Assembly: GCA_963736575.1 (NCBI GenBank)
Contig: CAVTPD010000001.1
Coordinates: 156,941-220,940 of the forward strand
Direction of reading: 5' to 3'
DNA: 64,000 nucleotides
Source of the DNA: an uncultured Cytophagales bacterium
GTDB taxonomy: Bacteria; Bacteroidota; Bacteroidia; Cytophagales; JAAEPT01
Within the stretch, counting starts at the first letter, position 1, and each line of letters begins with the position of its first letter. The translations under genes were made by a program, and so were the position numbers. This document shows, one piece after another, positions 1 to 64,000 of the stretch. The notes beneath the pieces were generated by a model. The model was not told where the DNA came from. It did not search any database and worked only from the letters and a program-made list of their open reading frames with translations.

Positions 1-615
1 GAAATTATGAAATTCTCCCTCCGCCGGGAGGAGTTTGAAAATCGGCCATGGGGAGCCGAAGTATCCCACGTCCGGCCTATCCTCTTCTTTCCAGCTATGG
101 CCGGTTGAAATCATCACGCTGTCGAAATTCCGCAATTTTCCGTCTGCATCAGCAATCCGCAGTCCGTCGGCCTTTTTGCGCTCCGAGATATCGGCGATTT
201 CGCAAGAGACAACCTCATGGAGTGTGATTCCACTCTCCGTAAGGCCTCTGATGATGTTCTCGTATTGCGCGTGGAGGTATTGTCCTAACGGCAGCCGCGG
301 ATAAACTTCCGATTCGTTCAACGTGGCCTTGTCGATACCCCAGCTTTCCAACTGCCTGGCGGATTGCGAATCCAACCACTCGTAAAGCGTTTGCGGCAGA
401 GTTGGAATTTCCTCAGAGGAAATATTCGACATGTTGAAGCGGTCTGTCGTTTCCGGGCTGTAAGGCATGCCACACCCAGCCAATCCGCTTCTTTCAAAAA
501 GAGTGATGGAATCAATGTAGGGACGGAGGATTTCCGCAGCGCAGCGGATATGGTGGAGCAGGTAGATGGTGGATGCCCCGGTTCCGATGATTGCGAGGTT
601 GCCGAGGTGTTTCAT
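1..615 (-). CDS. FAD/NAD(P)-binding domain protein, N-terminal part (gene runs off the left edge of the window)
   Basis: Own translation of the minus strand from the ATG at 615-613 gives MKHLGNLAIIGTGASTIYLLHHIRCAAEILRPY..., with a GxGxxG dinucleotide-binding motif. The frame stays open to position 1. It is absent from the ORF track because no stop lies in the window. Confidence 0.55.
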   Translation of the reverse strand, partial: MKHLGNLAIIGTGASTIYLLHHIRCAAEILRPYIDSITLFERSGLAGCGMPYSPETTDRFNMSNISSEEIPTLPQTLYEWLDSQSARQLESWGIDKATLNESEVYPRLPLGQYLHAQYENIIRGLTESGITLHEVVSCEIADISERKKADGLRIADADGKLRNFDSVMISTGHSWKEEDRPDVGYFGSPWPIFKLLPAEGEFHNF

Positions 616-730
616 AACTTACGTCATCCATCCGTTAGAAAGTCGGATTCGTCAAAAGGTATGGTCCGGACTTTTCAATTTATTCCACGGACTGGTTGCG
701 GAAAGGGCGGAGCGGTGTTGAATTTGCCGC

Positions 731-1252
731 ATGGTGGTTCCAGCAGATCCAATGGGAAAAAACGAAGAGCAGCCCGCTAAGGTGGAGGCGGATTTACGGC
801 ACATATATGTATCGGAGGGCCATGACTATTGGGGAAGGCGCGGAGAGGGACGATTGCAAAACGGAATCCGTGAGCTGGACGAAGTAGACTGCGTGGAGGG
901 AAAGGGTCTCGTTGGCGACCGCTACTTCGGATACCGGGCCGACTTCAAGGGGCAGGTGACGTTCTTCGATCTGGCGATCGTGGATTCCATACGGGAGATG
1001 TTCAAACTGCCCAAGCTACCCGCCTCCGTGTTTCGCAGAAATCTTGTCGTCGAGGGAGTCGACCTCCGCGGACTTCTCGGGCGGAAATTCGTTTTCCAAG
1101 GGGTAACGTTCGAGGGCTGCCAAGAGTGCCGTCCGTGCCACTGGATGGACCGGGTCATCGACGCCGGCGCGGAGGATTTCTTGAAAAAGGACTTCGGCGG
1201 CGGCCTCAGGGCGAAGGTAGTGACCTCCGGGACGTTGAGAATTTCCCGCTAG
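731..1252 (+). CDS. MOSC domain-containing protein
   Basis: 173-aa ORF. The ...RRNLVVEGVDL...FEGCQECRPCHWMD...GGLRAKV pattern fits the MOSC (Moco sulfurase C-terminal) family, including the conserved Cys. The real start may be the internal Met at 752. Confidence 0.75.
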   Translation: MVVPADPMGKNEEQPAKVEADLRHIYVSEGHDYWGRRGEGRLQNGIRELDEVDCVEGKGLVGDRYFGYRADFKGQVTFFDLAIVDSIREMFKLPKLPASVFRRNLVVEGVDLRGLLGRKFVFQGVTFEGCQECRPCHWMDRVIDAGAEDFLKKDFGGGLRAKVVTSGTLRISR

Positions 1253-1267
1253 GTCTCGGCCGAATCA

Positions 1268-2742
1268 TCAAGCGGGAACCCAGACGCTCACGGCCCCGGC
1301 AGGGCAGGGGAAATCTCCCCATCCGTCCTCACCAACCGCAACGTCACCTTGTGAGTGGCCGAGCGTGTCTCGAAAAGTGCGCCCGGCGTAGCGAGAACCC
1401 ATTTCCATCCTTTTCGATGCCTCGCCGGAGTTGCTCATGACAACGGCGCAGCCATCGTGTTCCTCATCACCCTGGCGTGTGAAGCCGACGCAATGGGCGT
1501 CGTCAAAATACACATACTGATCGCCGTAAGCGAAATCACGGCGGGCACGGATCAGCCCCTCGAGGCATCCGACCTTCGGCATTTCAATCTCGTATTCACC
1601 TCCATCGGCACCGTGGTCCTTGTATTTCGTCCCGAAAAGATCCGGATAGAACACACATGGATAACCTTCGGAGCGAAGAAGGATGAGCGCATAAGCAAGC
1701 GGCTTGAACCATGGGTTGACGGGAGCCTCAAGAGCTTGCAACGGCTGGGTATCGTGGTTTGCAACAAGGGTGACCGCAAAGAGCGGGTTCGCCATCATCA
1801 GCGAATTGTCGAGGATCACCCGAAGGTCGTAGGACTCTCCCTCGACGGCGGCGTTGTGGAGATTGTTATGCAGGGAAGAGTCGAAAAGCATCATCGAGCC
1901 GTCCACCGCATCGAGGTATTTTTGCAAAAGCGGCAGATCACCCGGTGCCCAGTATTCACCGACCGCGAAGATGTTTTCTCCAGTGTTCGACCGGAGCAGT
2001 TGCAGCCACTCCTTGTAGAACTCCGGCGACATGTGCTTTACCGCATCAAGCCGCACACCCTTGAAGTGGACCTGTTCGTGGAACCATTTTCCCCAGTAGT
2101 TCAGCTCCGCGCAGACGGACGGGTTGCGTGTCTCGATGTCGTTGAACATGAGATAATCGAAGTTGCCCTTTTCCTCACTGATTACCGTGTCCCAGTTGTC
2201 GCCGTAGTCATTGATAATGCGGTAGATGTTGTCCCCTTCCTCGCCCTCCGCGTAATCCACCCCGTGAAGCAGGTGAAATCCCATTTGAAATTCGAGTATT
2301 TCTCACCCCGTCCCGGAAAGGTGAACTTTGTATAGGACTCGATCTCAAATGGCGCGGAAATGCCCTTGTCGCGGTGCTCCGGGTCGACTTTCACAACATT
2401 GAAACGTTCCTTCTCGTCTCCGCCCCCCTTGTGATTCAGGACGATATCGACGATCACACCGATGCCGTTTTCATCGAGCTTCGCACAAGCGTTCAGGAAC
2501 TCCTCCCTGTTGCCGTATTTCGTGGGGATGGAGCCCTTTTGGTCGAATTCCCCGAGATCGAATAGATCGTATGGGTCGTAACCCGTGCTCAGGCCGCCGC
2601 CGGCTCCTTTGTAAGCGGGGGGTAGCCATGCCGCAGTAATGCCGAGGCTGGCGAGATACTCCGCCTGCTCGGCAGTGTGGTTCCAGAGGAAGGAATCACC
2701 GGGAGTGTACCAGTGAAAAAACTGGATCATGGTTGCGTTCAT
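1268..2742 (-). pseudogene. alpha-amylase, GH13 (cytoplasmic AmyA / Bacillus-type), split by one frameshift as sequenced
   Basis: ORF 2182-2742 (MIQFFHWYTPGD...DIVLNHKGG) and ORF 1268-2284 (GVRLDAVKHM...GEYW...VANHDTQP) carry the GH13 conserved regions in order. The frames join as FKWDFTCFTG|VDYAEG if the C4 run at 2260-2263 is one base short. Total length is 1475 nt, i.e. 3n-1. Confidence 0.85.
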
Positions 2743-2875
2743 ATTTTAAGGAAGCCGGAGGTGTGGTTCAAAGAAAAGGGCAACCGCAAAAGTGCGGTTG
2801 CCTTGTCTCAATGGAATCGATTTGTGAATTCCCTCAACAGGAATTTTCAATGGTGATGACGAATTTTTGGCAGCG

Positions 2876-4039
2876 TCAACGGGTGGCGATCACCTGCGAT
2901 GTGAAGCCTTTCAAATAGGACGTTTCCGGAAGGGTGATCAGGACGGGATGGTCCGGCCTCTGGGTGTGCTCCGCAACCAGCCGCAGGGACTTTTTCGCAT
3001 CGACTGAAGCGCTGGCGAGATTCTCCAGGAAAAGCTCCCGGGATGCGTGGTGTGAGCAGCAGAAAGTGGATAGCAATCCGTCTTTTTCCAGAAGCTTGAG
3101 AGCACGGAGATGTATTTCCTTGTAGCCGCGCATCGCATCCATGAGGGACTTTTTATTCTTCGTGAAGCTCGGAGGATCAAGAATGACGAGGTCGTATTCC
3201 GGTTTGGCTGATTTGAGGAAATCGAAGACGTTTGCTTCAATGACTTCAATTTCGAGCTGGTTCAGTTCGGCGTTTTTCCGAGCTGCGGCGCAGGCTGGGC
3301 CGGAAATGTCGACAGCGGTGACCTTGGCTGCTCCGGCTTTCGCGCATGCGAGGGCAAAGCCACCCTGATTGGTGAAGCAATCGAGAACGCGAAGGCCCTT
3401 GGAAAGTTTCGCGACTTCCGCGTGAGCCTGGAGTTGGTCGAGATAGAGGCCGGTTTTCTGCCCGTCGATGAGGTCGATTTCGTAGATGGTCCCATTGGCA
3501 TCGACATTGAAAGATCCCGGGTTTTCACCATGGATCAGAGTGATCGATTGCTCCATGCCTTCGGCTTTACGAGAGGGGGAATCATTGCGGAGCGTGATGG
3601 ACATCGGGTCCAGGACGGCGACCAGCGCATCGCGGATCAGGTCGACCCGCATATCCATCGCGAGGGTGGTGGTCTGGACGCAGAGGTGGTCACCGTATCG
3701 ATCAACGATGAGCCCCGGAATCCCATCGGACTCCGACCAGACGATCCTGCAAAGGTTTTCATCAAGTCCCGGTGTCTCGATTCTCAGGTTCAAAGACTGG
3801 CGGATGCGCCGGGTAAAGAAATCAAGATCCAGATCCTGTTTTCTTCGCGAGAATCGACGGGCGACGATTTGCGATGCGGGATTGTAGATGGCGGAGCCTA
3901 GCGGGCGGTCGCGAAAGTCCTTGAGCGAAATCACATCGCCGGGCTGTGGATTCCCGAAAGCTTTTTTTATTTCAGAAGCATAGATCCACTCGTGGCCGTG
4001 GAAAATTCGGGCACGGGGGGCGATAATAAGGCCGGGCAT
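2876..4039 (-). CDS. rlmI: class I SAM-dependent rRNA methyltransferase, RlmI family (23S rRNA m5C1962 type)
   Basis: 387-aa ORF with a PUA-like N-terminal part and a Rossmann methyltransferase core (VLDCFTNQGGFAL...VILDPPSF), as in the RlmI/YccW family. Confidence 0.8.
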   Translation of the reverse strand: MPGLIIAPRARIFHGHEWIYASEIKKAFGNPQPGDVISLKDFRDRPLGSAIYNPASQIVARRFSRRKQDLDLDFFTRRIRQSLNLRIETPGLDENLCRIVWSESDGIPGLIVDRYGDHLCVQTTTLAMDMRVDLIRDALVAVLDPMSITLRNDSPSRKAEGMEQSITLIHGENPGSFNVDANGTIYEIDLIDGQKTGLYLDQLQAHAEVAKLSKGLRVLDCFTNQGGFALACAKAGAAKVTAVDISGPACAAARKNAELNQLEIEVIEANVFDFLKSAKPEYDLVILDPPSFTKNKKSLMDAMRGYKEIHLRALKLLEKDGLLSTFCCSHHASRELFLENLASASVDAKKSLRLVAEHTQRPDHPVLITLPETSYLKGFTSQVIATR

Positions 4040-4102
4040 GGGCGCACTCTAGGTTTTAAAGGCCAGACTCCAAGGAATAAGAATCTTAGCCAATTGCCTC
4101 GG

Positions 4103-4900
4103 CTATTTTTCAAAGATGAGGAGATGCTGCCAAGGTAGGCCGGGCTTGTTTTCCAAAAAGGTGAAGCCTAGCGCTTCGAACTCGCGGATGGCCTGTGCGG
4201 CCGTCATCTTGTGGAGGCGCTTGATCGGGACTTCAGGATCCTCGGCCCGATACTCGAGGAGATAGATCTTTCCGCCCGGTTTGAGGGCGGTGTGTAGGGA
4301 ACGGAGCATCTCGGCAGGATGGGAAAACTCGTGATAGGCATCGACCATCAGGGCGGCATCAAGGCTGTCTTCCGGCAGTTCAAGTGATTCAATGGTGCCA
4401 AGATGCGGTCTGACGTTAGCGATCTCGAGTTTTTGAGATTCGGATTTCAGGTGGTCGAGCATTTCCTGCTGAATATCGACGGCGATGACCTCGCCATCCG
4501 GAACAAGGGGAGCGATCCGGAAACTATAGTATCCCGAGCCAGCACCGATGTCTGCGATCACCGTATCGGGCGCAAGATCGAGAAGTGCGATGGCTCTGGA
4601 AGGGGCTTCTTCCCTTTCCCGGGCATCACGTTCCAGCCAACCGATGCCAGGGTGACCCATGACATGCGAAATCTCCCGGCCCATGAACACCTTTCCGATT
4701 CCGTCCGGCGAAGCCTGGGTAAGGGTATATTCGGGAAAGCCTTTTTGCGCCTCATCGAGCGACGGTAGAAAGTCGTCGTCCACGGTTTTCGTAACCTCGT
4801 TTCTCAGCAGAACCAAGGGGATGAGGAAAATAGCGAGGAGGATGATGGGGATGAGAACAAGATATCGGGAGCTCATGGGAAGGGACCAAAATTGTTCCAC
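4103..4900 (-). CDS. membrane-anchored class I SAM-dependent methyltransferase
   Basis: 265-aa ORF with an N-terminal TM helix (YLVLIPIILLAIFLIPLVLL), SAM motif I (IADIGAGSGYYS) and a methyltransferase-type-11-like core. The start could be the Met at 4876. Confidence 0.7.
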   Translation of the reverse strand: MEQFWSLPMSSRYLVLIPIILLAIFLIPLVLLRNEVTKTVDDDFLPSLDEAQKGFPEYTLTQASPDGIGKVFMGREISHVMGHPGIGWLERDAREREEAPSRAIALLDLAPDTVIADIGAGSGYYSFRIAPLVPDGEVIAVDIQQEMLDHLKSESQKLEIANVRPHLGTIESLELPEDSLDAALMVDAYHEFSHPAEMLRSLHTALKPGGKIYLLEYRAEDPEVPIKRLHKMTAAQAIREFEALGFTFLENKPGLPWQHLLIFEK

Positions 4901-5031
4901 AGAATCGCGATAAATCCACTATGGTCCTCTCGATTGATGACCGGTGGGAGTGTGCCGAAAGGTAGTTCCGCTTTTCGCGCTATGAGGTTGACCGGGCATG
5001 GGGTGGCAGGTAATATCCCGGCAATTCGCCG

Positions 5032-5583
5032 TTGAACGACGGCATCGATTTCGTGGTTACCGATTGTCCCATACGAGTAGGAAATTTTGAAGGTTTCAGT
5101 TGGATTCGCTGCGAGGGCAAAGGTTCTTTCTTGAACAGTCCGGCGGTCAAGGAATTCGGCGAGTCGCGCATTTCGGCAGGCGAGAAGTGCGTCGTGATGG
5201 ATCTGGAGTCGTGCACTGGCATGGACTCGACGTTCATGGGCACGCTCGCAGGACTTGCCAGCAGGCTTTCGGAAAGGGGAGGTGATTTTCAAGTGGCGAA
5301 CGCAGGCGAGAAGAACAGGAATTCCTTGGAGGATCTGGGTTTGGATTTTCTGATGGAAATCGATCCGGCGGATGCGGTTTGGAAGGATGTGGAGGAAAAA
5401 GCCAAGGATTTCCTCGAGACCAAGGTTGCCGGGATGAAGGCCGGGACGGAGCTTCATTCGCGTCATGTGCTTGAGGCCCATCAGATTCTTTCCGACGCGA
5501 ACGAAGGAAATCGCGAAAAATTCTCAGGAGTGGTCAAGATGCTGGGTGACGAACTGGCGGAAAAATCACGCAATTCCCAATAG
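5032..5583 (+). CDS. STAS domain protein (anti-sigma-factor antagonist-like) with a C-terminal extension
   Basis: 183-aa ORF with a STAS-like core (VVMDLESCTGMDSTFMGTLAGL...LEDLGLD). Its stop abuts the start of the PP2C phosphatase gene (5583/5584). Confidence 0.65.
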   Translation: MNDGIDFVVTDCPIRVGNFEGFSWIRCEGKGSFLNSPAVKEFGESRISAGEKCVVMDLESCTGMDSTFMGTLAGLASRLSERGGDFQVANAGEKNRNSLEDLGLDFLMEIDPADAVWKDVEEKAKDFLETKVAGMKAGTELHSRHVLEAHQILSDANEGNREKFSGVVKMLGDELAEKSRNSQ

Positions 5584-7035
5584 ATGGCCGCCATGGATGA
5601 TTCCGCGTGGTGGACACTTGGCGTATGCCTGCTCTTAAGTGTGGTCCTGCTGTTTGCTTTGCAAAATCAGCGCCGAAAAGCGAAACGAATCCGGGCGGCC
5701 TTCCGTGCGATGGCGGGCGAAGAGGAGCGTATGTTTACGTTTCTTCACAATCTGGGCCTGGCCATCGGCAAGGAGCCGACCGATGGAGCTCTTTCGAAAA
5801 TGATCGTGGATGGTGTGTTAAAAGTCGTGGGCGCGCGGGGCGGTGCGATCTATTACGAGGCGGCGGATGCGGGTTTCCTGAATCCGGCCTATGTTTCGGA
5901 AGACTGCCCTCCGTTGGTAGCGATCCCGAAAGAGGTCGCTGAAAAAAACGAGGCGGATCCGAGAACACTGGAGAGCCACCTGCGGCGGGAGCGGGTTGCG
6001 ATCGATACAGGCATGATTGGAAAAGGCCTGAGCTTGGAAGAACCGGAACATGTGGCGGACGTGAAGAGCCACGAGGCAATGGTGGACCGCCCGGAGTTTT
6101 ATACGGATGATGTTTCCGCGATGGTTTCGCCCTTGCGTTACGCAGGAAGAGATCTGGGGGTCCTTGCCGTCGCGCGACGGCATGCCGACGGTCGATTTTC
6201 CCAAAACGATTTCGCGGTCTTTCGTTCCGTTGCGGAACAGTCCGCTTTCGCGATTGGCAATGCCCGCGTCCACAGGGACGCGAACGAGAAGAAAGCGATC
6301 GAGGGGGAGCTAAGAAACGCGCGCGAGGTGCAAAATGTTCTGCTGCCACAGGAGGACCCCAAGGTTGTTGGTTTCCGTGTGAACGGGACGAACCTTCCTG
6401 CGAAGATAATCAGCGGGGACTATTATGATTACATCGATCTGCATGATGGAAAGCTGGGCGTCGTCATCGCTGACGTCTCAGGAAAAGGGGTCTCGGCAGG
6501 GCTGCTTATGGCAATGTGCCGGAGCCTGTTGCGCGCCGTTTCACTTACCAACGCATCGCCTTCCGCTGTCCTTGCCGCAGTGAACGGATTTCTTTTTCCG
6601 GACATTCGCGAGGACATGTTCATCAGTCTCATCTACGGAATCCTTGATCCCGAGAGCGGGACCCTTACCTACGCAAGAGCAGGACACGAGCCTGCAATGG
6701 TGTTCCGAAAAAGCTCCGGATCCGTTGAGATCTCGAAACCCCGGGGCCTTGCCGTGGGTATCGATGGCGGGTCCGTCTTCGAGCGGGTGACGAAAGACGA
6801 AGTCCTTCATCTCAATTCCGGGGACTGCGTTCTCCTGTTTACCGATGGTGTCAAGGAGGCTCTAAACGCTCATGATGAAGAATTCGGAATGGAACGCCTG
6901 GCGGAGGTTTTTCGTAATGCGGCACCGATCGGTGCGGAGGCAATTGTGGATGGCGTCCAGGGAGCGGTGAGTGATTTCACGGGAGACGGGCCCCAACTTG
7001 ACGACGTGACAATCGTGGCGATCGAGAAGAGGTAA
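5584..7035 (+). CDS. GAF domain-containing SpoIIE/PP2C-family serine phosphatase (RsbU-like)
   Basis: 483-aa ORF with an N-terminal TM helix, a GAF-like middle region and a C-terminal PP2C region (ISGDYYDYI...VIADVSGKGVSAGLLMA...LLFTDGV...DDVTIVAIE). Confidence 0.85.
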   Translation: MAAMDDSAWWTLGVCLLLSVVLLFALQNQRRKAKRIRAAFRAMAGEEERMFTFLHNLGLAIGKEPTDGALSKMIVDGVLKVVGARGGAIYYEAADAGFLNPAYVSEDCPPLVAIPKEVAEKNEADPRTLESHLRRERVAIDTGMIGKGLSLEEPEHVADVKSHEAMVDRPEFYTDDVSAMVSPLRYAGRDLGVLAVARRHADGRFSQNDFAVFRSVAEQSAFAIGNARVHRDANEKKAIEGELRNAREVQNVLLPQEDPKVVGFRVNGTNLPAKIISGDYYDYIDLHDGKLGVVIADVSGKGVSAGLLMAMCRSLLRAVSLTNASPSAVLAAVNGFLFPDIREDMFISLIYGILDPESGTLTYARAGHEPAMVFRKSSGSVEISKPRGLAVGIDGGSVFERVTKDEVLHLNSGDCVLLFTDGVKEALNAHDEEFGMERLAEVFRNAAPIGAEAIVDGVQGAVSDFTGDGPQLDDVTIVAIEKR

Positions 7036-7056
7036 AGCCAAGAGATTTTCAAAAGG

Positions 7057-7573
7057 ATGACTGCGGAAACGAAAATGGGAGATCTGATGGCGGAGATGCC
7101 GGGTGCGCGGAGGGCGCTGTTTGCGAAATATCATCTCGGTGGCTGTCAGAGCTGTGCATTCGATGATTCCGAAACGGTCGGGCAACTATGTGAGAGGGCG
7201 GAGTTGGACGCGGAAGAGGTGATGGCGCATCTTTTGGAAAGTCATAAACATGACCTGACCATGCTGATGGAGCCCGGTGAGGTTGCTGCAATGGAGGATG
7301 TGATGTTCGTGGACGTGCGGACGCGGGAGGAATATCGAGGCGGTGAAGATCGAAGGCGCGCGATTTTTTACGCCGGAGCTTCAGGAGGAAATTTTCAAAC
7401 AGAAGCCGGGCGGGCTGGTGGTGTTATACGATCACACCGGAAAATACGTGCTCGATCAGGTCGCCTGGTTCAGGGGCCATTCCATTCAGAACGCTTTCGG
7501 CTTAAACGGTGGCATCGATGCCTGGAGCCGCGAAGTGGATGCCAAGGTGATGCGATACCGTGTCGAGGTATAG
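7057..7573 (+). pseudogene. DUF1858-like redox-domain + rhodanese-domain protein, one frameshift as sequenced
   Basis: ORF 7057-7686 starts MTAETKMGDLMAEMPGARRALFAKYHLGGCQSCAF... and loses sense after VDVRTREEY. The rhodanese part continues in ORF 7343-7573 (KIEGARFF...GGIDAWS). Removing one base at 7335/7336 restores EEYEAVKIEGA. Confidence 0.7.
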
Positions 7574-7630
7574 GATACCACTGCCCCAATAATTCCCGAG
7601 GGGCTCCAATTTTAATTTCAAAAATGGGAT

Positions 7631-9268
7631 CTACAAAGGAGGAAACGGCTGCTCAGAGATCACCCAGTCTTCGTTCTTCTCCGTGAAAGTTTTCATGGCC
7701 CAGTCGTGTGGGAAAAGGGCGACGAGCCAGCCGTTGGAATCTCGGGCTAGCGAAGTTCCCATTGAGAGGGCGGGTCGGGCCTCGGGGGCGAGAGGATCGC
7801 CATCGTTGGGTTTCAGCCAGCGGGCGATCGTCCAATCGGCAGGTTCGACGCGGGTCTCGGCTGCGTATTCGCCCTCGAGCCGGTGCTGAAGAACCTCAAA
7901 CTGCAGGGGTCCGACCGCTCCTAGCAGCACCCGTGAGGAAACTCCGGTATCCTCAAGAGGAGTGAACTCAGAGGCGACACCTTCTTTCAAAAGCTGCTCA
8001 AGACCGGATTGGAAGCGCTTGTATTTCGCGGTGGATTTGTTGGTCAGGTAGGAGAAACACTCCGGTGGGAACCGTGGAATTTCATCGAACTTCACCTCGG
8101 CGGAGGTGGCGAGGGTATCTCCGATGAGAAGATCGTAGTTTCCCACCAGCCCGACGACGTCCCCGGCGAAAGCATCATCGACGGTTTCGCGATCACGAGC
8201 AAAGAGGCGCTGAGAGTTTGCAAGTCTGACGTTCTCGCCCGTCCGGGTATTGAAAACGTTCATATCCCGCTCGAACTGTCCCGAAACGATCCTGATGAAG
8301 GCGACGCGATCCCTGTGCTTCGGATTCATGTTCGCCTGAATTTTAAAAACGAAGGCGGAAAATTCCTTCGAAGCCGGATTAATCGCATGGTCCTCGCTTT
8401 TTCGTGGAATGGGTGGTGGGGACAGTTCGAGGAAACGGTCCAAGAGCAACTGCACGCCGAAGTTGTTTGCGGCGGAGCCGAAGAAAACCGGAGTGAGCTT
8501 TCCGGCCAGGACCTCCCCGACGTCAAAGTCAGCACCCGCGCCTTCGAGGAGTTCAAGTTCGTCACAAACCTGAGCGTAGGTAATTTCATCCACCGTGTCT
8601 TTGACCGACTGGTCCTCGATGCCGGAGACGTTCACAGGCGCTCGGAAGGAACCGTGCACCGTTCGCTCAAAGAGATGGACCTTTTTGTTTTCCCTGTCGT
8701 AAACACCTTTGAAGCGAGGGCCGTCACCCAACGGCCAGTTCACCGGAAAAGCCGCAATCCCGAGGACTGACTCAAGCTCATCAAGGAGATCAAGCGTCGG
8801 CCGGGCCGGACGATCGAGCTTGTTCATGAAAGTGAAAATCGGAACACCCCGCCTCCGGCAGACTTCGAAAAGTTTCCGCGTCTGTGCTTCGATTCCTTTT
8901 CCCGCATCCACCACCATCACGGCGGCATCAACGGCCGTTAACACGCGATAAGTGTCCTCGGAGAAGTCTTTGTGCCCCGGTGTGTCGAGGATGTTGACCA
9001 CGCAGTCCTTGTATTCGAACTGAAGGACGGTTGATGAAACGGAGATCCCGCGTTGTTTTTCCAGCTCCATCCAGTCGGACGTCGTGGAGCGCTGGTTTTT
9101 CCGGGCCGTCACCGAGCCGGCGAGGTTCAGTGCGCCGCCGTAGAGGAGGAATTTCTCCGTAAGCGTTGTTTTACCAGCATCCGGATGGGAGATGATGGCG
9201 AAGGAACGACGGCGTTTCACCTCCTTTTCAAGAGCTGGGGAGGGGGTTGCGTAAGCGGAAAGTGACAT
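7631..9268 (-). CDS. prfC: peptide chain release factor 3
   Basis: Translational GTPase motifs (AIISHPDAGKTTLTEK, DTPGHKDF, NKLD) with RF3-like length and C-terminal domains. The ORF extends to 9322, but the Met at 9268 (MSLSAYATPS) is the more likely start. Confidence 0.9.
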   Translation of the reverse strand: MSLSAYATPSPALEKEVKRRRSFAIISHPDAGKTTLTEKFLLYGGALNLAGSVTARKNQRSTTSDWMELEKQRGISVSSTVLQFEYKDCVVNILDTPGHKDFSEDTYRVLTAVDAAVMVVDAGKGIEAQTRKLFEVCRRRGVPIFTFMNKLDRPARPTLDLLDELESVLGIAAFPVNWPLGDGPRFKGVYDRENKKVHLFERTVHGSFRAPVNVSGIEDQSVKDTVDEITYAQVCDELELLEGAGADFDVGEVLAGKLTPVFFGSAANNFGVQLLLDRFLELSPPPIPRKSEDHAINPASKEFSAFVFKIQANMNPKHRDRVAFIRIVSGQFERDMNVFNTRTGENVRLANSQRLFARDRETVDDAFAGDVVGLVGNYDLLIGDTLATSAEVKFDEIPRFPPECFSYLTNKSTAKYKRFQSGLEQLLKEGVASEFTPLEDTGVSSRVLLGAVGPLQFEVLQHRLEGEYAAETRVEPADWTIARWLKPNDGDPLAPEARPALSMGTSLARDSNGWLVALFPHDWAMKTFTEKNEDWVISEQPFPPL

Positions 9269-9333
9269 GAACGGGCGCGAGGGGATACGCGCTGGCGCGA
9301 AAAAGGTCAATGGCGCGGCCAACTTGAAAATGC

Positions 9334-9384
9334 GACGGCGGGTGCAGGGAGGCTTTCCTTTGCACCCGCCGTCTTGTTTCTTTT
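9334..9384 (+). terminator. strong stem-loop with T-rich tail (orphan intrinsic-terminator-like element)
   Basis: Perfect 13-bp arms, gacggcgggtgca (9334-9346) and tgcacccgccgtc (9361-9373), with a 14-nt loop, followed by ttgtttctttt. It lies between the divergent prfC and HD-hydrolase genes. Confidence 0.35.
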
Positions 9385-9519
9385 GGGGGGAATATGCAAC
9401 GCGGTTTCTGGCCGGAAGCCCGCGCTGACTTTGAAATCATGGCCCGGTTCCGGTTTCTTGCCTATTACGCGATAGCGTTACTTGCCTGATATTAAAGATG
9501 TTCGAAGTTTTCCGCCATT

Positions 9520-11289
9520 TTGAGTCAATTGAAATGCGCATTGCCAAGAACTCGACGAGTCGCTAGTTTCCCGCTCTCCCGGAGGTGCCATCCGCACGAC
9601 CGGCCGAAAACAACGAAGAACTTCATTTTGGGATTTCTTGATACTATCAAGCGCTGGCGACTCGCTCAAAAGGGTTTCTCCGCAGGGAAAAAACGCCGGG
9701 TCCATGGTGAAAGCGCCACCGTAAGGACTTTGGAGGACAGCCAGTTCGTCAAGCTGGCCCTTTATGCAGCTTTCGCCGTGTGTTCGGCGGTTTTGGTTCT
9801 CAAGGCATCACCGGCGGCGACGTTTGCCGAAGATCCGTTCAAGGGAATGCTCTACGGCTTCGCTCTGGCTCTGACGGCCCTGGCTATGTTCCACGTCGGA
9901 CACCAGCAGGTCTGCCGCCGCAACAGCCGGGTGATTCTGGTCCTGGGCGGTCTAATCGGGCACCTGTTGGTCGTTCGTTTGGTGATGGTGCTGGCGGATG
10001 CGGGAAGCATCCAGGAGACATACCGCTACCTTTTTGTGCCATGTGCCCTTGCTCCCATGCTCCACGGGGTGCTACTGGGGAGGACGGTCGGCAGTTTTTC
10101 CGCAGTGTATGTCAGCCTGATCGGCAGCTTGCTGGTGCCGGCGAATGACGTGATGAATTATATGATCGTTAGCCTTGTGGCGGGTATGACGGCCGTCCTC
10201 TGCACCGATCAGGTAAGAAAGCGTATCAAATTGATTCGTGCTGGAATTTACGTGGGCATCGTGATGGTGATCCTTGCCCTGGTGCTTGGAAAACTTGATG
10301 CGCTAGGCGTTTTCGGAGGGCCGGGATCGATGGGCCGCCTTCAGATTCTTGGCACCGGAAGCGGCATTGCGTTCGCAACAGCGCTTGCCACGGCGATGCT
10401 TATCAGCGGTTTTCTGCCCATGTTCGAGGGTGCCTTTCAGCTGACGACGGACATCAGTTGGCTGGAACTGACCGACCTGAACCATAAGCTCCTCAAGGAG
10501 ATGCAACTGGAAGCGCCGGGGACCTTCCACCATAGTTTGGTCGTCGCGGCCCTTTCGGAAGCGGCTGCGGAAAAAATCGGCGCGAACGCCTCCATGTGCC
10601 GGGTATGTGCCTACTTCCATGATGTCGGGAAACTCAAGAAACCCGGGTATTTTATCGAGAATCAGCATGACGGAGGGGAAAACCCGCATGATTCCCTGAC
10701 CCCGACGATGAGTGCGCTGATCATCACGGCGCATGTGAAGGACGGTGTGGATATGGCCGTGAAACACAAACTGAACCCTCGGATCATCGAAGTAATTCAG
10801 GAACATCACGGGGACTCTCTTGTATATTTCTTTTATCGAAAAGCTCAGGAGCAGAAGAAGGCGGAGATGGAGAAAGTGGATCGCCGCCTCGAGAATCCAG
10901 AGGACTTGCCCAAAGTGGAGGAAAAAAACTTTCGCTATCCGGGGCCGCGCCCGAGCACAAGGGAAAGCGGAATTATCTGTCTCGCCGATACGATCGAAAG
11001 CGCCTCCCGGACCCTCCGTAAGCCGACCCCTGCCAAAATCCGGGCGCTGGTCGAGGAACTCGTCCGCGCCAAAATCAATGACGGCCAGCTGGACGGATGT
11101 CCTCTCACACTTAGGGAACTCGCACTGGTGAAGGAAAGTTTCGCCAAAACACTGCGCAGCATGCTCCACAGCCGTATTGATTATCAGAAACCGGAGGAAA
11201 GGACCACTTCGAAGGGCGCCTCCGACCTTAGCCGCGATCCTCGGGCACAGACCGGGCGACTCACCGCGACGGCAGAGACCAGTGAATAG
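9520..11289 (+). CDS. 7TM-HD membrane phosphohydrolase (PgpH/YqfF-like HDIG protein)
   Basis: Multiple TM helices followed by an HD domain (HHSLVVAALSE...YFHDVGK...ITAHVKDG...EHHG). It sits directly upstream of ybeY, as yqfF does in Firmicutes. The start is uncertain: the ORF opens with TTG at 9520 and has no early in-frame ATG. Confidence 0.75.
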   Translation: MSQLKCALPRTRRVASFPLSRRCHPHDRPKTTKNFILGFLDTIKRWRLAQKGFSAGKKRRVHGESATVRTLEDSQFVKLALYAAFAVCSAVLVLKASPAATFAEDPFKGMLYGFALALTALAMFHVGHQQVCRRNSRVILVLGGLIGHLLVVRLVMVLADAGSIQETYRYLFVPCALAPMLHGVLLGRTVGSFSAVYVSLIGSLLVPANDVMNYMIVSLVAGMTAVLCTDQVRKRIKLIRAGIYVGIVMVILALVLGKLDALGVFGGPGSMGRLQILGTGSGIAFATALATAMLISGFLPMFEGAFQLTTDISWLELTDLNHKLLKEMQLEAPGTFHHSLVVAALSEAAAEKIGANASMCRVCAYFHDVGKLKKPGYFIENQHDGGENPHDSLTPTMSALIITAHVKDGVDMAVKHKLNPRIIEVIQEHHGDSLVYFFYRKAQEQKKAEMEKVDRRLENPEDLPKVEEKNFRYPGPRPSTRESGIICLADTIESASRTLRKPTPAKIRALVEELVRAKINDGQLDGCPLTLRELALVKESFAKTLRSMLHSRIDYQKPEERTTSKGASDLSRDPRAQTGRLTATAETSE

Positions 11290-11307
11290 AGAACCCTTGG
11301 GGAAGCC

Positions 11308-11772
11308 ATGTCACTCGAAGTCATCATTGGAAATCATCAGGACGAGATCGAGCTTCCGCTTGCCTGGATGACCGCGCTGGAGGAGATCGGCGAAAAGGCG
11401 GCAGGCCTGGCTCTTGAAGCCGCAGCCGAAGCTGACAGTCCGCTCCACAACCTAGCGACCTTGGAAATTGCGATCGTCGATGACGAAACCAGCGGACGGG
11501 TGCACTTGGATTTCATGGAAATCGAGGGTCCGACGGATGTGATCACCTTTCATCACGGGGAAATTGTTATCGGTGCGGAGGTTGCGAAACGGCAGGCTGC
11601 GGAATATGGTGAGCCGCTAGGTAGGGAGCTGCTTCGGTATTTTGTTCATGGTCTGCTTCACTTGGCAGGGCACGAAGACACGGAGGATGCCGAACGTTCG
11701 AAAATGGAGACAGCCCAGGAGGATATTGTCGGAAGGCTTTGGATGGACGGGATGAAAAACCGACTGGTTTGA
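11308..11772 (+). CDS. ybeY: rRNA maturation endoribonuclease YbeY
   Basis: 154-aa ORF with the zinc motif HGLLHLAGHED and typical YbeY length. Confidence 0.9.
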   Translation: MSLEVIIGNHQDEIELPLAWMTALEEIGEKAAGLALEAAAEADSPLHNLATLEIAIVDDETSGRVHLDFMEIEGPTDVITFHHGEIVIGAEVAKRQAAEYGEPLGRELLRYFVHGLLHLAGHEDTEDAERSKMETAQEDIVGRLWMDGMKNRLV

Positions 11773-11884
11773 ACTTTTTTCTAAGTTGTTCCTACTTTCG
11801 CACGTATTAACAATGAACGGTCGGAAATGTTGACTGGCCTCAAGCGCAGTATAACTTCCTCCAACCCGCAACGACCAAAAAACC

Positions 11885-12964
11885 ATGAGTATCCACGCAC
11901 AAATCAGCCAGGAAGCACAAGAGCGCCTGGCACGCCAGAAACGGAATTCTACCATCACCTCGTTTCTAATGGCGGGGATGGTTATTGCACTGATTATGGT
12001 AACCTTGGGTGTTTTTCTTCTTCCAAATTTAGCGAAAGAGAATCCTACGATTGTGACCTACTCCGCATCCGCTCAGGAAGAGTCCCAGCAGGAATCGAAA
12101 AAGGTAAACACAAAGGTGCAGCGGAAACCCAGCGCCCCTTCAAGCACACAGGCACCGGTTATCGCTTCGACATCGCCGTCGGCGCTATCAATCCCGGTCC
12201 CCGAGGTCATGGCAGACGATCCGGCTGTGGAATTTGGCGATGGGGACGGCTTTGGTGGAGGCTGGGGTGAGGCAGATGATTTTAGCAAGGGAGGTGGTGC
12301 CAGCTTTTTCAATCAGAGCGTGACTGCGGAAAGAATCGCATACGTGATCGATTATTCCGCATCCATGAGGGGGGAAAAGGACGAGCTCATGCGCAACGAA
12401 CTTACGAAGTCTGTCGGTGGTCTCGCCCCGGGAACAAAGTATCAGATGATTTTCTTCTCGGGTCCGGCATGGGTTGCCGGGAGCGAGGTCGATGTTGAGA
12501 AGCAAAAGGGCAAGGGAGTCGTAACAGGCTCTGGCGGTCACAAATACGATTGGGAAGGTAAAGGAGCAGGCATGTGGGGACCAAAAGGGAAGAGGCAAGA
12601 GGTCGAGTGGCTGGATGTTTCCGGGAAAAACCTCAGAGAATCCAAAGAGATTATCGAAAAATCCGTTCTTGCATGGGGAACGGACTGGACCAACCCCTTG
12701 GAAATGGCTTTTGGTATGGATCCCGCACCACAGATCATCTTTTTCATGACCGATGGTCTGATGGGAGGTCGGGACACGATGGACATCACCCGTAGCCTCG
12801 CCTCGAAGGCAAAATCGAAGGGCATCGTCGTGAACTCAATCGCGCTGATGGAACCGAGAGCGGAAGAGGCGATGTATGAGCTTGCCGACCGCACGGGAGG
12901 TGTCTTCACCATCGTTGAAGAAGGCGGTAAATCACGCGAGGTGAAACGCGTCAGCAAGAAGTAG
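11885..12964 (+). CDS. membrane-anchored von Willebrand factor A (vWA) domain protein
   Basis: 359-aa ORF with an N-terminal TM helix (ITSFLMAGMVIALIMVTLGVFLL) and a vWA/MIDAS-like start (AYVIDYSASM) followed by an alpha/beta region. Confidence 0.7.
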   Translation: MSIHAQISQEAQERLARQKRNSTITSFLMAGMVIALIMVTLGVFLLPNLAKENPTIVTYSASAQEESQQESKKVNTKVQRKPSAPSSTQAPVIASTSPSALSIPVPEVMADDPAVEFGDGDGFGGGWGEADDFSKGGGASFFNQSVTAERIAYVIDYSASMRGEKDELMRNELTKSVGGLAPGTKYQMIFFSGPAWVAGSEVDVEKQKGKGVVTGSGGHKYDWEGKGAGMWGPKGKRQEVEWLDVSGKNLRESKEIIEKSVLAWGTDWTNPLEMAFGMDPAPQIIFFMTDGLMGGRDTMDITRSLASKAKSKGIVVNSIALMEPRAEEAMYELADRTGGVFTIVEEGGKSREVKRVSKK

Positions 12965-12988
12965 TTGGTCTCGTGCCTCGCTTCCGTT

Positions 12989-13297
12989 TCAGCGGACGTA
13001 TTTGTCACCCCGCATTACCTCGACATCGGTTGAGTAAATAATGATCGCCCAGTTGGCAAAATACTTCTCGGCAATCTGATCCATAATGGCTTCCGCAGAA
13101 GCAATGGAGACGATGGTATCGATCTGGGCATTTCGACCTTCGAAGTCAGAGGTGCGGTTTCCCCGTGAGCCTTCGCCCTCCACAGCGGTGACCGTCCACC
13201 CGGTTGCGCCGTGATCTTTGATCAGAGTAATCAGATCGTCTCTGAGTAGGCGCTCTGCGATGATTGTCACTTTTTTGAGGTTGGTTTTCATAGCCAT
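12989..13297 (-). CDS. sbtB: P-II-like signalling protein (SbtB-type) partnered with SbtA
   Basis: 102-aa ORF, KVTIIAERLLRDDLITLIKDHGATGWTVTAVEGEGSRG..., with a P-II-like beta-alpha-beta pattern. It overlaps the 3' end of sbtA by 10 nt. Confidence 0.65.
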   Translation of the reverse strand: MAMKTNLKKVTIIAERLLRDDLITLIKDHGATGWTVTAVEGEGSRGNRTSDFEGRNAQIDTIVSIASAEAIMDQIAEKYFANWAIIIYSTDVEVMRGDKYVR

Positions 13298-14253
13298 GAG
13301 TGGAGGGAGTTTGCGATTTTTTGGAGCAAGGGTATGCCGATTGCGAGATTGAAAGGGAAAGTAACGCCCAGGGCGAGAGTCAGATAGTAGCCTGGGTTTG
13401 CCTGAGGCAGGGCGATCCGAACAGCGGCAGGGGCTGCGATGTAAGATGCGCTACCTACCATGGCCCCGAAAATCGCCGCCCCACCGGGGGTCATTCCTGC
13501 GAGAATGGCTCCGGCCACGCCGAGGGCGCCATGGAAAACAGGGAGAAAACAGCCGAGAGCAATCAGCCTCCAACCTGCTTTGCCGACATCCGCCAGTCTT
13601 TTCCCAGCGATCAGACCAAGCTCAAGGAGAAATATGCAGAGAGCTCCTTTGAATGCGGTGATGAAGAAAGGCTCCACATCCGCGAGTTTCGCAGGCCCGC
13701 AGACTCCTCCGATGACAAGGCCGCCTACAAGAAGGACGATGCTTTTTCCGGTGACAACCTCATGAAGAGCTTTTTTCCATCCGCCTCCGCTGTTGCTACC
13801 GGAGCTGCTTGCGAAGAGTAAGGCGACGATGATGCCGGGGACTTCAAGTAGAGCCACAAGTGCGGGAAGGTAACCCTCGTAAGGCATTCCGGAACGCTTG
13901 ACCGCTTCTGTCGCCGCTAAAAAGGTGACTACGGAAACGGAGCCATAATGGGCTGCGACCGCCGCTGCGTTTTCCCGGTTTAATTTCCCGAAGTTCTTAA
14001 TGAGGTAAAAAGCGGACACCGCGGTCACACAACCCAGTGCAAAAGTGACAACCGCAGGCAGCAGCATCTCGGAGAAAGGCGTTGTCGCCAGCGCTTTTCC
14101 TCCCTTCAGCCCTATTGCCAGAAGTAGGTAGATCGACAGCCCCTGATAGATCGGTTCGGGAATTGAAAGATCGCTTTTGATCCACCGGGCCACAATGCCA
14201 AGCGCGAAACATAGGACCACCGGTGAGATAAGATTTTCCGCTAGAAGATTCAT
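13288..14253 (-). CDS. sbtA: sodium-dependent bicarbonate transporter family permease (SbtA / DUF897)
   Basis: 321-aa polytopic membrane ORF. The N-terminus MNLLAENLISPVVLCFALGIVARWIKSDLSIPEPIYQGLSIYLLLAIGLKGG is characteristic of the SbtA family. Confidence 0.75.
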   Translation of the reverse strand: MNLLAENLISPVVLCFALGIVARWIKSDLSIPEPIYQGLSIYLLLAIGLKGGKALATTPFSEMLLPAVVTFALGCVTAVSAFYLIKNFGKLNRENAAAVAAHYGSVSVVTFLAATEAVKRSGMPYEGYLPALVALLEVPGIIVALLFASSSGSNSGGGWKKALHEVVTGKSIVLLVGGLVIGGVCGPAKLADVEPFFITAFKGALCIFLLELGLIAGKRLADVGKAGWRLIALGCFLPVFHGALGVAGAILAGMTPGGAAIFGAMVGSASYIAAPAAVRIALPQANPGYYLTLALGVTFPFNLAIGIPLLQKIANSLHSWL

Positions 14254-14399
14254 CTAGGGCGGAGATTCTCCACTTTTAAAATATACGCAAGAAAAAACAC
14301 GAAAAAAAGTTCGTATGTTTCTACAGCACTTACAGATCGAGCTTGGGGTCGTTGAGAATCGAAGGAGGTTTTGGCACCTAACGGAGGTGAATCTTTGGC

Positions 14400-14906
14400 C
14401 TAAATGCGCTTTTCTTCGATATCATAGACGTCGAACCATACATAAGGAGGTTTGTTTTCCGGAAGGTTGTGCAAGATGTAATCCTCCAGAAACTTCTGCA
14501 ACTTCATGGGCATCGCGCTGATCTGAGTGTCGCGCATTTTATTGTTCCACCGGATCACCGCATTGCGGGACTTCTGCTTGGCTTTTTTCCTAACCCATTC
14601 GGAGACTGCCTCATCATCCGCGCCAGTGGCAATGAACTTGCGAAAGGCGGAATATTTGATGCCTGCAAAGTCCAGCCAGTATTCGTCCAGTGGGCAGCCC
14701 GAATGATATTCGCCGTTTGTCTCCGCGAGAACCGCACGGCACTTGTCCACGCACCGGGCGGCGACAACATACCCGGCGATGGAAATGTCACGGGGGCTGC
14801 GGGGAAAATCTTTGGTCAGATCGAGGGAGGTGATGTCCATGGCGAACAATTCTGCGTCGGGAATGTCAACTTGGCGAGGAAAGGATTGTGACAACATGGG
14901 GGGCAT
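14400..14906 (-). CDS. DUF5069-like protein (hypothetical)
   Basis: The ORF track gives 14400-14969 from a TTG start. The first ATG (MPPMLSQSF...) is at 14906. The LTKDFPRSPRD...AGYVVAARCVDKCRA pattern recalls DUF5069 from memory. Confidence 0.5.
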   Translation of the reverse strand: MPPMLSQSFPRQVDIPDAELFAMDITSLDLTKDFPRSPRDISIAGYVVAARCVDKCRAVLAETNGEYHSGCPLDEYWLDFAGIKYSAFRKFIATGADDEAVSEWVRKKAKQKSRNAVIRWNNKMRDTQISAMPMKLQKFLEDYILHNLPENKPPYVWFDVYDIEEKRI

Positions 14907-14983
14907 GCTACCAAGTCGCCGCCTTGAAGTATCCACGGAGAAACGAATTTTCCAGCGGCTGGAAACCAAGATACATTAGCCAT

Positions 14984-15060
14984 GTTCAAACGGTATTGGT
15001 GGATCGTTCGCAATTATGCTGCCGGTGGGGATGGCCTGCCGGATTCTTGGTAGCAGGCGG
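14984..15060. repeat. imperfect direct repeat, copy 1 (pairs with 15820-15895)
   Basis: GTTCAAACGGTATTgGtGGAT...GATGGcCTGCcGGATTCT. The first 14 nt are identical to copy 2, 19 of the first 21 nt match, and a second conserved block sits at the same relative position. Confidence 0.6.
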
Positions 15061-15819
15061 CCGTGACCTCTCTGACGCCGTCTGGAATGCGAGAGCAACA
15101 TCGACCAGTCGAGATTAAGCCGAGCGAGCGTCGACCGCAGCCTGCGGAAGTGGCAGTCGAGCCGAACCGGACGGGAGACCTGTCATCCGGCACAGAGCGT
15201 TCGAACAAGATAAACCGGCCGAGGAACGCATGCTGGAGTATGGTGGATTGATCGGCGGTCGATCTGGAAAATCGCATGGGGAACGTGAACAAGGGCAACG
15301 AGCGAGCTAGGCGTCCTCGAGGTCCATCCGTGGTCACCGACCAGAATATGAGGAAGACGGACCTGCATCGCGACCAAGAGTCCAGAAGCACGAACCGCGA
15401 AGGAAGCCCGGGAGATCCGGCGGAAACGAAGTGGCGAGATCATCGCACAAAGAATTACCGGAACGGACCTAGGAGTCGCAGGCATCCGAAGAAAGGCGCT
15501 TGAAGCCGGCAATCCGGGAATCCATCGTGTCGAGAGCAGGAGATACGAAGGCTGAAAACGGTTCTAGGAGCAATGAATCGTGAGGGAATCTACAAAGCGG
15601 AGGGAGCGGCGAACCCGGGGCGCTTCTACCGCACGCTCCGAAACGCCCGCAAGGGCAAACTAGACAACAAAAAACAAAGCTCGCTACAGGGAACTAGAGG
15701 CAACGGTTCGAGCCCATAGAGAACTTCAGTGTCTCATTATCAAAGGGGCGAAAGCATGCTTCCAGCCCAGACGATCTAGGTGAAGTAATTTGCACGACGG
15801 AAAACCGGATCATTTCCAG
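15061..15819 (+). other. ORF-free, T-depleted purine-rich segment (candidate structured RNA or decayed insert)
   Basis: Hand base counts are A32 G34 C24 T10 (15401-15500) and A35 G29 C28 T8 (15601-15700). There is no credible ORF in six frames. Several short hairpins are present, e.g. GCCC-GCAA-GGGC at 15645-15656. Confidence 0.3.
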
Positions 15820-15895
15820 GTTCAAACGGTATTCGCGGATGTCTTCAATGAACCTGGATGGTCTGCGGATTCTGCTCGCGGTGGTCTGCTTCTCT
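15820..15895. repeat. imperfect direct repeat, copy 2 (pairs with 14984-15060)
   Basis: GTTCAAACGGTATTcGcGGAT...GATGGtCTGCGGATTCT; see copy 1. Confidence 0.6.
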
Positions 15896-16018
15896 CGCCT
15901 TTACTTGCCCTGCCTGTCATGTGGTTGCTAAACCTCAAGCACGCCCCCTGATTGCTGACCGGGAATGTCCCGACTCCGCCTTGCGCGTCCGATGGGAGGC
16001 GGACATATTTACCGAATT

Positions 16019-17752
16019 ATGAACCGGGAGGAAATGGCAGAGACGCTGGAGAAAATCGCGCTGCTACTGGAGCTGAAAGGGGAAAACCCGTTCAAGGTCC
16101 GGGCGTATCGGCAGGGGGCGGAGATCGTGCTTTCGATGGAAGAGGATGTGGTGGAGTTGGCGAAGAACGACGGACTAAAGGGCGTGAAAGGCATAGGCGA
16201 AGCGTTGCGCGACAAGCTGGGCGAGATGGCGAATACAGGTAGTCTCGCGTTTTATGAAGATCTCAAGAACGAGTTTCCTGAGACGGTTTTCGAACTATTT
16301 GATGTGCAAGGCTTGGGGCCAAAGAAGATCAAGGCAATGTATGACGCCCTGGGAATCGATTCCCTGGAGAAACTCAAGGCGGCATGCGATGAGGGAAAGG
16401 TCGCAGGACTTTCCGGATTCGGAAAAAAAACGCAGGACAAGATTTTAGAAGCAATCGCGGCGAATGAAACGTATGCGGATCGATTCACTCTGGGAAGTAT
16501 CGGAAATCTTGTGGAAGGAATGCTTGAGACCTTGCGGTTGCATCCGGAGATTTCGCAGGTGGCCGTCGCGGGCTCCTACCGGCGCGCCAAAGAAACAGTG
16601 GGTGATCTCGATTTTTTGGTGGCAACCAAAGAAGGTGCGCTGGTTTGTGAGGATTTCACGACCCTCCCGCAGGTGGAGGCCGTGATCGCATGCGGTGAAA
16701 CGAAAGCATCGGTCCGTCTTAAAAACGGTATCTATTGTGACCTGCGTGCGGTGAAAAATTCCGAGTTCCCATTCGCTCTTCAATATTTCACAGGCTCCAA
16801 AGAGCACAACGTCGCCCTACGTTCACTGGCTCTAAAGAAAGGGTGGTCGATGAACGAGTATGGTTTCAGCGTTGCGGAAGGTATGGAACCTCCGCTTGGA
16901 GTGGAGGAAGAGAAGGATATCTACCGTCTACTAGGCCTCCAGTATATCGAGCCGGAATTGCGTGAAAACAGGGGGGAGATAGAGGCTGCGGCTGAGAAGA
17001 GCCTGCCCAGGCTTGTCGAGTTGATGAACCTTCGAGGAACGTTTCACAACCACACCACGGAATCCGATGGGCGCGATTCATTGGAAGGGATGGTGGAAGA
17101 GGCAATGGATCTCGGACTGCAGTATCTCGGAATTTCCGATCACTCGAAGTCATCGGCCTACGCAGGTGGTCTTGATTCCGAAAGGCTTTTGAAACAGGTG
17201 GAGACGATACGCAATCTGGAGAAAACCCTGGGAGGGTTTCGCATATTCGCGGGATCCGAAGTGGACATCCTCATGGATGGTTCGCTCGATTTCTCCGACG
17301 ATGTGTTGGAGCATCTGGATTTTGCGGTGGCATCGGTTCACAACTTTGGGAAGCTCGACGAAGCGACGATGACGGAAAGGATATGCCGCGCAATGGAGAA
17401 CGAGCATGTTACCATGTTGGGTCATGTAACCGGACGGCTGCTTTTAAGAAGAGAGGGTTACCCGGTGGATCATGCGAGGATCATCGATTGCGCGGCGGCG
17501 ACGCGGACAGTGATCGAGCTGAACTGCAGTCCTTTGCGTATGGACATGGACTGGCGGTGGTGGAAGCGGGCCCGCGACAAAGGGGTCCTTTGTTCAATCA
17601 ATCCGGACGCACATTCAAGGGCGCGAATCCATCACGTGGGCGTGGGGGTGCGGGTCGCGAGGAAAGGCTGGCTGCGCCGGGAGGACGTCCTAAACACGCG
17701 GAGTGCCGAAGAAATGGACGCTTTCTTTCAAATGCCGAAGGGCGATCGATAA
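16019..17752 (+). CDS. polX: DNA polymerase/3'-5' exonuclease PolX (family X polymerase + PHP domain)
   Basis: HhH N-terminus (ENPFKVRAYR), a Pol-beta-like nucleotidyltransferase core (GSYRRAKETVGDLDFLV) and a C-terminal PHP domain (HNHTTESDG...ISDHS). The ORF opens at 15965, but the Met at 16019 (MNREEMAETLE) fits better. Confidence 0.9.
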   Translation: MNREEMAETLEKIALLLELKGENPFKVRAYRQGAEIVLSMEEDVVELAKNDGLKGVKGIGEALRDKLGEMANTGSLAFYEDLKNEFPETVFELFDVQGLGPKKIKAMYDALGIDSLEKLKAACDEGKVAGLSGFGKKTQDKILEAIAANETYADRFTLGSIGNLVEGMLETLRLHPEISQVAVAGSYRRAKETVGDLDFLVATKEGALVCEDFTTLPQVEAVIACGETKASVRLKNGIYCDLRAVKNSEFPFALQYFTGSKEHNVALRSLALKKGWSMNEYGFSVAEGMEPPLGVEEEKDIYRLLGLQYIEPELRENRGEIEAAAEKSLPRLVELMNLRGTFHNHTTESDGRDSLEGMVEEAMDLGLQYLGISDHSKSSAYAGGLDSERLLKQVETIRNLEKTLGGFRIFAGSEVDILMDGSLDFSDDVLEHLDFAVASVHNFGKLDEATMTERICRAMENEHVTMLGHVTGRLLLRREGYPVDHARIIDCAAATRTVIELNCSPLRMDMDWRWWKRARDKGVLCSINPDAHSRARIHHVGVGVRVARKGWLRREDVLNTRSAEEMDAFFQMPKGDR

Positions 17753-18814
17753 TCACCCTCTGCGCTTTCTGACCGCCTCCGCAAGAGTATCCAGGACTTT
17801 GACAGTATCATCCCAGTTGAGGCATGCGTCGGTGACGGACTGGCCACGGGTGAGCTTGGACAGATCGGCGTTGAGCTTCTGATTTCCCTCCACAAGATTC
17901 GACTCAATCATCACGGAGGTAATGGACTTTGATCCTCCTGCTATCTGATTCGCGAGTGCATTGGCTACGAGCGGCTGGTTACGGAAGTCTTTGTTCGAAT
18001 TCCCGTGAGAACAATCAATCATCAATGAATGGGGGAGCCCCTGTTCAGTGAGCATTTTCTCAACGGAAGCAACCGACTCCGCATCATAGTTCGGTCCTGA
18101 TTTCCCTCCCCGGAGAATGAGATGGCAGGATGGATTCCCGGCAGTCGATACGATGGCAGAGACGCCCTGTTTGGTGACGGAGAGAAAATGATGTGGCCGT
18201 GAAGCGGACTGAATCGCATCAAGGGCAATCTGGATTGATCCGCCCGTTCCATTTTTAAAACCGACTGGCATTGATAAACCGGAGGCGAGTTCGCGGTGGA
18301 TCTGTGACTCGGTCGTCCGCGCGCCAATGGCGCCCCAAGCGATGAGGTCGGCGTAATACTGCGGTGAAATGGTGTCCAGAAACTCGGTGCCTGCAGAGAC
18401 ACCCATTGTGGCAAGGTCCAGAAGGAGTTTGCGGGCAACTCTCAGGCCGCGGTTGATATCGAAAGAATCGTCGAGATTCGGATCGTTGATGAGGCCTTTC
18501 CAGCCGACCGTCGTCCGGGGCTTTTCAAAATAAACCCGCATGATGATACAAAGATCTTTCTCAAGTCGATCCGCTTCCTTCTTCAACTTTTCCGCATACT
18601 CGAGCGCGGCTTCCGGATCGTGGATTGAGCAAGGTCCGACGATGGCGAGCAACCGGTCGTCTTCAAGATTGAGAATGGCATCGGCCTCGGTCCGCGCATT
18701 GTGCACCACAGAGGCTGCCTGCTCGTTGATGGGCAGGTAATAGGCGAGAACCGCGGGGGAAATAAGCGGATTGATGCCGGAGATGCGGAGGTCGTCGGTG
18801 CGGTGTTTGGTCAC
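17753..18814 (-). CDS. aroG: 3-deoxy-7-phosphoheptulonate (DAHP) synthase, class I (AroF/G/H type)
   Basis: 353-aa ORF with RLLAIVGPCSIHD, KPRTTVGWKGLINDP and IDCSHGNS motifs typical of class I-alpha DAHP synthases. Which isozyme it is cannot be decided. Confidence 0.9.
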   Translation of the reverse strand: MTKHRTDDLRISGINPLISPAVLAYYLPINEQAASVVHNARTEADAILNLEDDRLLAIVGPCSIHDPEAALEYAEKLKKEADRLEKDLCIIMRVYFEKPRTTVGWKGLINDPNLDDSFDINRGLRVARKLLLDLATMGVSAGTEFLDTISPQYYADLIAWGAIGARTTESQIHRELASGLSMPVGFKNGTGGSIQIALDAIQSASRPHHFLSVTKQGVSAIVSTAGNPSCHLILRGGKSGPNYDAESVASVEKMLTEQGLPHSLMIDCSHGNSNKDFRNQPLVANALANQIAGGSKSITSVMIESNLVEGNQKLNADLSKLTRGQSVTDACLNWDDTVKVLDTLAEAVRKRRG

Positions 18815-19073
18815 GGGGCGGGTATCGAAGCTGCTGGTAGCAGAATTTGCGAGATTTTTTTAGAACGTAAGAGTTTCTTAGGCAGGCTCATTGCCGACAC
18901 GGAATTCGTCGGCTCGATTCCGACAATGAAATTTTCCTCCCGTGTCGTTCTCCACACAAAAGGTTTTCCGCCGATAGATGGAATTTACTGCCGTCGGACG
19001 GCCGCCAGAGCCGGGCATTCTTCAAATGAACAAGCCCAGGCTGAATAATGAGAAATCCAAGCAGCGAGATCGT

Positions 19074-20450
19074 CTATTCTTGTTCGGGAAGTTCCGGCTC
19101 AGGCATCTCAGGAAGTTCCTCCTCCTGTGACGGGCTTGCGGGAGATTCAGATCCGGAATCTTCGATCTCCGAGGTCTCCGGCTCAATTTTGTCGGGTTCA
19201 GAAACGTCGGGAGCTGGCTGTGCCGGAATCTCGATGGGCTGGGTGAATGCGCTGCCGCCGGAAGATGGAGTCGGAGCGGACGGTTCCGGAGCTGGTGTCT
19301 TCAACATCAGTTCGGTTCTGTCTTTCAATAGGGCATCGACGGTGAAATTACTTACCTCAAACGTGCGCCCTTCCAACTCTTTGGTTTTTGCCATGGCATT
19401 TTCCAGAGCGGAAAGTCTTTCCGCGAACGCATCATCAGCCAGCTTTGCTTCTTCTTCGGTTTCTTCAGCAGGCTTCTTACGCTCCGTGGGAAGTTCGGCG
19501 GAAACCGCCACCGTCATCAGGTAGGTTTTTGCTGCGGTTTCTTCGGCACCGTCCTCCTGTTTTGCGGGTTGGATCCTAACCGTATATTCCAGGCCTTCAA
19601 ACGTGGTGATCGTTGCGGTCTGTAGCATGTCCGGCGTTTCGCGTTTCTCAACTTCGGAGGCAGGAACCACGTCATCAAATCGCGCATAGGAAAACAGGCT
19701 CTTCAATTGCCCGGCGACATCTTGATCGACTTTGACGCCAGGAAACGCTTCGACGAAGGCGAAATCGCCAGTCTCATTCTCGCGTGTCAGCGTCCATTCT
19801 TCGTCAGTGGTTCCGGGCTTGCTTAAAGAAACGGTCTTTATTTTCTCAACCTTGATGAACTCGTCATCCAGCCAGCTTTTCGGATCGGCGGAAAGGATGC
19901 CAAACACCTCCGAAACCGCGTAGAAACCGGATTCGTCCGAGTGATTCCGGACATAGCGGCCTGTCGCGCCGCCCCCGAAGGCTGATTGTGACGAAGCCGC
20001 ATCAAGGTTCTTTCCAAAAGACAAGGTAGCCACCGCCTTATCGGAGCTATCCTTGAATACGGCTGTGATCCCTCTTTCGGCGCTGTCCGAGGATTTTTCG
20101 TCCATACCGAAGCGAGGGGCGAAAGACTTACCTGCTTCGATTCCCTGAGTGACCTTCAGATCGGCAAGGGTTCGTAACAAATCATTGATGTTGCGCGTGT
20201 TCGCTGGAAACGCATCGCGCTCCGAGACAGTCCATGTCCCGTCTTTTTCGATCAACGTGACTGTGCTATCGGCATCGGATATTTCGATGCTTGAAACTTT
20301 TTCGGCGGGAAAATCCTCCAGGAGCGTCTCACCCGGAGAGCGTTCGGTGGATTGCTCCTGGCCAGCGTCCTGCGTGTGTTTTACGAAAGCGATGGTAACG
20401 CCGAGTGCGACAGCAATGGTCCAAAGAATGATAACAGTTCGGGATTTCAT
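19074..20450 (-). CDS. DUF4340 domain-containing protein (last gene of the ABC-2/GldG operon)
   Basis: 458-aa ORF with an N-terminal TM anchor and an acidic low-complexity tail. It occupies the position after a GldG-like gene that DUF4340 proteins usually hold. Confidence 0.65.
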   Translation of the reverse strand: MKSRTVIILWTIAVALGVTIAFVKHTQDAGQEQSTERSPGETLLEDFPAEKVSSIEISDADSTVTLIEKDGTWTVSERDAFPANTRNINDLLRTLADLKVTQGIEAGKSFAPRFGMDEKSSDSAERGITAVFKDSSDKAVATLSFGKNLDAASSQSAFGGGATGRYVRNHSDESGFYAVSEVFGILSADPKSWLDDEFIKVEKIKTVSLSKPGTTDEEWTLTRENETGDFAFVEAFPGVKVDQDVAGQLKSLFSYARFDDVVPASEVEKRETPDMLQTATITTFEGLEYTVRIQPAKQEDGAEETAAKTYLMTVAVSAELPTERKKPAEETEEEAKLADDAFAERLSALENAMAKTKELEGRTFEVSNFTVDALLKDRTELMLKTPAPEPSAPTPSSGGSAFTQPIEIPAQPAPDVSEPDKIEPETSEIEDSGSESPASPSQEEELPEMPEPELPEQE

Positions 20451-20483
20451 GGGTCTGGGGAAAATGATCGAGGTGTGAGGGCT

Positions 20484-22371
20484 CTAACGGGCGCGGGTGG
20501 ATGAGCGACGCTTCAGGAAGAGGGCAAAGCCAAAGATAATCACCAGCAGGGGCATCACTGCGACATTCAGCAATGTGATGTTTCCGGCGAGCTTGTCCTT
20601 CTGGCGGCGCAGATCTTTTTCCTGACTACGGACGAGACGGGAGTATTCCACCTGTTGTTCGCGAAGCTTTCGGATCTCCGCCTCCTGCTCCGGCGAGAGA
20701 TATAGCTCGCTACCTTGCGACTTTTGCGCCTGCAGCTCCTGAAGCTTGATTTGCGCTTCCTCCTGCTTCTGCTGGAATTCATCGATTTTTCCGCCAACGT
20801 TCTTTTCGAACTCCGCTTCCATCTCCTGGACCACCGTGAAAGGCCGGCGGGTTGCGGCACGAGACCGGGATCCGATGAGATATTTGGAGCCGGTAGCCTG
20901 ATCGAGGAGGTTCATGAGAAATGCCGCGTTGCCGTTGGACGGGGTGGCCATCTGCATGCCGCCGAAGTTTTGCACGCTGTATGCGAAGCGGTCGTAGAAA
21001 GCGTCGATATCGGCGACAAGGAACACATTGCCAGCCTTCGAAGATTCCTTGATGGATTCCTCGTTCATCAGGTTTCTCTCCTGTGTCCTCAGCAGGCTGG
21101 TCCGCACCCGGCCTACCTTCCGGGAACGCGGTTTTGAAGTTTCCGGAGAGATGGGTGACAAGATCCAGAGGAGACCCTAGAGATTTCACCGAGGTATCCA
21201 GGGAGGGATCGAGACGAGAGGCTTTGACGGCATCAACGAAGCCCGCACTGGTGGATGAACGCATCAGGGAATTGGCCGAAACACCGCCCGTGCCGAGTTT
21301 TTTGAAAGCGCCTGGAAGATAAAATGTGACGGATTCGATGCCTTTCGTGACGATGTTGTCCTTCTGCGGCATCGCGCTTTGCGGGATGCTAAGGACCGCA
21401 ATGCCTTTGCGATCCCCTCCAAGCACCGTTGCATAAACAGGATCCGCGAGAACCTCTGTGGAGTTGAAATCGATCCCCCAGGAAGGGAGCAGCGTCGGCA
21501 GGGTGGAAGTTGTTGGAGAACCGCCGGGTTGGCCGGTCATGGGATTCGGCTGGCCGCCAAGCATCTGTGCGGAGACGGAAAAGGGGTCGAGACACGCGAC
21601 GACGGTTCCACCGCTAAGCAGGTATTGGTCGACCAGATATTCAGTTTCCGGCGTGATCTCAGCCGGATGGAAAAGAAGGAGGACCTTGATCTCATTCGCA
21701 TCGATTTTCTCAGGAGCCATGCCAAGGTCTTTCAGGTCGAAGCTCTGTTGAAGCTGCTGATAAATGACCCATGCCTGTTGGGACTGTTGGCCGGGCATCA
21801 TCGCCGGCTGACCCGCAAGATCGAGAGCTGACATTATCCCGATGACGGGTTTGACCGGAGTGGTGACTTCCGCAATCGCTTTGGAGATCTGGTATTCGAG
21901 CATCGTTTCCTCCGCCGGGTTGAGAAACGGAAGCACTACCTTCTTGTCGAGTGCGGAGACAGCCATGCCAAGGTAGAGATTGTCTCCGTTAATGTTCTGA
22001 CCGCTGAGGCCGTCCAGATTTGCGGAGTCCTCCGCATCCGTGTCGGGCTCGGGATCCAGGTTCTCCACGCGCAGCTTACCGTCGGCGAGGTTCGCATACT
22101 CCTTGAGAAGATCGTCGACACGCTTGATGTGCAGCTTTAGCTGTTCCGGCATGTAGTCGGTATTACGGGACGCATAGTAGCGTATCGTGACCGGTGTATC
22201 CAGCTCGCCAAGGATTGACTTGGTGCCGTCCGAAAGTGTGTGGATTTTGTTTTCCGTGAAGTCGGCGCCTCGATTTCCAAATGCGGTAAGAGAGACCAGC
22301 CAGTTTGCCAGGATGGCGATGGCGACTAGTGCGGCGATGCCAAGTGCGGCGCGGGTGAAAGGGGCTTTCAT
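20484..22371 (-). pseudogene. GldG-family ABC-transporter auxiliary protein, one frameshift as sequenced
   Basis: ORF 20779-22371 (TM anchor, then NRGADFTENKIHTLSDGTK...) loses sense near its end. The C-terminal part, including the coiled coil and final TM helix, is in ORF 20484-21161. Length is 1888 nt, i.e. 3n+1. Confidence 0.7.
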
Positions 22372-22413
22372 GAAACGATAAATTCTGATTTCGGGACTTC
22401 GATTGAGAAACGG

Positions 22414-23147
22414 TTACGCACGCTTCGCATTGAGGATCGTGGATGTGCCGAGGAGACAAAGGCCGATGAAGCTGGCGAACCAAACGAAGTCCTGTAGGCG
22501 GAAAAGGCCGCGGTTGAGGGAGCTGAAGTGGTCCCAGACCCCGAAGGATACGATGGCTTCGACCGTAGAGGATGAGGTGGCTTTGGCCAGCTCCCGCGTG
22601 AAATCATCATAGCCGCAAAGAACCATGATGGTGCATATGGTGACCGAAACGATGAGGCAGACCACCTGATCGCGCGTGCAGGCGGAGACAAGCATCGTGA
22701 TCGCCAAGGAAAGTGCAACAGACAAGAAACGATCCAATGTAGCCTGAGATTATCGCTCCATTGTCTGGGCTGCCGAGATAGTTCACCGTAATGACGATGG
22801 GAAATGTGAGCAATCAGTGCGACCAGGGTGACCGTGGAAGCTGCAAAAAATTTGCCGACGATGGCCGACCATGTGGAGACGGGAAAGGTGCCAAGCAACT
22901 CGATCGTGCCAGTGCGTTGCTCATCCGCCCAAAGTTTCATCCCGACCGCTGGGGCGATGAGCATGTAAAGCCATGGATGCCAAAAGAAAAACGAGTATTC
23001 CAGAGACGCGTCTCCGACTCTCATGAAATTTCCGAAGGTAAATGTGAAACCAAGGGAAAGAATCAAAAAGATGACGATGATCGCGTAGGCGGTCGGCTGC
23101 GAAAAATAGGATTTGAGCTCGCGGTTGTAGATGGTGAGGGAAGTCAT
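22414..23147 (-). pseudogene. ABC-2 type transporter permease (GldF-like), two frameshifts as sequenced
   Basis: Three fragments in three frames: 22368-23147 (N-terminal 110 aa sensible), 22607-22813 (FPIVITVNYLGSPDNGAIISGYIGSFLV) and 22414-22737 (C-terminal TM helices). Length is 734 nt, i.e. 3n+2. Confidence 0.7.
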
Positions 23148-23180
23148 GGTCAGGAACTAGGTGTGGCCGTGCTAAAGGAT

Positions 23181-23906
23181 TTACGCTGCTGTGTCAGTTG
23201 TGGTGACCTTTCGGAAAAGGTCGGTCAGCGAGCCTGTCCCGGATTGGGCGATGAGCTCCGCAGGTGTGCCATCGGCGACAATCGCGCCCCGGTCTGCGAT
23301 CACTGCGCGTGTGCACGCGGCCTCGACCTCTTCCAGGATATGTGTGGAAAACAGAATGGCCTTTGTCTCGCCAAGACGTTTGATGAGCTGGCGGACTTCG
23401 TGCTTCTGGTTGGGATCAAGTCCGTCCGTTGGCTCGTCGAGGATCAGGACTTCGGGATCGTGAAGGAGTGATTGCGCGAGGCAGGTCCGGTGTCGGTAGC
23501 CCTTTGAAAGTGTGTCGATTGATTGGTGCGCGACGGTTGTAAGGAAACACGTTTCGATGGAGCGCTCGACCGCTTCGCTCTTTTCGATGCCAACAAGGCC
23601 TCTGATTGCGGCGCAGAATTTCAGAAAGCCTATCACGGTCATTTCATTGTAAAGAGGTGCCGATTCCGGAAGGTATCCGATTTTTCTTTTCGCCGCTGAA
23701 GGGTCCTCGGTTATCGAGATGCCACAAATCCGTGCGTCGCCGGATGTTGGTGGAATGAATCCTGTGACCATTCTCATGGTAGTGGATTTACCGGCTCCGT
23801 TCGGCCCAAGAAACCCCAGAACCTCTCCTTTTTCGACGGTGAACGAGAGGTTGTCCACGGCGAGCTTGCTGCCGAATCGTTTTGTAAGCTTTGCGACTTC
23901 AATCAT
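23181..23906 (-). CDS. ABC transporter ATP-binding protein (ABC-2 / GldA-like)
   Basis: Walker A GPNGAGKST, signature LSKGYRHR, Walker B LILDEPTDGLD. Confidence 0.9.
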   Translation of the reverse strand: MIEVAKLTKRFGSKLAVDNLSFTVEKGEVLGFLGPNGAGKSTTMRMVTGFIPPTSGDARICGISITEDPSAAKRKIGYLPESAPLYNEMTVIGFLKFCAAIRGLVGIEKSEAVERSIETCFLTTVAHQSIDTLSKGYRHRTCLAQSLLHDPEVLILDEPTDGLDPNQKHEVRQLIKRLGETKAILFSTHILEEVEAACTRAVIADRGAIVADGTPAELIAQSGTGSLTDLFRKVTTTDTAA

Positions 23907-24102
23907 GGGTTGGGAGTTGAATAACGGCTGTCGGTTTTGTTGGCGACACCGGATTGTGGTTTTGTTTGGGAAATTTCCCGAAAGTTTTCCACAAAAATCC
24001 GCCCGCTCGCTCTGGCCGTTCCGGTCGGCCTCCTGATGGTTGTCAGAACGCGGGGCAAAAAGACCTCATTGCCTGAGCTGGGAAAAGCAATCGGCTCCCG
24101 GC

Positions 24103-25399
24103 TTATGCGGCGTCCGCATCGGCGTCCGGCTTTCGGCGGCGCAACGACGGGGATTTTTTACCCTCCACAACCTGACGATTGATGGTGACGCCCTCAATGT
24201 CGCCGCGTGACGGCACATCGAACATCACGTCGAGCATCAGTTTTTCGAAAATCGAACGGAGAGCCCGTGCACCGGTGCCGCGTTCCACGGCCATGTGGGC
24301 CATGGCGCGAAGTGCGTCCCGGGTTATGCGGAGCTTGACATTGTTCAATGCCAGTTGCTTCGAATATTGCTTAACCAGCGCGTTCTTCGGCTCGGTGAGA
24401 ATCTGAACCAGCTCGTCCTCGGTAAGTTTGCGAAGTGAGGAAATGACCGGGAGTCGACCGATGAATTCCGGAATTAGCCCAAAGTGGAGAAGATCCTCCG
24501 GGAGCACTTTTTCCAAGATCTTCGAGGTTTTTTCATCTTCCTCGTTTGGCCTGTTGTCGCTGTGGAATCCCAGGGTTTTGCTGCCGAGGCGGCGCTTCAC
24601 AATATCCTCAAGGCCGACGAATGCGCCGCCGCACACGAAGAGGATTTTCTCGGTGTTTACCTGGATGTATTCCTGCTGTGGGTGCTTGCGTCCGCCTTGT
24701 GGGGGCACGTTGCAAACGCTGCCTTCCAGGATCTTGAGAAGCGCCTGCTGGACGCCTTCCCCGGACACGTCACGGGTGATGGAGACGTTTTCGGTCTTTC
24801 GCCCGATCTTATCGATCTCATCAACATATATGATGCCGCGCTCGGCGCGCTCGACATCGAAGTCAGCTGCCTGAAGAAGACGGAGGACTATGTTTTCCAC
24901 GTCCTCGCCCACGTAGCCGGCCTCGGTAAGTGTGGTGGCATCAACGATACAGAAGGGGACGTCGAGAACTCGGGCCAGAGTGCGCGCAAGAAGAGTTTTT
25001 CCTGATCCGGTTGATCCCAGGAGAAGCACGTTGGACTTCTCGATCTCCACGTCCTTGAACTCTTCATCGAGCGGTGTCTCGTTCTGGTTGAGCCGGAGGT
25101 AGTGATTGTAAACCGGCGACGGCGAGGACACGCTTGGCGGTTTCCTGGCCGATCACATAGCTGTCCAGCTCGGCAAGAAGCTCCGCGGGTGTTGGGACAT
25201 CAGATTTTCCAAGAGACTTTGACTTACCCTTTTTGGAAGACTTTTCCGCAGGTGGATTCAGCTCTTTGATCAAAATGTTCGAGCAGACGTCGACGCATTC
25301 GTTGCAAATGTAAACGCCGGGTCCGGCGATGAGTTTCTTTACCTCGGAGTGGCTCTTTCCACAGAAAGAACACATGGTGAGATTGGAAGCGCGGGCCAT
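24103..25399 (-). pseudogene. clpX: ATP-dependent Clp protease ATP-binding subunit ClpX, one frameshift as sequenced
   Basis: Zinc-finger N-terminus ([26 protein letters not shown]) is in ORF 25064-25399. The AAA+ body ([23 protein letters not shown]) is in ORF 24103-25131. Removing one C of the CC at 25113-25114 restores KRVLAVAVYNHY. Length is 3n+1. Confidence 0.9.
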
Positions 25400-25447
25400 T
25401 TCTAATCTTTAAACTTTAATTTCCAAACTCCAACCAAGAAGCTCCGG

Positions 25448-26125
25448 TCAATCGGTTTTTTCAATCTCCGGGCGGACGGCGTCAGGGAGCTGTTTGCGGG
25501 ATTCCAGCACCTTGTCTACGAGACCGTAGGCGACGGATTCCTCCGCAGTCATGTAGTTGTCGCGGTCGGAATCGTTTTCAACTTCCTCGATCGTCTTGCC
25601 GGTGTGCTCGGCAAGGATTCCATTCAACCGCTTTTTCAGATTGAACATGAAGCCGATCGTCCGCTCCACATCGGATGCGGTGCCCTGTGCCCCACCGGAG
25701 ACCTGATGGATCATCACGTGGGAGTTCGGCAGGCAGAAGCGTTTTCCTTTTGTCCCGGCAGTGAGGAGGACGGAGCCCATGGAAGCACAGATGCCGATGC
25801 AGTAGGTATTCACATCGCAAGTAAGGAACTGCATGGTGTCATACATGGCCAGGCCGGCGGTGACCGAGCCACCGGGACTGTTGATGTAGATATGGATGTC
25901 CTTCTTCGGATCCTGCATTTGGAGAAATAGAAGCTGGGCGATGACCGAGTTCGCGACTCCATCATCGATAGCCGTTCCAATGAAAATGATGCGATCCTTC
26001 AGCAGGCGCGAGTAGATATCGAACGACCGCTCGCCGCGCGCATCGGATTCGATGACTACCGGGACGTAGTAATTGTTTTTCGGCGATTGTGCCGCCGGAC
26101 CATTGGAGGGTGGGAAAAGATTCAT
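25448..26125 (-). CDS. clpP: ATP-dependent Clp protease proteolytic subunit
   Basis: 225-aa ORF with [17 protein letters not shown] and GICASMGS (catalytic Ser) motifs. It sits in the canonical tig-clpP-clpX order. Confidence 0.95.
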
Positions 26126-26128
26126 GTG

Positions 26129-27470
26129 TTAGTCTGCAGGGGTTTCTTCGAGTTCCTCAGCGGAAACCTCCGTGACCTTCGCGTGTTCCAAAAGGAAGTC
26201 AATCGTCTGCCCGATCAGCATCGAATTCCGGATGGACTGGATCTGACGGTTTTTCTGCAAATCCTTGATCACTTTTTTGATCGGCTCCTTGCGTTGCTCG
26301 GCGATTCTTTGGATGTGCTGGAGCAGATCGCCATCGGATACTGAGATTTTTTCGGCGGCGGCGATCTCCTGCATGAGGAAATTCGTCCGGAGGTTCGTAT
26401 TGGCGCGCTGGGTGGCCACGGTGAAGATTTCTTCCTGCTTCTGGAGCATGTCCTCGTCGGACGCACCCTTTTTGCTCCCTTCCTCTACCAGCGCGTTGGC
26501 CTGGTTCTGTGTCTCGCGTTGGACGATATCGTCGGGGAGATCGAAACTTACGGCCTGATTCAGGTGCTCGACGATTTGGTTCACCTTGAACTCATTGATC
26601 TGCTTGAGCTTTTCGACACCCATGTTTTCGCGAAGCATGGCTTTGATTTCCTCAAGGGTTTTCCCGGGAACCAGCTTCTCTGCGAACGCATCGTCGATGT
26701 CCGGGTAGCTTCGCCTCCTTGATGCCCTCGATCGAGGTATGCAGAGTCATTTCCTTGCCGCGTAGTTCCTCAAATGGAAACTCGTCGTCCAGAGTGATCG
26801 TGACATCCTTCTTGTCGCCTTCGTTGAGACCCACGAGCTGCTCGGCGTAGCCGGGGAGAAACGCGCCCTCCTTGATCGGAAGCCAGTGGTTCTCGCGCTT
26901 CGCAAGATAGTTTCCTTTTTCACCGATCACATCCGTCAGCGGTTTGCCATCCACCGTGGTGGTGAAGTCCACAACCGCGATATCCTCATTCTGCAAAGGA
27001 CGGTCGGCAATGTCCTCAAATTCGGCAAGGCGTTCGCGTAAATTCTCAAGCTGCGCATCGAGCTCCTCCTCCGTGATCTCTGCCGACGGAGCCTTCACCT
27101 CGATGCCTTTGTATTCCGGAAGAGTGAATTCCGGCGCAAGGATCATCTTGGTTTCGAAAGCGATCGATCCGTCCGGGCGTTCGTTGAGATTGTCCGGAAA
27201 GCCGAAATCGAGCACCTTGAGATTTTCCTTCTCCAGGGCTTGGTCGCAGGCGTCGCCGAAAAGCGAATCGCGCAGTTCTTCGGAAATCTGTTTGCCGAAG
27301 CGCTTTTCAATGACCTTCTTCGGAGCCTTGCCCGGGCGGAAGCCTGGGATTTTCGCCTGTGACGCATACGTTGAGGCGATGGATTCACGCTTCGCCGCGA
27401 CATCGGAGGAAGGGACCTCCACACTGAGGGTTGCGAGGCATTTCGGCTGTTTTTCGACGACGATATTCAT
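26129..27470 (-). pseudogene. tig: trigger factor, one frameshift as sequenced
   Basis: The N-terminal and PPIase parts are in ORF 26652-27530 (MNIVVEKQPKCLATLSVEV... from the Met at 27470). The C-terminal part is in ORF 26129-26638. Removing one C of the CC at 26701-26702 restores KEAKLPDIDDAFAEKLVPGKTLEEIK. Length is 3n+1. Confidence 0.9.
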
Positions 27471-27582
27471 AAAAGTTCTGCGCTGGGGGAGGGAAAGTAG
27501 TGGCAGGATGCGGGATTTGGCAACTTTCAACTTTCAGCCGTCAAAATTGCCTCTGTGATCTCGCGGAAAATCTCCCATCCGC

Positions 27583-27835
27583 TTCAAAATCCCCGGGTGG
27601 TCGCTCCAAAACACCCGGGAATCCGTCCAAATCACCCGGTCGGGCATCTGAGCCCTCTGGCGACCGCTCCGAATCTTCCGGGAGCCTTTCAAAACCGCGC
27701 CTCAGTCCCGCCAAACCATCCGGTAACACCCCCAAAAACACGGAGAGGCCTTCAGAATCGCCCGGCAGCACCTCCAAATCGCGCGGTAACACGTAAAAAC
27801 CGTCCGGTAGTGTCTCCAAACCGCCCGGTAGCGCC
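27583..27835. repeat. tandem array of 12 degenerate 20-22-nt units (consensus about TCCAAAnCnnCCGGnnnnnnC)
   Basis: Units read directly from the sequence, e.g. tccaaaacacccgggaatccg, tccaaatcacccggtcgggca, tccaaatcgcgcggtaacacg, tccaaaccgcccggtagcgcc. The array lies in the tig / hypothetical-gene divergent intergenic region and is followed by an AT-rich tract at 27836-27955. Confidence 0.75.
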
Positions 27836-27955
27836 TGTTTTAAAAAACGCCGTTTAATCCCGCATCCATTGATAACGCAATAGTTACAAAAGCCGCGAAA
27901 AACCCATTCAAATGCTTGTTTACAAAAACTCCCGAAGGGATAGGAACCGGAAGCC

Positions 27956-28663
27956 ATGAGAGATGAATTTGCCAACCGCCATTCCATGCACCTCACCGTG
28001 CTCAACCTCCTCGACAAACCCGAATCCAAAGCCGTCTGGGAGGACAACAACCCAATTAAATTCACCGAAAGGGCCGGCGAATTCCGAACCAAGGTCACCG
28101 CCCTCACCGCCACCATCGCGGAAAAAACCAACATCATCACCGGCCAGGCCGCGGAAAAGGATCGCGAGGAAACCGAGCTTGAAGTCCTCGCCCAAGAGCT
28201 CGGCATCACCTTCGCCGAATACCTCGGCGACCAGGGCCGCGAGGGCGAGGCCGCCGAGTTCGAGCTCTCCCTCTCCAGATGGCAGGGCCTGCGCGATACC
28301 GCCCTCCTCGCCAAAGCCACCCTACTCAAGACCCGCCTCACCGCCGCCCTCGCCGCAGACGCACCCGGCCTTGCGGAATACGGCATCACCCCCGCCGATC
28401 TCACCCTCCACACCAAGGAGCTCGCCGACTACGAAAAAGTCATCCAGAACCCCTCCGGAGCCATCGCCACCCGCAAGGCCCTCACCGCCGCCCTCCGCCC
28501 GGACTTCCGCGAAGTGCTCAACATCCTCCTCTCCATGGACCGCCTCGTCCTCCGCTTCCGCGGCACCCCCGAAGGCAAGGCCTTCGCCGCCAACTGGAAA
28601 ACCGCCCGCGCCGTCCGCGACCTCGGCAGCAACAACCCCGACCCCGAGCCTCCCACACCGTGA
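27956..28663 (+). CDS. hypothetical protein (acidic, predicted all-alpha), strongly C-ending codon usage
   Basis: 235-aa ORF with a consistent codon pattern; 25 of 40 sampled codons end in C. The overlapping P/S/T-rich ORFs in other frames look like shadows. I recognise no family. Confidence 0.55.
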   Translation: MRDEFANRHSMHLTVLNLLDKPESKAVWEDNNPIKFTERAGEFRTKVTALTATIAEKTNIITGQAAEKDREETELEVLAQELGITFAEYLGDQGREGEAAEFELSLSRWQGLRDTALLAKATLLKTRLTAALAADAPGLAEYGITPADLTLHTKELADYEKVIQNPSGAIATRKALTAALRPDFREVLNILLSMDRLVLRFRGTPEGKAFAANWKTARAVRDLGSNNPDPEPPTP

Positions 28664-28673
28664 ACGCGCAAGC

Positions 28674-28759
28674 CTATGGAGAAGGGGTTTGAAACCCCTT
28701 TGCAGAGGACGGGGAAACCACTTGCCCAGTGAAAGGGGTTACAAACCCCTTCTCCATAC
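28674..28759. repeat. nested palindromic element (two inverted 27-nt arms, each containing its own hairpin)
   Basis: tatggagaaggggtttgaaaccccttt (28675-28701) and its near-perfect reverse complement aaaggggttacaaaccccttctccata (28732-28758). Each arm contains an AAGGGGTT/AACCCCTT hairpin. It starts 11 nt after the stop of the hypothetical gene and may act as a bidirectional terminator. Confidence 0.7.
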
Positions 28760-30522
28760 TGGAAATCCGGATCCCGACCGAAACCCCACTCCCCCATTGA
28801 CACCACCCCCCCTTTTCCCCACTTTCCCGAATGAAAATTCCGCCCCACACATCAGCGAGCGTTGATGCCATGGACATTGTTCGGGAAGAAAAAAAACTAT
28901 GGCTACCTCATCGACTGGAATGTTCCGCCCAAGAGATGCAATGCGAACTTCGGTGAACGACTACGACAACGGAGAAGAAGACATTCCGCTGTGCTTGGGA
29001 CATGGGAGGGCACCCCCAGATCACGCGAGTCGATGGACCGGGTGTCGTGAGTTGGTCGACGACCGAGAAGGGCAATGATATCTAGTTTCCAATCACATGG
29101 CAACTTTGACGAAGCTGGACAACTTCCCTTCGAACGGAATCGAAATCCCTGCCTCGATCTATCACACGCGCAACCTTACGGAGCAACGAGTAGAGCCGGA
29201 ACGGGGATCCAAGGTATCAATAAGGATGCTCTGGAACAGCCGCCCTGTTTCTTCATCGCCGAAACACAAACCAATCTAGCACAATACGCTCCATTGCGGA
29301 GTGGAAGACAACACCTTCTTTGACGTGGATTACCTTCGCCGCTCGCATCGAGCAATGTTTTCCAAGAAACCTCAGAATCACGCTAACTATGAGTAGCAGA
29401 ACTCTCAGAATCGAGAAATATTGCGCATGACGCACTTTGAAAGAGCGTGTAGCTCTAGATCCTCGTAAAGGTTGATCACATGCGTTCAACGACACGTTCG
29501 CTCTTCTTAGCGAACGGCTGGATGATCAAAGATCTACTATGAATCTTTCAGAGAGAATTTCGCATTGGTATCAACACGGAATGACGATGCACATTTGACG
29601 CCGCTATCCAGCAGCGCCATTCATGAAACTTTCTGTAGAAGAGGGGATCCCCCAGAACTGTCAAAGCGCACTTTCAGCAGAAAGCCCACCGGAGAACTTG
29701 AGAGGCTTTGCGACTTGCGAAATCGAGATATTGGATAGGCTCACGGAGGATTACGATTTTTCGAACATAACTCTCGCATTCAAGAAGGGGAGCTCGATGC
29801 GTTGTTCAGCGCGTCATGCCAAATTCGCATGAGGTTCTAAAAACGGTGACGCGTAGAATCGACATGTTCATAGTGATTACGACAGCCAGCACTCGGTGAG
29901 CGCCTCATTGCCCATAAAAGAACAGTGGATGGCCTCACCTATGTTGAGCACATGTCGCGGAAGGATGCATGCCCTCTGCTTGAGGAAGGGAGTTGTAGCG
30001 TCTATAAGGTCAAGCCTTTGGTTGCAGAAGGCACCAGTCTGAGAGGCACCTAAGAAAGAGTCCACCAAGAAAAAAAGAACGCGAACAAGGCGTCGCTCCT
30101 AACGCCTGACCCGCCGCGAATTCCAGCCGTCATGATCGCTACACCCACTGCAGTCGAAGCCTCGCTCCCAGTCAGGCGTAGGAGGACTTCGACGTTACTC
30201 AAAAAATGAATCCAAAATTACTACGCATGGTTGGGCAGATCATTCTCAGACCCCAGAGGACAACTATTTAGATTCTGGTCTACCGGGATTGGACACAACC
30301 AGCTTTCTCGTCAGTCCGTGCGAAGGTGAAGGTTATTTGGGGACGCTTACGTTTCAAGTTGGGCTCGATTGGGCTTCGATCACTGCGGATATGAGCAGGC
30401 ACGGCAGTTTGGGAAGTCTTATAGAACCAGCGAATTCGCGATCGATGGAGCGCGGAAGAGGGCCTTGATTATACGAAGAAAGCTGTGGTGGAACCAAGAG
30501 CCCGCGGGAGCAAGGTGCCTTT

Positions 30523-30711
30523 TCAATCCGGGAAGACGATGGCGCGGTGGCCGTCGATGATGGTGCGGTCGTGGACGTGGTAGCGGATGCCGCGGGCGAG
30601 GGCGGCGCGCTCGCAGTGGCGGCCGAGGCGGGCGAGGTCGTTGGGGGAGTGGAAGTGGGAGACGCGCTCGACTTCCTGCTCGATGATGGGGCCGGCATCG
30701 AGATCCGCGGT
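30523..30711 (-). pseudogene. orphan 3'-terminal fragment of purU (duplicate of 31761-31949)
   Basis: 189 nt identical to the 3' end of the intact purU except for two synonymous mismatches (30526, 30532). It encodes ...TADLDAGPIIEQEVERVSHFHSPNDLARLGRHCERAALARGIRYHVHDRTIIDGHRAIVFPD*. Confidence 0.9.
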
Positions 30712-30785
30712 CGGTGACACCATTGACACTTTTCGGCAGGGAATCCCGGACTTGCGACGCTTCCCCGATTCGCTATCCTTCCGCC

Positions 30786-30992
30786 ATGCAAGTTCAAGCC
30801 ACAGTCGAAGATCCAACCCATTTACGGCTCATCAAGCCATTGGATGTGACTGTAGGAAGTGTGGTCGTTCTCGAGATTGTGGACACGGTCGGGAACGGGA
30901 CTTTCCCGGATTCTTCCGCCGCTCTCCTGGATTCCGCCTACGGAGCCGAGGAGCCGGACTACTCGGGATCAGGAACAGCGATTGAAAATTGA
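30786..30992 (+). CDS. putative antitoxin of the adjacent PemK/MazF-family toxin
   Basis: 68 aa from the ATG at 30786 (MQVQATVEDPTHLRLIKPLDVTVGSVVVLEIVD...EEPDYS). Its stop directly abuts the toxin start (30992/30993). It is small with an acidic C-terminus, as in MazE/DUF104-like antitoxins. Confidence 0.5.
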   Translation: MQVQATVEDPTHLRLIKPLDVTVGSVVVLEIVDTVGNGTFPDSSAALLDSAYGAEEPDYSGSGTAIEN

Positions 30993-31340
30993 GTGATGCT
31001 TTCGGAAGGTGATCTTATTGTGGCCGAACTGCCCCAGGCAGACGGTGGAACCAAGCCACGCCCGGTCCTACTGCTCAAAGAGTTGCCAGGATTCGGAGAT
31101 TTTTTAGTCTGCGGAGTCAGTTCCCAGATCCATCAGGCGCAGGATGGTTTTGATCGGATTATCGCATCCACCGACGATTTTTTTGACGCTACGGGACTCC
31201 AGGTCACCTCCGTAGTCCGACTGAATTTTCTCGCGACGCTGCCCACCCGACGAATGACCAGGCATCTCGGGCGAATCCCGTTCCACGTTCTTGGCGGCTT
31301 ACAATCCACGTTGGCCGCGCACCTTACACAAACAAAGTAG
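30993..31340 (+). CDS. type II toxin-antitoxin system PemK/MazF-family toxin
   Basis: 115-aa ORF. GDLIVAELPQADGGTKPRPVLLLKELPGFGDFLVCGVSSQ...SVVRLNFLATL matches the PemK/MazF fold signature. The start is GTG 30993 or ATG 30996. Confidence 0.75.
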   Translation: MMLSEGDLIVAELPQADGGTKPRPVLLLKELPGFGDFLVCGVSSQIHQAQDGFDRIIASTDDFFDATGLQVTSVVRLNFLATLPTRRMTRHLGRIPFHVLGGLQSTLAAHLTQTK

Positions 31341-31760
31341 GAGGACAGGATTCTGCGTTGAAGGCGCGGTGGCAAACCGGCGGTTCCTGAGTCAGGGCAA
31401 TAAAGCCAGGGAAAGATTGAAACAGCGTGTGCCTCTTGAGTCCCGGCAGGGACGATCAGAAAGTAGCCGGGGGTGGAGTGAAACGGAACCCCCGGACACA
31501 TCCCGCAACGGATTTACGGGCAAGGGATGGATGCCGCCACCTGTTCCGCCCCCGCCGCAGCCCGCCAACGGCACGGCAGGTTTGCGGCTTCGGCGGTGCG
31601 CGTAGGGTAACGGGGCCTGCCGCTTGCCGCCATGATCCATGCACTGGTTACCCCGCATTCCGCTGCGCTGCATACGGGGCTACGCTCTTGCCACCCCTCC
31701 GGGGTTAACTGGTGTTTCCGTTGGGGTGGGCGGAAGGATTCCGCCTCTCCTTGAGGGGGA
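31341..31760 (+). ncRNA. candidate structured RNA / recombination scaffold (unclassified GC-rich ORF-free segment)
   Basis: G+C is 71/100 by hand count at 31501-31600. Seven perfect 5-7-bp GC-rich helices are packed into 420 nt (coordinates in findings). There is no credible ORF. The strand assignment is tentative. Confidence 0.3.
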
Positions 31761-32618
31761 TCAGTCCGGAAAGACGATGGCGCGGTGGCCGTCGATGATG
31801 GTGCGGTCGTGGACGTGGTAGCGGATGCCGCGGGCGAGGGCGGCGCGCTCGCAGTGGCGGCCGAGGCGGGCGAGGTCGTTGGGGGAGTGGAAGTGGGAGA
31901 CGCGCTCGACTTCCTGCTCGATGATGGGGCCGGCATCGAGATCCGCGGTGACGTAGTGGCAGGTGGCGCCGATGAGTTTCACGCCGCGCTCGTGGGCCTG
32001 GCGGTAGGGGTTCGCGCCGATGAAGGCGGGGAGGAAGGAGTGGTGGATGTTGATGATTTTCCCGGAGAACTCCTGGCAGAAGCCGTCCGGCAGGATCTGC
32101 ATGAAGCGGGCGAGGACGATGAGCTCGACGTCCTGGGCGAGGAGGAGATCGCGGATTTCGGAAAAGCCTTTTTCGCGCAGCGGGCCGTCCATCTCGATGT
32201 GGTGGAAGGGGAGGCCGGCGCGTTTGGCGATGTGGGCGCAGTTGTCGCGGTTCCCGATGAGGGAGGTGATCTCGATGGGGAGCTCGCCGAGCTCGGTGCG
32301 GAGGAGGATTTCGTTGAGGCAGTGGTCGGTCTTTGTGACGAGGACGGCGGTGCGCATTTTATAAGGCAGCTCGCGGAAGTGCCAGGTGGCGCCGAGGGAG
32401 CGGCCGAGGGTGCCGAAGCCGGTTTTGAAATCCTCGACGGTGACATCGAGTCCGGAGGTATCGATCTCGAGGCGGGCGAAGAATTTTTTCCCGATCTGGT
32501 CGGAAAACTGGCTGAACTCGGTGAGGTTTCCCTGATGGGCGGCGACGTAGGAGGCGATTTTCGCGACGATGCCGGACTGGTCGGGAGAGGATAGCTTGAG
32601 GATTAGGCCGGGGCGCAT
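31761..32618 (-). CDS. purU: formyltetrahydrofolate deformylase
   Basis: ACT-like N-terminus (MRPGLILKLSSPDQSGIVAKIASYV) plus a formyl-transferase core (INIHHSFLPAF...HYVTADLDAGPIIEQ). The ORF extends to 32672, but the Met at 32618 is the likely start. Confidence 0.9.
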   Translation of the reverse strand: MRPGLILKLSSPDQSGIVAKIASYVAAHQGNLTEFSQFSDQIGKKFFARLEIDTSGLDVTVEDFKTGFGTLGRSLGATWHFRELPYKMRTAVLVTKTDHCLNEILLRTELGELPIEITSLIGNRDNCAHIAKRAGLPFHHIEMDGPLREKGFSEIRDLLLAQDVELIVLARFMQILPDGFCQEFSGKIINIHHSFLPAFIGANPYRQAHERGVKLIGATCHYVTADLDAGPIIEQEVERVSHFHSPNDLARLGRHCERAALARGIRYHVHDRTIIDGHRAIVFPD

Positions 32619-32643
32619 GGTTTGCGGGACGGGGTGAAGGGTA

Positions 32644-34389
32644 TCATTCCGCAGGGTAGAAACGGGCGGCACCTTTGCGAAGGTATTCGGATGAGAGGGA
32701 GGCGTTGTCGAGGATGTTTTCCGGGGTCAACCGCTTCCTCCAGCCGTGGTAGGCGGCGAGTGTCTCGAAGGCGGCGTTGAGCGATCCCTGCATGGGATTG
32801 TGCAGGCGCAGCTCCACCTCGACGTTTTCCGGTAGGCCAAGTGGATGGAGTAACCGGGCGGATTCAAGATCGAGGAGACCGTCGCGGTAGAGCGAAGGCT
32901 CGCTGAGAGCGAGACCCATGAGCATATAGTGAGGGTGAAGCCAGCGCACACCCATGACCTCAGTTCCGTTTGCCGTGTAGCCGGCGCCGGGCATTCCGGT
33001 TTCCCCTGCGGAAAGTCCGAATATTCCACGGCGGGCCGAGGCGGATTCCGGCCAGTTGTCAGCAGGATAGCTTTTCTGGAGATCGAGGAGGTTTTTCCGT
33101 GCATCCGGCCAGGTGATCCCCGTAACGAGGTCGGGATCCATGCTGTCGAAGTCGGGGTAAAAGAGGCTCTGGAGCTCTGCAATGAATCCGATTCCCCGGT
33201 AAATCTCGCCGCTGGGTGTCATTTTCCCTCGTGGCTCGCGGCCGGGAACCATCGCTTCAAGCGCCAGGACCAATGCCGTTTCGCCTCCCCAGTCGCGCCA
33301 GCTTGCTTCGAGAGGGGTCGAGCCGTCATCGAGAAATCCGTGGCTGATCCAGCCCTCGGAGTCGGTGACTGCGTCGAAATCAAGCCTGTCGACGAAAGCT
33401 CCGATCTCAGCCTCTTCACCCGGCAAATCCAAGATCCGTGCGGCGAGCAAAAGGGACTGAAGGGCGATGGCGGTATCCACGGTGCTGAATTCCGTTCCCG
33501 GATGAATGGTGGTATTTCCCGACGAGTTGATGTGGGTGAAATGGGGGAAAAACCCGGCGGCTGTCGGGAGCGTCCGGATCGCATCGAGCGTTTCCCGGAG
33601 CTCTCCGACGACTCTGCTCCGATCAATCATCCCCTCGACGGCGCCCAGCGCGCTGCCCAGCGCCTGCATGCCTGTGGAGGCGATCGAATCGAACTCACCC
33701 CTGGGCAAGTGGCCACGATCCCGGGTCATGCCGCGACCTCCCTCGTGGCAGCGGCGGAGTTTTCCCAACGAGATCCGGAAGGCCCATTCCTCCAGTGAAA
33801 TTTCCGGACGTTCCGCGATGAAGCCGATTGATGAAAGTTTCAGCGAGCACCCTGGCTCCGCGATCCAATTCATGAACTTGATCCGCCCGAGCCCTTCGGG
33901 TTCGATTGGAAACGAGAAAGCGGAGGTTTCTTCATTGTCCATCTGGACAGCCGCACTCCAGACGACTTTCCGCTCAATATCGGCCAGCTCGAGACGCAAG
34001 GATCCGTTTCCACTGGCATTGACGGTGAGGCCACGGATGCCACAACGTTTTTCCGGGGGGCCTCCGAGACCGATCAGATCCGTGGGGTCAAGCGTCCTGC
34101 CCTCCTGTGATGCCAGTCCTGCGAGCGAATGCCAGGCACCGGTCCATTCACCCTCCGGGCGGACATGGATGATGCCGTTTTTCGAATCGATCCTTTCCTC
34201 GCCAAGGCCCATCCATCCGAAGTCGGATGCGAAATGGGTGAAGTTCTCGAAAGGGTTGATCATTGGCGCGGCATCGGGCCTGTCGCCGGTGAATGAAATC
34301 GTGTAGTCGATGATCGGCTGCCAGATCCGCTCGGCGGTAGCCATGGCCGGAAAGGCGAAGAAAAGGCAGGCGATCGGTAAACGGAACAT
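32644..34389 (-). CDS. secreted hypothetical protein, possibly an (alpha/alpha)6-barrel glycoside-hydrolase-like protein
   Basis: 581 aa from the Met at 34389, with a signal peptide (MFRLPIACLFFAFPAMATA). The C-terminal half has a repeating helical pattern reminiscent of glucoamylase/DUF3131-like folds. The assignment is weak. Confidence 0.45.
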   Translation of the reverse strand: MFRLPIACLFFAFPAMATAERIWQPIIDYTISFTGDRPDAAPMINPFENFTHFASDFGWMGLGEERIDSKNGIIHVRPEGEWTGAWHSLAGLASQEGRTLDPTDLIGLGGPPEKRCGIRGLTVNASGNGSLRLELADIERKVVWSAAVQMDNEETSAFSFPIEPEGLGRIKFMNWIAEPGCSLKLSSIGFIAERPEISLEEWAFRISLGKLRRCHEGGRGMTRDRGHLPRGEFDSIASTGMQALGSALGAVEGMIDRSRVVGELRETLDAIRTLPTAAGFFPHFTHINSSGNTTIHPGTEFSTVDTAIALQSLLLAARILDLPGEEAEIGAFVDRLDFDAVTDSEGWISHGFLDDGSTPLEASWRDWGGETALVLALEAMVPGREPRGKMTPSGEIYRGIGFIAELQSLFYPDFDSMDPDLVTGITWPDARKNLLDLQKSYPADNWPESASARRGIFGLSAGETGMPGAGYTANGTEVMGVRWLHPHYMLMGLALSEPSLYRDGLLDLESARLLHPLGLPENVEVELRLHNPMQGSLNAAFETLAAYHGWRKRLTPENILDNASLSSEYLRKGAARFYPAE

Positions 34390-34456
34390 CGGAAGATTCT
34401 TGTAAGGGCGGGAACGGATGGCAAGAAATAGGATGGAACAGGCCAGATGACGGACT

Positions 34457-34825
34457 ATGTTTTTTCCCGAAATGGAAATTCGTAACCGCAAACAGGAAAC
34501 GCCGTTCACGACCAAAGACGGCTCGACCATCACCAGTCTGCTTGATTTGGCAAACGCACCCGTGAAGAACCAGAGCCTGGCGGAGGCCCGCATCCCTGCG
34601 GGAAAGGAAACGCAGCGGCATTATCATGCGGATAGCGAGGAGCTCTATTACCTTTCGGAAGGAAACGGGATCATGGAAATCGATGGGGAAACGCGCGATG
34701 TCGGTCCCGGCGATGCGATACTGATCCCACCGAAAGCATGGCACCAGATCTCGGCTACTACGGATCTGGTATTTCTTTGTTGCTGCTCTCCGCCATACCG
34801 GCACGAGGACACATTCTTCGAATGA
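34457..34825 (+). CDS. cupin domain-containing protein
   Basis: 122-aa ORF with cupin motifs (QRHYHADSEELYYLSEGNG...GPGDAILIPPKAWHQI). Confidence 0.75.
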   Translation: MFFPEMEIRNRKQETPFTTKDGSTITSLLDLANAPVKNQSLAEARIPAGKETQRHYHADSEELYYLSEGNGIMEIDGETRDVGPGDAILIPPKAWHQISATTDLVFLCCCSPPYRHEDTFFE

Positions 34826-34853
34826 AGATTCGCTTTGCCGTCGGTGAAATCAC

Positions 34854-35718
34854 ATGCAACACTCGGAGATGTTGAAGTCATTTGCCGCTCTCGCGTTGTT
34901 TCCGCTTTTATCCTTCCTGCCTGCCTCCGCGGAGGTTGAGTCCAAATCCGAGTCCGGGTTGGCAGGAAAAATTCTCGAGCTCCGGACCTATCATGCGACT
35001 CCTGGCAAGCTCGATACCTTGCTTGCCCGCTTCCGCGACCATACTTGTCCCCTCTGGGCAAAACACGGGATCACAAATGTCGGCTACTGGGTGCCCGGTT
35101 GAGAATCCGGATAACCTTCTGATCTACATCAGGGGCTTTCCGGACAAGGATGCGATGAGAAGCATCCACAGCCGCCTTCCGCGCCGATCCCGAGTGGCAG
35201 AAGGCACGGGACGAGTCACAGGCGGATGGAAAGCTGATCGAAAAGATCGATAGCGTGTTCATGACGACCACGGATTTTTCGGAAGGATTTGCAGCTGTCG
35301 CACCCGAAGGTGCTGGATGACCTCTATTCGGATCCTTCCAGGCCTACGAACCCGCTCCGGAGGGAGACGAGCACCTGTTTCGAGATGCGCACCTACACGA
35401 CGCCTCCGGGTCTTCTGCCGGATCTACACGACCGTTTCCGCGACCACACACTCGCGCTATTCAAGAAACACGGCATTCTCAGCCTTGCGTATTTCGAGCT
35501 CACGCCGGATGAAGAGGGAGCGGACGTCACTTTCCCCTATTTCATTGCTCACAAAGACAGGGAATCTGCCGGAAAAATCATGGGCTGATTTCATAGCCGA
35601 TCCGGAGTGGAAAAAAGTCAGAGTGGCGTCTGAAGAAAAAGCAGGAGGTTCACTTACCGCAAAGGACGGTATCAAGTCGGTTTTCCTGAAGGCTACCGAC
35701 TTTTCCCCGATCAAATAA
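34854..35718 (+). pseudogene. tandem NIPSNAP-domain region (one two-domain gene or two genes), at least 3-4 frameshifts as sequenced
   Basis: Signal peptide plus ILELRTYHATPGKLDTLLARFRDHT...; second domain FEMRTYTTPPGLLPDLHDRFRDHT.... Removing single bases at the GG 35097-35098, CC 35172-35173 and GG 35571-35572 restores WVPVENPDN, SIHSAFRADPEWQ and RESAEKSWADFIADPEW. Confidence 0.6.
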
Positions 35719-36391
35719 GGGCGATGGCACCTTCATGGAGATGGCACAGGCAGTGCTTATGGGGTCTCCAGCCATGATCTTCGAGAACTTCGCCAGGAAA
35801 CTTTTCTTCATCGCCGGAGTTCTCGGCATGGTGCTTGCCGTTCAGTCGTTCAGCGCGCAACACAAAGTCACGATTTTAGAAAGCCCGAAGGTTTCGGAGA
35901 GGTCGCGAACGTGGAGGAAGCGGGTCCGGCACTTTCGGACGTTCATCCTCCGGTCAAATTCCGATACTCAGTGCTCGAAATAGCTCTCCCCCACGCTTAT
36001 TCACGACCCGGTTCCCGTTCTGCGGGGATCGGGTTTCTTTGCCTTGTCAGGCGGCAGGCGAGCCGACGATATGGCACGCACAGTGCTATCTGCGGACATC
36101 CATGAAAGCCACTTACAGTCAACGCATCCGAGCGGTCGTTGTAGGTTTTGCTCGTCACATCGCTCGCCCATGCCCACCCGGGTCCACCGGGACATTACCA
36201 TCCGGATGAGGTCGATGAGTTCGACCAGGTCCGGCGTTACCGCTCCGGCGGTAGACAAAGGGAGCAATCTGAATTTAGGTGGAATCCTTGTTCTTCTCGG
36301 ACTAGGTGGATGCCTTGGTTTCGCACTTTTTCAGAAAGCAGGGCGGAATCTGGAAAGACGTCACGGTGGACCATTGAATCCGCATCCCGCC

Positions 36392-36695
36392 ATGCATCTA
36401 AGCCCAAGAGAGCAGGAGAAACTGCTGATAGTCGTTGCGGCCGATCTCGCCCGCAGGCGAATGGGGCGGGGCCTGAAATTGAATCATCCGGAGGCTGTCG
36501 CTTTTATCACCGCTGAGATCCTCGAAGGTGCTCGCGACGGAAAATCCGTTTCCGAACTGATGAGCTTCGGCACCACGCTTCTCGGTCGCGGATGACGTCA
36601 TGGAAGGAGTGCCTGAAATGATCCACGACGTGCAGGTCGAGGCAACCTTCCCGGATGGAACCAAGCTTGTAACCGTTCACGATCCGATCCGATGA
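36392..36695 (+). pseudogene. ureA: urease subunit gamma, one frameshift as sequenced
   Basis: [39 protein letters not shown]... then a frame change near 36590, ending ...[12 protein letters not shown]. Length is 304 nt, i.e. 3n+1. Confidence 0.85.
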
Positions 36696-37007
36696 TACCA
36701 GGTGAAATCATTTGCCCGGAAGGAGCTCCGGACATTGAGCTCAACGTCCGGGCTTGCTACGATATCCATGGTAGTTTCCAACAAAGGCGATCGACCGGTG
36801 CAGGTGGGAAGCCATTTCCATTTTGCGGAGGTGAATTGCGAACTCTCGTTCGATCGTGATGCGACCCTGGGCTACCGACTCAACATCCCGGCCGGGACCG
36901 CGATCCGCTTCGAGCCGGGTGATACGCGGGAGGTGCCACTCGTGGCATTTGCCGGGACACGGGAAATCCACGGCTTCAATGGCCGGGTGAACGGAAAACT
37001 GCCATGA
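36692..37007 (+). pseudogene. ureB: urease subunit beta, one frameshift as sequenced
   Basis: [18 protein letters not shown], then [20 protein letters not shown] in the next frame. Removing one C of the CC at 36748-36749 restores [14 protein letters not shown]. The start overlaps the ureA stop (ATGA). Confidence 0.85.
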
Positions 37008-38730
37008 AGCAAAGCCGCAAAAACTATGCAGGCACCTTTGGACCCACCGTGGGCGATCAGGTGCGCCTGGCCGATACGGAGCTTTTCATCGAGGTCGAGC
37101 GCGACCTCGTCGCGGAAGGCGGAGGTTATGGAAACGAGGTGAAATTCGGTGGTGGCAAAGTGATCCGTGACGGCATGGCGCAATCGCCTCTCGCTCTTGA
37201 TGCCGATTCTCTCGATCTGGTTCTTACAAATGCCCTGATTCTGGATGCCGCCCACGGCGTGATCAAAGCGGATATCGGAATCAAAGGCGGTCGGATCGTC
37301 GGCGATGGGCCATGCGGGAAATCCGCTTCTTGCAGGACGGAATCACTATGACGATCGGCGCCGCGACCGAAGTCATCGCAGCGGAAGGTTGTATCGTCAC
37401 GGCAGGCGGAATCGACTCGCACATTCATTTCATCTGCCCGCAGCAGATCGAGCACGCGATGGCCAGCGGTGTGACGACCATGCTCGGCGGAGGCACCGGT
37501 CCCGCCCATGGCACTTACGCCACGACATGTACTCCTGGAAAATGGAACATTCACCGCATGCTGGAGGCGGCGGAAGCTTTCCCGATGAACCTTGGATTTC
37601 TCGGAAAAGGAAACTGCTCCACCACGAGCCTCTGCGCGAGCAGGTCCTTGCCGGCGCGATGGGTCTGAAGCTCCACGAGGACTGGGGCACCACTCCGGCG
37701 GCGATCGACTCCTGCCTGACTGTCGCCGACGAGCTTGATGTCCAGGTCGCGATCCATACGGACACTCTCAACGAAGCCGGCTTTCTGGAAAGTACGCTTC
37801 GATGCATTCAAAGGCCGGACAATTCACACGTATCATTCCGAAGGCGCGGGTGGCGGTCACGCGCCCGATATCATCAAGGTCTGCGGCGAGGCGAACGTCC
37901 TCCCATCCTCTACGAACCCGACTCGCCCGTTCACAACGAACACGATCGCCGAGCATCTCGACATGCTGATGGTCTGCCACCACCTTGATTCGCGTATCCC
38001 GGAGGATGTCGCGTTCGCGGAAAGCCGCATTCGTCCGGAAACGATTGCCGCAGAGGATTTGCTTCATGACATGGGTGCGATTTCCATGATGTCCAGCGAT
38101 AGCCAGGCGATGGGCCGGGTCGGTGAGGTCATCACCCGCACCTGGCAGACCGCGCACAAGATGAAGGTTCAGTTCGGGAAACTGGAAAGCGAGACCCACA
38201 CCGCCGCCGACAATTTTCGCGCTCTCCGCTATGTTTCGAAATATACGATCTGCCCTGCGACCACCCACGGCATCGCTCACGAAGTCGGCAGTCTGGAGGT
38301 CGGGAAACTCGCGGACATCGTCATCTGGAAGCCGGCGTTTTTCGGAGTGAAACCGGAAACGATCATCAAGGGAGGCTTCATCGCGTGGGCGAATATGGGA
38401 GACCCGAACGCATCCATTCCCGACTCCGCAGCCTACGATTTACCGCCCACAATTCGGAGCATTCGGCAGGTCCATTGCCACTACGTCGCTCACCTTCGTC
38501 AGTGCCGCCTCACTGGCATCGGGCGGCTTGGATTCCCTTGGTTTGCAAAAACGCCTTTCCGCCGTGAAACATTGCCGCACGGTCTCGAAGCGTGATCTGA
38601 TGTTTCAATGACGCGCTGCCGGATATCACCGTCGATCCCGAGACCTACACCGTCGTCGCCGATGGTCGCGAGTTGCGCTGCGAGCCGCTTTCCGACCCTG
38701 CCGATGGCGCAGCGATATTTTCTCTTCTGA
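37004..38730 (+). pseudogene. ureC: urease subunit alpha, about 6 frameshifts as sequenced
   Basis: Conserved blocks occur in order across changing frames: [55 protein letters not shown]. Removing one C of the CCC at 38696-38698 restores the C-terminus ...LSDLPMAQRYFLF*. Confidence 0.9.
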
Positions 38731-38732
38731 GC

Positions 38733-39163
38733 ATGCATCTGATCGAAAGGATGGTGGCACCGAAGTCCGAAAAGCCCCCGGAAAATAGGATCGAGCTGGC
38801 TGTTGAGAGGAGGAAGTTCTTAAAACGAAGGTGGCGTGGGACTGCCGCGGATGGGACGGATTTCGGATTCGATCTTGAGAGTCGTCTTACCGATTGCTGC
38901 GTGATTTTTCAAGAAGGGGAACATCGATTACATCGTCAGGCAGCTTACCCGAGAAAGTTTATGAGATTTCGTTTTCGACCCCGGCGGAAGGTGCGTTGAT
39001 CGGTTGGAAGGTAGGAAATCTCCATCTTCCCGCGCAGGTGATGGACGGGTCGCTCCGAGTGCTTCATGACGATGCGATGAAGCAGCTTGCCGAACGGGAG
39101 GGATGGGATTTTTCCGAGCCTGAGGTCCTGTTTACTCCGATGAAAGCGATCGCACATACATGA
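38733..39163 (+). pseudogene. ureE: urease accessory protein UreE, frameshifted as sequenced
   Basis: Position after ureC. The N-terminal part is in ORF 38673-38999 (from MHLIERM) and the C-terminal part is in ORF 38894-39163 (GWKVGNLHLPAQV...). Confidence 0.65.
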
Positions 39164-39828
39164 CCGCGGCCGATCCGTTGCTATGGCTTCTGCAGTCGAA
39201 CGACACCGGCTACCCGTCAGGTGGCTATGCCCATTCCTATGGCTTGGAAGAGCTTGTTCGCGTGGGCGTCGTCAAAGATCCGGAAAGCCTTGAGCGTTTT
39301 TGACGAAGCAGGTCGTCCCGGCGCTTCTGAGATTCGAACTTCCTTTTTCAAAAAAGCGCATGCTGCGGCAGCCTTGGAAAAGGATCCGGCTTCTTGCGGG
39401 AAATCGATTCGGAGCTGGACGCATGGCGGATCGCCCCGGAACTTCGCGATGCGAGCCGCCGGGTCGGCTCCCAAAGGCTGGCGCTGATGTGCGAACTGGA
39501 TAGGTCGGAATTAGTGAGCGATTTCAGAAAAACAAATTCCCGCGCGCACCATCTGGTCGTGACGGCCATCGAACTGCGAACGGTTCCATCATGCGATGCC
39601 GCGCGGGCCTTTGCCTACCAGGCGGTTGTCGCAGGAACCTCAGCCTCGATGAAGCTCATGCGGATTGGCCAGATCGCCTGTCAGTCCATACTCCATCGCG
39701 TCCTCTCAAGCCTGGGCAGCGAAGTGAACGCATCGCTTGAGGAAAGTCCGGACGGATTTTTTAATCCGCTTTTGGAGATCGCTTCGCTAAAGCATGCTTA
39801 TTCCCATGAACGACTCTTCATCTCCTGA
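39160..39828 (+). pseudogene. ureF: urease accessory protein UreF, about 3 frameshifts as sequenced
   Basis: MTAADPLLWLLQSNDTGYPSGGYAHSYGLEELV (own translation from the ATG at 39160), continuing through ORFs 39300-39503 and 39221-39487 to 39394-39828. The frame order is 0,2,1,0. Confidence 0.7.
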
Positions 39829-40439
39829 GATCAAGAAAGCGCCCCTTCCGATTGGGCGTGGGCGGGCCTGTTGGCTCTGGTAAAACCATGTGCGTCCTGC
39901 GCCTTAGCCAATGGCTCAAAGAAGAAGTCTCCCTCGCTGTGATCACCAACGACATCTACACCCGCGAGGATGCGGAGTTTCTCCTCCGCGCAAACGTCCT
40001 TCCGGCAGACCGTGTGATCGGTGTCGAAACCGGCGGCTGCCCGCACACCGCGATCCGGGACGATACGAGCATGAACATGGCTGCGGTCTCCGATCTTGAG
40101 GAACGCCATCCGGATTTGGAACTTATCCTCATCGAAAGCGGTGGAGACAATCTTTCGGCGACCTTTTCCCCGGAACTGGTCGATGCGTATATCTACGTGA
40201 TCGATGTGGCGGAGGGTGACAAGATCCCACGCAAAGGCGGTCCTGCCATCCGCACCAGCGATCTACTCCTTATCAACAAGATCGAGCTGGCTCCCTACGT
40301 TGGCGCGGATCTCGATGTGATGGCGCGGGATTCCAAGACTCAACGGGGTGAAAGGCCAGTCGTGTTTGCGGATCTGAAATCCGAGAAAGGTAAGGAGGAA
40401 CTGCTTGCCTGGCTGAAGCACGAATACCTCTTCGTCTGA
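39806..40439 (+). pseudogene. ureG: urease accessory GTPase UreG, one frameshift as sequenced
   Basis: P-loop [11 protein letters not shown], then ESGGDNL and NKIEL motifs. Removing one G of the GGG at 39854-39856 joins the N-terminus [16 protein letters not shown] to [11 protein letters not shown]. Length is 3n+1. Confidence 0.9.
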
Positions 40440-41278
40440 TGGCGATGATGACGGGAAACTCCCTGAGCGGGCACCTGCGGCTGCGCTGCGATTCGAGGCC
40501 TGATGGGACTCCCTTCCTCTCCGACCAAAGTTTCCAGGCTCCCATTCACCTGAGTAAGGCGCATCTGTCCGATGATGGGAAAATGCTCGTTGTCACGATC
40601 GTAAATCCAACGGCCGGATTTTTCGATGGGGATCAGATTGAAAGCGTGGTCACGGTTGGACAAAGGTGCGTCGCTCGTTCTTAGCACCCCCAGCTCCTCC
40701 CGGCGTCTTTCGCACGCGATCGGGGAAAGAAGCGGCGTGCGGACAGAAATTTTTCATTGCGGCGGGCGGCTTCCTCGAGTGGATTCCAGAGGCATTTATT
40801 CCGCACGAGGGTGCCAGGTATGTGCAGAGGACAGAGGTGGATTTGGAACCCGGGGCCGGACTTCTATTCATCGACTGGATTTCACCCGGACGGGTGGCAA
40901 GGGGAGAGATTTTCCAATACGAAAATCTCCGCTGGGAGTTTGACTTGAGGATGGGTGATAAACTTCTCGCGCGTGAACGTTACGATATGTCAGGTGATGG
41001 ACTAGAGGGAGTCACCGCTATGTTTGAAGCGGGGCACTATGTGTCCGATCTATCTCTCTGGAGCGATGCTCGATAACTTCCCGTCTTCCGAAGTGGATGC
41101 TCTTGGAAACGAAGATGTATACCTTGGCCACGGCCTTCTCGAAGGGAGTGAAGCCATGGTCATTCGAGCTATATGTAAAGATAGCCTCGCCGCGCGTAGA
41201 TTCATTGAGAAGATTCGCCTCATTATCTATGAGGCTGCCGAGATGGGTGTCCCGCGTATAGGGCGGATATTCATGTGA
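40439..41278 (+). pseudogene. ureD: urease accessory protein UreD/UreH, about 3 frameshifts as sequenced
   Basis: Last gene of the cluster. Fragments are in ORFs 40439-40684, 40626-40943, 40666-41076 and 41024-41278. Assignment is by position and by the pattern (VVTIVNPTAGFFDGD, LEWIPE). Confidence 0.65.
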
Positions 41279-41329
41279 AGCGTCGCCCTGATTAAGGCTA
41301 CTTCATCCCAAAAAGCCGCGAGGCGATTT

Positions 41330-42277
41330 TTAGAATTCGCTCCGGTAAAATTCGCTTCCAACAGGCATGAACGTGTAAGGGGATGACGGCTGGGGCATCA
41401 GGGTGCTCCACGAAGTCAGGCTGTCGCTGACTCTTAAAATTCCGATGAATTCGACAGTGACGCTCCCGTCAGTGTTGGCCGCTATCGAGCACTCCGGGTC
41501 TGGCTTTGGATTCAGGTCGACCTTGGTGAACCGGCTGATTTCGGCGTTAACTAGAATATCCACTTCGGATGGCATTCGGCGAACCCCATCGCTGCGCGAA
41601 GATCTCAATAGCGCGCGTTGATAGAAAGCGCCGTCCAAATGCGCTGTTGTGTCATCGATCACCACCGTGGTGCCTGCGAAGGGGAGCGGCGATCGAATTA
41701 CAATCGGGCGGGTCATTCCCTCGGTGTTGCTTCCGGCAAGCGCACGGAAGGCGTCGTTTGCCGAGGCGAGACCAAGAGCATGACCGATTTCGTGAATTGC
41801 GGTGGAAAGCAGGTCACGGTTTCCAGCGGCACCGAATCCATTTGTATATTCACGTCCCACATTCATTCCGCCGTCCGTATACTCATTATAGGTGGGATAC
41901 TCGCTTGATTCCCATGGAGTTGGATCAAGAAACCAACCTCGATCGGAATCGAAGGCGATCGCTGCAGCGGTTTGCCGATGGGGTATGCCGCCCTCCGAGA
42001 CAAGACGATGGCTAGCAGTCGTCGAACCGGAGCGGAGAAACCAACCGTAATCGATATCGAGAGTGTGTTCATCCTGAATGGCGCTCTCCCAGATCGCGGC
42101 GGCCATCCGCATGATGATTGCAAAGTCTCCTCCACCTTGGTTCGTTCGCGGAGCTTCGTCCGCAATTCCAAAAGTGCCAAGTTGCTGGCCAGGCGGAACA
42201 TAGTGGAGATTGATAGTAAGAGCGGAGACCGAAGCCGATCCGATTACGAGCAACAGTATGGCTGGGATTATTTTCAT
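41330..42277 (-). CDS. secreted zinc metalloprotease (HExxH, metzincin-like)
   Basis: Signal peptide from the Met at 42277 (MKIIPAILLLVIGSASVSA) and zinc motif AIHEIGHALG. Confidence 0.65.
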   Translation of the reverse strand: MKIIPAILLLVIGSASVSALTINLHYVPPGQQLGTFGIADEAPRTNQGGGDFAIIMRMAAAIWESAIQDEHTLDIDYGWFLRSGSTTASHRLVSEGGIPHRQTAAAIAFDSDRGWFLDPTPWESSEYPTYNEYTDGGMNVGREYTNGFGAAGNRDLLSTAIHEIGHALGLASANDAFRALAGSNTEGMTRPIVIRSPLPFAGTTVVIDDTTAHLDGAFYQRALLRSSRSDGVRRMPSEVDILVNAEISRFTKVDLNPKPDPECSIAANTDGSVTVEFIGILRVSDSLTSWSTLMPQPSSPYTFMPVGSEFYRSEF

Positions 42278-42474
42278 AATACGATGTCCCGTAGATAGTT
42301 GATCTGATCGCGGCTGCATGTCACCGGACATGTTTTCCGAACTGAAAGTTCAATTCGTAAGTTGAGAGCCATCCCCGACAGAGTCGAGGCCATTTTATCA
42401 AGGTTGCCTCAGGAAGGAGGCCGTAAGCAAATGGCAGTTGATAAGCAGGGGTGAAAAGGTTCTCCTTACCTCGG

Positions 42475-42837
42475 ATGAAAATCATTCTTCTTTCAGTCGT
42501 CATTGGTCTGGTCGCAGGTTTGCTCGGAGCTCTCTGTGGCGTTGGCGGGGGCATCGTGCTCGTTCCAGCGTTCGTCACCTTTCTTGGTTTTGAGCAGAAG
42601 CAGGCGGTGGCCACATCTTTGGCCGTCATTATCGTGACGGCTGTAGCCTCGACCTTGAACAATGCGCGGGCCGGAAATCTGATTGATTGGAAGATTGTTA
42701 CGGCGGTTGGAATTGCATCGGCAGTCACCGCGTGGTTCGGCAGCGATCTGATGCGCTCCCTGTCCAATCAGGCGCTGACTAGGACCTTTGGCGTGGTTCT
42801 GGTGCTATTCGGAGCAAGGATGCTGATCAGAGGCTAG
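42475..42837 (+). CDS. TauE/SafE (TSUP) family membrane protein, half-size
   Basis: MKIILLSVVIGLVAGLLGALCGVGGGIVLVPAF... is typical of the sulfite-exporter TauE/SafE family. It is only about 120 aa, i.e. one 4-TM half. Confidence 0.55.
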   Translation: MKIILLSVVIGLVAGLLGALCGVGGGIVLVPAFVTFLGFEQKQAVATSLAVIIVTAVASTLNNARAGNLIDWKIVTAVGIASAVTAWFGSDLMRSLSNQALTRTFGVVLVLFGARMLIRG

Positions 42838-42882
42838 GTTAGGCACTTGCGTATCGACAAAGGAGAGTGATGTTTCGCGGCC

Positions 42883-43338
42883 ATGGTTCATACGCTATTC
42901 CAGGAACAGTTACTCCCGATAAAGCTTCAGGAAGCATGGAACTTTTTTTCCACGCCAAGAAATCTGGACGAGATCACACCTGATGAACTTGGGTTCAAAA
43001 TCGTTTATCAGCCGGGGGAGAAAATGTATGAGGGGCAGATCATCGAATACAAGGTCATGGTCGCGCCGGGAATCTGGGTTCCGTGGGTCACCGAAATCAA
43101 ATGCGTGGATGATGGCAGGTCGTTCATAGACGAGCAACGCTTCGGCCCCTACAAATTCTGGCACCACCTCCACACATTCGAGGAAAAGGACGGCGGCGTC
43201 CTCATGAAAGACCTCGTCCACTACGCCCTGCCACTTTACCCCTTCGGGGAAATCGCCCACGGGATTTTTGTAAGGCCTAAGCTGGAGAGGATTTTTGAGT
43301 TCCGGAGAGAGGTTCTGGAGAAACGTTTTGGGAAGTAG
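42883..43338 (+). CDS. SRPBCC family protein
   Basis: 151-aa ORF. The pattern W..FS.P.NL..ITP...F...GP..FWHH.H.F fits the SRPBCC/START-like superfamily. Confidence 0.7.
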   Translation: MVHTLFQEQLLPIKLQEAWNFFSTPRNLDEITPDELGFKIVYQPGEKMYEGQIIEYKVMVAPGIWVPWVTEIKCVDDGRSFIDEQRFGPYKFWHHLHTFEEKDGGVLMKDLVHYALPLYPFGEIAHGIFVRPKLERIFEFRREVLEKRFGK

Positions 43339-43421
43339 CCATTTAGCGATTTAACCGGGGTGCCGTCGCATCGCTGCCGGCGATAAGCTTGAATTCGATC
43401 GGACGGCTTCTCTATCCGGGA

Positions 43422-43724
43422 CTATTCTCCGGTATCTCTCATGGCCCCTGAGTATCTGAGAATCTGTACAATGGCCACCAGACCTAAAAGAATCCATCCG
43501 AAAACACGGATGTCTTTCTGCGCGGTTCTCCAAGGAAGCGAGCCTCCCAGTTTGTCCGAATACCAAATGAGCGCTGTGATAAGTATGATACCAGGTACAA
43601 GTCGAAGCCAGAATCTGATACTTCCTTCCGTAAATCCAATCCCAAGAACAGCGACCATAATAAGAAAAGACAGAAGCTTGTTGATCTTGTCGCCCCGGGT
43701 GACCGCATAGTCAGCTTCTTTCAT
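43422..43724 (-). CDS. small membrane protein (hypothetical)
   Basis: 100-aa ORF with three predicted TM helices. No family recognised. Confidence 0.4.
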   Translation of the reverse strand: MKEADYAVTRGDKINKLLSFLIMVAVLGIGFTEGSIRFWLRLVPGIILITALIWYSDKLGGSLPWRTAQKDIRVFGWILLGLVAIVQILRYSGAMRDTGE

Positions 43725-43762
43725 TTCTCTAAGACCATTGTTGAGTTGGTGAGCCGGAAAGA

Positions 43763-45028
43763 TCAGGCCTTGGTCTGGCCTTTTCCGCGGACGCGGTACT
43801 GGTAGCTGGTGAGCTCGCGGAGACCCATCGGGCCGCGGGCGTGGAGCTTGTCGGTGGAGATGCCGATCTCGGCGCCGAAGCCGAATTCGCCGCCGTCGGC
43901 GAAGCGGGTGGAGACGTTGTGCATGACGCAGGCGGAATCGACGGCGTGGAGGAATTTTTCCGCCTCGGCATCGTCGGTGGTGACGATGCAGTCGGTGTGG
44001 TGGGAGCCGTAGGTGTTGATGTGGGAGATGGCGGCTTCCATGTCAGGGACGATTTTGATGGAGAGGATTTTCTCGAGATACTCGGTGGACCAGTCTTCCT
44101 CGGTGGCGGGGATGAGATCGGGGAGGATGGCGAGGCTTTCGGCGCAGCCGCGCAGCTCGACTTCTTTGGCGCGGAGGGCGGCGGCGACTTTGGGGAGAAA
44201 TTCCGCGGCGATGGATTCCTGGATGAGGAGGGTTTCGAGGGCGTTGCAGACGCCGGGCTTCTGGGTTTTGGAATCGACGGTGAGTTTCGACGGCCATTTC
44301 CAGGTCGGCTTTTTCGGAGACGTAGATGTGGCAGATGCCGTCGTAGTGCTTGATGACGGGCATGCGGGCGAGGGAGACGACGGTCTCGATGAGGCCTTTC
44401 CCGCCGCGCGGGATGATGAGGTCGAGCCATTGGTCCATGCCTGCCATGGCGGCGACGGATTTCGCGGTCGGTGAAGGGGATGAGCTGGATGGCGTGCTCG
44501 GGAAGGCCGGCTTTTTTCCCGCCGGCATCGAGGGCGGCGGCGATGGCGCGGTTCGAGTGGATGGCCTCGGAGCCGCCGCGCAGAATGGTGGCGTTGCCGG
44601 TTTTAAAACAAAGGGCGGCGGCGTCGGCGGTGACGTTGGGGCGGCTTTCGTAGATGATGCCGATGGTGCCGATGGGGACGCGGACTTGCTCGATGCGGAT
44701 GCCGTTGGGGCGGTCCCAGTCATCGAGGACCTGGCCGACCGGATCGGGAAGGGTGGCGACGTGTTCCAGGGCGGCGGCGATGGCTTCGAGTCGCGCCTCG
44801 TCGAGCCGCAGGCGGTCGAGCATGGCGGTGGAGAGGCCTTTTGCTTCGCCGGCGAGGATGTCCTTGTAGTTTTCGGAGATGATTTCCGCGGAGGCGTCGC
44901 GGAGACCCTTGCGCCATGGCGACGAGAATGGCGTTCTTCTTTTCCGTGGTGAGCTGGGACAGGCGATGGGCGGCGGCACGTGCCTGGCTGCCCATTTCGT
45001 GGATCTGTTCGGTGATGGAATCGGACAT
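43763..45028 (-). pseudogene. proA: glutamate-5-semialdehyde dehydrogenase, at least 3-4 frameshifts as sequenced
   Basis: N-terminus [23 protein letters not shown] (ORF 44720-45028). The middle, [39 protein letters not shown], is in the frame of ORF 43729-44979. The C-terminus, [15 protein letters not shown]...[11 protein letters not shown], is in ORF 43763-44041. The span is 1266 nt, or 422 codons. Confidence 0.9.
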
Positions 45029-45034
45029 GCGGAT

Positions 45035-45805
45035 TCAGGATCTTCGGGATGAATTTTGTGGAGATGCCTTTGCCTTCCACGATGTCAACGAGACGGCGGG
45101 GAAAGCGACCGTTGGCGATGTGGGTTTCTATGCCCTCGCTCGACTGCGAATTTCACCGCTTGCCAGCTTCGAGGCCATGCCGCCCATGGAAAATTTTCCC
45201 TTGTCGTCGCGGACATGCTGGAAGACCTCGATCGATATCGCCGACTTCAGGGATCAATCTCGTTGGTTTCCGGATCGAGAAGGCCATCGACGCTGGTGAG
45301 TAGGATCACGCGTTTCGCTTTGATAAGCTTTGCGACACGGACGCAAAGCATGTCGTTATCGCCGAAGTTCAGTTCGCGGATCGCGACGGTGTCGTTTTCG
45401 TTGATGATGGGAATGATACGCGGTTCATCGAGCAGGCGGGTGATGGTGTTGGTGATGTAGCCGGCGCGCTTGGGAGTATTGATGTCGCCGGCGGTGAGAA
45501 GGATCTGTGCGACGGAGATGTCGAAATTGCCGAAGAGAGAGGTGTAGGTGCGCATCAGCCTGGCCTGTCCGACGGCAGCGCATGCCTGGCGGGTGACGAT
45601 ATCCGCTGGGATATTCCGTCAGACCCATGGCGGAAACGCCGGAACCGACAGCTCCTGAGGAAACGAACAGGCAGCGGTGGCCGGCGTTCATGAGATCCGA
45701 GATGGCGGATACGAGATGGACGAGTGCGGCGCGGTCGATGGTGCCGTCCGCGGTGCGGGTGAGGACGCCGGTGCCGGCTTTGATAAGGGTGAGGTCTGAG
45801 AGCAT
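45035..45805 (-). pseudogene. proB: glutamate 5-kinase (short form without PUA domain), several frameshifts as sequenced
   Basis: MLSDLTLIKAGTGVLT...LFVSSGAVGSG (frame of ORF 45425-45853), then IPIINENDTVAIRELNFGDNDML (ORF 45247-45555), then the tail ...[10 protein letters not shown]. The TGA at 45037-45035 lies 6 nt before the proA ATG. The span is 771 nt. Confidence 0.85.
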
Positions 45806-45928
45806 TTGCGTTGCGGGGGGAGGATGGATACACGGCTGGGCGAGACTTGCCAATGCAAAGCTTGGCCGGGGAAGTTCGCCTTGCGGAAGGAGGGGGCGCT
45901 GCCTATAAGCGCGCCTCTTTCACGAAAC

Positions 45929-47606
45929 ATGAAATCCACGATCCTGCTCCTTCTCGCGATCATTGTTTCCTTCATCGCACCAGTCTCAGCCGCTGGAGGC
46001 TCACGGCCCGGAACCCGCCTATCCCGGAGCTGTCCGATGGCAGCACCCAGTACGCGGCTTTCCCGAAGCCGAAGGAAACATACAGCCAGGCCGAGGGCGG
46101 ATTGATCGAAACGCTCGAAATCCAGAGCTGCGGAGGATCCTTTCAATATCGCGGCGACCGTTATTTTCCTTCTGGCGATCTGCCACACCTTCGCCGCAGC
46201 CAGCTCGAACAAGCTGGCGCACCACTACGAGCACGTCCATGAGGAGAACTCTGAGCACGCGCGGGTCCCCGCGACAAGGAGCATCCGGACGGCGAGCCGG
46301 AGGTTTCTTTCCGGGCGACGATGTTCCATTTCCTCGGCGAGGTGGAGGCGATTTTCGGGATCTGGGTTATCGCGCTGGCGGCAGCCGCTTCTTATTTCTA
46401 TAGTTGGCATGACTTCGAGGTCTATCTGAACAAGGACAAGGTCTTCACCGAGCCACTCTTCGTGGTGGTAATCATGGCGATCGCCGCCAGCCGTCCGGTC
46501 CTGCGTTTCGCCGAGGGAGTGATGGGTCTTGTGGCTTCCTTGGGAAAAGGACACGCCGGCCGCGTGGTGGCTGAGCGTGCTCATCGTTGCGCCGATTCTT
46601 GGATCGTTCATCACCGAGCCGGCCGCGATGACGATCGCCGCCATGTTGCTTGCGAAAAAATTCTACCGTTTGAATCCGGAGCCGCTGCTCGCCTACGGGA
46701 CGATCGGGTTGCTTTTCGTGAACATTTCCGTTGGCGGCACGCTGACCCATTTCGCCGCGCCCCCGGTCCTGATGGTTGCCTCGACGTGGGATTGGGGAAC
46801 CCTTTTCATGCTCGAGCATTTCGGCTGGAAAGCGGTCGTTGGCGTCATCATTTCGAGCTCGCTGTACTTCCTTTTCTTTCAGCAAGGCACTGTTCCGCAT
46901 TGCCGACATGGCGGACGGAGTCGAGGACGGCCAGCTCAACCCGAAGTCCTGGCAGGAGCGCGAAACGCCGATTCCCGCCTGGGTCACCGGCACGCACCTC
47001 GGTTTCCTGGCGTGGACTGTTTATACGGCACACTACCCGGTCCTGTTCGTCGGCGGCTTCCTGTTTTTCCTCGCCTTCGTAATGGCCACCCGCCACCACC
47101 AGAACGCGGTGAATATGAAAAGCCCGATGCTTGTCGGATTCTTCCTCGCGGGACTCGTGATCCACGGCGGCGTGCAGGGATGGTGGATCGCTCCGATCAT
47201 CCAGACGCTTCCGGACCAGGCGCTCATGCTCGGCGCGACCATCCTGACCGCATTCAACGACAATGCGGCGATCACCTACCTGGCCTCCCAGGTGGACGGG
47301 ATTTCCTTCAGCGCAAAGCACGCGGTTGTTGCCGGTGCGGTGACCGGTGGCGGTCTGACGGTGATTGCGAACGCTCCGAATCCGGCCGGGCAAAGCATCC
47401 TTTCGAAATACTTCGAAGGTGGTGTTTCTCCGCTCAAACTGTTCCTCGGCGCTCTGATCCCGACCATCATCGTTTATCTCTGCTTCGTGATTCTTCCAGA
47501 CGGTCCTGCTCCGGAAAATGTAATCAAGCATGGAGGAATGGAGCAACAGAGGAGGCCGAAGCACGGCCCGAAGGCACTGGGGACATTCCCGAGGCTCCGG
47601 ACGTAG
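45929..47606 (+). pseudogene. polytopic membrane protein resembling the putative Na+/H+ antiporter (DUF1504-type) family, several frameshifts as sequenced
   Basis: Signal/TM start MKSTILLLLAIIVSFIAPVSA at 45929. Hydrophobic segments are spread over ORFs 46321-47082, 46529-47611 and 46776-47606 (e.g. FHFLGEVEAIFGIWVIALAA, LGSFITEPAAMTIAAMLLA, NDNAAITYLA). Family recall is uncertain and the end is approximate. Confidence 0.45.
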
Positions 47607-47655
47607 ATTGAACGTTTGACAATGCTCCACAGCCAGACTTCGGCAAAAGATCCTT

Positions 47656-48776
47656 TTAGTCCGAACGTATTCTCCAGACTTCGCAGATCTGATTGCGCTC
47701 CGGGAATGCTGCTGCTGAAGCGGTCCGTCTGTCCGATGATAAACGGCCTGCACCCGTCTGTCCCGGGCGTTTGCGGCTAGCAAAATACTCGGCAGCGGCG
47801 GTGGCTCGGTCGGATGAGAGCGTTTGATTTGCGGCCGGATCTCCCGTTTCGGAGGCATACCCGACAATGAACGTCAGATCGCCATCCGGCACGTCATCCT
47901 CCGCGATGTGCCGGATCTGCGCCATATCCTCTTCGGAGAGCTCGCTGGATCCTGTTGCGAAATCCAGGGTGTGAAGAACGTTGGCTCCCGAGATCCACGC
48001 CGATCTTGCTGTATTCGGTCGTGTTAGTCGGAGTCCTTGTTGCCCTCCAGTTTTCTGAGCCTTCGGAAAAGTTCCACGGCTGCAGGCAGCAGATCATCCT
48101 CCGATTTCGCGAAAAGATTCATCCGGCCCATTTCAGCCTCCAGCTCCTTGACGCGGTTTTCGAAAAATTCCTTCGAGCGCAGCATCTCTTCGAACCGTCG
48201 CTCCAGATCGGCAAATTCCTCGCCGCTTACCGCATTGCTCATTTCGGCGAGCCGTTCCCTCGCCCGTGGCAAGTTCTTCGGACAAAGCTTCTGCCATCGC
48301 TCGGCTGTCCGTCGAGCAGCTTTCTGAGACTGTCCGCCTCCGAGCCGCCTATGAGCGCACGTTGATATTCGGAATTGAGGCGGGTGTTTTCCGAAATCAG
48401 ATCCTGCCGGACTTTCTCAAGTCGAAGCAGGTCGGCGTTCCGGGTGGAAATTTCCGCATCCTTTTCGCCGAGCATTTGCTGAAAACGGCCGGCGAGGGCG
48501 ACGAGCGTGTCGGCATCTTCTTTCAGACGGTCGGCGATGTCGTCGATCGGTTCGGTCCCGTTGTCCAGATGGCGGGAGTCCCATCGCCATGCGCTGACGG
48601 TTGAGTTCCATCTCGCCGGCTTTTACATCCGCCCTCAGTGCGGCAAGTGCGGGATCATCCTCTCTCGGATTCCAGCATCGGAGCTTTTATTCGTCGATCC
48701 GCGCCTGCATGTTCACCGCTACAAGCACCACGACCATCACCAGAATCATGAAAAGCAGAAAGACGACGGGATTCAT
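47656..48776 (-). pseudogene. OmpA/MotB-like peptidoglycan-binding protein with TM anchor and coiled coil, several frameshifts as sequenced
   Basis: ATG at 48776 (MNPVVFLLFMILVMVVVLVAV). Coiled-coil fragments are in ORFs 48239-48475 and 48024-48272. An OmpA-like C-terminus (IVGYASETGDPAANQTLSSDRATAAAEYF...ERNQICEVWRIR) is in ORF 47656-47925. Confidence 0.6.
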
Positions 48777-49603
48777 GCAGTCCGGCTGTCTTGCGAATTT
48801 TCCTCCGGCATTTCCTCGACCGTCTCCTCCGTAGGCGGATCAGTCACCACGGTTTCAGTGTGCGTTTCACTCACCTGATCGACCACCTCCACCTTTGCGA
48901 CCTTCTTCTCTTCTGACATGGGGAAACCCTGTCCAATCGTGTGGCCGTCTGTCAACAGCCGGGCGTATTCAGCCGAGGAGTTGCGAAAAACTCCTCGGAC
49001 TGTCGAACAAGATAGGTCGGCTTGGATTTCTTGAAGGGACTCGCGTGAATTGAAACCCCAGGAGACTGCGGCATGCGGTATCCTGGCCTTTTGCGCTGCC
49101 TTCATGTCGCGGATCTCATCGCCGATGTAGAGCATCTCGTCGTTCTTGAGGGAAAAGGTCTTCCGGATCGCCCGCAGGTGTCTCGCCTTGCCGGTCAGCT
49201 TCGAAGTGGAGGAGACAAAGCCGAATTGATCGCGGATGCCGTGGTTTCTCAGAAAGACATCAACATTGGCCGTGGAATTGGAGGTAAGGATGCCGAAGTT
49301 TTCGACATGCTCACGCAATCCCGATGATCGCTTCGCGCATTCCATCGATTAGTTCAAGGCGCCCGATGTTCGCTCTCATCATTCCCGTCCCCCGCGCGAT
49401 GATCGAAGGGCACCCGGCGCTTGGGGATTTCGAGCTCGGCGAGGATCTGCTTCAGAGAGAGATGCCGCAAGTTTCGCGATCTCCTCTTCTCCGACCTGGC
49501 GGATCCCGTAGTCAGGGGCCAGCTCGTTGAAAATTTTTCTCGTTTCACCGAGGGTATCCGCAATCGTTCCGTCGAAGTCAAAAACCAGCGCCCGATATTT
49601 CAT
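48773..49603 (-). pseudogene. HAD-superfamily hydrolase (phosphoglycolate-phosphatase-like) with acidic C-terminal tail, two frameshifts as sequenced
   Basis: Motif I, MKYRALVFDFDGTIADT, from the Met at 49603. The later motifs (ILTSNS..., YIGDEIRDMKAA) are in ORF 48773-49345. The stop overlaps the start of the next gene (ATGA at 48773-48776). Confidence 0.65.
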
Positions 49604-49663
49604 CCGCGGGAAATCTGCCCGGCTTGTCAGCCGACTGCCAGCCAAAATCTGCCCAAAGCCGGC

Positions 49664-50682
49664 TCATAGGGAAAGGTTCGGATCGATGTCCCCATCGAGA
49701 CCATCCGCTTTTCCTGCGAAAAACCTCAGCAAACCCGCGAAGGCAATCATCGCGGCATTGTCGGTGCAGACCTCCGCATCGGCTATGGAGAGTTCCAAGC
49801 CCTCCCTTGCAGCAGCGCTCGGCGAAGGCTTTCCTAACGACTTGGTTCAAGCTGACACCGCCGGAAAGTCCGACCTTTTCCACCCGGACTGCCTTCGCCG
49901 CACGTATGGTTTTTTCCACGAGAACCTCAACGACCGCCAACTGAAAGGACGCCGCAATATCTTCGACCGATGCCGCTTTGTTTTTTTGCAAGGTATACAG
50001 CACAGCCGTCTTCAGTCCGGAAAAAGAAAAATCCAGCTCGCCACCACCCATCATCGATCTCGGAAATGAAAAGGCCGTGGGATCGCCATCTTTTGCGGCC
50101 TTCTCGATCTCCGGCCCGCCAGGGTAGGGAAGGCCAAGCATTTTTCCCACCTTGTCGAAGGCCTCGCCAGCGGCATCGTCCCGGGTGGTTCCGAGCCGTT
50201 TGTAGTCTCCCGCCCCGCTAACCTCCATGAGCAGAGTGTGCCCTCCGGAAACGACCAGGCCCACATGCCGCGGAACTTCCGTCCTGTCCATGAAGGGCGA
50301 TAGCAGAGTGCCCTTCGAGATGATTCACTCCCACGAAAGGCTTTCCGGAAACACAAGACATCGCCTTCGCCGCCGTGCTGCCGACAAGCAATGAAGATGC
50401 AAGCCCCGGACCCATCGTCGCGCCAAAGACATCGATATCCGCCATACCCGCCTCTGCCGCAGCCAACGCATCCTCCACCAGACCGGATAAACACAGCGAA
50501 TGACTGCGGGATGCCAGCTCCGGCACGACTCCGCCATGCTCACGATGTTGTTCGATCTGTGATGCGATTACTGACGCGAGAATCCGCGTCGGCTCTCCCT
50601 CGTCACCGCGCAGAATCGCCACCGCTGTTTCATCACAGGAACTTTCTATTGCAAGGAACACCGCCACGCGGGGATGTTCCAT
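49664..50682 (-). pseudogene. tsaD: tRNA N6-adenosine threonylcarbamoyltransferase TsaD, at least 2-3 frameshifts as sequenced
   Basis: LAIESSCDETAVAIL...HREHGGVVPELASRSH...VNHLEGH (ORF 50218-50718), then VVSGGHTLL...DDAAGEAFDKVGKMLGLPYPGGP (ORF 49578-50291), ending ...DIDPNLSL* with the TGA at 49666-49664. Confidence 0.9.
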
Positions 50683-50763
50683 TTTCAGCAACGGACTGCA
50701 ACGCCGGAAAATCTCCATCGTTCCGGGTTGGACGTCACCGCTTCCATGTTCCAGTGTCCCCGC

Positions 50764-51891
50764 ATGCCGTTTTCCGCCGAGTATCCTGATCTGTTAGCCA
50801 GTCCGACGCCGCTTATGCGCCGCTTCACCGGCCTGCTTGATGAGAAGGTATCCTTGGAGACGCTGGCGCTGAAAAGCCAGCAGGTCACGCGCCGGAATTT
50901 CGGGAAAACCATGCGACTTTTCGCGCCGCTTTATGTCTCGAACGAATGCGTGAACAACTGTTCCTATTGCGGCTTTTCCCGGGATGCCGCGATCCTGCGT
51001 ACTACACTTACCGTAGATCAGGTCGTTACCGAGGCGAAGCACCTCCATGCCCAGGGTTTCCGCAACCTCCTGCTCGTCGCCGGAGAGCACCCGAAGTTCG
51101 TTTCCGAAGGCTACCTCCAGAAATGCCTCGACGCGCTCATCCCGCTTTTCCCAACGCTGGCCCTTGAAGTCGGCCCCATGGAGGATGAACAGTATTCCGA
51201 AATCGTCGATCACGGTGCCGAGGGGCTGATCGTTTATCAGGAAACCTATCACCGGGAAACCTACGAAACCCTGCACACCGCGGGTCCCAAAAGGAAATTC
51301 AACTGGCGGCTGGATTGCCCGGAGCGTGCCTACGCTGGCGGCTTCCGTCGTATCGGCATCGGCGCCCTGTTCGGTCTGGCGGATTGGAAACACGAAGCGC
51401 TGTCCCTCGCCGCCCATCTTGAATATCTCTACAAGCACTGCTGGAAGGCGCAGTTCTCCGTCGCATTCCCCCGCATGCGCCCCTACGCAGGAAACTACCA
51501 ATACGAGCCCGATCCGAACCGCTACCTCCCGGACGCCGCCCTGCTCCGACTCGTCACCGCCTTCCGCATCATCTTCCCGCAAGTCGCCATCGTCCTCTCC
51601 ACCCGCGAGCCCGCCCCGCTCCGCGATGCCATGGCCTCGCTCGGCATCACCCACATGTCCGCCGGCGCCCGCACCGAACCCGGCGGCTACACCGGCGCCG
51701 GCTCCGACGATCTCCACCTCACCGTCAAAGGCCGCCGCGTCGAGCTTTCCGAAAAATCAGGAAAGGAAAAAGCCACCGAGCAATTCCAAATCCACGACAC
51801 CCGCAGCCCCGCCCAGATCGCGGAAATGCTCCGCGCCCAGAACATCGATCCGGTCTGGAAGGATTTCGACCAGGCGCTCGTGCAAGCCTGA
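50764..51891 (+). CDS. thiH: 2-iminoacetate synthase ThiH (radical SAM)
   Basis: CVNNCSYCGF radical-SAM cluster motif. LLLVAGEH, YQETYH, FPRMRP and the C-terminal EQF..HD.R....I...L...G..PVWKDFD align well with E. coli ThiH from memory. The Met at 50764 is the likely start; the ORF opens at 50674. Confidence 0.85.
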   Translation: MPFSAEYPDLLASPTPLMRRFTGLLDEKVSLETLALKSQQVTRRNFGKTMRLFAPLYVSNECVNNCSYCGFSRDAAILRTTLTVDQVVTEAKHLHAQGFRNLLLVAGEHPKFVSEGYLQKCLDALIPLFPTLALEVGPMEDEQYSEIVDHGAEGLIVYQETYHRETYETLHTAGPKRKFNWRLDCPERAYAGGFRRIGIGALFGLADWKHEALSLAAHLEYLYKHCWKAQFSVAFPRMRPYAGNYQYEPDPNRYLPDAALLRLVTAFRIIFPQVAIVLSTREPAPLRDAMASLGITHMSAGARTEPGGYTGAGSDDLHLTVKGRRVELSEKSGKEKATEQFQIHDTRSPAQIAEMLRAQNIDPVWKDFDQALVQA

Positions 51892-51928
51892 AAGGAACCG
51901 CGATTTGGAAATCCGGTACCTCTCCGCC

Positions 51929-53813
51929 TCACTCTGGAAGTTCGGGGAGCCTGACACGGAAAAATTCCGATTCCTCGCCACCAGCGACCGGAATCCGAAC
52001 AGTTTCATATTCCCCGTTTTCCTCCGGGAGGGGATGTTCCGGAGTCCAAGGTTCCCAATCATCAAGCCGCGTGCTCCGCTGCATCGGGTAAATCAGATCG
52101 AGACCGGATCCACTTCTCCTCCTCTGAAAAGTAAACTCCATCCCTCCCGCGATTTCTTTGAGGTGAGGCCTTCCATCTGAGCCGAGATCCGCGGCTTTCG
52201 CCTGCGTCCCGAAGATGAACTCCTCCCAATTGGAAACCGAATCCCCGTCCCAGTCACCGAGCGGCCCCGCAGAATTCCCCCTCAAGTTTTGCCCGGCCAT
52301 CCAGGTTGAAAATGCCGCCGGCTCGCTTCATTTTGGTGATTTTGTATAACTCAACCAGAGCCGTATCCGAGGAAACCACTAGAAGATCCTTCGTTCCGTC
52401 CCCATCCAGGTCTGCGAGCGCGAACTGATCCCGATAGCTGAATTCCACGGCAGGTGCGATCGGCAGCATCTCGCCAAAGCCTGAAAGGGTATTTGATCCG
52501 TCATTCTCCCTCCAAAAGACGCGTTGGAAACCGGAGGTTCCGTATGTGTGCAGTGACACGATCTCATCCACATCCCCATCGCCGTCCAAGTCATGCAATC
52601 GATCCGTTCCGTAGGGGTCATGGGAAGGGTATGGGAAAGTCGAACTGGTGTAGAACGGGAATGAGAACCCTGTGTTTTCAAAGCTTACGTTGGACGCGAG
52701 CCGGAGGATCTTACCTTCCGCATTTATGAAGTCGTCCGTGCCATCCCCATCCGCATCGAAATCCAGCAATGTCAGCTCTTGTGGTAACTTTCTGACGGAG
52801 AGGATATCCCCGACCGGATTCCTTTCTACCCAGTATCGAGAACCGGGGCCAAAAAGGCTGCCAACTACAAAAATGTCCAGATCCCCGTCCATATCCATGT
52901 CGATAAACCGGACTGCCCCAGGTAAGTTGTCGTTGGCCAGATCCATGATCACTTTCCTTTGTTCGAAGTGATCCGGGCGCCCTTTCAGCCATGAGAGGGT
53001 TCCGCTCGGAGCGTGGGCAAGAAGATCCTCCCTGCCGTCACTATCCCAGTCCTCGAGGTAAAACACCGTCCCTTCATCCATTGTATCCATGGGAAGGACG
53101 GTGAACTTCCCGTTTTCATCCTGGAAAGCGATGGAGAGCACTACATACGTGATGCCGTCGTTGCCGACGAGGTTGCTTGAGAGTATCAGGTCCTTCCGAA
53201 TTGCCGTGAGTATGAAAGGAGGCAGGTAAGATGGCAGAACATCTGGAACACTGTCGTTCGTAAGGTTCGCAACCGCGACCAGAGAGGTGCCGGTTCCGAG
53301 CGCGGCGAGGGTCTCCTTATTCGGAAATGTCGCGTCACCATTGTTCATCCACACGCTAAGATTGAGGGAACCATACCTGTGGATCGGATAGGGCAGGTCG
53401 TTTTCGAAAATAAGGTCATTGTCCCCATCCCCGTCAAGATCACTAATTCCCTTTATACGCCTCTCATAGGATACAGCGGCTATCGGAATTCCGGTTTCCG
53501 AAAAATCCCCCTCTCCAACACCCGCATGCCAGACGATGTTGTCCGAGGCCGAACCGCCTGCGAACAGCGATGGAACGGGAACTACAAGATCCTCGTTCCC
53601 GTCACCGTTGATATCCGTCACGGAAACAAAAGCCAATTCGGTTGCATTCTCTTGCGTATTGACGAGGGAGGTTTCGAGGCCGCCAGGTTCGAGTCGGATT
53701 TCATAAAGGCGGGTTTGATACCTGAAGGGGGCGGATGATTCGCGGGATCCCTTGAAACAAGTGTTGTGAAATGCACCCGCTTCGAAACCTGATCCGTTCC
53801 GGAGAGATACCAT
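51929..53813 (-). pseudogene. FG-GAP/VCBS repeat protein, one frameshift near the C-terminus as sequenced
   Basis: ORF 52254-53813 has repeated DxDGDGxxD FG-GAP calcium-binding motifs. The C-terminal 120 aa (GDWDGDSVSNWEEFIFGT...) continue in ORF 51929-52300. Length is 3n+1. Confidence 0.6.
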
Positions 53814-53822
53814 GACAACCGG

Positions 53823-54719
53823 TCATCTCCATCGTGCTCCGGCAGGGAGAAGTTCCTCCACCAGGGAGAGGCTGCCATCCTGCAGGCGCCGGTATGCGGT
53901 GACCTTGTCCTGGTTGGTCTCAAAGTGGCTGCTACTGACAAGTAATAAAGATCCCCCTCCTGGAGTCCGTGGTTCGAGGAAGGCAATGCCGGTAAGACGA
54001 TGGTCAGCATCCGGACTGATTAAAACCTGCTGGGCATCAAACACGCCACCACCAAGGTTTTCAAAATAGCTCCGACCGTTTTGGAGGAACATGTCCTGAT
54101 CTCCGTCCGCGTCATAATCATAAAGGGTAACTTCCCGCTCATAGTACCAGGAGGCATTTGAAGGCAATGGGACCGGTTGCGCGAAGGTGCCATCCGCTTG
54201 TCTCAGGAAAACTTCCCCTTCTCCGAGAATGTCGCTCTGACCGTTCCCATCCAGATCCGCAAGAATCGGTTCGATACCGGAGCGGCCACCAAGGAGAGGT
54301 GTGATTACAGTGAAAGGGGTTCCGAACGAACCATCAGGTTGTCCGATCGCCACATTGATGTTGTATCGACTGTCGAGATTCGAGTTTTCGTAGATTTCTT
54401 GAATCCAGAGATCTTGCCTTCCATCCCCGTCCCAATCTGAAATGCCGAAGATACGATCAAATGTTCCATCAACCGCTCCCCAAGTGTGCCTTGTGAAATT
54501 CCCGCTCCCGTCATTTTTCCACCAGTTCGCCATAAATGCGTCATCCGCGACCGCGAATACATCGAAGTCGCCGTCTCCGTCCATGTCCACGACCTTGGCT
54601 TTCTGCATTCTGCTAACAGAATTGGTGAGTTTGATGCGTTCGCCAAATGTGATTTGCCCTTCCGCCATGAAAGGCAGGGAAAGAACTAAAATTGCAGAGG
54701 GCAGCTTCAGGGCGGACAC
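53823..54719 (-). CDS. secreted FG-GAP/VCBS repeat protein
   Basis: Signal peptide (MSALKLPSAILVLSLPFMA) and repeated D.DGDG..D motifs. Its stop is 9 nt before the next FG-GAP ORF, so the two may be one gene. Confidence 0.65.
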   Translation of the reverse strand: MSALKLPSAILVLSLPFMAEGQITFGERIKLTNSVSRMQKAKVVDMDGDGDFDVFAVADDAFMANWWKNDGSGNFTRHTWGAVDGTFDRIFGISDWDGDGRQDLWIQEIYENSNLDSRYNINVAIGQPDGSFGTPFTVITPLLGGRSGIEPILADLDGNGQSDILGEGEVFLRQADGTFAQPVPLPSNASWYYEREVTLYDYDADGDQDMFLQNGRSYFENLGGGVFDAQQVLISPDADHRLTGIAFLEPRTPGGGSLLLVSSSHFETNQDKVTAYRRLQDGSLSLVEELLPAGARWR

Positions 54720-54781
54720 GCGGGATTGTAGGCAGGTATGTTTGGTTTGCGCTAGTCAGGAAACTGAAACACCGACTGAAG

Positions 54782-55782
54782 TCAGTGCTCCATCACCGCC
54801 TCATAGAACGGCTTCCCATCCACATCGTGGTGGGTGAAGGTGGCTTTTTTCCCATCCACATTGATGGAGGCGAAGCCGCCTTTCACGCGGAGGAATTTGT
54901 GCTTGGGGCGTTTGTCCTTCGGGTTCCAGCCTTGGGGTGGGCGTCGGAAGCGGGGCCGCAGCCGAATTCGTTGAGGCCGGTTTCCGGATCGACGGAGTGG
55001 TATTGCCAGTGGCGGTATCCGTTGATGACGAAGCAGCCGGGGATGGAGGAGAGGTGTTTCCGAAGGCGTTCGCCCTCGTGGAGGAAGCCTTTGTTCGCAT
55101 GGTCGTCGTGCATCCAGTAGGAGAGGAGTTTCCGCATGGAAAGCCTTCTGGAAGGGGAGGGCATACATCCGGCCCCAGCGGTAGCGGGCGAGGGTCATGT
55201 TTCTCGCGAGAGGCTCTTTTCTATCATAGTAGAGGGTGTCCCCGGTCTGGACGAAAAAGTCCGGCTTCAGGGCGAGCATGGAGCGGTAGATTTTGTGGCC
55301 GTTGTCCGCATCGTCCCGCAATTCGAATTCCTGGCAGGTGGAGACGGTGAAGGTGAGGGGGATCCCTGCATCCGGCGTGGGCGCTGTGGTGAAGCTCCCG
55401 GTGTAGTTGTTGCTGTCGTTGTGCGCGCTAAAGGTGTAGCTAGTGCCGGGGGAGAGTCCCCCGATGGTGACTTGGTGGCAGAAATCGGATGAGGCATCGA
55501 CTTGTGTGAATGCGGTTTCCTGGGGTATTCTGTTCGTCGGTCTTCCAGTATCTGAAGAGGACTTTTCCTGCCTGGCCTGGGATGATCCAGTTGGGTTCTC
55601 CCTTTTTCCAGTTTTCGACGCGGTTGGTCGCTCGATTAAATTGGATGAGCCGTGTCCAGAGGACGACGGAGGTATCGGTGACCTCACCAATTTTCACACC
55701 ATTTCCGAAGGCGAGTGCGTGGCATGGGAGGGAGGGGGCGAGCAGGAGAAGAACGGGTCTCCCTGCAATCCAGGGTGCTCAT
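54782..55782 (-). pseudogene. PhoD-like metallophosphatase (alkaline phosphatase D family), at least 3 frameshifts as sequenced
   Basis: The signal peptide and N-terminal beta-domain (KIGEVTDTSVVLWTR) are in ORF 55440-55697. The core, FVQTGDTLYYD...RYRWGRMYALP, is in ORF 54782-55690. HDDHANKGFLHEGER is in ORF 54883-55164. The ATG at 55782-55780 overlaps the upstream stop. Confidence 0.55.
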
Positions 55783-56777
55783 TTTCTCAAAATGTAATCG
55801 GCAACCACCATGCGGTGATCGGTCTTCTTGGACACGATTGTTCCGCAGCTGATTGGTTGGAACTGGCGGGTTGCGTAGATGTGATCGATGCGGAGGATGG
55901 GAAAGCGGCGGTGGAAGGTATCGCCCCAGCCGCGGCCTGCCTCGGCGAAGGCGTCGTCAAAATCACGGACCAGCTGGCGGTGGACAATGTCAGTTGCGCC
56001 GGCGTTGAAATCCCCACCCAAAATCGTGGGGGTGGAGGGGAAGCTGCTGGTCTGCTCCAGAACTTGGAGGACAATGGAGAGCTCCTTTTTTCTAATGTCC
56101 CGGTTTTTGCTATGGGTTCTGCGCGCGTGGGAGCTCCACAGGCGCATATCCGTCGCGGCTGTGGCCAGGTGAACATTGACGACCTCGATCTCACTGCCAT
56201 CGGGCAGGCGCAGTGTTACCTGCTGATTGCGCATCGTAGGATTGCGGACCTCTCTGCGGATCTCGAAGCGAGTCGCGATCCCTGTTGTCATGTATGCCCG
56301 GAAATCGCCGTTTCCGCCGTAGAGCGCGTCTGAAATTGTTTTGGTCTGGTGCGGATATGCCTGCTGAATGAGCACGATATCCGGGTCCCATTTTTCGATG
56401 TCCTCGGTCGGGTCTCCGAAGTTGAATGCGGCGCAGTTCACGGTCAGGACGCGGATCGGAAGGTCCCCTTCGGGGGTGGCTCTTCTTTCCGGAACGATCC
56501 GGGGCATGCCAAAGTTTGAGAGGACGCGGGCCTCGTCCATCGCCACGGACATGGTAACCGCCCACACGGCCGTAACGATCAGGGAGAGTGGCGCGCGAAG
56601 GAAACAAAACGCCAGGACGGACATGATCAGTCCTATCCCTCCCCATAGCCAAAAGGGAAGAACCGTGAATGCGGCAAGCGAGTCCGGCTGGCTGGCGTAG
56701 CACCATACGGTGAGCGCATGCATGATCAGTGAGCCACTGACCAGAAACCACCCGATGGCACGCCTTGTTTTAGACAT
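55779..56777 (-). CDS. membrane-anchored endonuclease/exonuclease/phosphatase (EEP) family protein
   Basis: Four N-terminal TM helices from the Met at 56777 (MSKTRRAIGWFLV...). EEP motifs are present (VLTVNCAAFN, VNVHL, LGGDFN, IDHIY). Confidence 0.7.
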   Translation of the reverse strand: MSKTRRAIGWFLVSGSLIMHALTVWCYASQPDSLAAFTVLPFWLWGGIGLIMSVLAFCFLRAPLSLIVTAVWAVTMSVAMDEARVLSNFGMPRIVPERRATPEGDLPIRVLTVNCAAFNFGDPTEDIEKWDPDIVLIQQAYPHQTKTISDALYGGNGDFRAYMTTGIATRFEIRREVRNPTMRNQQVTLRLPDGSEIEVVNVHLATAATDMRLWSSHARRTHSKNRDIRKKELSIVLQVLEQTSSFPSTPTILGGDFNAGATDIVHRQLVRDFDDAFAEAGRGWGDTFHRRFPILRIDHIYATRQFQPISCGTIVSKKTDHRMVVADYILRK

Positions 56778-56883
56778 TGGTAGGTATTGCCCCTTTAAAG
56801 AGGTGAGGGGAATGAGGGGTCCATCTCCTGAGGTCCTCGATAAAAAACCTTCTTCGTGAGGACGGCGATTTTGATTGGAAACT

Positions 56884-57189
56884 TCACATTCCCGGAAGTC
56901 CCAGGCCACCTGTGAGTTTTTTCATCTCTGAGGCAGCTTGTTCCTTACCGGTGCTGATCGCCTCCTGGACTCCTTTCAAAACAAGGTCTTCGAGAAATTC
57001 AACATCGGAGGGGTCGACCACGGCGGGGTCAATCTTGATAGAGAGGACATCACCCGCGCAAGTGGCTTTCACGCTCACTTTGCCGCCGCCGACGGCGACT
57101 TCGACCTCGCGGCTGGCGAGTTCCTCCTGCTTCGCGGCAAGCCCGGCCTGCATTTGCTGGGCTTGTTTCATCAGTTTCTGCATGTTCAT
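56884..57189 (-). CDS. ybaB: YbaB/EbfC family nucleoid-associated protein
   Basis: 101-aa ORF, MQKLMKQAQQMQAGLAAKQEELASREVEVAVGGGKVSVKATC..., immediately downstream of dnaX as in most bacteria. Confidence 0.9.
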   Translation of the reverse strand: MNMQKLMKQAQQMQAGLAAKQEELASREVEVAVGGGKVSVKATCAGDVLSIKIDPAVVDPSDVEFLEDLVLKGVQEAISTGKEQAASEMKKLTGGLGLPGM

Positions 57190-57203
57190 AAAGGTGGTGT
57201 CTT

Positions 57204-58658
57204 TCAGTTGGTTAAAAACTTGGCCTCAAATTTCTCAAGGGCCGCCTGTATCAGTGGGTCTTTGTAAAACGTATCTTCCTCGGCAGTTGGTTCGGGCTTT
57301 TCATCAGCGACAGGGGTCATTGCCTTGGTTGGCCCGGAAATGGGTGGCTCGTCCTCTTCGTCGGGAGCGTTGGCGATCAGATCGTCAAAGGCGGCGAGGG
57401 TATCAGTCGTTTTTTTTTGTGTGGTTGGCGAAGATTTGAGGGCCGGGGCGGGTGTTTCCGGCTGTGCCGGAGCGGGGCTTTCTTTCGCGATGGGAGTGGT
57501 TTGTGCCAAGTGGTCGGCGCCTTTGGTGAGGACTTTGATCACGTCAGTAATGCGGACTTCCGCAAGGACCTGTATGGCTTTGATCATTCCGAGCTCAAAA
57601 TGGAGGCGCTTGTTGGTGGCCCATTTCATGCGGCCTTCCGTTTCGGCGAACACGTCGATCGCTGCCAGAAGGCGCTCCGGAGCGTAGCCATCCGCATCTT
57701 CGAGAAGCTTGTTCCATAGATTTTCCGGGATGCCTTCGCCGTCCGCCGTCGGATCAAGCTTTGCGATAAGCAGTCCCCGCAGACACCCGATAAGCTCGCC
57801 AAGAAGCTGGGAAAGCTCCCTCCCACTCTCTGCTTCCGTCTGAATGAGCTTCAGGGCGGCCGGTGTATTGCGGGAAAGAAGTTTTGAGGTGAGTTCGGCC
57901 ACTTTTTCCCGAGAGGTGAAGCCGAAGATATCCAGAACGTTTTCCTCGGAGATCGTTTCCCCGCAGAAAGCCACGAGCTGATCGAGCATGGACTGTGCGT
58001 CCCGCATCCCGCCATCGGCCCCCTTGGCAATTGCCCACGCCGCGGTCTCGTCGAGAGTGATGCCCTCCTCTTTCGCGATGTGGGTCAGGTGATCGGCGAT
58101 GGTCTGGGTGGGGATGGGGCGTAGATCGAAGCGCTGGCAGCGGGAAAGAATCGTCGGCAGGATCTTCTGAACTTCGGTGGTAGCGAAAATGAATTTCACA
58201 TGCTCCGGAGGCTCTTCAAGGGTTTTGAGAAGAGCGTTGAAGGCCGCATTGGAGAGCATGTGGACCTCGTCGATGTAGTAGATCTTGAACTGGCCGCGTG
58301 CGGGGGCGTATTTGACGGATTCCCGGAGATCGCGCACCTGTTCCACGCCATTGTTCGACGCGCCGTCGATTTCCAGGACATCCAGAGAACGGCCCTCGGC
58401 GATTTCCTTGCAGACGTCTTCTTCCGGATCGAAGTCGACTTTCGGGCCGCCCGAGCAGTTGAGAGCCTTGGCAAGGATGCGGGCGGTCGAGGTTTTACCG
58501 GTGCCTCTCGGGCCGACGAAAAGGTAGGCGTGTGCAAGCCGCTTCTGATCGATTGCGTTGCGCAAGGTGCGGACGACGTGGTCCTGGCCAAGGACGTCGG
58601 AAAATGTCTTGGGACGGTATTTTCTGGCAAAAACCTGGTAACTCACGGGGCACAGCAT
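57204..58658 (-). CDS. dnaX: DNA polymerase III subunit gamma/tau
   Basis: YQVFARKYRPKTFSDVLGQ, Walker A GPRGTGKTS, IYYIDEVHML and SRC motif ILSRCQRFD. The ORF opens at 58697; the Met at 58658 is the likely start. It contains an in-frame A9 tract (57410-57418, see findings). Confidence 0.9.
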   Translation of the reverse strand: MLCPVSYQVFARKYRPKTFSDVLGQDHVVRTLRNAIDQKRLAHAYLFVGPRGTGKTSTARILAKALNCSGGPKVDFDPEEDVCKEIAEGRSLDVLEIDGASNNGVEQVRDLRESVKYAPARGQFKIYYIDEVHMLSNAAFNALLKTLEEPPEHVKFIFATTEVQKILPTILSRCQRFDLRPIPTQTIADHLTHIAKEEGITLDETAAWAIAKGADGGMRDAQSMLDQLVAFCGETISEENVLDIFGFTSREKVAELTSKLLSRNTPAALKLIQTEAESGRELSQLLGELIGCLRGLLIAKLDPTADGEGIPENLWNKLLEDADGYAPERLLAAIDVFAETEGRMKWATNKRLHFELGMIKAIQVLAEVRITDVIKVLTKGADHLAQTTPIAKESPAPAQPETPAPALKSSPTTQKKTTDTLAAFDDLIANAPDEEDEPPISGPTKAMTPVADEKPEPTAEEDTFYKDPLIQAALEKFEAKFLTN

Positions 58659-58737
58659 AGGCACCCCGGCGCGTTTGTCATGCGGGGAATTTTCCAAATG
58701 CCTAGACCCCCCGGTTCTTCGGCGCTAGGCTTCGCGA

Positions 58738-59594
58738 ATGATCGCAGCGATGGAACTGGGGGGCACCAAGACGGTTGTCGCCATTGGGGAAAGTGACGGG
58801 ACTTTGGAGGAGGAATACCGCTTTCCAACGACAGGTCCGGAGGAAACATTCGAGACCGCCATTGAATGGTTTTCGTCGAAAGGAACTCCGGAGGCAATAG
58901 GCATCGCGGCATTCGGGCCGGTCCAGATCAATCCCAAAGCCACCAACTGGGGGGACATCCTGCCGACCCCAAAGCCGAACTGGAGCGGATTTTCAATCGT
59001 GAATCCGCTGCTCAAAGCGTTTCCCGGGGTAAAAATCACGCTGGAAACCGACGTGAATGCCGCATGCCTGGCCGAAGCCCGGATTGGGGCGGCTGCAGGT
59101 TTGGAAAACGTGGTATATATAACCATCGGCACCGGTATTGGTGCCGGAGTTCTCTGCGATGGACGTCTGGTCCATGGAGCGCTGCATCCGGAGTTCGGAC
59201 ACGTTCTCTTGCCTCGCAAGGAGGGCGATGATTTCAAAGGAACCTGCCCGTTCCACAATGACTGCCTGGAGGGAATGGCCTGCGGTCCGGCCATCGAGCA
59301 ACGCTGGGGCACCCCGGCGGGAAGCTGCCGCCCGATCACGAGGCATGGGAAACGGAGGCTTGGTATCTCGCGCACGGGATTCAGGCCCTGCTTGCGATCG
59401 CACCTCCGGAGAGAGTGGTCATCGGCGGCGGTGTCTCGCAGGCCCAGGGTCTTCATGAAAAAACCGAGGCTCTCGTCCGCAAACTCGCTGGAGGGTATTT
59501 CCCTGCGGCTGAGAATTCTCCCTACGTGGTTCCGCCGAAGTTCGATCAGGAAGCGGGTATCAGAGGCGCGTTGATGCTGACCGGCCTTACGTAA
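58738..59594 (+). pseudogene. ROK family sugar kinase (fructokinase/glucokinase-like), one frameshift as sequenced
   Basis: MELGGTKTVVA, TIGTGIGAGV and the zinc motif GHVLLPRKEGDDFKGTCPFHNDCLEG. After RWGTPAG the sense continues in another frame (PPDHEAWETEAWYLAHG...GIRGALMLTGLT*). Length is 857 nt, i.e. 3n-1. Confidence 0.8.
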
Positions 59595-60465
59595 TCGGCT
59601 CCACATCCACCTCCACGGTCAGGCTCTGGCCTCCTGCCCCAAGGGTGACTCCCCGGAGTGGACTCACGTCAGAGAAGTCACGCCCCCATGCTACGGTGAT
59701 GTGCCGCTCGCCCGGAAGGAGGTTGTTGGTCGGGTCCGCATCGACCCAGCCTGTTTCCTCTCCGCAAAAAACAGAAACCCATGCGTGTGATGCGTCGGCC
59801 CCGACGAGACGCTTCTGTCCCGGCGGCGGCAGTGTTTCCAGATAGCCACTCACATAGCGCGCAGGCAGTCCGAGAGATCGCAGGCAGGCGAGCATGAGGT
59901 GGGCGAAATCCTGGCAGACCCCGGCTTTTTTCTGCAGCACCTCGCTGACCGGTGTGGCGACATCGGTTGCGGTGGGGTTGAAGTCACACTCCGTGAAAAT
60001 TCTGCCCATAAAGGCATTCACAGCCTCAAGGATCGGTCGGCCCGGCGTGAAATCCGGTCTGGCGTAATCGGCGAATTCCTCGCCGAGCGGAACGATGGGT
60101 GAAGTGAACCGGAACGCTCCCGCCTCCGTGCTCGCATTCAGTTTGTCACCGCTTGCAGCCGTTCTGATAGATTCCCACGGGGGCGTCGCCGCAGCATCCG
60201 GGCGGGGGGTTGGGATCACTTCCACCAGGCTTCGCGCGGTGACCTCAAGCTCTCCATGTGCGCCCTCGCATTCGAAATAGGCGGTCACGTTTCCGTAAAC
60301 ATCGTTGTGCACACTGCGCCCGACCGGCTCGGGAGTGATTTCCAAAACATGCCATGGACAGCGTTGGCCGGGAAGGAAACGTGGGGCCAGTCGTGCGAGG
60401 TGATGGGAAACGGTGACCGCCCCTTCATACACATAACGCGTCCGGTGGATCAGGTGATATCGCAC
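59587..60465 (-). CDS. transglutaminase family protein
   Basis: 292-aa ORF with a bacterial transglutaminase-like N-domain and the core (GVCQDFAHLMLACLRSLGLPARYVSGY...HAWV...DPTN). It overlaps the convergent ROK gene by 8 nt. Confidence 0.8.
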   Translation of the reverse strand: MRYHLIHRTRYVYEGAVTVSHHLARLAPRFLPGQRCPWHVLEITPEPVGRSVHNDVYGNVTAYFECEGAHGELEVTARSLVEVIPTPRPDAAATPPWESIRTAASGDKLNASTEAGAFRFTSPIVPLGEEFADYARPDFTPGRPILEAVNAFMGRIFTECDFNPTATDVATPVSEVLQKKAGVCQDFAHLMLACLRSLGLPARYVSGYLETLPPPGQKRLVGADASHAWVSVFCGEETGWVDADPTNNLLPGERHITVAWGRDFSDVSPLRGVTLGAGGQSLTVEVDVEPIT

Positions 60466-60493
60466 GGCAAGGGTCTATTCCGCAGCGGGCCGC

Positions 60494-61030
60494 GTGTCCA
60501 ACATTACCGGAGTTGCATTTCGCTATGGCAGGATGTTCAGTGCCCGCCAAGCGATGAAAGGCTCTACCGTATTTCTCATTATCCTAGGTCTCGCCGTCGC
60601 TGCGATCGGGGCCTTGTTCACGGCTCTGATGTGGGGGAGTTATCAGCGTGCGGTGGATCAGCGCGAGTGGCCGCAGGTGGAGGCCTTGGTTCTCTCCTCT
60701 GATGTCGGTGAGTATCAGCACGACGAGTTTTCCCCACAGGAGTATCGGCTGGAAATACTATATGGGTATGAGTGGAAAGGGGAGGCGATGACAGGCGACC
60801 GTTTCTCCGCCAGAGGAAATGCCACTTCCAAAGACCGCTCCAAGATCGCCAGCCAAGCCAAAGAAGTTCCCGTCGGGAAAAAAACAAGCGCCTATGTTAA
60901 CCCGGATGATCCTTCATTCGCCATACTGAAGCCCGACTCAAAAGCCGCAGGTTACTCAATCTGGTTCCCGCTGCTCTTCGTGATAGGGGGTCTGGGGATT
61001 GCAGTGAAGGCAGTCAGGCGGACGGATTGA
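60494..61030 (+). CDS. DUF3592-like membrane protein
   Basis: 178-aa ORF with TM helix, beta-rich middle, TM helix. The pattern W..V.A.V....V resembles DUF3592 from memory. Confidence 0.5.
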   Translation: MSNITGVAFRYGRMFSARQAMKGSTVFLIILGLAVAAIGALFTALMWGSYQRAVDQREWPQVEALVLSSDVGEYQHDEFSPQEYRLEILYGYEWKGEAMTGDRFSARGNATSKDRSKIASQAKEVPVGKKTSAYVNPDDPSFAILKPDSKAAGYSIWFPLLFVIGGLGIAVKAVRRTD

Positions 61031-61056
61031 TGGTTTTCAAATGCTTCAGGAGAAGC

Positions 61057-61694
61057 TCAACAAATTCTTGAGAAGGTGTTTTGGAAGCAGGCCAAGACCT
61101 GCTCGATGGTAAATCGATCATACGGTTTATCTTCGTTGAAGGCGCGTATCACCCAATCGCGCCATGGCCAGATATCGCGGTGGGGATCTTTTTCGAAACC
61201 GAAAGTGTCCGCATACCTGGCAAGATCCAGCCAGACTGTCGCCCAACGCTCACCGTAGGCCGGGGAGGCCGGCAATCGGTCGACGACTTTTTCACGAGCC
61301 GCCTGAACGTCGACTTTCCATTCCGTTTCAAGCTCGGCAAGCTCGGGAACAGTCGGAGGAAGACCTGTCAGATCGAAGGTGACCCGCCGCAACCACTCAC
61401 CGGGTGTCGCTGGTGGGGATGGCGAAAAGCCCGCCTTTTCGATTCCGGAGAGAACGAATCTGTCGAAGGGAACTCGGGGCCAATCGGATTGTTTCAAATC
61501 CTGCGGCTCCCGCTCGACCGGTTTCTCAAATGCCCAATGCTCCTCCCACCGGCCTCCTTCACCCCGCCATGGCAGGAGGTGCAGTGTTTCAGAAAAATTG
61601 GCCGGACATCGCGATTGAAGTGGATTTTTTCCGCAGACAGTTTGGTGAGCACTGAAAGAACGATGGTCACGGCGAGTTGGATTACCCGTGGCAT
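61057..61694 (-). pseudogene. truncated PSCyt1-DUF1549 protein (N-terminal ~210 aa only, plus one frameshift)
   Basis: ORF 61494-61694 has the planctomycete cytochrome-c-like motif ([19 protein letters not shown]). ORF 61057-61497 has DUF1549-like sequence ([17 protein letters not shown]...[14 protein letters not shown]...[17 protein letters not shown]). Full-length family members are several-fold longer. Confidence 0.7.
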
Positions 61695-61830
61695 CGAGGG
61701 GCAGCCTTACACGGGAAAGGGCTCATGTCCTACAAGGTTTTACCGCGCGGAATTTTCACCATGGATACCTCGTGTTTTGGAGATTGGCGCAAGGCGGTGA
61801 TTTGTGCATGTTTCGCGGCAGTTCAGAGGT

Positions 61831-63120
61831 ATGAAGATTGTCACTTACAAGGACGCGCGGTATGCCGCGTTCGTTCGAAAACTACAACGCAGGGCGATCC
61901 CCGAAGATTCCGTTCGGGATCTCGTCGCGGATATCATTTCGAATGTCGCGGAAAATGGCGATGCGGCACTTGTGGAGCTGACTCATCGATTCGATGGGGC
62001 GAAGCTTTCAAAAAAAGACATTTTCATCAGCGAAAAGGAGTTTGAGGAAGCTCGTGACAGCGTCTCCGAGGCGACTCGCGAGGCAATCCGCCGCAGCCTG
62101 AAGAACATCAGGTTGTTCGCGAAAAAAAGCCTCCGGAAAGACTGGTCGGGGAAAAACGCCGAAGGAGCGACCGTTGGTGAGCGCTTCACACCGTTCGACC
62201 GAGTCGGTGTCTACGTTCCGGGTGGCAAGGCGCCGCTCGTTTCCACCGCGCTAATGACCGCCGGCTTCGCGCAGGCTGCCGGTGTCCCGGAAATTTTTGC
62301 CGCAACGCCATGCGGACCAGATGGAAAAGTGAACCCGGCGCTGCTTTACGCACTGGAACAAGCCGGCGTTACCGAAGCTGTGAAGATCGGCGGCGCGCAG
62401 GCGATTGCGGCCATGGCGCTTGGAACCAAGTCGATCGCACCGGTTGATCGAATCATCGGTCCGGGCAACCGATTCGTGGTTGAGGCAAAACGGCAGCTCG
62501 TTGGAGCGGTCTCGATCGATCTTCTTCCCGGCCCAAGTGAAATCCTCATCCTGGCCGACAACTCGGCAAAGCCAGCCTACATCGCGGCCGACTTGCTGGC
62601 GCAGGCCGAGCACGGTGGCGACAGCCTTGTCGGATTCATCACTACATCCGGAGCGCTTCTTTCAAAGGTGGAAGCCGAAATCGAGAAACAGATTTCGGCG
62701 CTCGGACGAGCGAAGATCATCAGGGAAGTGCTCAAAACCGGAACGTTTCTCCTGCAGGTGAAGTCACTGGAGGACGGCATCGATCTCGTCAACGCCTTCG
62801 CACCGGAACACGTTTCCCTGATCGTGAAAGAGGAGGAGGACGTTCTTGAAAAAATACGCACGGCGGGTGCGATCTATCTTGGAGCGGATTCCCCGGTCGC
62901 CGTAGGCGATTTTCTCGCCGGGCCGAGCCACACCCTGCCAACCGGCGGTGCGGGAAGATCCTTTTCCGGCCTTCGCGCGGATCATTTCCAGCGCCGGACC
63001 AGCATTGTGAAAATGGACAAGGACGCCGTTAGAAAGTCACTCCCCGTGATTGAAGAGTTCGCACGCCTTGAAGGTCTTGACGCGCACGGACTCTCGACAT
63101 CCATCCGCTTGAAAAGATGA
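61831..63120 (+). CDS. hisD: histidinol dehydrogenase
   Basis: VGVYVPGG.APLVST, IGGAQAIAA, GPGN.FV, AGPSE and AEHG motifs. The Met at 61831 (MKIVTYKD) is the likely start; the ORF opens at 61804. Confidence 0.95.
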   Translation: MKIVTYKDARYAAFVRKLQRRAIPEDSVRDLVADIISNVAENGDAALVELTHRFDGAKLSKKDIFISEKEFEEARDSVSEATREAIRRSLKNIRLFAKKSLRKDWSGKNAEGATVGERFTPFDRVGVYVPGGKAPLVSTALMTAGFAQAAGVPEIFAATPCGPDGKVNPALLYALEQAGVTEAVKIGGAQAIAAMALGTKSIAPVDRIIGPGNRFVVEAKRQLVGAVSIDLLPGPSEILILADNSAKPAYIAADLLAQAEHGGDSLVGFITTSGALLSKVEAEIEKQISALGRAKIIREVLKTGTFLLQVKSLEDGIDLVNAFAPEHVSLIVKEEEDVLEKIRTAGAIYLGADSPVAVGDFLAGPSHTLPTGGAGRSFSGLRADHFQRRTSIVKMDKDAVRKSLPVIEEFARLEGLDAHGLSTSIRLKR

Positions 63121-63728
63121 TGAACGATAGGGAATACTCACCCAAGCGCTTTGCAATCGCGAGCGTGGTCTGCCCATCGTGTCATGCGAAGGTTGAGCGT
63201 GATGTGCGCTGGTGTGGCACATGCGGCTTCACGGGTGCGAAGTCGCTGGAGATGTTCGGAGAGGATCCGCCACCCCTGTTGCCGATTCTCGATGTCGCCG
63301 ATTTATGGAATGCGAAGGAACAGAAAAGAATCGTTTCCGCCATTGGCGCTTTCAAGAAACGCTTCCCCCAGATCAACTGGCGGATTTGCGCCGTGACGCT
63401 GGGCCGCGAGGTCAATCTTTCCCTGTTTGGATTCTGGTTGATGAATGTATGTCCACTGACGGAAGGGGAGACTGCGGAGGACCGCGAGTGGACCGTGCTG
63501 CTTCTTATTGACGGAAATTCCGGGCGCGCTTCCGTCACCACCGGATACCGAGCGGAAGTTTGGCTCTCGGATGACATGTGGGACCGGGCTCTGGCGGAAA
63601 CGACAGATCGCTTCCGCCGTGGTGAGCCGGACAAAGCTGTGGTTGCCTTCCTACGCAAGGCCCGGGAGCAGATGGAAATCGCATGGCAACGCTCGCAAAA
63701 ACAAATCGAAACCCAGGAGGCGGTATGA
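63117..63728 (+). CDS. zinc-ribbon + TPM-like domain protein (hypothetical)
   Basis: 203-aa ORF with an N-terminal CPSC...CGTCG zinc ribbon and a TPM-like region (ILDVADLWNAKEQKRIVSAI...). Its start overlaps the hisD stop (ATGA). Confidence 0.4.
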   Translation: MMNDREYSPKRFAIASVVCPSCHAKVERDVRWCGTCGFTGAKSLEMFGEDPPPLLPILDVADLWNAKEQKRIVSAIGAFKKRFPQINWRICAVTLGREVNLSLFGFWLMNVCPLTEGETAEDREWTVLLLIDGNSGRASVTTGYRAEVWLSDDMWDRALAETTDRFRRGEPDKAVVAFLRKAREQMEIAWQRSQKQIETQEAV

Positions 63729-64000
63729 GACTCATCCTACTTCGCCTAGGTTTCTGCTTCCTGGTATCCGCGTTTGCAAGCGCCGCGGCGGATCAGGAAA
63801 CACGCAATGATTTCAAGTTCGGCGCCCGCCCGCCCGGCGATGTCTTTGATCCTGCGGGAATACTTATGCCCACCCAGCGGCAGGAAATCGCGGCCCCTCT
63901 GGCAATCGTTCGTGAAAACGAAAAAATCGATATCCTTGTCGTGATACTTCCTGAGATCGGCGACGCGCCCGCACGCTACGTTGCGGAAAATTTCCGGAAA
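63725..64000 (+). CDS. TPM domain-containing protein (YgcG-like), N-terminal part; continues past the window end
   Basis: Own translation from the ATG at 63725: MRLILLRLGFCFLVSAFASAAA (signal peptide) ...VFDPAGILMPTQRQEIAAPLAIVRENEKIDILVVILPEIGD, a TPM-phosphatase-like pattern. Its start overlaps the upstream stop. Confidence 0.5.
   Translation, partial: MRLILLRLGFCFLVSAFASAAADQETRNDFKFGARPPGDVFDPAGILMPTQRQEIAAPLAIVRENEKIDILVVILPEIGDAPARYVAENFRK

Follow-up and report, generated by a model that had tools for sequence, protein, structure and literature searches.

How did the end of purU come to stand twice in this genome, on either side of a small toxin-antitoxin (TA) cassette? The question arises from a 189-nt direct repeat in the window, by which is meant the whole 64-kb stretch of DNA analyzed. 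The two copies, at 30523-30711 and 31761-31949 (offset 1238), differ by two mismatches (30526/31764 and 30532/31770) and no others, and identity is lost abruptly on either side of the repeat. Both mismatches are synonymous, with the intact gene ending in GTC TTT CCG GAC TGA and the orphan in GTC TTC CCG GAT TGA. Direct alignment bears out the preliminary description of this duplication and its two synonymous differences, as well as the reading of the right copy as the end of an intact purU and of the left copy as an orphan encoding the last 62 amino acids. No further copies of the repeat, or of the 1,049-nt insert between its two copies, occur within the 64-kb window. The features of the repeat and its insert are the following.

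30523-30711, minus strand: orphan purU end (last 189 nt; 62 codons and the stop), from the repeat comparison
30712-30785, plus strand: junction, 74 nt, presumably with the promoter of the TA operon; cggtgac (30712-30718) repeats purU sequence
30786-30992, plus strand: putative antitoxin, 68 aa, directly upstream of the toxin
30996-31340, plus strand: MazF/PemK-type toxin, 114 aa (PF02452, E=1.6e-9)
31341-31760, no strand: MazF-purU spacer, 420 nt, between the toxin and the purU stop
31367-31745, no strand: putative lineage-specific non-coding segment of about 390 nt within this spacer; homology to L001-L006 stops at 31366
31761-31949, minus strand: repeat copy that is the true purU 3' end, from the repeat comparison
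31761-32618, minus strand: intact purU, encoding a formyltetrahydrofolate deformylase of 285 aa; domains ACT and Formyl_trans_N

The purU product shares 98% amino acid identity with that of a close metagenome-assembled genome (L013) and 88% with that of Luteolibacter sp. AS25 (L014), and exact look-up of the window's MazF and purU returned no record. The two-gene PemK/MazF-type module that had been described between the repeat copies is upheld by the domain match of the toxin, which covers 5-110 of its 115 aa, and by conservation of the pair. The toxin has an alternative GTG start at 30993, and the records of its homologues, which reach 93% identity, carry the name mRNA interferase MazF. With its start at 30993 or 30996, the toxin follows immediately on the 68-aa ORF, whose last position is 30992. 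Pfam, NCBIfam, and PADLOC recognized no family for the antitoxin, and a simple scan of 30712-30785 found no sigma-70 consensus promoter. The pair (68 aa plus 112 or 114 aa) is conserved in L001-L012 at two different loci, sitting in L007-L012 at a locus unrelated to purU. Taken together, the two genes are a putative type II TA pair of the MazEF/PemIK type.

An assembly artefact, such as a mis-join or a collapsed or expanded repeat, is scarcely credible as the source of this arrangement. The assembly does contain errors, to judge by the apparent frameshifts in many of the window's genes; however, seven or more independent contigs, which come from different samples and assemblers, show this layout of orphan, TA pair, and purU, and the duplication cannot reasonably be an artefact because the same two junctions are present in independent assemblies (L001-L006 and L013).

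The same sharing bears on age. The duplication is evidently old because L013 and a more distant lineage (L001-L006) both have this orphan, junction, and TA pair, and a recent event is contradicted by the presence of one junction in lineages with 15% nucleotide divergence in purU. The near-identity of the repeat copies is attributed instead to gene conversion (concerted evolution), since copies within one genome are 95.6-98.9% identical whereas orthologous copies in different lineages are only 87-92% identical; both copies in one genome also share lineage-specific substitutions. The two synonymous differences had been taken to indicate copies of different origins. They are no evidence of this; they lie at the extreme margin of the repeat, and L013 has the same intact-type and orphan-type endings. 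Near-identical repeats are therefore no proof of a recent event.

Divergence along purU adds a further layer to this history. Between cassette-bearing lineages, third-position divergence in purU is 33-42% as far as about codon 157 and drops there to 13-15%, and the TA genes, at 13-17%, match the part of purU beyond that point. Compared with the cassette-free L014, there is no drop in divergence inside purU. This step inside the gene suggests that the region turns over through homologous recombination within the core gene beside it, and the cassette region would have been exchanged between lineages with a crossover inside purU. The change-point near codon 157 is common to three pairwise comparisons, which could also mean that an element has a fixed end there, as opposed to crossovers at random positions, and in that respect speaks against the explanation favored below.

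The insert had been regarded as a single element of 1.05 kb. This view does not hold, as L001-L006 share the orphan, the junction, and the TA pair with the window and have a spacer of only 41 nt where the window has 420 nt. L013 shares 31341-31719, and the window alone has the final ~55 nt ahead of the purU stop. The segment itself is 94.5% identical to L013 7893-8275, and apart from this orthologous copy no second copy was found in the window or the fetched loci (64 kb of genome searched). The ~390-nt segment thus appears to be a later, lineage-specific addition beside the purU stop, shared only with L013. It had been called GC-rich and ORF-free: it is modestly GC-rich only (0.57-0.68 vs. 0.60-0.72 in purU), and several ORFs of 60-140 aa are present in the 420 nt. 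It nevertheless behaves as non-coding, because codon-position bias is absent and there is no protein homologue in any frame (seven joined spacer ORF translations, 8000 candidates, none significant). The label of a structured segment finds no backing, as the fold of the 420-nt spacer is no better than that of shuffled sequences on either strand (z-scores of 0.34 and -0.96), Rfam gave no match at E ≤ 1 across 30300-32000, and at the gathering score a scan of the whole window placed nothing in the region. A known structured RNA was accordingly rejected as its identity. A REP or MITE was likewise rejected, as there is a single REP-like hairpin and other copies are absent. Purifying selection is not needed to account for the ~4% divergence of the segment from L013, because third positions in the adjacent mazF are similarly low (5%) and the regional history explains the value as well as selection does.

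The repeat lies at one end of a larger island, whose remaining features are these.

27531-31760, no strand: variable island of about 4.2 kb, from the tig start to the purU stop, missing in relatives in which tig follows purU
27956-28663, plus strand: conserved hypothetical gene, 235 aa, at the far end of the island; 91% nucleotide identity to L013 11320-12027
28675-28758, no strand: terminator-like inverted repeat after the 235-aa gene, with 27-nt arms that are 96% complementary
28774-28891, no strand: "boundary" sequence with a TTGACA-like motif, 83% identical to L013 7615-7732
28892-30522, no strand: ORF-poor stretch of 1.6 kb, without homologue in L013 or the other fetched loci

In island-free relatives, the gap between purU and tig is ~100-190 nt. 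Window positions 25001-27536 align to L014 9514-6961, and purU of L014 ends at 6858. Substitutions in the 235-aa gene relative to L013 fall mostly at third codon positions (26/10/7), and no significant Pfam, NCBIfam, or PADLOC family was found for it. Two L013 cassettes also have the boundary sequence at their distal ends, and L013 11161-11225 matches 28760-28825, which overlaps it, at 85% identity. The ORF-poor stretch has stops throughout all six frames, no Pfam match at E ≤ 1, and nothing credible in a BLAST search against all loci; the 19 nt at its end (30504-30522) are similar to the spacer that follows the intact purU in L001-L006.

An insertion behind purU, bracketed by the duplicated gene end, had been proposed from the geometry of the locus, and alignment of purU loci from relatives supports it by revealing the empty site. 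In L014 and L182, purU is directly followed by tig (in L182 the order is purU, ~190 nt, tig-clpP-clpX), and in a third empty site, L016, purU abuts a regulator gene. Relative to these, the orphan copy occupies the original position of the gene end. Orphan purU ends of ~92, 96, 106, 135, and 189 nt were found beside different cargo in relatives: a 92-nt orphan in L013 beside an unannotated cassette of two ORFs (67 and 158 aa), a ~96-nt orphan in L179 beside a vapC-type gene, a 106-nt orphan in Luteolibacter marinus NBU1238 (L019) beside a PEP-CTERM protein gene, a 135-nt orphan in L173 followed by the native tRNA-Ser, and a 189-nt orphan in L176-178 inside a restriction/defense island with adjoining restriction-modification (RM) genes. 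Protein chimeras add further breakpoints within purU, and L013 stacks its cassettes, with three purU ends in series. PADLOC and NCBIfam were uninformative on the cargo ORFs except for VapC (L179) and PEP-CTERM (L019). The "short purU" proteins of 113 and 143 aa were set aside as candidate long orphans, being a frameshifted gene in L180 and contig-end truncations in L181/L182. A metagenome scan with purU gave, among the matches listed, only sequences of at most 81% identity, none with the duplication. Judged across these loci, the purU end is a recurrent insertion site.

Gene-3'-end direct repeats around foreign DNA are the classic geometry of site-specific integration, and the repeat copies could be attL and attR of a decayed or non-autonomous integrative element, such as a cis-mobilizable element (CIME), mobilized by a tyrosine or serine recombinase whose gene lies at another place in the genome. 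The serial stacking in L013 resembles tandem accretion at one att site, the L013 repeats reach ~110 nt past the stop codon, and the window and L176, with unrelated cargos, share the 189-nt breakpoint. This origin is nonetheless judged quite improbable. Independent events differ in their breakpoints, no conserved core or element-end sequence is common to the different cargos, and a larger autonomous relative at the purU site was not found among the loci examined. The insert has no blastn match in plasmid or phage collections. The earlier statement that the 64 kb lack a recombinase stands: a survey of the entire window that took its longest non-overlapping ORFs (90 aa or more) detected no recombinase, transposase, reverse transcriptase, or relaxase family, and a six-frame Pfam search of 28760-30530 gave no recombinase pseudogene. 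The window has no tRNA or tmRNA gene. Integrases, transposases, and resolvases are also absent from the Pfam families on record for genes in the fetched metagenome contexts and from the few L013 and L019 ORFs scanned. The varied breakpoints, the unrelated cargo, and the lack of an integrase in the contexts examined thus speak against the att site and trans-acting integrase suggested at first. Integron-like attC cassettes were rejected as well, as an integrase is absent and the boundaries vary. Finding a long duplicated gene end on both sides of a small cassette is not in itself a sign of an att site or a new integrative element.

The junctions look illegitimate. That of the window has GTCACCG microhomology, counted as 4-7 nt, with a 4-nt ACCG duplication, and the 92-nt junction of L013 carries a 28-nt patch copied from the 235-aa gene. 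Such traces would also fit an intragenomic origin, in which the purU end and the DNA downstream of it were copied by a replication template switch or a microhomology-mediated tandem duplication, followed by replacement or decay of what one of the copies contained; the patch looks templated, and downstream segments of about 75-110 nt are repeated in L013. This course of events is nevertheless unlikely. The sequences downstream of the two repeat copies are unrelated in both the window and L019, which would require extra replacement steps each time, and the boundary sequence of the proximal L013 cassette is only 78-83% identical to that genome's other copy, which points to a foreign donor. The TA pair, moreover, is found at an unrelated locus in other organisms.

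On the favored reading, to which we assign a probability of about 0.55, the repeat was left behind by an old insertion with long target duplication, produced by homology-anchored illegitimate recombination at a purU hot spot. DNA bearing a mazEF-type TA operon would have been joined behind purU, with homologous pairing with purU itself on one side and, on the other, an illegitimate join at the level of microhomology within the final 189 nt of the purU already present. The process may have been homology-facilitated illegitimate recombination or, equivalently, single-crossover integration of a circularized fragment. Either would yield an intact purU, the imported DNA, and the displaced original gene end as an orphan, in that order, and host recombination functions would suffice with no dedicated recombinase. 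The junction downstream of purU would be a hot spot struck repeatedly in Luteolibacter-like Verrucomicrobia, with varied breakpoints and cargo, and gene conversion would afterwards have preserved the near-identity of the orphan and the functional gene end. The TA pair may guard itself against loss through recombination between the repeats. Two further points count against this explanation: the mechanism is read from scars rather than from a donor and recipient pair, and the orphan of L176-178 starts at codon 224/225 like that of the window, with unrelated cargo, which could mean a preferred or specific breakpoint.

More tentatively, the purU 3' end of Luteolibacter-like Verrucomicrobia could serve as a recombinase-free docking site, at which addiction and defense cassettes with a purU homology arm are captured serially, looped out as circles through recombination of the repeats, and re-inserted by host homologous recombination alone into the naive purU of other species, with the TA pair guarding against repeat-mediated loss. 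If true, this doubtful scenario would be a natural case of the "virus-like life cycle" hypothesized by Kobayashi's group for RM units. Recurrent and stacked hits, together with cultured relatives in which the site is either occupied (Luteolibacter marinus NBU1238, with a 106-nt duplication) or empty (Luteolibacter sp. AS25), make the mechanism more testable than isolated cases would.

Among known processes, homology-facilitated illegitimate recombination and single-crossover insertion-duplication are familiar from studies of natural transformation, and a single crossover of a circular donor duplicates the homologous segment in just this way. The purU locus is similar in having one purU anchor, one join with little or no microhomology, and no dedicated recombinase. 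It differs in that the textbook linear form usually replaces recipient DNA, whereas here a duplication is deduced from its scars. To our knowledge, neither process has been demonstrated in these organisms, and we know of no natural competence in these bacteria. CIMEs and tandem accretion occur at the att sites of integrative elements, for example at the fda 3' end in Streptococcus thermophilus. Like CIMEs, the insertions here are small, integrase-less pieces of DNA between gene-3'-end direct repeats, with tandem arrays at one site. CIMEs, however, keep att cores for the integrase of a related element, whereas here the junctions are unrelated and the breakpoints vary with the one exception of the L176 start at codon 224/225, and neither a recombinase nor a parental element was found in the 64 kb or on record for related loci. 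Chromosomal hot spots hold horizontally acquired genes flanked by core genes, and the content between purU and its neighbor (tig, a regulator, tRNA-Ser, or hrpA) varies just as widely; unlike here, the double-crossover turnover of ordinary hot spots leaves no duplicated gene ends.

The closest parallel is insertion with long target duplication, described in 2000 for RM units (Nobusato et al., 2000, as cited in PMC3874152) and surveyed for RM genes by Furuta, Abe and Kobayashi (2010; PMC2853133); its mechanism is treated as unresolved in PMC2853133 and PMC3874152. As in that survey, the direct repeats exceed 30 bp (189 nt) and the target is single-copy at the empty sites (L014, L182, and L016), the insert is shorter than 20 kb with no linked mobility genes in the window or related contexts, and the length of the duplication varies between events, unlike in site-specific recombination. 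Both involve a small, selfish or addiction-type unit whose target is directly duplicated over tens to hundreds of bp, with no transposase or integrase and with empty sites in relatives, and the repeats of RM units often overlap a gene 3' end, as here. The cargo differs, being a type II TA pair in the window and vapC-type, PEP-CTERM, or defense genes in relatives, with RM genes beside the orphan only in L176-178; RM cargo defines the screen of those authors rather than the type of rearrangement. The duplication here is also old and homogenized by gene conversion, on the evidence above. [quoted passage not shown]

The 189-nt sequence from the 3' end of purU is present twice in the window with two mismatched positions, both synonymous (TTT CCG GAC versus TTC CCG GAT), and outside both copies the likeness stops sharply on either side. 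The region contains the following features:

30523-30711: orphan purU end (left repeat copy, detached from the gene), coding for the last 62 residues
Between the repeat copies: junction region of 74 nt
30786-30992: 68-aa ORF, between the repeat copies
30996-31340: PemK/MazF toxin, 114 aa (PF02452, E=1.6e-9)
Between the repeat copies: 420-nt spacer without a recognisable gene
31761-32618, minus strand: intact purU, 285 aa, with ACT and Formyl_trans_N domains; its 3' end is the right repeat copy (31761-31949)

No tRNA, tmRNA, or Rfam family was found at the repeat and insert, and a Pfam scan of the longest non-overlapping ORFs across all 64 kb identified housekeeping and other non-mobility families but no integrase, transposase, resolvase, reverse transcriptase, or relaxase. 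The feature is real and well bounded, and the repeat comparison and Pfam scan confirmed the duplicated purU end, toxin-antitoxin (TA) pair, and lack of a recombinase noted in the preliminary description.

Homologues of the window toxin led to a group of metagenome contigs (L001-L006) with a 93% identical toxin and the same order of orphan purU end, junction sequence, two genes, and intact purU. Unlike in the window, the gap between the toxin and the purU stop is only 41 nt and the orphan has a 9-nt in-frame deletion; orphan and live gene end are 95.6-96.7% identical over 180 aligned nt. Scanning of species-representative genomes with purU identified a verrucomicrobial MAG (L013), with a purU 98% identical to that of the window at the amino acid level, which has the orphan, the TA pair, and a long spacer (94.5% identical to that of the window). 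An assembly artefact is effectively excluded because independent assemblies carry the same arrangement. The layout common to L001-L006 and L013 means that the arrangement is older than the split of lineages with a 15% difference in purU nucleotides.

The extra segment of ~390 nt (31367 to ~31745) is a separate, later gain of the window/L013 lineage, and the 1.05-kb insert is therefore not the one element it was taken for, as L001-L006 have the orphan and TA pair with the short spacer. The segment has no Rfam family match, special fold stability, coding signal, or protein homologue in any frame, and, apart from the L013 orthologue, no further copy in the window, the fetched loci, or plasmid or phage collections. 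A single REP-like hairpin, read from the sequence, is located at 31651-31684 and ends GGGGCTAC. The segment has diverged little from L013, but selection cannot be claimed because the third positions of the adjoining mazF are equally little diverged.

The empty purU site sought in relatives is present in three loci. The purU of Luteolibacter sp. AS25 (L014, complete genome) is followed by ~100 nt and then tig-clpP, and that of the metagenome contig L182 by ~190 nt and then tig-clpP-clpX. In L016, a GntR-type regulator gene directly adjoins purU, and the same regulator type is located left of the cassettes in L001/L002. Since tig starts at 27530 in the window and is adjacent to purU in relatives, the 4.2 kb in between is all variable DNA:

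27531-31760: variable region with a conserved 235-aa hypothetical gene, hairpin, boundary sequence, 1.6-kb stretch, orphan, TA pair, and spacer

No genes or homologues were found in the 1.6-kb stretch. A 21-nt tandem repeat (3.7 copies, 27759-27836) lies between tig and the 235-aa gene, and the array is larger in L013 (about 12150-12450).

The purU end has been struck repeatedly with differing breakpoints. Three purU ends follow one another in L013 (intact gene, 92-nt fragment, and 189-nt fragment), where the second cassette, between purU and the 92-nt fragment, consists of two unannotated ORFs (67 and 158 aa) with no Pfam or NCBIfam family. A PEP-CTERM protein gene is located between purU and a 106-nt fragment in Luteolibacter marinus (L019), and a vapC-type gene between purU and a ~96-nt fragment, followed by another TA pair, in L179. 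L173 has a 135-nt fragment and then tRNA-Ser, which is also downstream of purU in L017, L018, and L021, while L176-178 have a 189-nt fragment within a restriction/defence island. Protein searches with the orphan ORF as query revealed further chimeras with other breakpoints. No purU-end duplicates were found in the more distant Akkermansiaceae examined or, among the matches listed, in other purU loci (mostly Streptomyces and Proteobacteria).

A vapBC pair, flanked by a long hairpin (L002 about 8610-8790), is located directly left of the orphan in some L001-lineage contigs (L001/L002/L003/L005, e.g., L002 8890-9527) and is absent from contig 83UuOncV of this lineage, which is another cassette polymorphism at the hot spot. 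A ~75-nt sequence at the 3' ends of three L013 cassettes (6886-6959, 9130-9208, and 10127-10205), two of them directly after purU copies, has a further copy in another organism, at a locus rich in TA genes (L007 1172-1236); it may act as a terminator or recombination site or consist of duplicated DNA from downstream of purU. The same antitoxin/MazF pair (79% nucleotide identity) is found beside a relB/yafQ pair, with no purU fragment, at an unrelated locus in L007-L012 (e.g., L007 1749-3003), and therefore the TA operon itself moved between loci. A purU remnant of 151 aa in L183 (8001-8456) runs from the ACT domain (residues 1-89) straight into IADLDAGPII..., the very point at which the 189-nt orphan starts. 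It resembles the product of a deletion reaching from mid-purU to the orphan junction, in which case purU would be dispensable there or have been inactivated.

In an alignment of all repeat copies, the two copies of a genome had lineage-specific substitutions in common. Identity is 95.6-98.9% between the paralogues of one genome; between the window and L002, it is 89.4% for the orthologous orphans and 91.0% for the intact ends. The copies thus evolve in concert through gene conversion. The two mismatches lie within the last 12 nt of the repeat and are the same in L013; in both genomes, the intact copies terminate TTTCCGGACTGA and the orphans TTCCCGGATTGA. The mismatches are thus old edge differences left unerased by conversion, and not, as previously proposed, a sign of copies of different origin.

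At the window junction, the cassette end ...CAATGGTGTCACCG is joined to ACCGCGGATC, and the intact purU reads ...CACTACGTCACCGCGGATC, a microhomology of 4-7 nt with a 4-nt duplication. At the L013 92-nt junction, the boundary sequence is separated from the purU fragment by a 28-nt patch that exactly matches an interior stretch of the 235-aa gene. The junctions seem to bear signatures of illegitimate joining and not of a defined crossover core. Among the cassette-bearing lineages (window, L002, and L179), third-codon-position divergence along purU is 33-42% up to about codon 157 and drops to 13-15% beyond it, on par with the TA genes (13-17%); comparison with the cassette-free L014 yielded no step. 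This pattern is most simply read as a joint import, in which homologous recombination crossed over within purU and brought in its 3' part along with the cassette region. A trans-acting integrase moving the cassette (CIME-like) would fit the same change-point in all three pairwise comparisons and the start of the L176 orphan at the same codon as the window orphan, but is of low probability, with no integrase among the families on record for L013, L019, L179, L173, L176-178, and other hot-spot contexts.

Contigs L181 (1-470) and L182 (1-455) start 23-38 nt upstream of an internal methionine located 143 codons from the purU stop, and the protein search with the orphan ORF yielded at least 8 clusters of exactly 143 aa. 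This position is near the codon ~157 step, and strain-level mosaicism breaking assemblies there would fit. Elsewhere in the window, tig (26129-27530) is split into two ORFs (N-terminal and FKBP domains, and C-terminal domain), and proA-like (43729-44979), gldG-like (20779-22371), ABC-2 permease (22368-23147), Na+/H+ antiporter (46529-47611; matching only profile positions 111-223 of 419), tsaD (49578-50291), and clpX (24103-25131; without the zinc-finger N-terminus) genes look frameshifted or truncated, which suggests long-read assembly indel errors or widespread pseudogenes. The only Rfam match at gathering score in the window, 5_ureB_sRNA (65.6 bits, 37166-37456, minus strand), is within the urease gene cluster and is probably due to the conserved urease coding sequence and not to a small RNA.

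The observed geometry, recurrence, variable breakpoints, junction features, concerted evolution, and divergence step are best explained by an insertion with long target duplication that was independent of a recombinase, for which we infer the molecular pathway. One end of the insert may have been anchored through purU homology and the other joined illegitimately within the resident gene end. The same product would result if a circularised fragment with a purU end integrated by a single crossover. The TA pair may resist repeat-mediated deletion. A rival to this insertion is an intragenomic template switch, with the cargo replaced afterwards. The locus bears the scar of an old event in a recombination hot spot and is not the novel non-autonomous integrative element first suggested; its moderate interest lies in being a natural multi-event example of an insertion mode that is poorly understood.

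Among described phenomena, the nearest parallel is the 'insertion with long target duplication' seen for restriction-modification units (PMC2853133, summarised in PMC3874152). Its duplications are long and variable, mobility genes are missing, relatives have empty sites, and most cases come from naturally competent species. The window shares the structural hallmarks of these insertions, but its cargo is a TA pair, its host belongs to a different phylum, and it is part of a multiply-hit, stacked hot spot.

Follow-up and report, generated by a model that had tools for sequence, protein, structure and literature searches.

In all likelihood a fossil MITE with ISAs1-family ends fills the helix-dense gap between a PemK/MazF toxin gene and purU

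In the window, the whole 64-kb stretch of DNA analysed here, the segment 31341-31760 fills exactly the gap between the stop codon of a PemK/MazF toxin gene (31338-31340) and that of purU (31761-31763, minus strand). With 63.8% G+C against 56.2% across the whole window it is a GC-rich spacer, and a sequence-only reading had taken it for a candidate structured RNA, possibly coupled to the toxin module, or for a recombination scaffold. What is this segment, and does its position beside a toxin gene mean anything? The observations that raised the question are sound. A recount of 31501-31600 gives the same 71 G+C in 100 nucleotides, none of the ORFs of 93-140 aa found in several frames is credible, and the seven perfect helices described in the segment are all present. 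The locus is laid out as follows.

30523 to 30711, minus strand: duplicated purU 3′ end, 189 nt, 99% identical to 31761-31949
30786 to 30992, plus strand: antitoxin-like ORF, 68 aa, no Pfam hit
30993 or 30996 to 31340, plus strand: PemK/MazF-family toxin (Pfam PF02452, E 1.6e-09)
31341 to 31392, no strand assigned: spacer left of the element, of which 31345-31366 also occurs in element-free relatives
31393 to 31733, plus strand: very probable decayed copy of a MITE of about 348 bp, delimited by family profile and blastn, 3′ limit approximate
31734 to 31760, no strand assigned: spacer right of the element, holding most of the hairpin 31729-31745 and possibly a target duplication remnant
31761 to 32672, minus strand: purU (formyltetrahydrofolate deformylase type) with ACT and Formyl_trans_N domains, convergent with the toxin gene, its start likely at 32618

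The exact toxin and purU proteins of the window have no database record, both possible start codons having been tried. The toxin homologues P0005 and P0006 lie at different loci or on short contigs. Three relatives (L001, L002 and L004) carry the same antitoxin/PemK cassette, its toxin 93% identical, with purU 41 bp away and the element absent; from the whole segment only 31345-31366 is found in them. The window, L017 and L015 thus have the element at this site, which is empty in L001, L002 and L004; this also disposes of the segment being simply the conserved 3′ region of purU. The empty site of L001 is not clean: it also lacks some 32 nt of spacer that flank the element in the window and L015, namely 31367-31392 and its right-hand counterpart, and 31367-31392 is confined to lineages that carry the element. 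Because this flanking spacer is also missing, the target duplication of the window copy can only be guessed, as TTCCTGAGT on the left versus TTCCCGTGACT on the right in L015.

Homologues of the segment were found at 14 loci in Verrucomicrobiae MAGs, over about 31390-31706 and at 73-94% identity; the same range is given by blastn of the window element against the copies in L015-L028. The carriers are one MAG with copies on five contigs, which stand for at least three insertion sites, another with copies on two, and MAGs of Prosthecobacter debontii and Akkermansiaceae. A search with nothing but the terminal repeat added five members that are more divergent. Intact copies come from metagenomes as well as from Verrucomicrobiae MAGs; they measure 347-350 bp (378 bp where a 30-nt insertion is present), and each end has a terminal inverted repeat of 20-23 bp that differs from CAGGGCGATCAAGCTAGGGA by 0-3 mismatches. 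Perfect 10-bp target-site duplications flank the family at five or more independent sites (one of 9 bp): GACTCACCAT at L016, TTCATACCCG at L018, GCTGAAAGTC at L022, the 9-bp ACATGCATG at L025, and CGGAGCAGGG at L148, L133 and L060. Duplications of 10 bp also occur at more than 12 sites of sister families with the identical repeat, and the same repeat bounds many other MITE families of 157-266 bp that have 10-bp duplications. No gene, the toxin included, is common to the flanks of different copies in an all-against-all comparison of flanking ORFs, and no conserved transposase, reverse transcriptase or nuclease lies beside them; only ORFs overlapping the element match, in mixed frames. Short and non-coding, with inverted repeats, a fixed target duplication, dispersed copies and the ends of an autonomous element, the family has traits that define bacterial MITEs (summarised in PMC3733652 and PMC6382973).

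Intact copies are near-palindromes that fold strongly on both strands, at z-scores of −9.1, −6.8 and −10.2. Their arms continue as inverted repeats inward past the terminal repeats, and the family profile finds each copy in reverse orientation as well (E 1e-6 to 1e-29). The richness in hairpins that had suggested an RNA derives from this full-length imperfect palindrome, with the terminal repeats, H2 and H5 as long-range helices arranged concentrically and H1, H3 and H6-H9 as side hairpins (the helices are listed below).

The copy in the window matches a local nhmmer profile of the family over 31393-31722 (profile positions 1-334 of 348, E 1.3e-93), and its ends, with the 5′ repeat placed on the left by convention, are the following.

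31393 to 31412, plus strand: 5′ terminal inverted repeat CAGGGCAATAAAGCCAGGGA, 17/20 match to the consensus
31714 to 31733, plus strand: remnant of the 3′ terminal inverted repeat, placed by alignment with L015, whose 3′ repeat is better, and with intact copies

The 3′ repeat is heavily mutated: its complementarity to the 5′ repeat is gone, and a repeat search allowing up to 5 mismatches gave no match there. Because this repeat is lost, the window copy is very probably immobile. No second copy occurs within the 64-kb window. Decay is also apparent in the fold. The minimum free energy of 31341-31760 is no better than that of shuffles (z +0.34 on the plus strand, −0.96 on the minus strand), nor is that of the element alone (z 0.0 and +0.2). 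Helix density is only marginally above chance: dinucleotide shuffles contain 19.8±4.5 perfect stems of 5 bp or more where this copy has 29 (a count reached by 5% of them), and 1.6±1.3 of 7 bp or more where it has 5 (reached by 4%). Compared with the orthologous copy of L017 the element is 93.3% identical, the toxin 98.6% and purU 96%; the element region changes at the rate of the adjoining spacer and not of the genes. On the combined evidence of profile, ends and family, 31393 to about 31733 is in all likelihood a fossil copy of a non-autonomous DNA transposon (MITE) of about 348 bp with ISAs1-family ends.

The assignment of the ends comes from the repeat itself. An identical 20-bp repeat bounds elements of 1258-1297 bp that encode proteins of 389-395 aa, and these proteins match NCBIfam NF033564 (ISAs1 family transposase) with 350 bits against a cutoff of 70. 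Ten full-length elements carry the repeat at both ends (L136 141-1410, L092 50-1346 and eight others); they lie on short contigs, where a target duplication is not seen. In published descriptions, ISAs1 elements have inverted repeats of 14-22 bp that begin with CAGGG, and direct repeats of 10 bp (PMC11946415); ISArsp11 is one example of the family (PMC6305408). The repeat and 10-bp duplication of the MITE family agree on both points. No Verrucomicrobiae genome carrying the MITE was found to have an ISAs1 element whose repeat matches. Copy L019 does contain a nested, related ISAs1 element (399 bits), but its repeat is another one, CAGGGCCGACGCATC, which diverges after the first six bases. We considered whether the interior arose from the insertion sequence by simple deletion and rejected this: the MITE interior has no sequence in common with ISAs1 elements of the same ends beyond the repeat.

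We propose the following course of events. An ISAs1-type DDE transposase (NF033564; DDE_Tnp_1_assoc and DDE_Tnp_1 domains), which would recognise 20-bp terminal repeats starting with CAGGG and make 10-bp target duplications, is predicted from the shared ends to act on the MITE and would have mobilised it in trans. The element would then have inserted into the short stretch that separates the toxin gene from the convergent purU, in the ancestor from which the lineages of the window, L017 and L015 descend. Its present-day effect would most likely be passive, as a stem-loop-rich 3′ UTR shared by the two genes or as an insulator between them; such roles have been described for other bacterial MITEs and REPs.

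The interior of the element requires separate consideration, since the family has a consensus structure of 64 pairs in nine helices, with 94% of cells paired. In the window copy, which retains 57 of the 64 pairs despite the loss of its 3′ repeat, the parts are these.

31440 to 31453, plus strand: hairpin H1 (GUCCC-GGCA-GGGAC), the first of the seven helices, paired in 98% of family cells
31455 to 31466, plus strand: 5′ strand of H2, pairing with 31680-31691 and containing the invariant GTAG (31463-31466)
31467 to 31495, plus strand: hairpin H3/H4 (CCGGGGG...CCCCCGG), the second of the seven, with four pairs changed on both sides
31519 to 31628, plus strand: central domain, in which H5 (31519-31537 with 31610-31628) encloses H6 (31562-31580) and H7 (31584-31596)
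31650 to 31706, plus strand: most conserved block, with H8 (31651-31679), the 3′ strand of H2 (31680-31691, containing CTAC) and H9 (31693-31705)

Three of the seven helices first described are kept across the family, at 31440-44/31449-53, 31467-73/31489-95 and 31651-55/31675-79, the last (the fifth in order) being the core hairpin H8. The remaining four are lineage-specific; the seventh, the hairpin GGCGGAAGGATTCCGCC at 31729-31745, occurs in the window and L017 and neither in L015 nor in intact copies. Eight of the 12 pairs of H2 are intact in the window copy, and its column 66/371 shows C-G, A-U and G-C. H5 is 92% paired and rich in G-U pairs, and both partners have changed in three of its pairs; the same holds for four of the five pairs of H9. 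In H8, CAU/AUA becomes GGU/ACC in the subfamily found by way of the terminal repeat, and the loop of this hairpin accommodates an insertion of 37 nt. Only the block 31650-31706 yields 31-mers that recur across many unrelated metagenomes.

Could this interior of about 300 nt be functional in its own right, as a structured RNA or single-stranded DNA structure that is either cargo carried along by ISAs1-type ends or a piece domesticated by the host? It would be, for example, a stabiliser, a terminator or an RNase target in the 3′ region shared by the toxin and purU genes. Over the family, both partners have changed in 16 pairs; shuffles give 8.5±1.7, with 16 attained in 0 of 500, and sliding the partners gives 3-4. 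The alignment behind these counts has 13 sequences from roughly 7 lineages and is also the one from which the structure was derived. Recent substitutions avoid the paired columns: within groups of closely related copies 10 of 512 paired columns vary against 32 of 663 unpaired ones (Fisher p 0.006), and among the window, L017 and L015 copies alone 4 of 128 against 17 of 163 (p 0.013). The covariation and this avoidance suggest that the interior is not merely junk, and a structural role, as RNA or as single-stranded DNA, is possible but unproven. However, the window copy evolves like the adjoining spacer, and the two strands are equal in consensus energy (−53.2 vs −53.9 kcal/mol), as a DNA palindrome is expected to be; pairs changed on both sides number 14 on the forward strand versus 9 on the other, a difference that is not decisive given the equal energies. 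The preference of the sequence-only reading for a plus-strand transcript is therefore not borne out. Nor do searches for an RNA gene give support. No Rfam 15 model hits 30200-32000 at E up to 10, none relevant reaches the gathering score anywhere in the window, and six loci with intact copies return nothing at E up to 1; scans for promoters and terminators, run on the window copy and on two intact ones, revealed no conserved signal. The one RNA run found, a lake metatranscriptome, has a contig that holds the cassette of an element-free relative and ends at 31364; a discrete transcript was not found. We consider a functional interior unlikely, with a small but real chance of being right, and the same small chance attaches to its fullest form, in which the interior would be a mobile ncRNA gene or single-stranded DNA structure under purifying selection that travels on ISAs1-type ends, and the window copy would have been kept because of a service of its fold to the convergent toxin and purU transcripts. 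Of the structured-RNA proposal, then, the part that stood is a family of homologues with a conserved, covarying secondary structure; the family itself is a transposable element with terminal repeats, target duplications and ISAs1 ends.

A second possibility is a REP, REPIN or BIME-type element, moved by a RAYT tyrosine transposase and not by a DDE transposase. The GTAG at 31463-31466 precedes H3 on the plus strand and the CTAC at 31680-31683 follows H8, so that GTAG precedes H8 on the minus strand; both are invariant in the family, as in GTAG-tagged REPs, and one verrucomicrobium at least, Opitutus terrae, is rich in REPs of the GTAG type (PMC3733652). The two GTAG modules are inverted copies of one another, and the position between convergent genes is typical for REPs. 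However, a search of 185,579 species genomes for the exact core hairpin gave 14 matches, every one inside a full or partial 348-bp copy and none a free-standing GTAG hairpin of 20-40 bp. Moreover, CAGGG repeats and 10-bp duplications delimit the mobile unit, and HUH/RAYT transposition (IS200/IS605 family) is not known to make such duplications. We regard a REP-type origin as very unlikely.

The idea of a recombination scaffold, or an att-type site of the cassette between the purU 3′ repeats, draws on the 189-nt repeats that flank both cassette and element, and on L017 and L015, which have at the same spot further partial repeats and another cassette. The purU 3′ end looks like a hotspot, where small toxin-antitoxin cassettes accumulate between copies of the gene's own end. 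But the bracketed cassette exists in the three empty-site relatives without the element, and the element exists at many unrelated sites with repeats and 10-bp duplications of its own, so that a scaffold role has an even slimmer chance.

Slighter again are the prospects of an RNA belonging to the MazF/PemK module, whether decoy, substrate or antitoxin-like, which had been offered as speculation. Its one point in favour is position, directly 3′ of the toxin gene and on the same strand. Against it, a 93%-identical toxin occupies the same place without the element, the flanks of the other copies have no gene in common, the toxin included, and the close toxin homologue P0008 lies in a different context, also without the element. 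Unlike type III antitoxin RNAs, 31341-31760 contains no tandem repeats, and the MazF motif ACA is neither depleted nor enriched, with 4 occurrences against 3.7±1.6 expected. Because close relatives have the same cassette beside purU without the element, its link to the toxin is accidental, with no specific relation to the toxin-antitoxin pair. A decayed protein-coding gene, suggested by the overlapping 93-140 aa ORFs, has next to no chance of being right, for homologous copies share no common frame, differ by single-base indels and others that are not multiples of three, as expected of non-coding DNA, match in translation in different frames and on both strands, and have defined ends with inverted repeats.

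The reading of the segment as a fossil MITE removes the lead of a structured RNA next to MazF: because the segment would be a transposon fossil, there is no toxin-linked RNA mechanism to seek here. The result also gives Verrucomicrobiae a MITE family defined by its ends, its target duplication and the transposase family that probably mobilises it, which helps to annotate the mostly uncultured genomes of this class and to explain assembly breaks. With its covariation and its constraint after insertion, the interior of the family may be more than junk.

Among known systems, the large structured RNAs of Rfam (HEARO/IscB omega RNA, OLE, GOLLD, ROOL, raiA), some of which associate with mobile elements, are likewise GC-rich, multi-helix and 300-400 nt long, but the element has no Rfam 15 match, no associated protein gene and equal consensus energy on both strands. 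GTAG-tagged REPs, REPINs and BIMEs share the GTAG beside GC-rich stem-loops, the two inverted modules and the convergent-gene location, whereas here the 348-bp element moves as a whole and has ends and duplications of the DDE type. The ISAs1 family (ISAs1, ISArsp11, H-repeat/IS1358 type; PMC11946415, PMC6305408) has the same CAGGG start, 20-bp repeat and 10-bp duplication; the window element lacks the transposase and the insertion-sequence body, and the ISAs1 element seen in the carrier L019 shares only the first six bases of the repeat. The closest likeness is to bacterial MITEs (ERIC/IRU, Correia/NEMIS, RUP, Nezha, MITEAba12), which are also small and non-coding, with terminal repeats of 15-30 bp, a fixed-length duplication, several copies per genome, gene-adjacent positions, a strong hairpin and the ends of an autonomous insertion sequence. 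Titles and abstracts searched in the Verrucomicrobia MITE literature mention no such element. At 348 bp the present family stands at the upper end of the usual sizes, and it differs in having an interior unrelated to the insertion sequence of the same ends, a full-length pseudo-palindrome with internally conserved, covarying helices, and hosts among the Verrucomicrobiae.

The segment 31341-31760 is bounded by the stop codons of two convergent genes:

30993-31340, + strand, PemK/MazF-family toxin gene (Pfam PF02452, E 1.6e-09)
31761-32672, - strand, purU, with ACT and Formyl_trans_N domains

Its G+C content is 63.8% versus 56.2% for the window. The sequence-only reading had described 31501-31600 as 71/100 G+C, listed seven helices and seen no credible ORF; the recount gave the same G+C, all seven helices lie where it placed them, and none of the 93-140-aa ORFs present in several frames is conserved on comparison with other copies. 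Helix density of the window copy is only marginally unusual, with 29 perfect stems of at least 5 bp versus 19.8±4.5 in shuffles and five of at least 7 bp versus 1.6±1.3, counts equalled in about 4-5% of shuffles. Folding energy of the segment is no better than that of shuffled sequence (z +0.34 and -0.96 on the two strands), and the element alone gives z about 0. The segment contains no tandem array.

Comparison with relatives shows this DNA to be an insertion. The closest homologue of the toxin, P0001 (93% identical), is encoded on three metagenome contigs (L001, L002 and L004) in the window's gene order: a 63-aa purU-end fragment, a 68-aa antitoxin, the toxin and convergent purU. There, 41 bp separate the toxin and purU stops, and only 31345-31366 of the segment is present; almost the whole 420-nt segment is therefore additional in the lineage of the window. 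Some 32 nt of spacer next to the element is missing from these loci as well, so that either the element was deleted there or the ancestral spacer was longer. The insert is present at an orthologous locus, L017 (93.6% identical over 31211-31900), and at L015, where it also adjoins purU.

The insert belongs to a dispersed family. Of the 31-mers sampled from it, those shared with many unrelated metagenomes (estuary, soil, plastic, seawater, sediment) come almost entirely from 31650-31706. The exact 24-mer 31660-31683, searched in one genome per species over 185,579 species, occurs at 14 loci, all in Verrucomicrobiae MAGs, including five contigs of one MAG, two of another, three of Prosthecobacter debontii and an Akkermansiaceae MAG; homology in each spans about 31390-31706 at 73-94% identity. 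Where ORFs overlap the element, matches between copies fall in differing frames and on either strand, and the element is therefore non-coding. Intact copies have terminal inverted repeats of 20-23 bp, consensus CAGGGCGATCAAGCTAGGGA, and duplicated target sequence on either side:

L016, GACTCACCAT
L018, TTCATACCCG
L022, GCTGAAAGTC
L025, ACATGCATG (9 bp)
L148, L133 and L060, CGGAGCAGGG

Copies on three contigs of one MAG (L019, L022 and L027) have identical flanks and the same duplication, GCTGAAAGTC; the insertion therefore sits in a larger sequence repeated in that genome.

Scanning metagenome contigs with the terminal repeat alone gave at least 120 loci. Among them are at least five further, more divergent family members; numerous other elements, 157-266 bp long and non-coding, that share these ends and have perfect 10-bp duplications; and at least ten elements of 1258-1297 bp, also with these ends, that code for proteins of 389-395 aa. 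A scan of two of these proteins (L136, L092) against NCBIfam gave NF033564 ("ISAs1 family transposase") with 350 bits, versus a cutoff of 70. In L019, the 3' repeat of the MITE copy is split by a different, complete ISAs1 element (4021-5290, 1270 bp; repeat CAGGGCCGACGCATC, 10-bp duplication TTCCCTAACT), whose transposase has 390 aa (399 bits). ISAs1 elements are characterised by inverted repeats of 14-22 bp that begin with CAGGG, together with a 10-bp direct repeat (PMC11946415), as in ISArsp11 (1,306 bp, repeat CAGGGCTGATGCAAAGTCG, duplication GGAACAGCAC; PMC6305408). The interior shows no similarity to insertion sequences with the same ends. By every sequence-level criterion the element qualifies as a MITE, which was presumably mobilised in trans by an ISAs1-type transposase. 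We read the segment as a fossil of such a MITE, in a family that probably depends on ISAs1. Among the metagenome loci L029-L148, the 20-bp repeat CAGGGCGATCAAGCTAGGGA also bounds many unrelated short elements of 157-266 bp, and these often have a higher A+T content than the copies in Verrucomicrobiae; a single ISAs1 lineage seems to have given rise to several MITE families in different hosts.

The family profile matches 31393-31722 (positions 1-334 of 348, E 1.3e-93), and the ends of the window copy are:

31393-31412, 5' terminal repeat, recognisable (17/20)
about 31714-31733, 3' terminal repeat, mutated beyond recognition

The 3' repeat is also beyond recognition in L017 and better kept in L015; our guess at the target duplication is TTCCTGAGT, on the left in the window, versus TTCCCGTGACT, on the right in L015. 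Window and L017 are 93.3% identical in the element, 94.2% in the left spacer, 98.6% in the toxin and 96% in purU. The window copy is old and almost certainly immobile.

The element forms an imperfect palindrome over its full length, which accounts for its helix-dense look: every copy matches the profile in reverse orientation, and the arms are inverted well beyond the terminal repeats (for example L148, 1-99 versus 262-348). Folding of intact copies is far stronger than that of shuffles (z -9.1 in L148, -6.8 in L018), and the opposite strand behaves likewise (z -10.2). The helices of the element are:

Terminal repeats, concentric long-range helix
31455-31466 with 31680-31691, concentric long-range helix H2
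31519-31537 with 31610-31628, concentric long-range helix H5
H1, H3/H4, H6, H7, H8 and H9, side hairpins

Of the seven helices first listed, three (H1, H3 and H8) are shared across the family and the remaining four are not. Discrete internal insertions (33 nt in L028, 37 nt in the H8 loop of L032, 30 nt in L133 and L060) fall at loop or junction positions, leaving helices intact.

The element bears no relation to the toxin-antitoxin pair beyond adjacency. An RNA coupled to the MazF-type module had been suggested; the same cassette exists without the element, the flanks of copies beyond L017 and L015 share no gene, toxin included, and ACA is neither depleted nor enriched in the segment. The last 189 nt of purU is duplicated around the antitoxin/PemK cassette (window 30523-30711 and 31761-31949), with these copies in other loci:

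L017, 4568-4756, 5806-5951 and 6657-6845, three purU 3'-end copies
L015, 7534-7624 and 6452-6640, two copies
L001, 5537-5728 and 6387-6575, purU 3'-end copies

In L015 a further toxin-antitoxin-like cassette (ORFs 6874-7350 and 6674-6877, minus strand) lies between the partial copy and the intact gene. The purU 3' end looks like a hotspot for small cassettes, which build up between duplicates of that end. The repeats are 99% identical in the window and about 86% in L001; that they are nearly identical in both the window and L017 points to gene conversion. A tract of about 1.6 kb with lower G+C (about 28900-30500, 44-55%), immediately upstream of the purU-end fragment and with no convincing ORF, may be degraded foreign DNA of this hotspot. 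Just after ORF 27956-28663, a 27-nt inverted repeat (28675-28701/28732-28758, 96% complementary, each arm itself a palindrome, AAGGGGTTTGAAACCCCTT) could be a further short repeat element or else a pair of terminators. The sole gathering-score Rfam match in the window, 5_ureB_sRNA (RF02514; 37166-37456, - strand, 65.6 bits, E 9.6e-15), belongs to a family described in Helicobacter, antisense to ureB, and may simply reflect urease gene conservation.

A minority reading, which we consider unlikely, is that the interior is a functional fold, of RNA or single-stranded DNA. Several observations point to selection on the structure. Among 13 members, five of them recovered by a search that did not use the core, 94% of cells in the 64-pair consensus are paired, and 16 pairs changed on both sides versus 8.5±1.7 in shuffles (0/500 reach 16) and 3-4 with slid partners. 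Four of the five H9 pairs changed on both sides; H8 switches from CAU/AUA to GGU/ACC and accommodates an insertion of 37 nt in its loop. Variable columns avoid pairs, both in four groups of close copies (10/512 paired versus 32/663 unpaired, Fisher p 0.006) and in the window, L017 and L015 (4/128 versus 17/163, p 0.013). Other points speak against a dedicated RNA. The sample is small and its members related, and the structure came from the alignment on which it was tested. Consensus energies are equal on the two strands, and scans saw no conserved promoter or terminator. No Rfam 15 family matched the segment, whether at gathering score or with E relaxed to 10, or the intact copies, and the sole RNA run found covers a relative without the element. 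What survives of the structured-RNA candidate is a family with covarying helices; ends, duplications and dispersal make it a MITE.

The covarying interior and the purU 3' cassette hotspot are the sole points perhaps worth further work. By analogy, the present-day effect of the fossil MITE is likely that of a stem-loop-rich shared 3' region, as bacterial MITEs and REPs between convergent genes act (summarised in PMC3733652). REP-like modules within the element are a lead, although the core hairpin was never seen outside the full element (14/14 matches embedded): H3 and H8 are each preceded, on opposite strands, by an invariant GTAG, and in GTAG-tagged REPs the GTAG likewise precedes a stem-loop (PMC3733652).
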